In this document: positions 1 through 64,000 of the stretch, piece after piece
Position numbering within the stretch: the first letter of the stretch is position 1
How the letters are laid out: each line of letters begins with the position of its first letter
Assembly (NCBI GenBank): GCA_002269645.1
Contig: NIVC01000506.1
Coordinates: forward strand, 434,001-498,000
Length of the DNA stretch: 64,000 bases
Reading direction: 5' to 3'
From: Macrostomum lignano
Lineage: Eukaryota
Made by a program: the position numbers and the translations under genes
The notes under the pieces: generated by a model
What the model was told of the DNA's origin: nothing
Seen by the model: the letters and a program-made list of their open reading frames with translations, nothing else
Databases searched by the model: none

Positions 1-905
1 GCTGATAGCTAGCAGGTGATGATCTTCGCTTGATGTTCGCTGCTGACGACCGGGGGTTTCGTCCTTGATGATGATGGGGGAAGTCGCAATCCGGGGATCA
101 AGAAACGACGGTCGCGCTCTGGGAACCAGAAGTTGCGTGCTGGGCCCGAGCAAGAGTATGAGTCCGAGCGGGCCAAAAACTCCGGTTTAAATAGCCGCCA
201 ACTGGACCGCAGTTTGTTATAATGGAACACGTCGATTCTGATTGGCTGAGCCGTTTTGTTAAAATGAGCGCCGAATTTTCTGATTGGCTAAGCTTGTTGC
301 TACCCAGAATCACGTGACCGAGAGATCCTATCAGTTCCCACAGGGTCGTAAAAAGATGACAGGTGCGGCCATAAATCACTCAAAATCGCAACAAAATGAT
401 TTATGACTTTTCGCGTAGGATTGACAGAAATTAATGAAAAAATATACATTAGAAAGCTCTTATTAAATAGAAAGTGAAGATAATGAAGAGAAATCGCTAA
501 TCGCTAATCCCAGAGTACTTTTAGGGGTAAAACGCATAGCTGTCAAAGTTGTCACACGCTTGAGTGAATCCGAACAATAGGCTCCGACCTCATAAATCTT
601 GATGGCCTGTCAAAATGATGAGAAAAAAGCTACCGCCCGCATCCTCTCAGACCATCTGGCGCCCGTCTCAACACTGAGTGAGGCGCAGGTGGCCGTCAGA
701 CCAACTTCGGAAGCGATGATTTACGACCCAAAAAGCTACGCCTATGTTATTATGACTACTAGTATGGCCAGACATTATGTCTAGTATAGGTTCTATGACA
801 ATTTGCAGAAAAAGGATAAAAATGCTCCTTGCCCACTGTTAGTAGGCTAGTAAGTTTAGAGCCCATGTGCTAGCGCGGGATTTGGGAAAAAGTGCGTCCT
901 CATCA
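1..905. repeat. Dispersed repeat, copy 1 (truncated by window start); near-identical to 9352-10257
   Basis: Direct sequence match to 9352-10257 with scattered substitutions. Both copies stop matching after ...AAAAGTGCGTCCTCATCA. The duplicated short ORFs in the track are incidental. Confidence 0.9.
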
Positions 906-1175
906 GTAGCCAAAGTGTACATGTTCATAGTAGCCAAAGTGTACATGTTCATAGTTGCCAAAGTGTACATGTTCATAGTAGCCAAAGTGTACATGTTCAT
1001 AGTAGCCAAAGTGTACATGTTCATAGTTGCCAAAGTGTACATGTTCATAGTAGCCAAAGTGTACATGTTCATAGTAGCCAAAGTGTACATGTTCATAGTA
1101 GCCATAGTGTACATGTTCATAGTAGCCAAAGTGTACATGTTCATAGTAGCCAAAGTGTACATGTTCATAGTTGCC
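904..1175. repeat. 24-bp tandem array (GTAGCCAAAGTGTACATGTTCATA)n, about 11 copies
   Basis: Visible periodicity; gives the repetitive ORFs TMNMYTLA and VAKVYMFI. Confidence 0.95.
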
Positions 1176-1490
1176 AAAGTGTCATCCAGAGCCTCAGATC
1201 CCAGCACTGGCTGCACTGAGCGTAAGGCGGCCCAAGCCAGCCCGCGTCTTCTTCTCATGTCGCTGGCGATGTCCGGCACGAGTCCGCAGAGGTACACAAA
1301 ATGCTGGCAGCATGGAAGTGGGGTCTCATTTCCCGCAGCATCTCGGTAGGTATAGGTCCAGCGGCATAGTGAATACTTCAGCGTGAGGCCGACCCTTGCT
1401 GCCGCTTTCGTCAAGCCATCCAGCAGCCGCTGGGCGCCTTCAACGACAGCAATTTGAAGAGCAGCAAAATACTTATTTAGAGTTACCAAG
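1176..1490 (-). pseudogene. Non-LTR (LINE, RTE-like) reverse transcriptase C-terminal remnant
   Basis: Minus-strand translation AQRLLDGLTKAAARVGL...HFVYLCG...DMRRRRGLAWAALRS resembles the RT domain 6-7/thumb pattern (GL..N..K...FxYLG...I..R...AW). It is cut off by the 24-bp array. Confidence 0.6.
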
Positions 1491-1914
1491 AGTATCGAAC
1501 AGACAGAAATTGAATTGCCAGAATAAACGCAATTTAACTTATTGAAATAAATGAAGCTAAAAAGCAGCCAGATATCAGGCCACTGCAGGATAGCCAGTCA
1601 CTTGTATTTGACGATTAGAAACAATTCACCAAGTCCATCAGGAGTCGCACAACTCAGAATAATCATTTGAGCTGGAACCTGCCAGGGCTGACTATATGAA
1701 AATCCTCTTCTATATCCGCTTCTATCCAAGCTCGGCTCGATTAAGCAGGCATTTTAATTACTGCAGCCATTATTGCAGAACGCTCCGGTTAAAATCGCTA
1801 CACGCAACTACTAAGGTGCGGCACAGTTTTCTAAAGAAAAGCTATTTCTGACCTAATTTGGTTTTCTGCAACCACACAAAGGGCAGCTATGAATCACTCC
1901 TGGGAAAGGCTTGT

Positions 1915-2060
1915 CTTCAACTGACACTGCTCTACACTCAACTCACACTTATCTGACAATGCTCTACACTTAACTGACACTTATCTGACAATGCTCTACA
2001 CTCAACTGACACTTATCTGACACTGCTCTACACTGATGCGACACTAAGCTGACACTTATG
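1915..2060. repeat. Short degenerate tandem repeat (CTGACACTGCTCTACACTCAACTGACACTTAT-like)
   Basis: Visible periodicity. Confidence 0.8.
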
Positions 2061-2139
2061 ATTACAGTGTCAGATGAGTGTCGGGCAATGTCAGACAAGC
2101 CTCAGTTAAGTGTCTCGGCCTCGGGGAGCACGAGATTTT

Positions 2140-2425
2140 CCCGTAACGAGGATTTCCCACGAGGATTTCCCGCAGCGAGGATTTCGCGCAGCGAGGATTT
2201 CGCGCAGCGAGGATTTCGCGCAGCGAGGATTTCGCGCAGCGAGGATTTCGCGCAGCGAGGATTTCCCGCAGCGAGGATTTCGCGCAGCGAGGATTTCGCG
2301 CAGCGAGGATTTCGCGCAGCGAGGATTTCGCGCAGCGAGGATTTCGCGCAGCGAGGATTTCGCGCAGCGAGGATTTCCCACAGCGAGGATTTCCCGCAGC
2401 GAGAATTTCCCGCAGCGAGGATTTC
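2140..2425. repeat. 16-bp minisatellite (CGCAGCGAGGATTTCG)n
   Basis: Visible periodicity; the ORFs here are repeat artefacts. Confidence 0.95.
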
Positions 2426-2667
2426 AGGCCCTGATACTTTAATAAGCCCTAGAATTTTGAATCTCTGGTGCCCAAACTGCCAAATACTGACAGCAAAACC
2501 CTGGCGGGAAGACCTCGCTACGGGAAATCCTGGTTGCAGAAAAATCTCGTGCTCCCGAGACACTCAGACTTCTCTGACACTGTCCGAGACTCATCTGAAA
2601 AGCTTATAGATCGAAGTGTCACGACAGTGTCAGATGAGTACCAGCAGGCAGTGTCAGTTGTGAAAGA

Positions 2668-3320
2668 GCATTAATGACTCCCTTAAGGAAAAACATTAAT
2701 GACCCCCCCCAGCGAAAGGAAATTAATGACCCCCCCCCCCTAGGGAAAGGACATTAATGACCCCCTAGGGAAACGACATTAATGACCCCCGCCTTCTAGG
2801 GAAAGGACATTAATGACCCCCCCTCTAGAGAAAGGACATTAATGACCCCTAGGGAAAGGACATTAATGACCCCCTAGGGACAGGACATTAATGACCCCCT
2901 CTAGGGAAAGGACATTAATGACCCCCACCCCCCTAGGGAAAGGACATTAATGACCCCCCTAGGGAAAGGACATTAATGACACTCGTAGCGAAGACATTAA
3001 TGACCCCCCCTAGGGAAAGGACATTAATGACCCCCTAGGGAAAGGGCATTAATGACCCCCCCCCCCTAGGGAAAGGACATTAAAGACCCCCTAGGGAAAG
3101 GGCATTAATGACCCCCCCCCCTAGGGAAAAGACATTAATGACCCCCCCCCCTAGGGAAAGGACATTAATGACTCCCTAGGGAAAGGGCATTAATGACCCC
3201 CCTCTAGGGAAAGGACATTAATGACACTCGTAGCGAAAACATTAATGACCCCCCTAGGGAAAGGACATTAATGACCCCCTAGGGAAAGGACATTAATGAC
3301 CCCCCCTTAGGGAAAGGAAA
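2668..3320. repeat. About 25-bp minisatellite (GACATTAATGAC(C)nTAGGGAAAG)n with a variable C-run
   Basis: Visible periodicity. Confidence 0.95.
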
Positions 3321-3452
3321 ACGCACTTATTTCAAGCCGGCTACGATCTAAGAATTTTTATTGAGTTGATGTTCACACCAGGCCAACAGAGGCGATTTCA
3401 CTGGCGATGCCGAAACCTCTGGTTTCAGTGCTGCCGAAGAGCGCAGTTGCCA

Positions 3453-6435
3453 TTAGGAAACGAAGGCGCGCACGAAGTTGTCCACGTGCTGGCCGCAGTT
3501 GATAGCCGGGCAGGTGCGAGCGGTGCGGCTGCACTGCATGCAGAGGCTGAGATGGCCGCAGGGCAGGCACACAATCTAAAGGGGATCGGAGGCAATAAAT
3601 ATGAAGGCTCATCTGTTCATTGCTGCTCAGTACCTGGAAAACAGCCCGTAGAGGCGGTTGCAGGCAGTTCAAAACTGGCTGAAACGCACTGCATTCACGC
3701 ACACAACGCACTGCACTGTATGTCTGCATTCTTTCTGCCAGCCAGCCACTATGATACCCATTGTTACCCCACCACAATTCTGCCAGATTATGCTGCCAGT
3801 ATTTTGTAGATTAGATGCACATTAAACCTGAATTATACCTCAGTCCATCCTACATTCTATCTCAGTCTATCCTACATTCTATCTTAGTCTATCCTACAAT
3901 CTATCTTAGTCTATCCTACAATATACTTCAGTCTATCCCACATTCTATCTCAGTCTATCCTACAATATACTTCAGTCTATCCCACATTCTATCTCAGTCT
4001 ATCCTACATTCTATCTTAGTCTATCCTACAATCTATCTTAGTCTATCCTACAATCTATCTTAGTCTATCCTACAATCTATCTTAGTCTATCCTACAATCT
4101 ATCTTAGTCTATCCTACAATATACTTCAGTCTATCCCACATTCTATCTCAGTCCATCCTACATTCTATCTCAGTCTATCCTACATTCTATCTTAGTCTAT
4201 CCTACAATATACTTCAGTCTATCCCACGTTCTATCTCAGTCTATCCTACATTCAATCTCAGTCTATCCTACATTCAATCTCAGTCTACCCTACAATATAC
4301 TTCAGTCTATCCCACATTCTATCCCAGTCTATCCTACAATATACTTCAGTCTATCCCACATTCTATCCCAGTCTATCCTACATAGCATTTTATCTCAGTC
4401 TATCCTACATTCTATCTCGGTCTATCCTACATTCTATCTCGGTCTATCCACATTCTATTTCAGTCTATCCTACATTCTATCTCGGTCTATCCTACATTCT
4501 ATCTCGGTCTATCCTACATTCTATTTCAGTCTATCCTACATTCTATTTCAGTCTATCCTACATCTAATCCCAGTCTATCCTACATCTAATCCCAGTCTAT
4601 CCTACATCTAATCCCAGTCCATCCTACATTCTATCTTAGTCTATCCTACTATTTACACTCATCAGTGCAATCCAGTTTAATATTCCACTCATATCAGATC
4701 ATTCTCATTCGCTCACCTCCACATCGCGGGTGTTGCACTGTCGGCAGTGGCTGCCGGTGCCTCTGCCAGTCCGATTGCCCTGCTGCTGCTGCTGCTGCTG
4801 CTGCTGTTGTTGGTTGCTCTCGAAGTGGTCGGGCGGCCGGCCGCCCAGGTGCCGATAGAACTCGCGCAGCACGGCGGCGAGATCGTGCTTGTCGTTGAAG
4901 TGCGGCGGATCCGCCGGGTTGTCGGCCATCTCCCTGTCCCACTCCTTCTGCATCTCCACCACCAGCTCCTGGCGGGTGTACTTCTGCCTGAACCGGATGA
5001 ACTTGCGGGCGATGCACAGCAGCACTTTGGTATTGCTGAAGCCAAGCCGGCAGACCAGGTCGATCTGCGGGCTGGTGAGCTCGTCACCGAGGATCTTCAT
5101 GAGCTGGTTGTGGTCCTGGCGAGTGTATGATGTCGGGTAGTTGGGCGGTCGCTCCGACATTGCCCGCAGCCGCTCCATGCCGCGGGAGCTCTTCAGAAAG
5201 AAGCAGAGCGGGCTGAATTTCACGTGCTCCTGCTCGGGATGGTCGCCCTGGTCCCAGTCCTGCGGGCGGAGAGCAGTTGGATTCAGCCAGATTTGAACGC
5301 AACGCACAGAACAATAGAAGACTGCCAGTTTAAAGCAGGTAAACTGCTTGTTTAAAAGTTCAGCACTTTATACACTTTACACTCTTTCTTAACGACATCC
5401 AAATTTATCGCGGGACACTTGTTTCTAGGAAAATTGAAGGCTTAAGTTTATCCGAAAAGTACATGACTAAAACATGCTTTCGTATTCTGTTACATTGGTT
5501 TCTTGAGTATACAGAATGAACCCGAGATCGAAAATTTTATGCTCGCAGTATCTAGCTGGGCCAGACATGTACACTCTATTTTGTCTATGGCAAAAGCCCA
5601 GCTGCAGGCCGATGCTATTGCTGAGCAATCCAGCTTTTTTATGTCAAAAATAAAATTTCAGTTTGTCTGCTTCTGGGGGTGATATTTCCTTCTGAGGGGG
5701 CAGACTGTTCTTAGTTAACCTGCTGAGGAAAAAAGGAGACCTACTGGCAAATTTGACAGGAAATGCTGGAGGGAAAAAGAGCTCTAGAGCAGGGGTCAGC
5801 AAACTCCGGCCCGCGAAGCCTCTCTATCCGGCCCTCGGGTCCATTGAAACTTCACAATAGCAATCCAGACCGCTTAATGTTTGTCTCTTCTCTCCTCTCT
5901 CCCCTATCTCCTCTCCCCCCTCTCCCCTCTTGTTTTTTATTTCGTCTATTCCCTCCTCTTTCCTCTCTCATCTGGCCCGTAGCCATGAGCTGGATTCTTC
6001 ATCGGGCCCTTGAGGTAAAAAAAAGTTAGCCGACCCCTGCTCTAGATAAAGAAAGGAGAGCTGACTAATAGCGGATGTTTATTTATACTTGACGCTTACC
6101 TTCAGGCCAAGGTCGCAGAAAAAGCACTTCACATGGTCCTCTTCCATGAGATAGAAGAAGCCGCTCTCAACCATGTCTTCTTTAGTCTGGCTCTTGCCCA
6201 AGTAGTCCCAGTTCCCAATCACGAAGGAGTCCATGCGAGCTTTCCTGGTCACAAAGCGCAGGGTGCTGGGGCTGGATGTCAGGTACACCACGGCTGTCAG
6301 GGCTTCGTACACATCCAGCAGCCTTGTGGAGTCAGCCAAGGGTCGCATCCTATCGGCCAGTTTAGTAGATATCTCAGTAGCCGAGTCCTTGAGGATCTGG
6401 CGCAGACTCAGATCTAAGCTAATGTCGCCACTCAT
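3453..6435 (-). CDS. Inhibitor-of-apoptosis-like protein (one BIR + C-terminal RING). Exons 6435(provisional ATG)-6100, 5259-4717, 3575-3453; about 333 aa
   Basis: GT-AG phase-0 splices join RMDSF..W....MVESGFFY..EDHVKCFFCDLGLK|DWDQGDHPEQEHVKFSPLCFFL (BIR C-x2-C...H...C) and CRQCNTRDVE|IVCLPCGHLSLCMQCSRTARTCPAINC...VRAFVS* (IAP-type RING). The 5' start is uncertain. Confidence 0.88.
3835..4650. repeat. About 22-bp minisatellite (CTCAGTCTATCCTACATTCTAT)n in the IAP intron
   Basis: Visible periodicity. Confidence 0.95.
5790..6039. mobile_element. hAT-type MITE in IAP intron 1
   Basis: TIRs CAGGGGTCAGC.../...GCCGACCCCTG. 8-bp flanks CTCTAGAG (5782-5789) and CTCTAGAT (6040-6047) fit a hAT TSD. 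Confidence 0.8.
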
Positions 6436-8035
6436 TGCATGCACAGTTTGAGATGCTGCACTGTTATGGCAAACTTGAATTGGTCTGCAAAGTTGGAGGC
6501 CAATGCTTGCACAGCTTGGGCTTTTGTATTTTGGCATTCCAGATCCCATTAAATTTAAGTTCAATATTGTTTGTAGTTTTATTTTTTTAAATATATGTAT
6601 AAGTTTATATTTATTGGGATTATGGGAAATTCAATCAATACTTCTATTACTATTACTATTAATTAAAATTCAAGTATTATTCACAGGTGTGCTGGCTATT
6701 AATGCTGTTTTTAATCCATAGGAAAACTGCCATGCAGAAATATCCATTTATAGATAATGATGACTTGAATGATAAGCTAAAATTCTATATTTGCATAGAG
6801 ATCTAAGCAGTATTAGTGCAATACCTAAGGTTTAAGCATCCCAAAAGTCCTTTTAGTAATTGTAACAAATAACTAGAATTTAAAGAATACTATAGTCTTT
6901 GGAAATAACATCCTTTGGCTACAATCATATATAGCTAGCATACTATTTGGATTTTTTACTCTGTCAATAGTGCTGGAATCATACAAATATTAGAGAACTT
7001 GGATGATTATGCCAAAAAGCTCATCTATATAATAGTAGTAGTGATAGTCTCACTTTTTTTACAAATTTGTTACATAACATATATTATAATTAGCTATTTA
7101 TTTATATATATATGCTAGGCCTAATCTAACTAGGTCTAGCATATTTGAATTGTTCATTTCTACATGTTTTATAGGAATTATAGGCCCTTAGGCCCTGTAT
7201 TAGGTGCTTAGCCTAGGTAAGCCCTAGGCCCTAGTGTATAGTTTTATAGGCCCTAATTAGGCCTTAAAGTAGATTATAGATTTTTATATATAGGAAATAG
7301 AAACAGTGCAAAAATGCTATTGCCATTGCCACTATGTCATAGACTGTCTTTCAAAAAATTATTCTGGGATACATTGTGCAATATGTCTATGATTATGGCT
7401 TCTTGATAGTCAACTATTGCATTGGGTATAGGGCTATAGGGTTACTATTACTAATACTAATAGATACCTACTATGCAATAGGCAAAACAGGCAATGTTTG
7501 CATATTAAATAGGCCTATATTTATATGGCAATGTCCTAGTTTCCCACATTAAATTATTTAAACCCAAAATTTGAAACAAACAAACAAAAACAAACTTATT
7601 AAAGATTTAAAATGAGTCTTAAGTCTTAAAAAGAGTACTACATGGCATAGTAATGTGTCAGTCAGTATAAAAAGTTGCCAAAGCTCTTTTTTGGGTAGAG
7701 TTAGCACCAGAGAAACTCACTGAGGTGGGAGTCAAAAAGGTTTGTCACTGGTGCCATGCTGACTACAAAACTTTGCCTTCACATGGGCCTAGTTGCCTTC
7801 AATGGTATGCAATTCAGAAACCCTGTATATATATAGAATAGGCCTATAGGCTATATATACAGAAAAAAGAAATAAAAAATAGCATCCAGATAGCATTTAA
7901 TAGGGCCTAGAATTTTCAAATAGAAAACATTATATTATATATATACATATATAATAATATATGTATAACTTGATAACAAAAACCAGGTCAAAATAATTTA
8001 ATGCAGGAAACTAACTAGGACATTGCCATTTATAT

Positions 8036-8201
8036 CAGGGGCATAGGGAGGGGGGATACTGGATAGGGGGGATGCATCCCCCCCAAAGAGCCTGACCAAA
8101 ACTTTTTGTTGCCCTTTGTTGCTATACATGCTACCATGTGACTGTCATAGCACTTTTACCTTGGTGTATCCCCCCCTAGGAAATTCCTGGGTACGCTCCT
8201 G
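8036..8201. mobile_element. Small MITE-like element
   Basis: Imperfect TIRs CAGGGGCATA / TACGCTCCTG; GC-rich island in AT-rich flanks. Confidence 0.55.
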
Positions 8202-9351
8202 ATTTATATTATATTATAGCTCACTATGCACAGTATGCAGACTATATTTAGGCCTAGGCCTTGATCGGCTCTTGATTATTTATCACAACGTGCTACGGTT
8301 TTCAAATGCTAAATTGATTGATCTGCGTCCAAGGCTGCGCCACACGCTTACAGTGTGGAGACTAGACTAGAAAAAGACTAGAACTTACATGTTTAATGAG
8401 TCGCATTTGTTGGAAACGGAAACCAATTTAAAAAAACCCGGCCTATTTACTAGCTAACCCTAGAAAAAGTTGGGTCTCCCTAAAACACGCCCCGCACCGC
8501 CCCGACCGCTACACATTATAACATTTTTTGTCAATGCAGTATTTGATTGCAGAGAAAAGTAATATTTGTTGTAAGAGTAATGGAATAAATAAATTAAACT
8601 ATAATTCTAAATAATAGCATTATTTTTTATTTTCTCGTTTCTATTATAAAATTGATGGGTTTCGACCTTTCAGGCCCCTTGTGAGGAAGCCTTCGGGCCT
8701 CAGGCCTCAGAAATAAATCAATTAGAGTCCTGGCCCCCCACTCCTGTCAGATGGTCAGCCCCATGGTAGCTTGATCGTTTGGCGAGCAGTCTAGGTCCTA
8801 TAGCTAAGAGAGAGACAGCGAGAGACAAGCAGGGAGAATTTTGAAGGTAGAAATTAGCTAATCCGCAGACTAAGCTAACTCGCTGCCACCAGCCCGTGCG
8901 CCCTGGCTCACCACACCGGGGCTGATTTGATTGATTGATCGACTGAGAACTGCCTTGCCATTGGTCCACTGTGACCGGCGCCTACTAGCTTAGCTACTCA
9001 TCTGAGCCATCGGCGAACAAAGAAACAAAACCGATAAAAATAACTGTTAGATTTAACCTTCTCCTTAGATCACTTGACACTTCAGATTGAATTGGAGTTT
9101 AGACTACTAGCAGTATTATTGAATGACTTCTGCCTCAGTAACAGCACTACTGAACAAAATGAGCAAAAGTGTGCGCCTAATTCAGCTACTGAAACAGGGG
9201 ACAGATAGGGGATCACCCAATCAAGCAAGTCTAGGTAGCCTCTCACCCAACCAATCAGAAACTCAACAGCCGGAGACCAGGAAATCCACAGTGACCGAAT
9301 CGGCTTGATGCTTCGCAGCTGTAGACTCGGGATGATGCTGACACAATCTTC

Positions 9352-10257
9352 GCTGATAGCTAGCAGGTGATGATCTTCGCTTGATGTTCGCTGCTGACGA
9401 CCGGGGGTTTCGTCCTTGATGATGATGGGGGGAAGTCGCAATCCGGGGATCAAGAAACGACGGTCGCGCTCTGGGAACCAGAAGTTGCGTGCTGGGCCCG
9501 AGCAAGAGTATGAGTCCGAGCGGGCCAAAAACTCCGGTTTAAATAGCCGCCAACTGGACCGCAGTTTGTTATAATGGAACACGTCGATTCTGATTGGCTG
9601 AGCCGTTTTGTTAAAATGAGCGCCGAATTTTCTGATTGGCTAAGCTTGTTGCTACCCAGAATCACGTGACCGAGAGATCCTATCAGTTCCCACAGGGTCG
9701 TAAAAAGATGACAGGTGCGGCCATAAATCACTCAAAATCGCAACAAAATGATTTATGACTTTTCGCGTAGGATTGACAGAAATTAATGAAAAAAAAATAA
9801 ATTAGAAAGCTCTTATTAAATAGAAAGTGAAGATAATGAAGAGAAATCGCTAATCGCTAATCACAGAGTACTTTTAGGGGTAAAACACATAGCTGTCAAA
9901 GCTGTCACACGCTTGAGTGAACACGAACAATAGGCTCTGACCTCATAAATCTTGATGGCCTGTCAAAATGATGAGAAAAAAGCTACCGCCCGCATCCTCT
10001 CAGACCATCTGGCGCCCACCTCAACACTGAGTGAGGCGCAGGTGGCTGTCAGAACAGCTTCGAAAGCGATGATTTATGACCCAAAAAGCAATGCCTATGT
10101 TATTATGACTACTAGTATGGCCAGACATTATATCTAGTAAAGATTCTATGACAATTTGCAGAAAAGGATAAAAATGCCCCTTGCCCACTGTTAGTAGGCA
10201 AGTAAGTTTAGAGCCCATGTGCTAGCGCGGGATTTGGGAAAAAGTGCGTCCTCATCA
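9352..10257. repeat. Dispersed repeat, copy 2 (its left limit probably extends further upstream)
   Basis: Match to 1-905. Confidence 0.9.
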
Positions 10258-12188
10258 CTCCCGTAAATCTAGCCATTTCATCACTCCCGTAAATCTAGCC
10301 GCATGCCATCCTCATAAAAAATTTAAATGTTTGCGACAGCTATAAATCTGGATATTTTGCAAAGATTTAGACACTTTATTTATGCAACAGAAGGTTCAAA
10401 GCATTCCATGTACTTGGCTTGTCTGTGGGGAGGCGTTAAAAATTAGTTACGTGCGGATAGCGTGCGGATGGCTTGTTTTTTGGGCTTAGGAATTTTAAGC
10501 TTTGGGCAATTCTTGCGACAGTTGCTGATTCTTATAGTCCATCAAGTCCTGTAACCAAGGACAAATTCTCACAACTGGAAGTTCAATGGTTCGGTCAGCA
10601 GAGGACTTTAAAACTAAAAAAATGTCGAATTTTTTATTTCGCTTGCGACACTCGACTTTTTCAGAGCTGTACATTGCGACAGCTGGCTTTTTCAATTGCC
10701 AGATGTCCAAAGAGTATAATTGAGAAACTGGCACATTTGCGACAGCTTCTTTTGCAAGGATATAAAGTTTTTTGTTTGAACCATAGAAGTCTCCCGGTGT
10801 TCCAATTTTTTGTTTTTATTTATAACAACATAGCTATAATTTAATAAAGAAACAGAAAGTACTTTAATGTTTTTATCTTTAGCTCAGTTAAAAATTTGTT
10901 TTATAAAACTAATAAATCAAGTAGTTATATATTATTGCTCTTATTAAAGGATAATTGAAGAAGTGCTAAAATTTAACTTGCAATTGAATGATAACGTAAC
11001 TTTTGAATTACTGCACGTGCTTTCATTTGAGCTATGGGCTGTGACATTAACAGTAGGCTAATCGGCCACTTAGTTATTGACTGTACAATATCGAGTAACA
11101 TTGCTTGATACGTGTTTCTAGGTCTAGCTAGCAGTATTATGATTCATATTTTGTGTTACACTCAATCCACTTTGTAACACATTAACACACGACACAATTA
11201 AGATAATAATCTTTAGTCTAGTCTAGTCTAGTCTAGTATAAGCCTCTTTAGTCTAGTGTACACTTTAAAGAGAATATTCAGATTGACTTTTGGATTTTTG
11301 AAAGTTAAAAGTGATTCACTTTGTAGCTACTCATTTAGTATCGTGGCATGGTACTGTGACGTTGTCAGTTTAAGGTGGTCCCGAAAAGGGCCGTTGGACT
11401 GCTGTTCTCCATAGTCATTCAACCCTTCAGTTTCACCGTTTCAACTAAACTTTTCCATTCGTTTATTGCGACGTTTACTTGTAGTAGTGCCCAACGATTT
11501 TGTGGCAATTTATAATTCATTGTATATTTTGCTATCCTCTCTCGCAACCGTATAAAATTGGCACGATCGATAATTTTAAGTTCTCTCGCCAGCCAATGGA
11601 ATCACTCGTGCTCGCGCTACCCCCCTCTGCGCTCTTTTATTAAACCCCCCGCCTGGCGGCGGGCACCCCTCACCCCTTTTTCGGCTCTCCCCGCTTGTCC
11701 CTTGTTTCCTTCCCTGCGGCCTCTTAGCTGTCTTATCTGTTTGTCTGGCTGCCTCGAGCCTCCTTATTTCTCACCACGGCCCTTCTGTCTGGGCCAGCCT
11801 GCTCACACACTTACTTGACTGTTTCACGCCACGACCGACGCCAACTCACCACTACGTTTCACTGCCTTCACGGTGCTCATAGCCACTGCTCACGTCACGT
11901 CGCCATTGTGTCATTCGCCTGCCACTTGACTTCATATCCAAATTATATTCAACCCATTGCTGCAGCCGCCAGTGCCCAGAAAGCTATAGTCTGTTTATTG
12001 CCAGTAACAACCAAACTTAATACTGATATTAACAATAAAGACAACTACGGCAGTTCCTGCCTTTATCGCCAAGTGCTCCGCTACAAATCCGCTTTACAAG
12101 AATTGACTTCAACTTATTTTGGGACTAAAACGGCCCTTTTAAGGGTCACCGCATAGCTGGCCGCTACGCCAATAACGTGACATAATTT

Positions 12189-12205
12189 TGGAGGTCCCAC
12201 CGAGA
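12189..12205 (+). promoter_or_regulatory. Primer-binding site, complementary to the tRNA-Gln 3' end
   Basis: TGGAGGTCCCACCGAGA is the reverse complement of ...UCUCGGUGGGACCU-CCA, as in metazoan tRNA-Gln. It starts 6 nt after the 5' LTR. Confidence 0.8.
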
Positions 12206-24456: not shown

Positions 24457-27400
24457 AAAATGAATGATGCACCAGAAGATTCACCAATTCCATTGACACA
24501 TGAGTTTGCTGGATTTATTCACACAAACAAATATACAGATGTGATCGAATCCATTGGTTGGGAGCTAAATGATCAAGTAAGTATTACCTGTAAGTAGTAA
24601 CTAATAGTGACTTTCTATAAATCAAGCTAAATATGATATATTTGATTTCTTTGTTTGATAAAAAATAATTAGTAAGAAAAAGATCCTGATGGCCAATTAT
24701 TTAATAGGGCCTATTTTGATTCTTTTTAATTACTACTTGAAGACGGTTCCTTAATTCTACCAATGTCCTTTACATGCTATATACAGATGTTTGTAAAATA
24801 GTACTTGGTAGTAATATTACTTGAATAAGAATTTAGGGGCCTAGGCTTATTTATGCTATATAAATATATATTATTACTATATAGTTATTGTACCTTATCC
24901 CACTAGCACTAGCTAAATTATTTTATAGTATTCAATTCAATATTTAATAATAATATACCCAAGTACTATATAAACAACTCATTTCTAATATATAAGATTG
25001 TAAGTTGGTCTAAAATTAGTTATTTTATATCATAAAACTTACTATTTTTAAACAAACATATAACAGCATTTTGTAGCTTATTTTCAAAAGTAGTATTCAG
25101 AATTTTTTTTATCATTTATATCATAGACCCTAATAAATCTTTAAAAAATAGGCCTAAAAATATAAGTTTTTTTGCATGGGTATTTAGTATAGGGGATACT
25201 TTATACAATAATATATTTAATATATCTTTATATATTCAATTATATATCCAAAAGTAGACTTTAAAATTAGTTTCTAGGTCTTTTCATTTCAATTCAAATT
25301 AACCATATATAGCATTAGATATCTCTTAGTTATACTATTATTATTTTTATAAGCCTTAACCTATTAATATGTTTTTAGTTTGCCATTTGTTAAATTTATA
25401 TTAAATTCCTATGCCAATGGATATAAATAATATAACATTAGGTTAAATATATTAAAATGCCTTGACTTAAAATATGTCCAAATTTTTACCTTTTACAAAA
25501 CTCACAAGTTTTAACAATTATATTGGTCCCACATTGTACTTGGTTATGACTTTCTAAACCTATTCATTGAATATTTATTTATGCCAACTTTTAGCAAAAA
25601 CTGGAACTGCTTCAAAAGCTGCAACAGCTGCATCCAGATGGCCTCAACTTTGAACAGTTAAATGAAGAAATTGATCACTTCAGTAATAGCATTGGTGAGT
25701 CTTGTCAAGTTAAAAACCATTTTATTAGTTAATGAGCCTCATTTCATTGGCTTCTTGAATTATTGCTTCAGAAGAGCAAGCAGACTTGGATTTGGCACCA
25801 GAGGCAGACGATATTTCGGTGAGTGAATCTGCTGGCAAAACTCAGATTAACATTTATTCTTCAAGTGGCATTATTAATGCCCAAATTTTCCTGCAGCCGA
25901 AGACAGCCTCCTCTAACCGCCAGTCGCCAATTGAGAACTTGGAAATTGTTTCAGCGGACGAGCTGGCTGACAGTAATGAGCGTCAGGCCACCGAGCCGCT
26001 ACCTGCGTGAGTGATTTATTGCCTTTGTGCACTTCATATAGTGAGCTAATGAGGATGTCCAGCAGTTGAGGCTTGCCCACTGTTGAGGCTTGATCACCGG
26101 AACTCGAGAAATTCGCAACGGGGTGTTCACATGGTCACCTGGTGCCACCTGTTGAAGGTCCAAAAGCTCCAGAAGCTGATGCAGACACCTGTGGTCGACG
26201 TGCTGATGAAATTTGAAGGCTTGGCAAGGCTGCACTGAGGCGCAGTGCTGATTGGCGCACATGGGTGCATTGAATACGCTGGCGCTTATGGAAAAAAATC
26301 CGACCTTCTGGCAGTATCGTCGACTATCTCGACGGTCTAGAGGGCAAAAAAATTGTCAGGGGAGGCCTTTGTAGTTCAACGGGCTGAAAAATGACTTGAT
26401 AAAATTCCTACTGTTAATGTGCCATATTTATGTATATGGCATTGTTAGGAGAAGTTTATGGCCAGTAAAATTAGCAATATTCTGCCATAAAACTGTGAAT
26501 TATCCGCATTACCATCGGCCCGACAGTCACCGTTCTGGCGAGCAGCGCTTCGAAGACTGGGGCGGCTCCCAGATGCTCATTGACTTGTCCACGCCGCCCC
26601 CCGAGCCGGCTTCCAGCGCTGGCAGCGCCGCGACAGCCAACGGGAAGCCTCCGCTGCCACCTGTGACTGGAAAGTGAGTATAGTTTAGCTTTGACGTTTT
26701 ATGATCTTGTTTTAAGTAAAGTACGCTTTATTGCATTTCGAAATTCCTGATTCCAACACCATGGAAATCTCAGAGATCCCAGTTCCAAATCCCGGAGATC
26801 CCAGTTCCAAATCCCAGAGATCCCAGTTCCAAATCCCGGAGATCCCAGTTCCAAATCCCAGAGATCCCAGTTCCAAATCCCGGAGATCCCAGTTCCAACT
26901 CCCCAAGATCCCAATTCGAAATCCCGGAGATCCCAGTTTCAAATCCCGGAGATCCCAGCTCAAGATCCCGGAGATCCCAGTTCCGAATCCCGTAGATCCC
27001 AGCTCAAGATCCCGGAGATCCCAGTTCCAAATCCCAGATATCCCAGTTCCAAATCCCGGAGATCCCAGTTCCAAATCCCAGAGATCCTAGTTCCAAATCC
27101 CAGAGATCCAGTTCCAAATCCCGGAGATCCCGGTTCCAAATCCCGCAGACGCAGATCCCAGTTCCAAATCCCGGAGATCCCAGCTCAAGATCCCGGAGAT
27201 CCCAGTTACAAATTCTCTCACTGTCATCCCTGTGCAGTCTGCAGCGCGGCACGGAAGTTCGAATCACCTGGCCGAGGCATCGCTCGCGGTGAGTCAAGCA
27301 GCCGTAACAATTCGTATTTATTGTATTGAATATCAATGACTTTGCGTCTGTCGCCATTGTTTATGTGTCATGCTATGAGTAGTGCTCAGTGATTTAAAAT

Positions 27401-28386
27401 AAAGTTTATTCCCACAGGCCTGCCAGTCTGGGCATCTCGGGTGGCGAGGCGTCCCCAACGCAGGGCCAGAGCCCGTCAAGGTCACCCAGATCCTCCGCCA
27501 GATGGTGAGTTCAGCCGCGAGGTCTTCCTGCCTAGTGTGTGGTGTCGCTTTAAATCCTAATGTACTTTTGATATCAAATGGCTTCATCCCCATCCTCAGC
27601 TTCATCCCATCCTTACTCAGCTTCGTCCCCATCCTCAGCTTCATCCCCATCCTCAGCTTCATCCCCATCCTCAGCTTCATCCCCATCCTCAGCTTCATCC
27701 CCATCCTTACTCAGCTTCACCCCCATCCTTACTCAGCTTCATCCCCATCCTCAGCTTCATCCCATCCTTACTCAGCTTCATCCCCATCCTTACTCAGCTT
27801 CATCCCCATCCTCAGCTTCATCCCCATCCTTACTCAGCTTCATTCCCATCCTCGGCTTCATCCCCATCCTTACTCAGCTTCATCCCCATCCTCAGCTTCA
27901 TCTTAAACCTATCCCCCTCCCATCGTTATCGCGAACTGGCAGCTCGCCGAACCGCAGGATGCAGCGTCGGCTGTCGGCGGTGCAGCTCGCCCAGCAGCTG
28001 TTCAGCAGCTCCAGCGGCCGCTCGAGTCCGCGCAACGCGAGCGTCGGCGGCAGCGGCGGTGGCGGCGGCAGCGGCATGAGCGAGGCGGACCTGGCCGCTA
28101 TTGAGATGGCAGCCCAGTTCAACGATCACATGACCGACCAGCTGCGGGTGCTCACTGACCAGGTGACCAAGCTGACCAGCACCCAGACTCAGTCGGACTC
28201 GCGCCAGTCCCGCCTGATGGAGGACAATCAGCAGCTGCGGGAGCGCCTGCTGCGTCTGGAGGACGAATACCGGGAGGCCGAGGCCCGCTTCAGCCGGGAC
28301 AGGGAGGCCGACAAGGCCAGAGCCAGGGAGAAGCTGGCCAAGCTCACCAGGGAGAAGGACGAGGAGATCGAATCGCTGATGGACAG

Positions 28387-28474
<88 letters not shown>

Positions 28475-28511
28475 TTCTGTCTGTCTGTCTGTCTGTCTGT
28501 CTGTGTGTCTT

Positions 28512-28574
<63 letters not shown>

Positions 28575-28609
28575 GTCTATCTGTCTATCTGTCTGTCTGT
28601 GTGTCTGTG

Positions 28610-28672
<63 letters not shown>

Positions 28673-31600
28673 GCCTTAGTGTCTGTCTGTCTGTCTGTCT
28701 GCCTCTGTTTTTATTGCCATCTATACGATAGAAGCCATACCAGCCCACTCCAGCCTCAGTTTTTGGTTGTTAGCTGAGCTCAAAACGCTGATTAGGTGTG
28801 CTAAAATATTACAATACCTTGATTCGCGATGCCTCTGCCCTCCTGTGCTGCCACACCCAGCTGCTCTGTCGGTCCTCACGGATTCCTCAGTGCTATTCTG
28901 TGCCACACCCGTTAATTTTGGGCGGCAGGGGTCTTCGGCGCCTCCTTCTACCTGCCTGACTTAACCCTTGATTCAGTTGGCTTTATCTGTCCCAGATTCG
29001 TCTTTTTATTTTCTGTTCATGGGACAAAGCAGGTTAAGAGATCATTTTATTAATCAGATTTTTCCGCAAGTACTTGCTAGCTACTGTAAGTAGAACAGAT
29101 CCAACCAATAATACAATATTTCCCCATTTCCCATAGAAATCGCGCTCAGCCTCATCTGCACATAAGAATCGCCCCCAGCCTCATCTGCACATAAGAATCG
29201 CCCCCATCCTCATCTGCACATAAGAATCGCCCCCAGCCTCATCTGCACATAAGAATCGCCCTCCATCCTCATCTGCACATAAGAATCGCCCCCAGCCTCA
29301 TCTGCACATAAGAATCGCCCCCAGCCTCATCTGCACATAAGAATCGCCCCCAGCCTCATCTGCACATAAGAATCGCCCCCAGCCTCATCTGCACATAAGA
29401 ATCGCCCCCAGCCTCATCTGCACAAAAGAAAATCTCCTGAGGCTATTAATAAACGAGTCGCAGGATGTTGTCCAAGCCTGCCATATCCGCAATTATTTCA
29501 GTTTCCTCCGCTTGTGTTTACATCAAGCCTTAAAGCTGAGCAAGACAAGTGTCGGCTGTTTTTTCAACTAAACAGTTTCAGTCTGTTTTTGCGTCTTCTT
29601 CTACTGCCCTTTCCTTTGCTGAATTCCTGCTGGCTTTCTTTTTTCATTTTGTCAACCCGACTCTCCGTTTTGGCCTCTTCCCCTAACCATTCTCAGCGCT
29701 GTGCCTGGATAGAGTAGCCGCATGCCCCTTTGTGTTAGCAACTTGCCTTCTCAAATTTCTTTGAGAAAGCGGCATGGCTGGTGCATGTAATTGCTATCTC
29801 GAATCGACTCCGTAAATCTCCCATTCCCCAGCCCATAATCCATCTCCCATTCCCCAGCCCATAATCCCATCTCCCATTCCCCAGCCCATAATCCCACCTT
29901 CCATTCCCCAGCTCAATCCCATCTCCCATTCCCCAGCCCATAATCCCATCTCCCATTCCCCAGCCCATAATCCTATCTCCCATTCCCCAGCTCAATCCCA
30001 CCTCCCATTCCCCAGCCCATAATCCCATCTCCCATTCCCCAGCCCATAATCCCATCTCCCATTCCCCAGCCCATAATCCCATCTCCCATTCCCCAGCCCA
30101 TAATCCCATCTCCCATTCCCCAGCCCATAATCCCACCTTCCATTCCCCAGCTCAATCCCATCTCCCATTCCCCAGCTCAATCCCATCTCCCATTCCCCAG
30201 CTCAATCCCATCTCCCATTCCCCAGCTCAATCCCACCTCCCATTCCCCAGCCCATAATCCCATCTCCCATTCCCCAGCCCATAATCCCACCTTCCATTCC
30301 CCAGCTCAATCCCATCTCCCATTCCCCAGCTCAATCCCACCTCCCATTCCCCAGCCCATAATCCCATCTCCCATTCCCCAGCTCATAATCCCACCTTCCA
30401 TTCCCCAGCTCAATCCCATCTCCCATTCCCCAGCCCATAATCCCATCTCCCATTCCCCAGCTCAATCCCATCTCCCATTCCCCAGCCCATAATCCCATCT
30501 CCCATTCCCCAGCCCATAATCCCATCTCCCATTCCCCAGCCCATAATCCTATCTCCCATTCCCCAGCCCATAATCCCATCTCCCATTCCCCAGCTCAATC
30601 CCACCTCCCATTCCCCAGCCCATAATCCCATCTCCCATTCCCCAGCTCATAATCCCACCTTCCATTCCCCAGCTCAATCCCATCTCCCATTCCCCAGCCC
30701 ATAATCCCATCTCCCATTCCCCAGCTCAATCCCATCTCCCATTCCCCAGCCCATAATCCCATCTCCCATTCCCCAGCCCATAATCCCATCTCCCATTCCC
30801 CAGCCCATAATCCTATCTCCCATTCCCCAGCCCATAATCCCACCTTCCATTCCCCAGCTCAATCCCACCTCCCATTCCCCAGCCATAATCCCATCTCCCA
30901 TTCCCCAGCTCATAATCCCACCTTCCATTCCCCAGCTCAATCCCATCTCCCATTCCCCAGCCCATAATCCCATCTCCCATTCCCCAGCTCAATCCCATCT
31001 CCCATTCCCCAGCTCAATCCCATCTCCCATTCCCCAGCTCAATCCCATCTCCCATTCCCCAGCCCATAATCCCATCTCCCATTCCCCAGCTCAATCCCAT
31101 CTCCCATTCCCCAGCTCAATCCCATCTCCCATTCCCCAGCTCAATCCCATCTCCCATTCCCCAGCTCAATCCCATCTCCCATTCCCCAGCTCAATCCCAT
31201 CTCCCATTCCCCAGCTCAATCCCATCTCCCATTCCCCAGCTCAATCCCATCTCCCACTCCCCAGCTCAATCCCATCTCCCATTCCCCAGCTCAATCCCAT
31301 CTCCCATTCCCCAGCTCAATCCCATCTCCCATTTCCCAGCTCAATCCCATCTCCCATTCCCCAGCTCAATCCCATCTCCCATTCCCCAGCTCAATCCCAT
31401 CTCCCATTCCCCAGCTCAATCCCATCTCCCATTCCCCAGCTCAATCCCATCTCCCATTCACCAGCTCAATCCCATCTCCCACTCCCCAGCTCAATCCCAC
31501 CTCCCATTCCCCAGCTCAATCCCATCTCCCATTCCCCAGCTCAATCCCATCTCCCATTTCCCAGCTCAATCCCATCTCCCATTCCCCAGCTCAATCCCAT

Positions 31601-34600
31601 CTCCCATTCCCCAGCTCAATCCCATCTCCCATTCCCCAGCTCAATCCCATCTCCCATTCCCCAGCTCAATCCCATCTCCCATTCCCCAGCTCAATCCCAT
31701 CTCCCATTCCCCAGCTCAATCCCATCTCCCATTCCCCAGCTCAATCCCATCTCCCATTCCCCAGCTCAATCCCATCTCCCATTCCCCAGCTCAATCCCAT
31801 CTCCCATTCCCCAGCTCAATCCCATCTCCCACTCCCCAGCTCAATCCCATCTCCCATTCCCCAGCTCAATCCCATCTTCCATTCCCCAGCTCAATCCCAT
31901 CTCCCATTCCCCAGCTCAATCCCATCTCCCATTCCCCAGCTTAATCCCATCTCCCATTCCCCAGCTCAATCCCATCTCCCACTCCGGCAACCGCAGACTG
32001 CGCGGCCAGGAGTCGCAGTCCGCGGAGCTCCGCCAAGAGGCGCTGCGGCTGCGCGCCGAGTCCGAGCGGTTTCGCCTGGAGGCGGCCCGCCTGGAGGAGA
32101 AACTCGAGGCGGCCGAGCAGCGCCTGACGGCCGCCAAAGGCGAAGCGGATCGGGCGCGGGAAACGGCGCGGCGCGAGCTCGACGGCGTCAGGGAGGAGCG
32201 GAACCGGGTTCAGAGCGCGCTAGACGAGCTGCAGGCGGAGGCGGAGGCGCTGCGAACCGGCGGAGGAGACGGTGAGCGGCTCGGGGTCATCTGGGGTCAA
32301 ACAGTCCTGACTCCTAATTTTATTCTTAGTTTTGTTAGATACATGTACCTGATGGCAACAGACATTTGCCGATAGGGTTTAGGGGATGCAATGATGCAGG
32401 GAAGGGTTTAGAGGGAGATGCAGGGAGGGGATTCAGAGAGAGATGCAGGGAGGGGATTCAGAGGGAGATGCAGATGCAGGGAGGGGATTCAGAGAGAGAT
32501 GCAGGGAGGGGATTCAGAGAAAGATGCAGGGACGGGATTCAGATGGAGATGCAGGGAGGGGATTCAGAGAGAGATGCAGGGAGAGGATTCAGATGGAGAT
32601 GCAGGGAGGGGATTCAGATGGAGATGCAGGGAGGGGATTCAGATGGAGATGCAGGGAGGGGATTCAGAGAAAGATGCAGGGAGGGGATTCAGAGAGAGAT
32701 GCAGGGAGGGGATTCAGAGAGAGATGCAGGGAGGGGATTCAGAGGGAGATGCAGGGAGGGAATTCAGAGGGAGATGCAGATGCAGGGAGGGATTCAGAGA
32801 GAGATGCAGGGAGGGGATTCAGAGGGAGATGCAGGGAGGGAATTCAGAGGGAGATGCAGATGCAGGGAGGGATTCAGAGAGAGATGCAGGGAGGGGATTC
32901 AGAGGGAGATGCAGGGAGGGAATTCAGAGGGAGATGCAGATGCAGGGAGGGATTCAGAGAGAAATGCAGGGAGGGGATTCAGAGAAAGATGCAGGGAGGG
33001 GATTCAGAGAGAGATGCAGGGAGGGATTCAGAGAGAAATGCAGGGAGGGGATTCAGAGGGAGATGCAGGGAGGGGATTCAGATGGAGATGCAGGGAGGGG
33101 ATTCAGATGGAGATGCAGGGAGGGGATTCAGAGAAAGATGCAGGGAGGGGATTCAGAGAGAGATGCAGGGAGGGGATTCAGAGAGAGATGCATGGAGGGG
33201 ATTCAGAGGGAGATGCAGGGAGGGGATTTAGAGGGAGATGCAGGGAGGGATTTCAGAGGGAGATGCATGGAGGGGATTCAGAGAGATGCAGGGAGGGAAT
33301 TCAGAGGGAGATGCAGATGCAGGGAGGGATTCAGAGAGAGATGCAGGGAGGGGATTCAGAGGGAGATGCAGGGAGGGAATTCAGAGGGAGATGCAGATGC
33401 AGGGAGGGATTCAGAGAGAAATGCAGGGAGGGGATTCAGAGGGAGATGCAGGGAGGGGATTCAGATGGAGATGCAGGGAGGGGATTCAGAGAGAGATGCA
33501 GGGAGGGGATTCAGAGAGAGATGCAGGGAGGGGATTCAGAGGGAGATGCAGGGAGGGAATTCAGAGGGAGATGCAGATGCAGGGAGGGATTCAGAGAGAG
33601 ATGCAGGGAGGGAATTCAGAGGGAGATGCAGATGCAGGGAGGGATTCAGAGAGAGATGCAGGGAGGGGATTCAGAGGGAGATGCAGGGAGGGGATTTAGA
33701 GGGAGATGCAGGGAGGGGTTTCAGAGGGAGATGCATGGAGGGGATTCAGAGAGAGATGCAGGGAGGGAATTCAGAGGGAGATGCAGATGCAGGGAGGGAT
33801 TCAGAGAGAGATGCAGGGAGGGGATTCAGAGAAAGATGCAGGGAGGGGATTCAGATGGAGATGCAGGGAGGGGATTCAGAGGGAGATGCAGGGAGAGGAT
33901 TCAGATGGCGATGCAGGGAGGGGATTCAGATGGAGATGCAGGGAGGGGATTCAGAGAGAGATGCAGGGAGGGGATTCAGAGAAAGATGCAGGGAGGGGAT
34001 TCAGAGAGAGATGCAGGGAGGGGATTCAGAGAGAGATGCAGGGAGGGGATTCAGAGGGAGATGCAGGGAGGGGATTTAGAGGGAGATGCAGGGAGGGGAT
34101 TCAGAGAGAGATGCAGGGAGGGGATTCAGAGGGAGATGCAGGGAGGGAATTCAGAGGGAGATGCAGATGCAGGGAGGGATTCAGAGAGAGATGCAGGGAG
34201 GGGATTCAGAGGGAGATGCAGGGAGGGAATTCAGAGGGAGATGCAGATGCAGGGAGGGATTCAGAGAGAAATGCAGGGAGGGGATTCAGAGGGAGATGCA
34301 GGGAGGGGATTCAGATGGAGATGCAGGGAGGGGATTCAGATGGAGATGCAGGGAGGGGATTCAGATGGAGATGCAGGGAGGGGATTCAGAGAGAGATGCA
34401 GGGAGGGGATTCAGAGAGAGATGCAGGGAGGGGATTCAGAGGGAGATGCAGGGAGGGGATTTAGAGGGAGATGCAGGGAGGGGTTTCAGAGGGAGATGCA
34501 TGGAGGGGATTCAGAGAGAGATGCAGGGAGGGAATTTAGAGGGAGATGCAGATGCAGGGAGGGATTCAGAGAGAGATGCAGGGAGGGGATTCAGAGGGAG

Positions 34601-35957
34601 ATGCAGGGAGGGGATTCAGAGAGAGATGCAGGGAGGGGATTCAGAGAGAGATGCAGGGAGGGGATTCAGAGGGAGATGCAGGGAGAGGATTCAGAGAGAG
34701 ATGCAGGGAGGGGATTCAGAGAGAGATGCAGGGAGGGGATTCAGAGAGAGATGCAGGGAGAGGATAAAAAAGTTACATGCTCAGTCAGAAAAGCCATAGA
34801 CGTGTACGGGATTTCCCGCAGCTCCCAGTCGCCTCCGATTCTCCCAACCCGCAGGCCGATCCGCCGTCACCGAGGCGGCCGCCCGCTACGCTGAGGTGGA
34901 GCAGCTCGCCCGCCGGCTCACCCAGGAGAATCGCGGCCTGCGCGATCAGCTGGAAGAGCTGCAGGCTGACCTGCTGGCTCGGGGCGTCGAGGAGGGCCGC
35001 GCCCTGGTCAGCGGCGGCCAGGGGGCAGCTGACCCCGCCAGCCTGGCCGCCGAAATCGATTTGATGAACAAGGAGGAGGTGAGCGCTGCCTGTAGGCATG
35101 CTGCGTCTGTCTCTGTGGTTGCTAAGCCCGAATAGTTCGTTGCTAAGCTCGAATAGTTCCTGCTAAGCTCGAATAGTTCGTTGCTAAGCTCGAATAGTCC
35201 GTTGCTAAGCTCGAATAGTCCGTTGCTAAGCCCGAATAGTCCGTTGCTAAGCCCGAATATTTCGTTACTAAGCTCGAATAGTCCGTTGCTAAGCCCGAAT
35301 AGTCCGTTGCTAAGCTCGAATAGTCATTTGCTAAGCTCGAATAGTCCGTTGCTAAGCCGGAATACTCAGTTGCTAAGCCCGAATAGTCAGTTGCTAAGCC
35401 CGAATAGTTCGTTGCTAAGCTCTAATAGTCTGTTGCTAAGCCCAAATAGTCAGTTGCTAAGCCCGAATAGTTCGTTGCTAAGCCCAAATAGTCAGTTTCT
35501 AAGCCCGAATAGTCAGTTGCTAAGCCCGAATAGTCAGGTGCTTAGCCCGAATAGTTCGTTGTGTCTGAGAGGCCTGTGTCTGTCACAGCGATCTTAAACA
35601 AGCAGCTGCCTCAATGGGTCAGTCAGTAAGTAATTTGCCGTGGTCAGTACGAAGATCAGAAGGCTGTCTCCGTCATCTCTTGAGGCAGGCACCTGGAGCG
35701 AGTGACAAATCAACACCCTGTTTGATAGGGCTGTAGAAACACTGGGAGACAATGGCGACCCCGCGCAGTCATCACAGTTGTCACTAATCAGGCTTAACAC
35801 TAATCCCAATCATTTAATCCCAACACAGCTGATGGACCTGCTTGTCAGAGAGAAGGACGCCACCCAGAAGCTGCGCTCCTACATCGACCGAATCCTGCTC
35901 AAGATTATGGAGAAGCAGCCGGAACTGCTCGAGATTGGCATGGCGTCCACTGCCTGA
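24457..35957 (+). CDS. RAB11FIP3/4: Rab11 family-interacting protein class II (FIP3/FIP4, nuclear fallout-like). Exons 24457-24576, 25595-25694, 25772-25818, 25897-26006, 26527-26673, 27418-27504(approx), 27958-28386, 31997-32271, 34822-35078, 35829-35957
   Basis: GT-AG exons with mutually consistent phases. Motifs EQRFEDWGG, the coiled coil ...[19 protein letters not shown]...[12 protein letters not shown], and the C-terminal [19 protein letters not shown]|LMDLL...[23 protein letters not shown]. The 5' exons are less certain and further upstream exons may exist. Confidence 0.85.
26775..27205. repeat. 22-bp intronic minisatellite (GAGATCCCAGTTCCAAATCCCG)n
   Basis: Visible periodicity. Confidence 0.95.
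27586..27900. repeat. 18-bp intronic minisatellite (CATCCCCATCCTCAGCTT)n
   Basis: Visible periodicity. Confidence 0.95.
28387..28700. repeat. (CTGT)n microsatellite starting at the splice donor
   Basis: Direct observation. Confidence 0.98.
29150..29425. repeat. 29-bp minisatellite (CGCCCCCAGCCTCATCTGCACATAAGAAT)n
   Basis: Visible periodicity. Confidence 0.95.
29815..31985. repeat. 25/27-bp minisatellite (CTCCCATTCCCCAGCTCAATCCCAT / ...CAGCCCATAATCCCAT)n, 2.2 kb
   Basis: Visible periodicity; mixed 25/27-bp units at the 5' end and almost pure 25-bp units at the 3' end. Confidence 0.97.
32395..34765. repeat. About 24-bp purine-rich minisatellite (GATGCAGGGAGGGGATTCAGAGAG)n, 2.4 kb
   Basis: Visible periodicity; the 842-aa ORF is an artefact of a stop-free repeat. 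Confidence 0.97.
35115..35560. repeat. 20-bp minisatellite (GTTGCTAAGCCCGAATAGTC)n
   Basis: Visible periodicity. Confidence 0.95.
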
Positions 35958-35994
35958 GTGTCGGCTCCTGAGGCATTCCTGACAGTCCCGATGC

Positions 35995-36150
35995 TTCTGT
36001 GACTGTCCTGACACTTTCCTGTGCCTGTCCTGACACTTTTCTGTGACTGTCCTGACACTTTCCTGTGACTGTCCTGACACTTTTCTGTGACTGTCCTGAT
36101 AGTTTCCTGTGCCTGTCCTGACACTTTTCTGTGACTGTCCTGACAGTTTC
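35995..36150. repeat. 22-bp minisatellite (TTCCTGTGACTGTCCTGACACT)n in the FIP 3' region
   Basis: Visible periodicity. Confidence 0.9.
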
Positions 36151-36729
36151 CTGTCTTAGAGACATTGCTGATGAGACTCTATGAGACTCTATTGGCATTC
36201 TTCATATGAATCTCTTGGATCTGTCTGCCAGACTCTCGAGACTGTCCCTCGGACTATTAAATCTTGAGTCCATGTGAAAGCTCATCTGACATTGTCCAAA
36301 ACTGTGACCGATCCGATCTCCATGCTTGCCTTCTGTCCCACGCGAGACTGTCGCAGCCAACACGGGCTGGCTGAGTTCACCAGCGCACCAATTTCTGTGT
36401 TTCTGAGCAGCAGCAGTGCGGTTGTCTTTTGCATTGCATTGACCGGTTTTTATTTTTATCAACTTTTTTGTTTGTTAGCAATGTTTGTTTTTTACCTGAG
36501 CCAATCATGTCACCGGGAAATCCATTTCTTGTTGTTGTCTGACCTGTTGCCTTTTTGTGGCAGCGAGCAGGCCACGGCAATTTTCACCGCACAGCCCACA
36601 GCTTTTGCGTTTTGCTGCTGGCTTCTCGCTGGAGGTTGCTTGAGGTTGGTTGAGGGCCCGGATTGAATTGATTTGTGTCCTGGCGGGATCTGCTGCATTC
36701 CTTTGGTGTCTTGGAAACAACTTTGCGGG

Positions 36730-37105
36730 AAACTCATTAGAATTCAATGAGAAATTTTCTGGAAAATTGATAGGCAATTTCCGAGAGAATTCAAAGGGGA
36801 ATTTTCGAGAGAATTCAATGGGTCTTTCCTAGAGAATTCCATGAAGAATTTCCCAGAGATTTTAATGGGGAATTTTCAAGAGAATTCAATACGGATTTTT
36901 CGAGAGAATTCAGTAGGGAATTTCCGAGGGAATTTAACGGGAATTTCTGAGAAACATTTTTGGGGAATTTCCAAGAGAATCTAATGGGAATTTCTGATAA
37001 ATTTTTTGGGGGAATTTCAAAGATAATTCAATGGGGAATCTCCAAGATAATTCATTGGGGAACTTCCGAGGGAATTCATTGGGGAATTTCCGGGAGAATT
37101 TAATC
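36730..37105. repeat. Degenerate about 23-bp repeat (GGGAATTTCCGAGAGAATTCAAT-like)
   Basis: Visible but degenerate periodicity. Confidence 0.75.
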
Positions 37106-37584
37106 TGACGATGTGGACACAATGTGCTTAATAATTGAGTCATTCTAAAATTTTACAGAGGCTCGGGCCTTCAAACCCACTTTTTCTCACTCTGTTAAAA
37201 GTGCAATGCGCTTTTTAGCTGGTTTGTTTTTTAGTGCAAGAGCGTCGCCTGTCCTTTGTCGGCACTTCTCCTAGAAGCCTTTTGTTTGTATTGCTGGCAC
37301 CTGTTCACAACACTTCAATGCATTCCACTTTGCTCTTTCTAATTCTGTGCGAGTAGCTGCCTACCAACTCCTGCTGGTGGCGGATGCCGGGGGGCCATGG
37401 CTAGCTGCAATATTCCCTGTTGACTCCTGCATATGATTATATTAGTCTTTGAACTGCTACTTATTATCTGCATATTTATATAAATATAATTCTTTATTTG
37501 CGTCTAATTTCCAGTTTATACGCGCACCGGCTTTACACGATAGACGGTGGTTTTAATTAATATCTCCTTTGTCTTTTGTACTCA

Positions 37585-38165
37585 GAGAGTGCGCGCTTAT
37601 ACAAGTTGCGCTACTATGATAGTGCGCGCTTATACAAATTGCGCTACTATGATCGTGCGCGCTTATACAAGTTGCGCTACTATGATAGTGCGCGCTTATA
37701 CAAGTTGCGCTACTATGATATTGCGCACTTATACAACTTGCGCTACTATGACAGTGCGCGCTTATACAAGTTGCGCTACTATGATAGTGCGCGCTTATAC
37801 AACTTACACTATTATGATAGTTCGCGCTTATACAAGTTGCGCTACTCTGATAGTGCACACAGTGTTGTACACTCTCTCTGCCCTTCCCAGTCCTTACTGA
37901 GCAATGTACATTCTCTCTGCCCTTCTTAGTCCTTACTGAGCAATGTACATTCTCTCTGCCCTTCCAAGTCCTTACTGAGCAATGTACATTCTCTCTCCCC
38001 TTCCAAGTCCTTACTGAGCAATGTACATTCTCTCTGCCCTTCCCAGTCCTTACTGAGCAATGTACATTCTCTCTCCCCTTCCCAGTCCTTACTGAGCAAT
38101 GTGCATTCTCTCTCCCCTTCCCAGTCCTTACTGAGCAATTTAAATTCTCTCTGCCCTTCCCAGTT
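37585..38165. repeat. Adjacent 33-bp (AGTGCGCGCTTATACAAGTTGCGCTACTATGAT) and 39-bp (TCCTTACTGAGCAATGTACATTCTCTCTGCCCTTCCCAG) arrays
   Basis: Visible periodicity; 11-aa and 13-aa periodic ORFs. Confidence 0.93.
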
Positions 38166-38699
38166 CTAGTTTCAGTTTCCTACCAGCTATCTATAAACAG
38201 CGATTTGATCATAAATTTGCGTGTGCTGCTCGCAATTAAGCCGCTAGTGCGTCATTTTCTCAGCTCAGCCCACCTGCGCACCCTCCTGGTCAAGAATTAC
38301 CAGCATCAATGATTCTCATGAGCTTGTTTGAAGTTTTCCCAGCAACAACAACACGCACGCGATCGACAGCTAACGAGGCAGCCACGCAGCGTACAAGTGC
38401 AAAAAATACTCAGTGCGCAGGGCTGTGGGTTGGACGGATTCGGATTCGCAGAGCTGCCTGTAAAAATTAATGGCTAAGGGAAATTGGATTTTTTGGACAG
38501 CCAGAAACTTCCGGGACGAGAGGCCGAGGCTGAGTCATCTGAGCGGTACCTGATCCTGCCTGGTCTGGCCGCCTGCCAGGCATTCTGTTGCATGGTCTGC
38601 AGCAGACTTCTTTCGAGTCAAAGCAGTGTTCGTCCCTTCAGGAAATGGATTGATAGTTTCTGGTGAAAATGAAGATGGCTAAGGAAGGAAGGAACTTTC

Positions 38700-39520
38700 A
38701 ATCTTCACAAACTAGAATCTTCACAAACTAGAATCTTCACAAACTAGAATCTTCACAAACTAGAATCTTCACAAACTAAAATTTTCACAAACTAGAATAT
38801 TCACGAACTAAATATTCACGAACTATAGAATATTCACAAACTGAAATCTTCACAAATTAGAATCTTCACGAACTAAATATTCACGAACTATAGAATCTTC
38901 ACAAACTAAAATCTTCACAAACTATAGAATCTTCACAAACTAGAATATTCACGAACTAAATATTCACGAACTATAGAATATTCACAAACTGAAATCTTCA
39001 CAAATTAGAATATTCACAAACTAAAATCTTCACAAACTATAGAATCTTCACAAACTAAAATCTTCACAAACTATAGAATCTTCACAAACTAGAATATTCA
39101 CGAACTAAATATTCACAAACTTGAATCTTCACAAACTAGAATATTCACGAACTAAATATTCACAAACTAGAATCTTCACAAACTAGAATATTCACGAACT
39201 AGAATCTTCACAAACTATAGAATATTCACAAACTGAAATCTTCACAAACTAGAATCTTCAACAAATTAGAATCTTCACGAACTGTAAAATCTTCACAAAC
39301 TATAGAATCTTCACAAACTAAAATCTTCACAAACTATAGAATCTTCACAAACTAAAATCTTCACAAACTATAGAATCTTCACAAACTAAAATCTTCACAA
39401 ACTATAGAATCTTCACAAACTAAAATCTTCACAAACTAAAATCTTCACAAACTAGATTATTCACGAACTAAATATTCATGAACTAGAATCTAAAAAACTA
39501 GAAACTTTGCAAACTAAAAA
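38700..39520. repeat. About 17-bp AT-rich minisatellite (AATCTTCACAAACTAGA)n
   Basis: Visible periodicity. Confidence 0.93.
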
Positions 39521-40032
39521 AATCATTCAAAAATTCAAATGTTTACAAACTTATGCGTTCAGTCTAAGACAAAGTAAAAGTAAAAGGACAAGTAAAAGAC
39601 AAAAAGCTGTAGCCGGTCTTTGAAGCTGTGAGAACATTGTGTTCAGTTCCGCATTATCAGCGTTTTCAGCCCCTCGCACTGTAAATTCTTGGCCATTGTC
39701 TTTCCAGGAACTTTGATCCACCCCCTGATGGCGTGCTCCGACTCGCATCACGCGTTGGCTAAAACTCGTGCAGCCCTAATAAATGTGTACGCTCGTATCT
39801 ATGTGCAAAATTATCTGTCGAAATGCTGTAGAATGTAACTTTGTTTTCTTTTGAAGTTCAAAACTGTGCGCGCACGTCACTCAGAGATAATTTTCGCCAC
39901 AGACAGTCTGAGTTGAATGTCATCTGTTTCAATAGAAAAGGACTTCGTTTGAATTGAATTTCCGCTAGCGCTGAGATCTCTTAAAGTGTTTAAACTGAAG
40001 CACTGCTTGTTTCTTTTGAACGAGACTGTTGA

Positions 40033-40600
40033 AGAGGGGAGGGCAGAGAGGGGATGGCAAAGAGGGGAGGGCAGAGAGGGGATGGCAAAGAGCGGAAGGC
40101 AGAGAGGGGAGGGCAGAGAGGGGATGGCAAAGAGGGGAAGGCAAAGAGGGGAGGGCAGAGAGGGGAAGGCAGAGAGGGGAGGGCTGAGAGGGGATGGCAA
40201 AGAGGGGAGGGCAGAGAGGGGATGGCAGAGAGGGGAGGGCAGAGAGGGGAGGGCAGAGAGGGGAGGCTGAGAGGGGATGGCAAAGAGGGGAGGGCAGAGA
40301 GGGATGGCAGAGAGGGGAGGGCAGAGAGGGGATGGCAAAGAGGGGAGGGCAGAGAGGGGATGGCAGAGAGGGGAGGGCAGAGAGGGGAGGGCAGAGAGGG
40401 GAGGCTGAGAGGGGATGGCAAAGAGGGGAGGGCAGAGAGGGGATGGCAGAGAGGGGAGGGCAGAGAGGGGAGGGCAGAGAGGGGAGGGCAGAGAGGGCAG
40501 GGCAGAGAGGGGAGGCTGGAGAATTGGAGGGCAGAGAGGGCAGGGCAGAGAGGGGAGGCTGGAGAATCGGAGGGCAGAGAGGGCAGGGCAGAGGGCACGG
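40033..40600. repeat. Purine-rich degenerate minisatellite (GAGGGCAGAGAGGGG)n
   Basis: Visible periodicity. Confidence 0.9.
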
Positions 40601-41257
40601 CAGTCAAGGCGGGGCAGACAAGGAAAATTCCAGTTACAAAAGAATCGGTGAAGCAGCGGGAGAGCGATGAGACCTGAAATCTGAGGCAAGAATCTTCAAT
40701 GCAGCCTGAACACACGGCTCAGGTGCGTGCGCTCCCAGCATCTGTTCGGTGCATTGCCGAAATCGCGAGTCCCTCATGACGCACTATTCAAGGGCGCAAT
40801 TACTCTGATTTTCTCAAGCCTATCTGCTCCAAATACAATGGGATCATTTGTCCTTCGGAGAGGTAGAACTCAACATTGCAATTCAGTTTTAGTTATTTAG
40901 TTGGGCTGCCATTCAGCACCACACTGACTCAGTGTGCATCACTTTGGCACGGACTCATCCTGGCCTGAAGCATTAATAACTGAATCTAGCGGCAGACTTG
41001 CTCTCGTTATTTTATTCAGCACACTAGAAGTGAACACACTGCGCACATCAGTCTAGCTCTGAACATCTGCCACCTGCTCAGTCAGTCAGTCAGTAGGAAG
41101 ACAGCTGGACCGCATTTTCCTGCAAGACAAGAAGTTCTTGGCCACCTGCGCTGCGGGGGTGCGACCTGGGCTTCAGTGCTGGGGCTGCCCGTCTCCGACA
41201 TCAACCGCATCGGCGACTGGAGGAGTGCAGCTGGTTCATTAATGACTCGGTTTGCAT

Positions 41258-41525
41258 GGTCAGTCAGTCAGTCAGTCAGTCAGTCAGTCAGTCAGTCAGT
41301 CAGTCAGTCAGTCAGTCAGTCAGTCAGTCAGTCAGTCAGTCAGTCAGTCAGTCAGTCAGTCAGTCAGTCAGTCAGTCAGTCAGTCACTCAGTCAGTCAGT
41401 CAGTCAGTCAGTCACTCAGTCACTCAGTCAGTCACTCAGTCAGTCAGTCAGTCAGTCAGTCAGTCAGTCAGTCAGTCAGTCAGTCAGTCAGTCAGTCAGT
41501 CAGTCAGGCAGTCAGTCAGTCAGTC
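41258..41525. repeat. (CAGT)n microsatellite
   Basis: Direct observation. Confidence 0.98.
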
Positions 41526-41778
41526 TTCATCGTCAGTGTAAACCGGCAGCCCCTGTCCTAATCTTAGCTCATCCGGCATAAAGAGCCGATCCTCCCTCTC
41601 ACTCACATCCACTTTCCCACCCAATCCCGCCTTCCCATAGCGAAGCCATTGGCTGAGGAGAGGAGAGCCAAGTGTGTACTATTGAGCTCATAAAACCCCC
41701 GCACTTGCCAGCGCAGGACCTGTTGCCGAGCACACAACTCGTCCAACTCGAACTTCGAATCCCTCTGACTGTCTTGCC

Positions 41779-42099
41779 ATGCTGAACGCCACGGCGAAAT
41801 CGAACAGCTGCATGGAGGCCGCTGTGGGCAACTGTAGCGCCAACGCCGAAGACATGCCCCCGATGCCGCAGTGGAACAGAGGCAGCGCTGTCCAGGTTTC
41901 CATCCTGCTGATGCTGTTCGCTCTGTCCACCCTGGGCAACCTGCGCGCCCTCTGCCTGGTGGCCTGGAAGCGGCGTCAGCATGGCTGTCGAAATCATCCG
42001 GCGGTGAACAGCCTGCTGGTGCACCTGCTGACTGCCGACCTGCTGGTTGCCGTGTTCTGCATCCTGGGAGACGCCCTGTGGCAGGCCACGGTGCAGTGG
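41779..42099 (+). CDS. First coding exon of a class A neuropeptide GPCR (corazonin/GnRH/AKH receptor-like), TM1-TM2
   Basis: N-terminal N-glycosylation sequons; TM1 ...LFALSTLGN; TM2 HLLTADLLVAVFCILGDALWQATVQW followed by the donor GTGAGC. I did not identify downstream exons in this window. Confidence 0.8.
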
Positions 42100-42294
42100 G
42101 TGAGCAGTGGGTCCTGCAGTTTAGAATATCTCAGAATGGCTGCACTGACTTCTGAAACTGCATGTACATGAATGCTCAGTGCTGTTGACACGATGCCATA
42201 GCATTTTTGTTTGATCTGCACATCTCGTAGACTGAAGTGTGTTGCTGACAGAGCGGCAGTCCACGGTGCGAAAATCACGTCGAAGAGGCTATTC

Positions 42295-42700
42295 TCGATC
42301 TTCAAAAAAGTCAACCATTCGAGACTTTCAGTGAGATGCTGCGGAACTCCTCTCTAATCCGACTTTGATCCTCTGCAGGCTCCATAAACCTTCTCCCCAT
42401 GCCGCTTCTCAGGGGTCCATTTCGACTCTTTCATCTCTAAATCCAGCCTCTCCATGTCGCCGCTTAAGAAAGGGGGTCTTTTTCCCTCTTATCTTTGCCC
42501 TGTACCAAACCTGCTCGCCAGTCCGCCACCTCAGTCAGAATTCATGGGCCTCGCTATCGGTGCCCCTACTCTTACCTCGACTCGAGGAGCTTCACGCTTC
42601 GCTCTGGGGAAAACTACGGCTGATACTGTATCTTCAGCAGCGCCACGCCCACGCATTTTTGTTGTTTTTCACCCGCTGACCGACCTACCGCACCAAGTGG
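42295..42700 (+). pseudogene. Possible highly degenerate non-LTR RT remnant
   Basis: Fragments FKKVNHSRL, QGSI and PLIFALY resemble RT motifs (FDKVNH, QG, PLLF.LY) but lie in broken frames. Confidence 0.3.
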
Positions 42701-43341
42701 TGTCACTTTTTTATCCTCTTCTAAGTGAATTCCTAAGTGAAGCCAAAGCATCTCTACCACTGAATCTCCAAAACATGTCGTTTTTAATTCATTTTCAATC
42801 ATACTTACTACTTGTGCGTGTCTGCACGCAACGTTATTTAACAGCAGAACTATACCAAGAGGGAATTCTCCCCTGACTTTCAAACAGTCGAGATATTCAA
42901 CAATCCTGACAGAAGGTCGGATTTCAATACATCTCTGCGCACCAATCAGCAGTGCGGCCTTGCCAAGCCTCCAAATTTCATCAGCACGTCGACCACGTGG
43001 GTCGTTGGTCAATGGCCTCAACCAGGCACAGCTTCTGAACATTGAACAGGCGGCACCAGGTGACTATGGAAACCCTGTTGCAACTCTCTCTATTTTCACT
43101 AATTATTGGGCGATGGGGCAAGCCTCAACTGCTGGACATCCTCAGCTAGTCTCTCAAGCATTCGGTCGTTTATTCACTGGGTGAGAGCAGCTCCGACAGA
43201 ACACATACCATCGGACCTTCGGCCTTCGTGATTTATACAAATAGCTCCCTCAAAAGGGCTGTCACCAAAGTAGAGTTACTTTTGATTATGCTTGTCGTTA
43301 TGATGATCCAAATAACATCATTTTGCTCAGTTTTTAGCGGC

Positions 43342-43692
43342 AGTAGTATTTACGATACAAAATTGCCAGCAAACCGATCTCACCATTCAAACAATTTAAC
43401 CCTTTATCAGTGTGAAATGACTTGTTTTCCCTTCATTATCGCTCGTCTTCACTTCGCTCAACTCGCTTCGCTCATCCTCGCTTCATTTCGGTCAAACAAG
43501 TCATTTCACACTTACAACGATTAATTCTCTTTGAATGGTGAGAACACGCTCTCGTCGCTCGCTTTGGTTTGCTGGCAATTTTGTATCTTACCAAACTCTT
43601 CTAATCCTTCCAACTTTCTCCAACACTTCCAATTCTCTATAACCCCCCGCACGCGCCGCAGGCGCGAAGGGTCTTTTTCTGTTACTAAAAAT
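43342..43692 (+). repeat. Left terminal inverted repeat (351 bp)
   Basis: Reverse complement of 60062-60412; no mismatch noticed by eye. Confidence 0.95.
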
Positions 43693-43702
43693 AGAACAAA
43701 AA

Positions 43703-44113
43703 ATGACACACGTTACACATATGCAAAATCTGAATGAATTGCAGGTAGGAGAGCCAATTGAATACCGAGGTGAGGGGCTTTTTGATGTGGTTGGTACAGC
43801 AGCGAATTTCGTTAAAGACAATATGGGTCTTATAGGCCAAGCAGGCTCTGCAGCAGGCTCTATAACAAATGCTGTAAAAGGAGGAATTGAAGCAGCTAGA
43901 GCGGCAGAAGAACTAAAGAAATTGAGAGATTTTAACGACACCCTCTCACAAATAAAAGCAATAAAAGATTTGAAACTAGCGCAGGAAACAACTCAAGCCG
44001 CACAACCAACAGAAACCCCCACGAAAAGCACGCCAATAAGTAATAAAGATATTCAAGATTTTAATAAAATGTTAACCACAATTAAAGGCGGAAAAGGATT
44101 AAAAAAATTTTAA
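43703..44113 (+). CDS. Polinton hypothetical protein, 136 aa (possible virion core precursor)
   Basis: Clean ORF with an A-rich start context; C-terminal IKGG-KG resembles an adenain site. Confidence 0.75.
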   Translation: MTHVTHMQNLNELQVGEPIEYRGEGLFDVVGTAANFVKDNMGLIGQAGSAAGSITNAVKGGIEAARAAEELKKLRDFNDTLSQIKAIKDLKLAQETTQAAQPTETPTKSTPISNKDIQDFNKMLTTIKGGKGLKKF

Positions 44114-44123
44114 TAATATAAAA

Positions 44124-45110
44124 ATGGACACGGATAATGAACGGCTATATTTTATAGGAGAAATTGTAGACACTTTAGATTTGGATGATAACAAACATAG
44201 CCACACAATGTTAAAAAGATTGGATCGTTTAGGTAAAAAACTTGACTACGATATCGATACATTTAAACTTGCTGCAAAATATGCACAAGAAGGAAGGCCA
44301 ATATCCTTTAAGAATCGTGGTAGAAATTATAGGCTGACAGACTCCGATGTAAAATTTTTATTGGAGACTCACACTAAAAAGGACGGCGGATTGCTACCTA
44401 TTTTACCAATTCTTTTAGGCCTCGGAGCAGCCGGAGCAGCCGGTTTAGCTGGCAAAAGAATTCATGATAACCGAAAACAGCTAGCAGAATTAAAAGCAAA
44501 ACAAGGAGGAATATTACCACTAGCAACTTTATTACCAATAATTTTTGCAGGAATAGGAGCCGCTGGTGGAATAGCAGGTGGCGCAGCTGGAATCACAAAA
44601 GCAGTAAATGATAAAAAAGCTGCGGATGAAAAAGCTAAACGAGATGCAGAATTTCAAAGACAGCAAATAACACAGGACGCACAATTCAAACAGAAACTTA
44701 TTGATACCATTAATAGTAGTTCAGCAACAGCAGAGCAAAAAAGAAATGCAGAAGCTAGGTTAGCAGCCGGAAAAGGTTTACTCTTGCAAGGAACAAATCA
44801 CGGGAATGGTTTGGTACTAAAAGGAACAACCCAAGGAAGCGGAGTTGTCGCAGATAAACTACACGAGTTTGGCCAAACTTTAGAAAAAACGGGTGAGAAA
44901 GCTAAAGGATTTTTTGACAATATTGGAGCTAATTTTAGGCCGGCAGTTCAGAAGATTTTTACTAAGTTAGGTAAAGATTTTAACATCATTGAAAAACACG
45001 ATGGAAGTGGATTATATCTCGAAATGAGACCAAAAGCAGGTTCAGGAATTTTCTTAAATTCAAACGTTATGGGCAATGGATTGCTGTTACCAAAAGCAGA
45101 TCTCGAATAG
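44124..45110 (+). CDS. Polinton protein with adenovirus pX/core-like hydrophobic GG-(I/L)LP segments, 328 aa
   Basis: KDGGLLPILPILLGLGAAG and KQGGILPLATLLPIIFAGIGAAGG resemble adenoviral pX GGILPLLIPLIAAAIGA; repeated GxG-hydrophobic motifs at the C-terminus. Confidence 0.7.
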   Translation: MDTDNERLYFIGEIVDTLDLDDNKHSHTMLKRLDRLGKKLDYDIDTFKLAAKYAQEGRPISFKNRGRNYRLTDSDVKFLLETHTKKDGGLLPILPILLGLGAAGAAGLAGKRIHDNRKQLAELKAKQGGILPLATLLPIIFAGIGAAGGIAGGAAGITKAVNDKKAADEKAKRDAEFQRQQITQDAQFKQKLIDTINSSSATAEQKRNAEARLAAGKGLLLQGTNHGNGLVLKGTTQGSGVVADKLHEFGQTLEKTGEKAKGFFDNIGANFRPAVQKIFTKLGKDFNIIEKHDGSGLYLEMRPKAGSGIFLNSNVMGNGLLLPKADLE

Positions 45111-45194
45111 GCTCCTGGGGGGTGGGTCAGGACGGCTAAAACCTAAAATTAAAAAACCAATAATTCAAATATTGTATAAATTTTATTCTATAAA

Positions 45195-48100
45195 ATGGAA
45201 CAAAGAATGACCCCAGATCAGATTCGACAACTTCTTGCAAATGAGCGCCAACAGTTCAATCGATTACAAAGACAGATTGAACAAATTGAACAGCGCCAAA
45301 GACAACAACGCCGACAAAGAGCAAGAGAAAGACAGAGAGAAAGGCAGAGAGAAAGAGAAATACAAGACCAGCAAATAAATGCATTAGCAAATAATATAAG
45401 GGCAGAATATGAAATGAAGCGATTAATAGAAAAGGCTGAATATGAAAAAAGAATAGCAGAATTAGAAAAAAACCAAAAGAAACCCACACGTCGGAAACCT
45501 CGGAATAAATCGGATGAAAAACCATTAGATGAGTTTATTAGGGTTTATCGATTTGAACCAATGCAGAATGTCCTAGATTTTATTGAAACCCAGCTTTCAA
45601 ACGGATATGCTGTTGAAATTACTAATGCGAGGGTACAATATTTTTATAATAAAACCGGAGATGATCGTGAAGAGATTAATCAATACTTAGCAACATTTTA
45701 TAATATAAGCCAATTTCAAGCTTGGTTTAAGCATTTGGTAGAAAACTACGACATGAATTTAAGTGTGTTTTCTGGAAGACTTAAAATGACACCAAACGAA
45801 ATTACACTTAAACACGAAAGGTCAAAGCAGGGTATGGGAACAAATGTCATGTGTGAAATTGCAGAGTATAAAGATGAGTACTGTTACATACCTAGTGATG
45901 GAAATTGTTTCTACAAGTGTGTTCAGTTTATTTATGGTGATAAAGCCCCATACAAAGACGAATATGGTGCTTGGTTGTTCGACTCAAGAACCCAAAGAGG
46001 TTTAATGACAAATTCAAGAATTGGAAGATTCAATGAATATTTTAATCTTAATATAGGGCTGTATAACCCCAATAATCGTGGAATTGAACCAAAGTCTCAA
46101 AGAGGGATTCACCACGACTGGTTATTAATAAATTACTTTCACACCCCCGATTATCACATTGGTCATTATTGTCTTATATCTAATAAACAACGAGGAATCG
46201 CCCTCGAACGGATAAAAGACAATTATAAAGTTGTATATAAAAACCCAACGCTCGAAAATGTTAAGGAGCTAAAAATGTTCAACACACCTACAAATCCCAA
46301 TAAATCAAATGTATACATATTTGATTTTGAAACATATTTAAATTATAATCAACAAGCATGTCCGTATGCGGTTGGTCTTTTAAACTATAACGACTTTTCT
46401 AATAAGTGTAATGAAACCCCAGAGGAAATAAAGAAACTAACTAAGATCTTGATATCAGATCGCGGTTGTGATTTTCAAACAGATGGAGACAATATTGATC
46501 GTACCGAAGGTTCGCAACCAAAGGTTGACTGTGTTAGAAAAATGTTTAAATACCTTGGTACAGTTAGGTCAAAAAAGATTGTTTTGATCGCACACAACTC
46601 ATCCCGCTTCGATTCATACATACCACTATTTTGTAATATAAAACCAATTAAAATTCTTAAAACCCCAAGAGGAATATTATCAATCACTTTTGTAAACGAT
46701 TATATGTCAAAAGAGGTTAGAGCGTTTATAAACAAAGATAAGAAGAAGAACCATAAGGATTCGAAACAAACCATTACGATGCTTTGTTCATATCAACACG
46801 CTTCAATGAGTTTAAAAAAGTTTTGCTCATCAATGACAATTAGAGAGGATTTACGTAAGGCCTCAATGGTTCACGACATTACCGAACACGACTATTTAGA
46901 GCGCATGGACGAATGGTATGAATATTTACAATTTGATCTTATTTCTTTATGCGCCTGTATTCATAAGTATAACGAAATAGCATATGAAATTGGAGGAATG
47001 ACAATGTTCGATACTCTTACCTGTTCGAGTTTAACATTAAAATGTTGGTTTAAAGATTTTGTTAGAGTTGAAGACAAAATGAAACAATACCTAAAAACAG
47101 AAGAAAAAACTATTTACATTAAAAAAGTTGAAGAAATAATATCTCCGTTGAAAATAGAGGATTATTTTGACTTAAGCAAACTTGAAAAAGCAAAATACCA
47201 AACACTATTAAGAAAAGAATTTTCAGTTCACTCTCATACCAATCCTTATATACGAAGGTTTATGCGGGACGCAGTCAAAGGAGGCAGGGTATTTGCACTA
47301 ATAAATAAATATGAAAGCGACTGTTTTCAAACAATTGTAGACGTTGTAAAAGACCATTTAAAAATACCAACAAGCGACCCATGTGAGGTTATATCAACTT
47401 ATCTCAAAAGCGATATGGAAGAAAAAAAGAAAATCGCAATTAAACTAAAAAACCAATTGGGTACCGCATCAGATTGTTTAATGAATTTTGATGGAGTTTC
47501 GTTGTACCCATCTGCCATGTCTGATAAGGATAGTGAATATCCAAGAGCAGAAACAGCAAGAGTTTTTGATATAAGCGAGGAAAAAGATTTCTTGGCACAA
47601 TTTAATTCACAAACCTTTCGACCAAAAACAGCGGTTTTAAAGATTATGTATGAGAACCCAACTAGCGTTTTTCTTCAACATCTCCCATCAAAAGATAAAG
47701 AGAAATTTTATAACCCGGAAACAAAAGCAAACGAAACAAAAACATTAAATAGGTTTAGAAATGGAAAGGTAATCGACACCTTATGTTCCGTAGACATACA
47801 AGAAATTGTAAGAATGGGTGGAAAAATATTAAAGATATATAGTGGAATTGTATATGAAAAAAATTACGATTTCTCTCCGTTTCAGAATTATATTACAAAC
47901 CTTTTTGAAATGAGAAAAGTATTTAAAAAAGAAAATAACGAGGCAGGTTCTGAATTGGTAAAAACACTATTAAATTCATTATATGGCAAAACAGTTCAAA
48001 GAGACATTACATTCACAACACATCTCTGGAATTTGAATACATTAAAAACCGAATACGACGACACAATTAAGTCATATGAGAAAATATGTGACGATTTATT

Positions 48101-48812
48101 TTATGTTGAAAAAAAGAAAGACACACAAGAATATTTAGATGAGGATGATAATCCTATAACAGGTCTTTGTCCGGCACAATTAGGAATATTTATCTTAGCT
48201 CATTCAAGAAGGATCATGAATAATTTTATCACCTCTATAGATGGTTCAAAGACTCCAGAAATTTATTACGGCGATACGGATTCGTTATATATACATAAAA
48301 AACATTGGGACACATTAAATAAAAACGGACACGTCGGAAATAACTTAAGTCAAGGAAAAAACGATTATGGAGAGGGAGGAATTATATTCGGATATTTTAT
48401 CGCTCCTAAAATTAAATATTGTCTTTTATTGAAAGACGATTTTATTATGGAAGAGAAAAAAACATTTAAAGGATGTGCAAACGATAAGATTAATTTTGCA
48501 TCGTTTAAAACTTTATATGATGGACAGTCAATAAAAGTAAATAATAATGCTCCGTGGAAACGATCGTTTGAAGGTGGTATAACAATTCCTCAAAGCGGAT
48601 CAACAATATCAAAAACATATACCTCTACGATAAACACATTTAAAAGAGAAAAACCGGATAAAAACGGAGTTATGAAACCATTCTTTAAAAACTATTTTGA
48701 TGACAAACCACAGCATGAACATTCAATTGAATATTATAACAGTTTACTATTTGACGTTGACTATAATTGTTTTGAGTTCGATATTGATGAATTAGCACTT
48801 GAAAAAAACTAA
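45195..48812 (+). CDS. pPolB: Protein-primed family B DNA polymerase, 1205 aa
   Basis: ExoI IFDFET, ExoII AHNSSRFD, ExoIII YLQFDL, Pol A FDGVSLYPSAM, Pol B KTLLNSLYGK, Pol C YGDTDS. Confidence 0.97.
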   Translation: MEQRMTPDQIRQLLANERQQFNRLQRQIEQIEQRQRQQRRQRARERQRERQREREIQDQQINALANNIRAEYEMKRLIEKAEYEKRIAELEKNQKKPTRRKPRNKSDEKPLDEFIRVYRFEPMQNVLDFIETQLSNGYAVEITNARVQYFYNKTGDDREEINQYLATFYNISQFQAWFKHLVENYDMNLSVFSGRLKMTPNEITLKHERSKQGMGTNVMCEIAEYKDEYCYIPSDGNCFYKCVQFIYGDKAPYKDEYGAWLFDSRTQRGLMTNSRIGRFNEYFNLNIGLYNPNNRGIEPKSQRGIHHDWLLINYFHTPDYHIGHYCLISNKQRGIALERIKDNYKVVYKNPTLENVKELKMFNTPTNPNKSNVYIFDFETYLNYNQQACPYAVGLLNYNDFSNKCNETPEEIKKLTKILISDRGCDFQTDGDNIDRTEGSQPKVDCVRKMFKYLGTVRSKKIVLIAHNSSRFDSYIPLFCNIKPIKILKTPRGILSITFVNDYMSKEVRAFINKDKKKNHKDSKQTITMLCSYQHASMSLKKFCSSMTIREDLRKASMVHDITEHDYLERMDEWYEYLQFDLISLCACIHKYNEIAYEIGGMTMFDTLTCSSLTLKCWFKDFVRVEDKMKQYLKTEEKTIYIKKVEEIISPLKIEDYFDLSKLEKAKYQTLLRKEFSVHSHTNPYIRRFMRDAVKGGRVFALINKYESDCFQTIVDVVKDHLKIPTSDPCEVISTYLKSDMEEKKKIAIKLKNQLGTASDCLMNFDGVSLYPSAMSDKDSEYPRAETARVFDISEEKDFLAQFNSQTFRPKTAVLKIMYENPTSVFLQHLPSKDKEKFYNPETKANETKTLNRFRNGKVIDTLCSVDIQEIVRMGGKILKIYSGIVYEKNYDFSPFQNYITNLFEMRKVFKKENNEAGSELVKTLLNSLYGKTVQRDITFTTHLWNLNTLKTEYDDTIKSYEKICDDLFYVEKKKDTQEYLDEDDNPITGLCPAQLGIFILAHSRRIMNNFITSIDGSKTPEIYYGDTDSLYIHKKHWDTLNKNGHVGNNLSQGKNDYGEGGIIFGYFIAPKIKYCLLLKDDFIMEEKKTFKGCANDKINFASFKTLYDGQSIKVNNNAPWKRSFEGGITIPQSGSTISKTYTSTINTFKREKPDKNGVMKPFFKNYFDDKPQHEHSIEYYNSLLFDVDYNCFEFDIDELALEKN

Positions 48813-49145
48813 AGCATGTAATTGTTTAAGCATAATATCCATTTCAATTTCATATTTTATTGAGCACCAATTGTCCTCACAGTCGGTGGGGTAACTTAAA
48901 CATTCTTTTACTTTTTTCCTAAGTATTTTTATTCGTCTAACCAATCTATCTATTTCAATTTCAATTACTGTTTCAGCATAAACAATTGCAGATTTAATAA
49001 AACGTTTTCTTTTATCTATCTCATATCGGATGGGAAACATATCGTCCCCAAACTCATGATATTTATGAGATATAATTATATTTAATTTTTTATTAATATC
49101 ATTAAGTTCGCGCTCATTAGTGATAAGGATTTTTATTGTCTCCAT
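48792..49145 (-). CDS. Polinton hypothetical protein, 117 aa
   Basis: ORF with TAAGAAAATG context in a tightly packed gene array. Confidence 0.65.
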   Translation of the reverse strand: METIKILITNERELNDINKKLNIIISHKYHEFGDDMFPIRYEIDKRKRFIKSAIVYAETVIEIEIDRLVRRIKILRKKVKECLSYPTDCEDNWCSIKYEIEMDIMLKQLHALVFFKC

Positions 49146-49160
49146 TTTCTTATAAAAAAT

Positions 49161-49529
49161 TTAGTCTTCGTCGTCATCCTCCCAAACAGCCGCCAATTTT
49201 ACAGTCCTATCACTCTTTTTATTATTTGTTTGTTTTAGTTTAAATTGTAACCCACCCTCCATACTGTATTTCATAACAAACGCTTTAGGTTTATTAATAA
49301 CTAAAACTGGAAAATTTTTAACATCATTCCCACTTAGACATAGTATTGTTTGCCCATCTAATTGTAAAAATATCGATTGAAGTCCAATAAATTTAACCTG
49401 TCTCAAACATACAATATTATATTCTTTATTCTCCAACATATTGGGTGTGAGATAATTAATCACATTAGAATCGGTTTTGAACCAGCTCTCCATTTTTAAT
49501 CTAAAAAAATAACAAAAAATGAAAGACAT
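49161..49529 (-). CDS. Polinton hypothetical protein (likely start at MESWFK, about 110 aa)
   Basis: ORF; the internal ATG has the TAAAAATG context shared by the other genes. Confidence 0.65.
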   Translation of the reverse strand: MSFIFCYFFRLKMESWFKTDSNVINYLTPNMLENKEYNIVCLRQVKFIGLQSIFLQLDGQTILCLSGNDVKNFPVLVINKPKAFVMKYSMEGGLQFKLKQTNNKKSDRTVKLAAVWEDDDED

Positions 49530-50031
49530 TTATGAATGTAAAAAATGTAATGTGACTATGCATAGAGCTCAAACAGCAAACGGAGATATATATCATATGT
49601 GCTATTCATGTTCTAAAATATATCAATTTGAAAAAACAAAAAAGATTGAAAACTCATATTACTATTTTAAAAACACAATTTTAAGAAATCTTACAATGGA
49701 CATTTCTCATCCAATTTTAATTCCAGGAAATAATGTTTATTTATATAACAACTTTTTCCATTTAAATAAAGGAAAGGGATTAAGTTCGAAAGACTCTGAA
49801 AGGATTTTAATTTTAGTTGGATATTATTTCAATTTTCTTATACGAGAGAATACAAAGTTTATAAGGATAGGTAACATACCTAACGAAATGTTATTGAAAA
49901 AGTCATTGGAATTTTTATGTATTGATAAAAAATTTAAACCTAGGATCAGAAGAGAGTTACCACTTTGGGAAGAATATATAACTTATGCCTTAGAAAAATT
50001 AAACAACATTAAGTTCTACAGCACTACCTGA
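49519..50031 (+). CDS. Zn-ribbon protein (CxxC...CxxC), 170 aa
   Basis: CKKC...CYSC at the N-terminus. Confidence 0.65.
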   Translation: MKDIYECKKCNVTMHRAQTANGDIYHMCYSCSKIYQFEKTKKIENSYYYFKNTILRNLTMDISHPILIPGNNVYLYNNFFHLNKGKGLSSKDSERILILVGYYFNFLIRENTKFIRIGNIPNEMLLKKSLEFLCIDKKFKPRIRRELPLWEEYITYALEKLNNIKFYSTT

Positions 50032-50655
50032 TCGCGGGCTTTGTACACCCGATGCTATAGTTTCGGGTTCGTAAATACCTAATGTATCTATAGGTGGAGC
50101 TTTGGGTTTGTCCAAACGTAATTCTTTTAATTCTATATCAGTAAAAGTTTCAACATCTAAAATTCTATTTCGATCTTTTAAATATTTTTCATATAATTCA
50201 ACAGCGGTTGATAACTCGTGAATCGTTATCTCTCCATCATCCAATATTTTTTGCACATATAAATATAACTGATTTTTATATTGTTTAGCAACATCTCTTA
50301 ATGATTTATATTTTTCCTTTCTTTTTTTAAGATATAATTTAATTGCTAAAAGTATTAATAAGTTTCTGATTAATTCAAAACCTGATATTGAGCCAATTGA
50401 AATACCTAAAAATAATTGAGATAAATTAAGAGTTGGAATAGATTGTAAAATACCTAAAACGATTACACATAACATTGATAAACTTCCAAATCCAATATTG
50501 AAAAAATCCATATTTCTGATATGGTTTGAAATCCTTCTTACTTTTTTAGCATATAAATCATAATCATAGTTAATACGCTCAACATTACTTAACATGTGGC
50601 CTTTACGTTGGTTAAAATGGTCTCGTTCCCTTTTATCTGCTTCAGACACCGACAT
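49999..50655 (-). CDS. Two-TM membrane protein, 218 aa
   Basis: Two hydrophobic segments followed by a charged helix and an ILDDGEITIHE motif. Confidence 0.7.
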   Translation of the reverse strand: MSVSEADKRERDHFNQRKGHMLSNVERINYDYDLYAKKVRRISNHIRNMDFFNIGFGSLSMLCVIVLGILQSIPTLNLSQLFLGISIGSISGFELIRNLLILLAIKLYLKKRKEKYKSLRDVAKQYKNQLYLYVQKILDDGEITIHELSTAVELYEKYLKDRNRILDVETFTDIELKELRLDKPKAPPIDTLGIYEPETIASGVQSPRSGSAVELNVV

Positions 50656-50971
50656 TCTCGTCTATTTTTAATAGCACTAAAATGAATTCCCCGCGCTCTT
50701 TGGGGATTTGTCCCGAGCTCAATAGGTATTGTATCGGAGTGATTCTTTCTTTTTTCTCCCATTTAAATCCAATTTTCCAAAACTCTTGAAGTATAATATG
50801 ATTTTTTAACAATTTAATTAATTCTTGAAGTTTCTTATTATCCTGAACATTTACAGTACTAAATAAAAATTTGGTATGAGATTTGAATGTTTTTATATTT
50901 GATTCTTGTTTAGGAATAGGAATGATAACATTATTATTTTGTCTCATCGATGGTGTTCTACTAAAAGCCAT
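50642..50971 (-). CDS. Polinton hypothetical protein, 109 aa
   Basis: ORF with TATAAAATG context. Confidence 0.6.
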   Translation of the reverse strand: MAFSRTPSMRQNNNVIIPIPKQESNIKTFKSHTKFLFSTVNVQDNKKLQELIKLLKNHIILQEFWKIGFKWEKKERITPIQYLLSSGQIPKERGEFILVLLKIDENVGV

Positions 50972-50986
50972 TTTATATATAAATAT

Positions 50987-52858
50987 TTAGATTTGTACGG
51001 GTGGTTTTTCTAAATAAGCGGTAGAAGGAAAAACATAACCAAACGATGTGCTACCACAAACGGCTGCGCCACGAATAAAATGTGCAGCATCTGCTCCTCC
51101 AGTTCGAGCACCAAAACCCATAAGGGTTCCAGTCTTATCCAACGTTCCCCAAGTGCCACTATCATATGTGAAAACGTTCTGCCCAATGAGGGTATAAGAA
51201 TCGGCTGAAACATTGTATGAATTTAATTGATACCAAACCCTTTGATTTAAAATATTAATTTCAAATAAATGCCAATCGCCGTTATCAATATTTGCATAAT
51301 CTACCGTTTGATCTGCGTCAGTATTAACATCCGCGCGGCTTGATCCGTCTGATTTTTTATTACTCCATACAACGCCAAATTTATCATGCCACTCACTTGC
51401 AAAAACTATCAATCCGGCGTCTGTTGCTAAACCTGCCCCACTTTCAGTTGTTGGTCGTTCGTGACAATATGCATAAAACCAAACGGCATCTGCACCATCT
51501 CCTGCAGAATTGGCAACTCGGAAAAAGAAAGACGCAGATATATTTTGAAAATGTGTGAAATTAAATTGTAAAGCACCACTGACCCCACCAGTTTCACGAG
51601 TAATTCTAGCACCATTTTGATAATCGATATAAGAAGCGTCACCAATTAAAGAACCAACTGGATATATATCTCCAGCGGTTGTTGGATTTTGATATCCAGT
51701 CCAATTACAAATTACTGGCTCGAATAATGCGGCATCAATGGCGGGAATATTATCCAATTTATTTTTATCACCGGCAGACATTCTACCATTTGAAGTTGGA
51801 GTTGCTACCTGATCTACGTACGCCCGCGGGGTTGCAGATAGTATTTCATTTGGCCAATTAAGATCTTGAATTTCAACTCGGTGTTCAAATAATTGTATTA
51901 GACGAACCTCGATAGGTTGTGTAGCGGTGCCACCAGTTGGGAATAAAACGCTATAATATTTCCAAAAATTAACCGTTAAATTAGTTAACGCAAATGAAGT
52001 TGCTTGAATTGGTGATCCCGACGTTCGTAATACCGTCCATGCATCGGTAGCAACATTTTTTGCACGAACCGACCATCCCGATGGAATATCAATAGTTGCG
52101 CTGCCTGTAATTCTTAATTCATTTATTCTTCGATTATAACCTAAAAATTCAAATTGAATTTCCATATTGGTTGTGGTTCCGGTATTTGGTGACCATTGTG
52201 TCGCAAGGCTTCCATCTCCAACTCGAAAAGCATCGTTGGTATTTTCGGATGCTGTAAGAACAACATCTGGATTTGAAGTATTTGATGTAAGCGGCGTGGC
52301 AAAAATATCGGCGTCGGTTACATTAGCTCGAGCGTTGACCTGCCCTAAATTGACCGAGTCTGTGGCCTCTGTTCCAAATAATAAATTTGTTAATTTAAAA
52401 TTATTCATATTGATATTGCCGTTACGACTACCCACCTGATTATCGACATAGTTCTTATCAACTACTGAGTTATTCGTTGTAATTGCAACATTTATAATTC
52501 GATTGTTGTCCATATCTAAGGTTCCGGTTGCGGTGGCTTGAACATAACGCGAATCAGAATCAGTTCGAGAATAAGAATCAGTTATATCTCTTTTTAAATT
52601 TAACCCAGTGTCAACCTCTGATTTTGTATATGAATCGCTAATATCTCTTTTAAGATTTAATGAAGTATCGATTTCAGTTTTGGTATAGGAATCTGCAACA
52701 TTCCGTTTCAAATTTAGTTTAGTATCAACTTCACTTTTTTTATAACCTTCATCTTCATTAATATATCGATTATCTCCGAAGGTAACACTTATTCCACCAG
52801 ACGTACCACCACCAGTACTTGTTGTTCCGTTCCATGAGGGTGTTCCAGAAAATATCAT
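50987..52858 (-). CDS. Fibre/receptor-binding-like protein, 623 aa, with N-terminal shaft repeats and a C-terminal lectin-like (ConA/L-type) domain
   Basis: Repeats (Y.KSEVDT.LNLKR.I.DS)x3; phage-fibre-like LDMDNNRIINV and INMNNFKLTNL...DSVNLGQV; C-terminal SASFFFRV...GDGADAVWF...DNGDWHLFEINI. Confidence 0.7.
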   Translation of the reverse strand: MIFSGTPSWNGTTSTGGGTSGGISVTFGDNRYINEDEGYKKSEVDTKLNLKRNVADSYTKTEIDTSLNLKRDISDSYTKSEVDTGLNLKRDITDSYSRTDSDSRYVQATATGTLDMDNNRIINVAITTNNSVVDKNYVDNQVGSRNGNINMNNFKLTNLLFGTEATDSVNLGQVNARANVTDADIFATPLTSNTSNPDVVLTASENTNDAFRVGDGSLATQWSPNTGTTTNMEIQFEFLGYNRRINELRITGSATIDIPSGWSVRAKNVATDAWTVLRTSGSPIQATSFALTNLTVNFWKYYSVLFPTGGTATQPIEVRLIQLFEHRVEIQDLNWPNEILSATPRAYVDQVATPTSNGRMSAGDKNKLDNIPAIDAALFEPVICNWTGYQNPTTAGDIYPVGSLIGDASYIDYQNGARITRETGGVSGALQFNFTHFQNISASFFFRVANSAGDGADAVWFYAYCHERPTTESGAGLATDAGLIVFASEWHDKFGVVWSNKKSDGSSRADVNTDADQTVDYANIDNGDWHLFEINILNQRVWYQLNSYNVSADSYTLIGQNVFTYDSGTWGTLDKTGTLMGFGARTGGADAAHFIRGAAVCGSTSFGYVFPSTAYLEKPPVQI

Positions 52859-52868
52859 TTTTTACTGT

Positions 52869-53309
52869 CTATTTTATAGAGTCTAAAATAGTCTTAAATA
52901 CTTTGTGGTTTACACGAGCTTCATTCGAAAGTCGATATAAAAAATATAACGCTGCTTGTCCGCAATAACTTTTATCAAAGGTTTGAAACTGTTCGTGATG
53001 ATCTCCACATAAACGATTTTTAGTATGATTAAATTTATCTTTTATTTCCTGTAACGGAGGAAGCGCGTATGAATCAAAAAAATAAACAAGTTTAGGTTTG
53101 GAATAAACTGCCGACCAATGAGCCCCGTTTTCTTTTGTAGTTTCGATGTTGACAATGTAAGATCCATATTGTGGTAAGTCTTTTATCTCATCCCGCATCA
53201 CACATCTAAATGGTTTTATTTTTAACTGCCTCGCCCAATTTGTTAATTCGATATTGCTTGTTGTGTCTGTTCCATATCTTTGTTTAAAATCATCCCACGT
53301 CATGGTCAT
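52869..53309 (-). CDS. PRO: Adenain-like (C5) cysteine maturation protease, 146 aa
   Basis: GAHW...FFDSY...FQ...SYCGQ, the His-Asp-Gln-Cys catalytic order. Confidence 0.92.
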   Translation of the reverse strand: MTMTWDDFKQRYGTDTTSNIELTNWARQLKIKPFRCVMRDEIKDLPQYGSYIVNIETTKENGAHWSAVYSKPKLVYFFDSYALPPLQEIKDKFNHTKNRLCGDHHEQFQTFDKSYCGQAALYFLYRLSNEARVNHKVFKTILDSIK

Positions 53310-53310
53310 T

Positions 53311-53481
53311 TTATGTTCCTGAAAAACTCTTGGTTTTAGTTAGTTTCGTAGGTGTGGGTTTTAACAGCTCCTTTCGGATTTTTTCTGCCTGTAATTGTTT
53401 TAATTTTGTTAATTCGATTTCATAATTATCTTCAGCTTTTTTAACTTTTTCCGTTTGTTTTTTTATAGCATTGTTACCCAT
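53311..53481 (-). CDS. Small basic protein, 56 aa (MGNNAIKKQTEK...), below the ORF-track cut-off
   Basis: Manual translation; TAAAAATG start context; fills the gap between penton and protease exactly. Confidence 0.6.
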   Translation of the reverse strand: MGNNAIKKQTEKVKKAEDNYEIELTKLKQLQAEKIRKELLKPTPTKLTKTKSFSGT

Positions 53482-53525
53482 TTTTACTATGGGAAACGGA
53501 CGATGTCCTCGAACCTTTGGTTCGG

Positions 53526-54311
53526 CTAAACCTGTTTTATACGTAAAATTACTGTTATTGATTGCCCACCAAAACTTATTAATCTATCGGTTTCATCTAC
53601 AATCCTAATATAAATTGATTGAACACTATATTGATTTAATGGGTAATATATTGGGGTTTGGGGTGAAACAATCATTTTCTCTCCAATTGGAACAGCAAGA
53701 AATGGGATGGAATAAATAATTCCACGTTGAACCAAAACTCCATTATTATCTGTTATATAACCGCCGTTTGATATGTCGGTTGTTATATTAATTGTATTAA
53801 CACCACCCTCAATATTTCCAACTGTATCACCGGTGCTTGATGTGGTAACTATTCGGGAATTAAATCCAAGTATGGTTCTGAGTGAATTTGCAATTGTGAA
53901 ATCAACCTGATATCCGGATTCGAGTGATAGTGTGAATCTGCCAGATGGTAAATCAACCCCTATAACAATCGCGCCTGCTACCCAATCGCCGTTAGATGTT
54001 AATTCTCCTTCTATATAAGCATTCAAATCGGTATAAGAATATGCTCCTGGGTTAACGCTAAATGTTGTCCAATTGGCTCCGGAATCTTTAGAATATCTAA
54101 ATTGATTATTTGTTGCATTAATTAATTGAGGCATGTTAAAAACCGAAAATAGTATCAAACCTATTTGATAACTTAGGCTTTGATCAAGTTGTAACGGGTC
54201 GCGCAATTGAATACGTTGTTAACTGGTTGTCATTATAAACTGTAAGGTTGTACTAAATTTTAAATTAGTTCGATCTACCAATTGTTTTATAGTATTTAAA
54301 TTTGTAGTCAT
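53526..54311 (-). pseudogene. mCP: Minor capsid protein (penton, single jelly-roll) with an in-frame TAA at codon 31 (54219-54221)
   Basis: ATG at 54311 with TATAAAAATG context. The frame reads LQFIMTTS*QRIQLRDPLQLDQSLSYQIGL..., followed by INATNNQFRY, PGAYSYTDLN, VNTINITTDI, PQTPIYYPL and ISFGGQSITVILRIK, all typical of Polinton pentons. Confidence 0.85.
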
Positions 54312-54350
54312 TTTTATAGTGGGAAATTATTCGTACCGAAGGTACGCGTG

Positions 54351-55112
54351 CTATTCACGATCCTCATCGTCCTCTTTCATCAGATCTTTTAAGATTCGAT
54401 TTTTCCTTTCTAACCTTGGGTTGATATATATATGTTTGTATTGGCTATCATCCCAAATTTTTTTACACATACTTTTAAATGGTTTTGCATCCAACCCGGG
54501 ATTAAATCTAGCGTGTATATTTTGTAAATCATAATTATCTAAATCAAACATTACACAACAACTTGCATTCTTTTTTATAATCGATTCTAATTCTCTAAAG
54601 GACTGTGTTAGATAAAAAGCTCCAATTCCATCTCCTCTACCACTAACAAAAATTTCCTTTTGCAATTCTTGATCACCGTCATTAATACAATCATCAAAAA
54701 TAATTAGTGTTTTATCATGTTTTGGAATTTGATCATAGGCTAATCGGGTTGATACTCTAACAGTTGGGGCTCGTTCGGTGATGTTTTCTGGTTGTTGTGC
54801 CATTGTTTTACATAAATCCTCAATGTCATCGAGTGTAAATCGCGGATCGTCATCATCCTCATATTGCTCATATGCTCTTAACATTCTAAACAAGACATCT
54901 TTTTTTAATTTGTTTTTTAATCCATGTTTAAGAAATTCATAATATTTTATTCTAGGTTTGTTAGTATAAATTATTAAATTATTATAGTCTAACATTCCAT
55001 CTGTTGTTAATAAATCGTAAACAAAGTGTGTTTTTCCTTTACCTGATCCTCCGATTACTAAACAAAGAAAAGGATCATTTGGAAATATCTTATCGTTTTT
55101 TGCCTTTACCAT
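54351..55112 (-). CDS. ATPase: A32-like (FtsK/HerA) genome packaging ATPase, 253 aa
   Basis: Walker A VIGGSGKGKT, Walker B LIIFDD, and R..GIGAFYLTQ. Confidence 0.95.
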   Translation of the reverse strand: MVKAKNDKIFPNDPFLCLVIGGSGKGKTHFVYDLLTTDGMLDYNNLIIYTNKPRIKYYEFLKHGLKNKLKKDVLFRMLRAYEQYEDDDDPRFTLDDIEDLCKTMAQQPENITERAPTVRVSTRLAYDQIPKHDKTLIIFDDCINDGDQELQKEIFVSGRGDGIGAFYLTQSFRELESIIKKNASCCVMFDLDNYDLQNIHARFNPGLDAKPFKSMCKKIWDDSQYKHIYINPRLERKNRILKDLMKEDDEDRE

Positions 55113-55161
55113 TTTTAAAGAAATAATTTAAATAGGCGCGACGGTCGGAGACCTGCGCCGC

Positions 55162-56634
55162 CTACAGCGGGGCGTCCCGAACAATCGTGCCATCAGCTTT
55201 AGCAATTGACATATATTCCTCTAGAAACAATACGTGTGCGTCTATTGCCTGATTACCAGTTTTATTAATCTCTAACATATAATTAAGTCCAATATTGGCT
55301 ACGTTTTCTTTCTGTGCCGTTAGATCATAAACAACCACTGGATGAATGTTTAGAAACTCTGTGGGTGTGTACTGAGGGATGGCATACGCTTCATTTTTGG
55401 CATAATCTTGATAATATTTTATAAAATCATTAACATTATTATTTGCTATATTTAAATTTAGGGGGTCTTTAACCGGATAATATTGATCATCAACCTGCAG
55501 GCGGATATTCTGAACATTAAACTCGTTAATAGCTGCAGCCGCATTGTCTGTTGCGGTGGCTGCTTGTTCTGCTATGGCACCGGATTGAAGCCAATATAAA
55601 TCCCCATTTGCTCTTTTACTCCTTCTGTTTGTTATTTTAAACCAAACAAAAATATATCTCACCCGACGTTTTGATGTCAGTATTTGCCACTGGAATGAAT
55701 CCTGATTGTTATTAATGGTTCGCATAAAGTGTCTACGATTCAAATAAAATATTTCCTGATCATGCGTTAACTGATTATCGATGTGTTTTAAAAGTGGGGC
55801 TGTTGCCTCAATGGTTGGTACGACTAATTGAATTGAATCTATACGAACTGCTATATCGGTTGAAATTGAGGTTCCATAAAGTATCCTAGGCTGATATCCA
55901 CCAGATATTTGCAACTGTATCCCAAATTTTAATCCTTTCCATACCCGATTTGGTGAGAAAAACCCAAATAGTGGGAAGATTGAAAAGTCCTGCTCATATG
56001 CCGTTGCCGTGGTTAAAACTGCAACTGGGAATTTATTCTGACGATCTATAAAGCCGGTGTTAATATCTTTTGTATTAGTCATAGTGGTTACAACTGGAAC
56101 TATGTTTGTATTAAGGTAAGCAATTAGAGCTGCAGTATCTGCACCAGCTGCGTTTTGTACATTAGGGAAAACTACTGCTTGACCGTTACCTTTATCCGGC
56201 ATCCACCCAACATTATCACCAACTTGTTTTGATAAATAAGTATAATTTAAATGTTTCAAAACTCCATTAATCTCTGCGGGGTTTGATGATGTCTCAACCT
56301 CAGCACCATTAACAGTTAGTTGAGCTTGGGAAAAACATTTATAAAACCAATCATTTTCTATTATTATTCCGGATCGATCTGCGATATCTCCGGCTGCAAG
56401 AGCAGTTCCATCATTTCTAGTATACAACCATCTAACGCGGAAAAACGCATTTTTCATATCCAATATAGTGTTGGTTGCGCCGATGTCAAAAGTTACCGTT
56501 CCAGTAGTAAAGTTATTTGAATTATCACTTGTTGGTAGGGTATAATTTAAATCTCTTGCTTTGACCTCATTAATATACTGTCGGTGCTTTTTGAAATGAA
56601 ATTTATCACTCCACATAGTTTTTGTTTCAGCCAT
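55162..56634 (-). CDS. MCP: Major capsid protein (double jelly-roll), 490 aa
   Basis: Size, position next to ATPase/penton, and motifs FSQAQLTVNGAEVE, RYIFVWF, NIRLQVDDQYYP, HPVVVYDLTAQ. Confidence 0.9.
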   Translation of the reverse strand: MAETKTMWSDKFHFKKHRQYINEVKARDLNYTLPTSDNSNNFTTGTVTFDIGATNTILDMKNAFFRVRWLYTRNDGTALAAGDIADRSGIIIENDWFYKCFSQAQLTVNGAEVETSSNPAEINGVLKHLNYTYLSKQVGDNVGWMPDKGNGQAVVFPNVQNAAGADTAALIAYLNTNIVPVVTTMTNTKDINTGFIDRQNKFPVAVLTTATAYEQDFSIFPLFGFFSPNRVWKGLKFGIQLQISGGYQPRILYGTSISTDIAVRIDSIQLVVPTIEATAPLLKHIDNQLTHDQEIFYLNRRHFMRTINNNQDSFQWQILTSKRRVRYIFVWFKITNRRSKRANGDLYWLQSGAIAEQAATATDNAAAAINEFNVQNIRLQVDDQYYPVKDPLNLNIANNNVNDFIKYYQDYAKNEAYAIPQYTPTEFLNIHPVVVYDLTAQKENVANIGLNYMLEINKTGNQAIDAHVLFLEEYMSIAKADGTIVRDAPL

Positions 56635-56668
56635 TTTTTTAAGTTAAAAAAGTTTTTTATGTTAAAAA

Positions 56669-57340
56669 ATGAGTCAATTTATGGACGTTGATGGAGAGTT
56701 AGCGATTTATAAAGAGAAGCAAAGATATTCTGATTTTGTTAGAAATTTACAAAAAAGAAAGTTAGGAATACAATTAGCTGGCGAAAGATTTGCTGCTCCT
56801 TTTGTTAATCCTATTACGGGGAAAATTAGTGAACTAGAAAAAACAGATAAAGACCTTCTGGAAAAAATTGCTACGAATACTGAGCCAAAAGAGGATGAAA
56901 TTTTGGATGAGCCGCCTGCTTATGGTGTTGCTCATGCACAATTGAGAGTTGCAGAGATTAGACGTGCAGAAAGGAATGGAGTTGAACAATATCAGAGAGC
57001 TGCACCACAAAGTATTGCTGTGATGGATTTAGGTAATGATAATTATCGAATTGGTGGAGTTGATAAAAATCAGAATGAACTATATACAGAATTGGGTGGA
57101 GCGTTTAATATTATTATGAACCCTAGGGTAAAGTTTAACCCTGAATTATATACTAGAGATGAATTAGTAAGTGCAAAAATTTTTTATGATGAGTTGGGAA
57201 TAAGAGCTGCTAAAAATACCAGCTTGTATAAAAGGATTGTTGATTCTATAAATAACAAACCGGTCGTTGGTGAAGGATTTAAAACTCCTAGAAAACTTGT
57301 TTTAGCTGCTGCGAAAGCTGCTGGACATACTGGTGTTTAA
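56669..57340 (+). CDS. Polinton hypothetical protein, 223 aa
   Basis: Clean ORF, divergent from the MCP gene. Confidence 0.75.
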   Translation: MSQFMDVDGELAIYKEKQRYSDFVRNLQKRKLGIQLAGERFAAPFVNPITGKISELEKTDKDLLEKIATNTEPKEDEILDEPPAYGVAHAQLRVAEIRRAERNGVEQYQRAAPQSIAVMDLGNDNYRIGGVDKNQNELYTELGGAFNIIMNPRVKFNPELYTRDELVSAKIFYDELGIRAAKNTSLYKRIVDSINNKPVVGEGFKTPRKLVLAAAKAAGHTGV

Positions 57341-57367
57341 TTAATTGTTAAATTTATTTTTTATAAA

Positions 57368-57931
57368 ATGGATGAAACAAAAATTTGTACTACGTGTAAA
57401 ATTGAGAAACCGATGACTAAAGAATTTTTTTGTTGGAGAAACGACACAAAAAAATTTAAAAATCTTTGTCGATCTTGTGAGAAAGTTAAATGTACTATGT
57501 GGAGAATAAACAATAAAGATAAATGTAATAAATATGCAAAAAATAAATATCACACTGATGAAAATTACAAACAGATTGTTTTAATTAGAGGTAGAATAAA
57601 TTGGGCATTGAGAACTTTTCATGACAAACATTATATCTCCTATCTTGGTTGCACAAAAGAATTCTTTTTTGATTGGTTAAATTTCACAAGAAATTATTAT
57701 GTGTCAAAAGATTATACTGGAAAATTAGATATTGATCATTTCATTCCCGCTTCTTCATTTAGTTACAAAGACGAAGATCAGATTAAAAAGTCTGAAAATT
57801 GGAGAAATAAAAGATACTTAACTAGCGTAGATAATAACTATAAAAAAGTTCAACAACCAACCATTGAAGAGTTTGCAAAACAATTGGTGCTATCATGTAT
57901 TTTTAAGGCTATTAAAAATGAGCAACCGTAG
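57368..57931 (+). CDS. Free-standing His-Me finger (HNH / endonuclease VII-like) nuclease with an N-terminal CxxC..CxxC Zn finger, 187 aa
   Basis: KICTTCKIEK...CRSC Zn finger; RGRINWAL..YLGC....WL; LDIDHFIP.SSF...NWRN......DN pattern, as in NCLDV/phage HNH-type nucleases. Confidence 0.75.
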   Translation: MDETKICTTCKIEKPMTKEFFCWRNDTKKFKNLCRSCEKVKCTMWRINNKDKCNKYAKNKYHTDENYKQIVLIRGRINWALRTFHDKHYISYLGCTKEFFFDWLNFTRNYYVSKDYTGKLDIDHFIPASSFSYKDEDQIKKSENWRNKRYLTSVDNNYKKVQQPTIEEFAKQLVLSCIFKAIKNEQP

Positions 57932-59510
57932 GTTCGACCAATTAGTATTTGAAGGAGGATTTTTAGATGTTCAAAAAGGATTAACAAGCTTACCGAGTAT
58001 TTTTACTACTGGAAAGTATACAAATGAATTACACCTGCCGTCGTATAATTTCACAGGTTACCCAGTGGCCTGAGTGAGGAAGCCAATGTCCTTGCTAGTC
58101 ACTATTTGTGGCGACATCTTCAAATTGCGTGAAACCCGTCATACAGCTTCAAGTACCACTTCAATTGAGAAATCTTTTGAAGGAACAGAGGTAACTCCTC
58201 TTCCCAACGGTAACAAGCTTGAAGACAAGGTGGCAATGCGCAGCCAAGCTCCTAAGTATTTTAAATATAAGGAGAAGGTTCAGAGAGCAGACGGAGATGG
58301 GCGGTAATCATCGCCGCTTAAGGTGTGCTCCAGCCTCTTTCGAAAGATTGAGGGTAAACTGCCGGGGACTCGCTTAGATTTGAGATTAAATCCTGACAAT
58401 ACTCCAAAATCTGATTCAATTCCAATAAATGGTATTGACTGGTTAGCATATTATCATGACTTAGCATACAGAGATGCTGACAAGAACCCACCCGAGGAAG
58501 CATTAAGATTAAAACATGAAGCCGATCAAAAAATGATTCAAGGATTAGATAACTTACAAGAATTATCGGTAAGCCAAAGATTAACTCGGTGGATGGTTAA
58601 AAAAATCTTGCAATCTAAAGTTAAATTTGGTTTGGGAATTAATTACAACCAACATGGAAATAATTGTGTGGAATGTTTGTTATTAAGTGGCAGTGGGTTA
58701 AGTTCTGATGAGGCAAAGATTCTTCATAAAGAATATCGAAAACCTAAATTTTATAGAAAAATCATGAACTTCAAAAAAAATGAAATTTGGTATGCTGATT
58801 TAATGTCAATGCCAAACGATAATGGATATAAATATATCTTAACCATATTAGATGGTTTTACTCGATATGCGTGGGCTGTTCCTTTGAAATCTAAAAAAGG
58901 AGAGGAAGTTGCTGCTGCTTTTAGAAGTCTTGGAGAAAAAAGCGAACGGTTGTGTGTTGATGAGGGAAAAGAATTTTACAACCCTCATATGTATAAATTA
59001 TATCATTTTGAAAAAGGACAAGAAAGGAAAAAGGACGCGAATGGGGAGTATATTAATAAAATTTATTCTATTTATGGAGAAAGTAAAAACGCATTAATAG
59101 AAAGATTTAATCGAACTTTAGGTAAGAAATTGTGGTTTCAGTTTAGTCTTAATGGTAACCAAAAGTGGGTAAAAATATTACCAGACGTTGTGAAAGATTA
59201 TAACAATTCATATCATTCGGCAATAAAGATGGCTCCTCAACAAGCTTATATCAGTCCTGAAAACGTTAAAGTTACTTTTGGAAAATTTGAAAAAAATAAA
59301 ACTAAAGGTTTTAAGGTTGGTGATTCTGTTTATATCTATAAATGGAAAGATAAGTTTGAAAAGGGAAGAAAAGGATATTGGAAAATAAGTGAGATATTTA
59401 CTATCAGTAAAGTTTTAAATACCAATCCTACAACCTATATAATTGCTGATAAGGATGGTGAAGAAATATTGGGTTCTTTTTATGAGAATCAGATATTATC
59501 TGCAAACTAA
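57918..59510 (+). CDS. PLA2X-integrase fusion gene split by a group I intron. Exons 57918-58058 and 58362-59510; 429 aa after splicing
   Basis: The ligated exons read ELHLPSYNFTG|PGTRL...PINGIDWLAYYHDLAY...ADQKM (parvovirus-type PLA2: GPG Ca loop, HDxxY). This is followed by a retroviral-like integrase: WYADL, ILDGFTRYAWAVPLK, VDEGKEF, ALIERFNRTL, YNNSYHSAIKMAP. Confidence 0.92.
58059..58361 (+). ncRNA. Self-splicing group I intron, subgroup IC1, 303 nt, no internal ORF
   Basis: The 5' exon ends in U, paired U.G in P1 (CAGGU/GCCUG), and the intron ends in omega-G. P element AAAUUGCGUGAAA, Q AAUGCGCAGC, R GUUCAGAGAGCAG, S UUAAGGUGUGCUCC. P3 CAUCUUC/GGAGAUG; P7 G(A)GAGCA/UGCUCC; P9.0 AG/CU; P5abc with A-rich bulge and GAAA loop. 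Removal restores the frame and a conserved motif. Confidence 0.93.
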
Positions 59511-59520
59511 GTTCGAACAG

Positions 59521-59745
59521 TTACTTAAGACAACATGGTAGTAAATTTTTTATAACAAACAAAAACAATATTATTACTATTATTGTTACTAATATAATTA
59601 TTGACATTTGTTCAACTGTTATCAAACTTAAATTTTCATTAAGTTCATTAATCGGCACATTTCCGATGTAGGAATAGTTTACCTTCATTTTTTTATATAT
59701 ATTTTTCATAATAAATGTCGTTTCTGTTATAGAATAATAATTCAT
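59521..59745 (-). CDS. Small single-TM protein, 74 aa
   Basis: Hydrophobic IIILVTIIVIILFLFVI segment with C-terminal CC. Confidence 0.6.
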   Translation of the reverse strand: MNYYSITETTFIMKNIYKKMKVNYSYIGNVPINELNENLSLITVEQMSIIILVTIIVIILFLFVIKNLLPCCLK

Positions 59746-59748
59746 TTT

Positions 59749-60063
59749 TTACATAAAAATTTCAATTTCATTCTCAGAATCACTGGTTTCATATGAACTA
59801 TTTGTTGATTCGGAATCTGTTGATCTAACCTCCCAATCATCTGAATTTAAATAATCTCCAAGTTGAAATATTAACTCCCCCTCTTGTTCTAAATCATACA
59901 TCCCATCCAACTCTAATGGATAAAGTTTTAGGTCATGCTTGTCGTCATATTTTAAATAAACTTCATCAATTATTCCATTCAAAATATGTTGTTTTATTAT
60001 CTCTGCATTTTTAGCAACAGTCTCAAAAGTATCACTAACAGAAAAGGTGTAAACTCGGCTCAT
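59749..60063 (-). CDS. Acidic hypothetical protein, 104 aa; its ATG lies at the inner edge of the right TIR
   Basis: Clean ORF with CTAAAAATG context. Confidence 0.65.
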   Translation of the reverse strand: MSRVYTFSVSDTFETVAKNAEIIKQHILNGIIDEVYLKYDDKHDLKLYPLELDGMYDLEQEGELIFQLGDYLNSDDWEVRSTDSESTNSSYETSDSENEIEIFM

Positions 60064-60412
60064 TTTTAGTAACAGAAAAAGACCCTTCGCGCCTGCGGCG
60101 CGTGCGGGGGGTTATAGAGAATTGGAAGTGTTGGAGAAAGTTGGAAGGATTAGAAGAGTTTGGTAAGATACAAAATTGCCAGCAAACCAAAGCGAGCGAC
60201 GAGAGCGTGTTCTCACCATTCAAAGAGAATTAATCGTTGTAAGTGTGAAATGACTTGTTTGACCGAAATGAAGCGAGGATGAGCGAAGCGAGTTGAGCGA
60301 AGTGAAGACGAGCGATAATGAAGGGAAAACAAGTCATTTCACACTGATAAAGGGTTAAATTGTTTGAATGGTGAGATCGGTTTGCTGGCAATTTTGTATC
60401 GTAAATACTACT
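60062..60412 (-). repeat. Right terminal inverted repeat (351 bp)
   Basis: Reverse complement of 43342-43692. Confidence 0.95.
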
Positions 60413-61464
60413 ACGTAAATACTGCAACTCTCTTCTCTATATTAATTTCAACATCTTTGAAAACCGACAACGCTAATTTGTTGACTTACTGTAAGTCTAT
60501 GGTCGAGATTCTGCTACATTTTTATTCATAAATTTTGTTTCCATTGTCTGTGTTTAACAGATGTTAAAGCTAATATAAAGAAGAGAGTTGCCGCTATAAA
60601 ACTGTGCAAAATTATGCTATTAGAATCATCAGAACGAGAGATATAACCAAGAGTAACCCTACTTTTGGGACAGCCCTTTGAGGGACCTACTTGTATAAAT
60701 CACGAAGGCCGAAGGATATTCTTGCGAGCCGAGGACCATTGATTGCAGCCGAGGATATTCTAACCATAGACTATGATGAATTAAACGGCGTTTATCATAT
60801 AATAATCCATAGAAATAAAGACTTTCCGTGACAATATTTGCATTCTCCGGGATTTTATTTGGTAATATTCAATAAACTCGTAATATCCTAGTTTTTGTTA
60901 AAAATTACCACAGACAACACATTCTCGGCTCAGAATAGTACAATTTTCAACGATTAAATAAGCAATCGTATTTTATATACACTATATATACACAATATCT
61001 CCCCTACTTTGAACATTAAATAAAGGCTGTCACCACTTCAACTCTCTGTTCAAATTCAACGCATTATCCAGGTACAAATCTCCGGTGGGCCTTGGGTTCT
61101 GTTGTAGACCAATTCCTGGTCAAGAACCGATCTCTTGACGAAGGCTTGACCAGAGCTGGCTTGTCATCAGTCGTTTCTGGAGTCGAAGAGACATCGATTT
61201 TATAATCCTTGTCTGCAGGAGAATCTTATAGAAATTTTTTTGATACTCGGTTGGTTGTTTTTGTTTCAATCCCCTTTGTACTCGTCATTCCGAGCTTTGA
61301 TGTCGCTCTGTCGAGTCATGGCTCGTCCCTTAGGAGTTTCCTCCTAGACTTCCTGTCGAACTCTTAAAGAATAGCATTCCTGGAGACTCCTGTTGCTTGA
61401 ATTGAAGATGATCTGTAGCGGTACAGTAGCCGTCCAAGCTTTTACTTCAGGTGTTTTTACCCGA

Positions 61465-61800
61465 CTAAAAATCTGTAGGGTCTTTTTCAATGTTCCGTTG
61501 AAGCGTTCCACTTTTGTGTTACCATGAGGCCAATATAATTAGCTTTTTCTGTGCTTAGATTGAATTATCGCCATAAGCATGGAATACTTTCCTCACTTGG
61601 TTCGTAACGGCCGTCGCGTGGGCCTTTGGTTGCACATGGACTGCTGGATAACGAGAGTAATAATCCACGATAACCAGAAAAGGTTTCCCGGAGAGAAAAG
61701 GACCTTTCAGATCGGTGCTCGCTTCCGACAGTGCCCTTGAGAAACTTTCACATGACGAAACAAAGTCCTGCACATCATCGAACATACGGGGCTACCAAAT
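61465..61800 (-). pseudogene. Gypsy-type LTR retrotransposon integrase remnant
   Basis: DLKGPF..G..FLVIVDYYSRYP and, in another frame, PHGNTKVERFNGTLKK; stops and frameshifts present. Confidence 0.8.
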
Positions 61801-62120
61801 GCATCGTGAATATTGGTGATTCCCAGATGACTTTCATGCATTGCTTCCCAGACTGTTTAGACTGATATACTCGGGATTATGCATCGGTCAAGATACGGTA
61901 GGATTCCATTGGTGTCAGAAAGCGGAATTTGGCGTTTTAATACGTGTTGCTTTTGTCTCAGAGTCAGTGTCAAAGTACTCGTCTGCCTTTGCACTGGAAT
62001 CTTTGAACTTCTCTACCTTAATCGGTTGCCTACCTTAAATAGTCGGTTTTGTTTGCCTCTACTGGTTCGTTCGCTCGAACGAGAAATTTGGCTCAAATGT
62101 AAAACTAGGGAAATTTGTCT

Positions 62121-62746
62121 GCGGGCAATTCTCATGGACCCAATGATTCGGCAATTCTCATGGACCCAATGATTCGGCAATTCTCATGGACCCAATGATT
62201 CGGCAATTCTCATGGACCCAATGATTCGGCAATTCTCATGGACCCAATGATTCGGCAATTCTCATGGACCCAATGATTCGGCAATTCTCATGGACCCAAT
62301 GATTCGGCAATTCTCATGGACCCAATGATTCGGCAATTCTCATGGACCCAATGATTCGGCAATTCTCATGGACCCAATGATTCGGCAATTCTCATGGACC
62401 CAATGATTCGGCAATTCTCATGGACCCAATGATTCGGCAATTCTCATGGACCCAATGATTCGGCAATTCTCATGGACCCAATGATTCGGCAATTCTCATG
62501 GACCCAATGATTCGGCAATTCTCATGGACCCAATGATTCGGCAATTCTCATGGACCCAATGATTCGGCAATTCTCATGGACCCAATGATTCGGCAATTCT
62601 CATGGACCCAATGATTCGGCAATTCTCATGGACCCAATGATTCGGCAATTCTCATGGACCCAATGATTCGGCAATTCTCATGGACCCAATGATTCGGCAA
62701 TTCTCATGGACCCAATGATTCGGCAATTCTCATGGAACCAATGATT
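62121..62746. repeat. Highly homogeneous 26-bp tandem array (GATTCGGCAATTCTCATGGACCCAAT)n, about 24 copies
   Basis: Visible periodicity, essentially no variants and no spacers. Confidence 0.97.
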
Positions 62747-63286
62747 CGAGTACAATAGACTATGCGAACAAGACTGAACTAAACTATTTTTTATTTAGTA
62801 CTCAAGTCAAAAATCTCGCGCGCATAGCGGACTGATCTGGTTTGATGGCAAAATATTGTCCAGAGAGAGTGTGTGTGTTTAAGCTGCCGTTAAGTACTTT
62901 GAATGCAAATGAGGAGCTTCAAGAAAATGTAGGTGGCTTTAGAATTTTTATCAATGCCTCAGAAGGCCTGGCGTGACGTCATAGATGCAAGAAACGGAAC
63001 GGTGAGCCGTAAAACGAGAAGCCAAATAAATTTCGGGCAGGTAAAAATCTGGAAAAATTGAAAGTCCTGCCGAGATGAGCAGGTGCAGGAGCCGAGACGG
63101 TGAATTATTTTATCAAAGATGAGATGCCTCTGCTGCTTCGTATTCTGGCAAAGAATATCTGAAAATACAGACTTTGAGATCAATGGGCATCATTTAGCAG
63201 ACTGCTCGAAGCTTTTCAGATAAAAGATTAGCAACACCCATCCGTCATTGCGTTGCAGATAACACAGCATAACACGGACAGATTGA

Positions 63287-64000
<714 letters not shown>

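Follow-up and report, generated by a model that had tools for sequence, protein, structure and literature searches.

Collaborative homing is defined by an intron that prevents self-cleavage, and the described case is the F-CphI endonuclease encoded beside the intron-containing psbA gene of cyanophage S-PM2 (accessible portions of PMC6083498, PMC3984707 and PMC2988022). A related arrangement is found in phage T4, where the free-standing HNH gene mobE lies upstream of the intron-bearing nrdB gene. According to the available text of PMC2790892, MobE introduces a nick in the 5' portion of nrdB; the intron is moved in trans, and gene and intron are mobilized together. In Bodo saltans virus, endonuclease-encoding group I introns are described as weapons against related viruses; the target, which lies in an essential gene, is masked by the introns, and ORF-less introns depend on a nuclease acting in trans (PMC5871332, accessible portion). 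Bodo saltans virus is a giant virus with HNH and GIY-YIG enzymes that recognize long sites, and the same portion describes no genome-wide loss of a short word. Polinton-like viruses of protists have RF00028 introns of 309-376 bp and free-standing HNH and GIY-YIG genes (PMC12220804). In the available part of that source, the cases come only from Paulinella, Desmodesmus and Rhodomonas, the introns lie in a short gene upstream of the major capsid protein gene, and no partner or target is named. Within the openly accessible article texts covered (supplements could list such introns), group I introns in Polinton-like viruses are described only for protists and an Eco47II-like partner is unreported. 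The accessible portions of PMC11296320, PMC3671162, PMC3424549 and 10.1101/2023.08.22.554363 report neither a Polinton intron nor the pairing described below.

The window, the whole 64,000-nucleotide stretch of DNA analyzed, contains a 17-kb Polinton-like element at 43342-60412 that has more than 100 integrated copies in its own genome. The element is bounded by a left terminal inverted repeat of 351 nt (43342-43692) that is 100% complementary to the right one (60062-60412). The forward strand encodes a protein-primed DNA polymerase B (pPolB; 45195-48812, Pfam DNA_pol_B_2, E 1.7e-18), and the reverse strand encodes an A32-like packaging ATPase (54351-55112, Pfam Pox_A32, E 5e-7) and a 490-aa protein (55162-56634) that is probably the major capsid protein from its size and position, with no family match above the cut-off. 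The protease gene is likewise presumed and has no family match. The terminal repeats, pPolB, rve integrase and packaging ATPase place the element among the Polinton/adintovirus-like elements. A host ORF at 41779 had no Pfam match; from its genome size and the look of its genes, the host is probably an animal. The region of interest lies on the forward strand and begins with a 223-aa ORF (56669-57340) that forms the left flank of a nuclease slot and is upstream of both genes found in that slot. The slot is occupied in the window by a free-standing Zn-ribbon plus HNH (beta-beta-alpha-Me) nuclease-like ORF (57368-57931). Next come exon 1 of the PLA2-integrase gene (57918-58058; 141 nt, 47 codons, the last being the Gly codon GGT), a group I intron (58059-58361) and PLA2-integrase exon 2 (58362-59510), which begins with a Pro codon and matches Pfam rve (E 1.7e-7) and Phospholip_A2_4 (E 0.01). 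Like the protist cases in the available part of their description, the window has an RF00028 intron in an element integrated in a eukaryote genome, together with a free-standing nuclease-like gene.

The intron matches Rfam RF00028 at 58049-58352 with 65.8 bits (cut-off 50; E 1.9e-14). Its boundaries were set from the sequence at 58059-58361 (303 nt, splitting GGT^CC) on the basis of the exon ends, ...ACAGGT and CCGGGG..., and of natural intron-less copies, which read G-P-G-T-R across the insertion site and pass the Pfam Phospholip_A2_4 cut-off. We set aside 58352, where the Rfam match stops, as an alternative 3' splice site, since the intron-less alleles read G-P-G and the metagenome contig L155 would go out of frame. 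P1 pairs 58054-58058 with 58068-58072 and has a U.G at the 5' splice site, and P7 pairs 58283-58289 with 58326-58331. The intron has a P3-P7 core, a G-binding pair, a terminal G, a P2.1 hairpin (58098-58112, forward strand) and a P5abc-like domain, and we take its subgroup to be IC1-like. Alignment of 10 introns showed both sides changed in 30 of 58 pairs, P3, P4 and P7 included, with P7 paired 100% and the G-binding pair invariant in all 10, and pairing dropped to 40-50% in slid-alignment controls; the structure was drawn on the window copy, which biases these pairing figures in that copy's favor. The terminal nucleotide is A instead of G in 44 of 74 matched introns, with the G-binding pair unchanged, which makes splicing questionable in many copies. 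Folding the intron alone gave z = -1.6, a value that is uninformative for a pseudoknotted ribozyme, and no intron-skipping joint was seen in contigs from four runs presumed to be RNA, a result that favors neither side. Read in its three sense frames, the window intron is stop-free for 77 codons at most, so it has no nuclease ORF, as an earlier sequence-only reading of this DNA had noted.

That reading had proposed that the intron forms a collaborative-homing pair with the adjacent gene, which it described as overlapping the ATG at 57918 and ending about 130 bp before the insertion site. The free-standing gene next to an intron-bearing gene is there as described: the HNH ORF overlaps this ATG, and its stop is 127 nt 5' of the intron. 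The 187-aa product has the Zn-finger cysteines (C7/C10/C34/C37) and the IDH...N...N nuclease signature (D123-H124...N147...N156) that had been pointed out, and the D-H...N...N residues are invariant or nearly so among the sequences compared. AlphaFold2, the check suggested at the time, returned an HNH-like model with a pLDDT of 95.8. Strands 120-124 and 148-152 are followed by helix 153-159, giving the two strands plus helix of a beta-beta-alpha-Me fold that bear D-H...N...N. PHROGs gave weak matches to endonuclease VII (E 7e-4) and HNH (E 2e-3), no Pfam or NCBIfam family was matched, a word-index protein search with the HNH query returned nothing and GenBank phages contained no match. A full HMMER search recovered 1632 relatives at E<=1e-3, and H124, N156 and K159 are invariant across 80 aligned sequences. 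The best viral fold matches of the model are Mimivirus L246 (E 6e-9) and, from Bodo saltans virus, an 'intron encoded endonuclease' (E 3e-8); numerous HNH proteins, phage ones included, were matched as well. Matches to solved structures are weak and of HNH type, with a best Foldseek E of 0.11 (Cas9 HNH domains) and VIA Z scores of 5.5 for the N-terminal part of Hpy99I and 5.2 for Cap5. The residues D123, H124, N147 and N156 are retained in 30-31 of 31 distinct whole copies, whose median dN/dS is 0.35 for the catalytic half; the N-terminal half, at 0.54, is mosaic and more variable. By these ratios the HNH gene is under purifying selection, and the protein is likely active as a homing-type nuclease.

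The occupancy of the slot was determined across copies. The element's own genome (764 Mb) has 137 type-1 intron 5' junctions and 130 HNH matches. The best 150 of 498 PLA2 exon-2 candidates were scored, and among them the HNH gene is upstream in 100 and missing from 50; in most of the family-A loci of the latter group, another gene of 167 aa occupies the slot. Exon 1 was readable in 115 family-A loci, a set to which about 20 largely fragmentary HNH loci do not belong; these 115 carry either the HNH gene (82 copies) or this second gene, which is Eco47II-like (33 copies). The products of the two genes are unrelated to each other (hhalign probability 0.05). The two genes alternate between common flanks that share haplotypes, a clean cassette exchange. 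The upstream gene, exon 1 and exon 2 have no fixed difference between slot types, and there is no fixed protective polymorphism beside the HNH gene. The intron is present in 79 of 82 HNH copies and in 33 of 33 Eco47II-like copies. Just three family-A copies lack the intron, and the slot of each holds the HNH gene, which suggests that this gene may not strictly need the intron; allele-specific immunity or a silent gene could also account for them. Two of the three have whole HNH ORFs with intact D-H-N-N, and one belongs to a common HNH subtype. The difference in intron-less copies between slot types (3/82 versus 0/33) is not significant (Fisher p 0.56), so the lack of an intron-less copy beside the Eco47II-like gene in family A has low power. 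One HNH subtype, represented by 13 copies that are kin, is accompanied by a second intron type in all 13. The proposed HNH-intron pairing is thus partly supported. The HNH fold, selection and relatives reading into introns (2 of 150, below) agree with it, but the slot is not HNH-specific (33/115 Eco47II-like) and co-occurrence is not clean: the intron is found without the HNH gene in every Eco47II-like family-A copy and in family B.

The slot survey bears on whether the HNH protein is a replication, packaging or non-specific nuclease that lies beside the intron by chance. HNH genes next to packaging genes are discussed for Polinton-like viruses (PMC12220804, available part), and the PDB fold matches are weak and without specificity. 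The HNH gene is, however, optional, since 33 of the 115 family-A copies lack it and none was seen in family-B loci, its N-terminal half is mosaic and more variable, and its relatives occur in this intron lineage, which together make this reading highly improbable.

The alternative slot gene is assigned by family and by fold. All 11 aligned members match Pfam RE_Eco47II (PF09553); the free-standing form scores 20.6 bits, below the 25.9 cut-off, and a form encoded within an intron (below) scores 26.2, above it. The best solved fold for the protein model is EcoO109I (Z 9.9 over 166 residues, the next being 6.9; 13% identity), and AvaII was also ranked. The model has a PD-(D/E)XK fold and is nearest to enzymes with a GGNCC core. 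EcoO109I recognizes RGGNCCY and AvaII recognizes GGWCC. An Eco47II homologue has been linked to GGNCC (PMC10305163, accessible portion). The Eco47II-like protein is predicted from family and model to cut GGNCC. Among the integrated copies, 42 Eco47II-like ORFs are intact. Neither nuclease has a PDB sequence match, and IMG/VR contains no relative of the HNH protein, the Eco47II-like protein or PLA2 exon 2. No methyltransferase family was matched among the ORFs scanned, some of which were run against only part of the libraries; the element also has several unassigned ORFs. The slot gene thus resembles Eco47II, EcoO109I and AvaII in its Pfam family, fold and predicted GGNCC core, and differs from type II enzymes in that no methyltransferase was found among those scanned ORFs, site loss and the intron appear to be protective, and the gene can be internal to an intron.

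Gly-Pro codons, which the insertion site splits, invariably spell GGNCC, the Eco47II site. The word spans that site in each of the 24 listed junctions without an intron and is gone at the intron junctions, so the predicted target of the Eco47II-like protein, at its inferred specificity, is destroyed by the intron. Apart from this site the elements are free of GGNCC. The window element (43342-60412) has none against about 19 expected, four of four intron-plus family-A bodies have none (17-19 expected each), and so does the one intron-plus body of family B, a second Polinton family (18 expected). Three intron-less bodies contain 1, 1 and 2, the insertion site being among them in each. Codon shuffles gave expectations of 34 and 31 (both strands counted) against 0 and 0 observed, and none of 60 shuffles was as low. 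The only words absent with an expectation of at least 8 are GGNCC and its sub-words. The 43-kb host flank has 82 GGNCC versus 143 expected, indicating that the host is somewhat low in the word and not purged. We infer that the element shields itself by the loss of GGNCC together with the intron.

A host or helper-virus nuclease might instead drive the loss, with the Eco47II-like gene having another specificity. Intron-less family-B copies without a nuclease match are also GGNCC-free apart from the insertion site (1 versus 12 expected), and related introns are present in giant-virus contigs, as such a source would predict. Family, fold and missing word nevertheless all agree on GGNCC, the shared purge is explained by a gene pool common to intron-less and nuclease-bearing copies, and the four giant-virus loci retain GGNCC (1-3 each). 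An outside nuclease is accordingly given very little weight.

Family B, with about 57% PLA2 identity, carries the same intron with the Eco47II-like ORF in the P2.1 loop. This ORF was found inside the family-B intron in 18 of 20 lower-identity matches fetched and in one further locus, L076. Intron, site and embedded ORF are the same in L155, a metagenome contig of independent origin, and its 1.3 kb contain no GGNCC. Six of the first nine database relatives read through into the intron core. In 18 family-B copies without the intron, the site reads GGCCC and the DNA fetched contained no nuclease match. Codons beside the site differ between intron-plus and intron-less family-B alleles, as short co-conversion would give. 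The GGNCC purge, the presence of GGNCC at the insertion site and the ORF inside the intron in family B and L155 make the Eco47II-like enzyme the likelier reason for the intron than the HNH protein. Judged from the sequences, the system would work like collaborative homing, and the Eco47II-like-intron pair agrees with the tests run.

The HNH protein also appears to be connected to this intron. In 2 of 150 HNH relatives the reading frame runs on into the core of a homologous group I intron. One of these two, P0007, and the Eco47II-like relative P0173 have an identical 46-residue intron read-through at the C-terminal end, so one intron elsewhere appears to hold either nuclease. A quick HNH tree places the element's own copies in one group, with P0007 in the same weakly supported subfamily. 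Selection on the HNH gene and the common P0007/P0173 read-through suggest that both nucleases partner this intron lineage. Among the patterns scanned, no short word is absent only from HNH-bearing elements, which argues that the HNH protein is not a short-site cutter and fits a long target. No short restriction-type site emerged for it; CCNGG is only partly low in family A (7-11 versus 17-19 expected) and not low in family B. Haplotypes of exon 1 point weakly to a candidate target region at 58041-58049 (forward strand), -18 to -10 from the insertion site, where the sequence encoding I-P-G-Y occurs in 3 of 82 HNH copies versus 11-12 of 33 Eco47II-like copies. The skew shrinks to 2 versus 6 distinct haplotypes, and a like skew between slot types is seen at exon positions -117/-115; since the copies are kin, linkage could explain the I-P-G-Y pattern. 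One HNH copy, L126, has the I-P-G-Y haplotype with the intron present. An exon-1 HNH target that is independent of the intron is a tentative proposal with somewhat less than an even chance.

The original proposal was that the HNH protein may cut PLA2 alleles that lack the intron, at the insertion site itself, and that the intron would confer immunity. On this reading the Eco47II-like gene would be a second partner for the same site. The HNH fold and selection are in keeping with it, as are the relatives in homologous introns, one of them sharing its read-through with an Eco47II-like relative, the intron in 79 of 82 HNH copies and the 13 of 13 association of one subtype of kin copies with a second intron type. 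The lack of a fixed flank polymorphism between slot types is also expected if the intron alone protects. Against it, the three intron-less HNH copies, two of them intact, would need allele-specific immunity, and neither the purge of GGNCC nor the position of the intron requires the HNH protein as an explanation. True collaborative homing by the HNH protein is on balance unlikely, while being the strongest competitor to the reading favored below.

The HNH gene could also be a competitor for the slot or a passenger that cuts the Eco47II-like gene or the slot edges, or that replaces a costly host-cutting enzyme while intron protection is kept. Such a role would account for the clean cassette exchange, shared flanks and missing protective polymorphism, for the numerical excess of HNH over Eco47II-like copies (82 to 33) and for the same two-way swap inside an intron elsewhere (P0007/P0173). 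Purifying selection speaks against a pure passenger, however, no target of this kind was identified, and the 42 Eco47II-like ORFs are still intact in integrated copies; we regard this role as improbable.

The best overall explanation, which we hold at slightly better than even, is that the intron likely hides GGNCC from the Eco47II-like enzyme and that the HNH protein is probably an alternative homing endonuclease with a target near the site in the PLA2 gene, for which immunity would not strictly depend on the intron. The Eco47II-like protein would cut GGNCC in rival intron-less elements and perhaps in host or helper-virus DNA, with the element itself protected by site loss plus the intron. 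Repair of the cut intron-less allele from an intron-plus template would then spread the intron, and this would work with the nuclease gene either free-standing (family A) or intron-internal (family B). Cutting, self-protection and repair-driven spread, taken jointly, are very probable. In the weakest step, the HNH protein would nick or cut the PLA2 gene near its 5' end, at a target that is longer and specific to certain alleles. The HNH gene would thereby replace the Eco47II-like gene by co-conversion and could carry the intron along, as T4 mobE does. For the HNH protein, such a mobE-like role is preferred at a little below an even chance, strict collaborative homing comes next at roughly a third, and the remainder falls to a target in the Eco47II-like gene or to none.

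The locus departs from F-CphI/psbA in several respects: it belongs to a eukaryotic integrating virus in which two unrelated nucleases alternate in the slot, HNH-plus copies without the intron exist, and of the two partners the one more firmly linked to the site resembles a restriction enzyme, its predicted target having 4 bases. It resembles T4 mobE in having a free-standing HNH gene upstream of an intron-bearing gene; the T4 nick is described in the accessible text of its report and the target suggested here is a weak haplotype inference, and the family-A intron has no defunct ORF. Masking of a target in an essential gene and dependence of ORF-less introns on a trans nuclease are shared with Bodo saltans virus as described in the available portion of its report, and its 'intron encoded endonuclease' is among the matches of the HNH model. 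New here are the intron tail that follows members of both nuclease families in identical form, the survey of 115 copies and the candidate exon-1 target region. With about an even chance of being right, the system can be described as methylation-free restriction (a GGNCC cutter, complete loss of the word and a ribozyme hiding the one site that Gly-Pro fixes) in an integrating virus of a probable animal host, with an HNH rival for the slot both beside and inside the intron, such that free-standing and intron-encoded stages of collaborative homing coexist with two nuclease families and one intron lineage.

If true, these findings would carry collaborative and trans homing beyond phages, into a eukaryotic virus that integrates in the nucleus. 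They would also introduce a short-site, restriction-type enzyme as an intron mobilizer, which is possible because the genome is purged of the site. The free-standing and intron-encoded forms of one nuclease within one genome make the route to mobile introns testable with natural alleles. A further implication is that, as replicating viruses, these Polintons encounter one another and recombine.

Many sister copies of the window's group I intron (58059-58361) end in an unexpected nucleotide. Comparison of its last base, 58361, with the equivalent position in sister copies from the same genome identified A instead of G in 44 of the 74 matched introns. The G-binding pair is unaltered in the A-ending introns. 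The majority letter at the intron end is likewise A in contigs from four public runs, and therefore the terminal A is not an assembly error.

A distinct second group I intron type occupies 23 of the 115 copies of the window's Polinton family (family A) that have a readable exon 1 (L039-L042, L056, L057, L065, L084-L087, L125, and others). This type has an Rfam score of 42-43 bits (RF00028 cut-off, 50 bits) and is inserted at the 5' splice site used by the first type. Its 3' junction is ambiguous and the codons following it are recoded. One HNH subtype was found with the second intron type only (13/13 copies, which are kin).

Short insertions in which words like GGTTCGA and TCGCGAACC recur are present at the start of exon 1, in the intron interior, and at the edges of the slot, the gene position preceding the PLA2-integrase gene. 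They are located at 57925-57935 in the window and at the slot edges and P5 region in sister copies; the intron-internal case is a 30-nt insert in a 333-nt form of the intron. A family A copy carries a 6.7-kb insertion within the intron (L126, 1693-8730), and a copy from a second Polinton family, family B, has a 5' intron stub followed by a second PLA2 gene start that lacks the intron (L078, 1325-1510). A third, intron-less PLA2-like family (L111-L113) has GGNCC at the insertion site, and no clear Polinton context was detected within the DNA fetched.

The window pPolB (45195-48812) had no tblastn match in sister copies L131, L133, L135, L138, and L140, which have neighboring genes in common with the window. 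One of these copies carries another polymerase-like gene, which is fragmented. The pattern is one of polymerase swapping inside a single family. Family B (L143-L144) has a gene order unlike that of the window's element and a primase-helicase (PriCT_2, D5_N, Prim-Pol) that the latter lacks. Degenerate inverted repeats (43216-43334 and 60598-60715; 82-93% complementary) lie external to the perfect TIRs of the window's element and are perhaps relics of an older element at the identical location.

Related ORF-less introns are contained in four IMG/VR giant-virus contigs (L151-L154), in host genes resembling those of the major capsid protein and of a late transcription factor. These giant-virus introns are a possible source of the Polinton intron.
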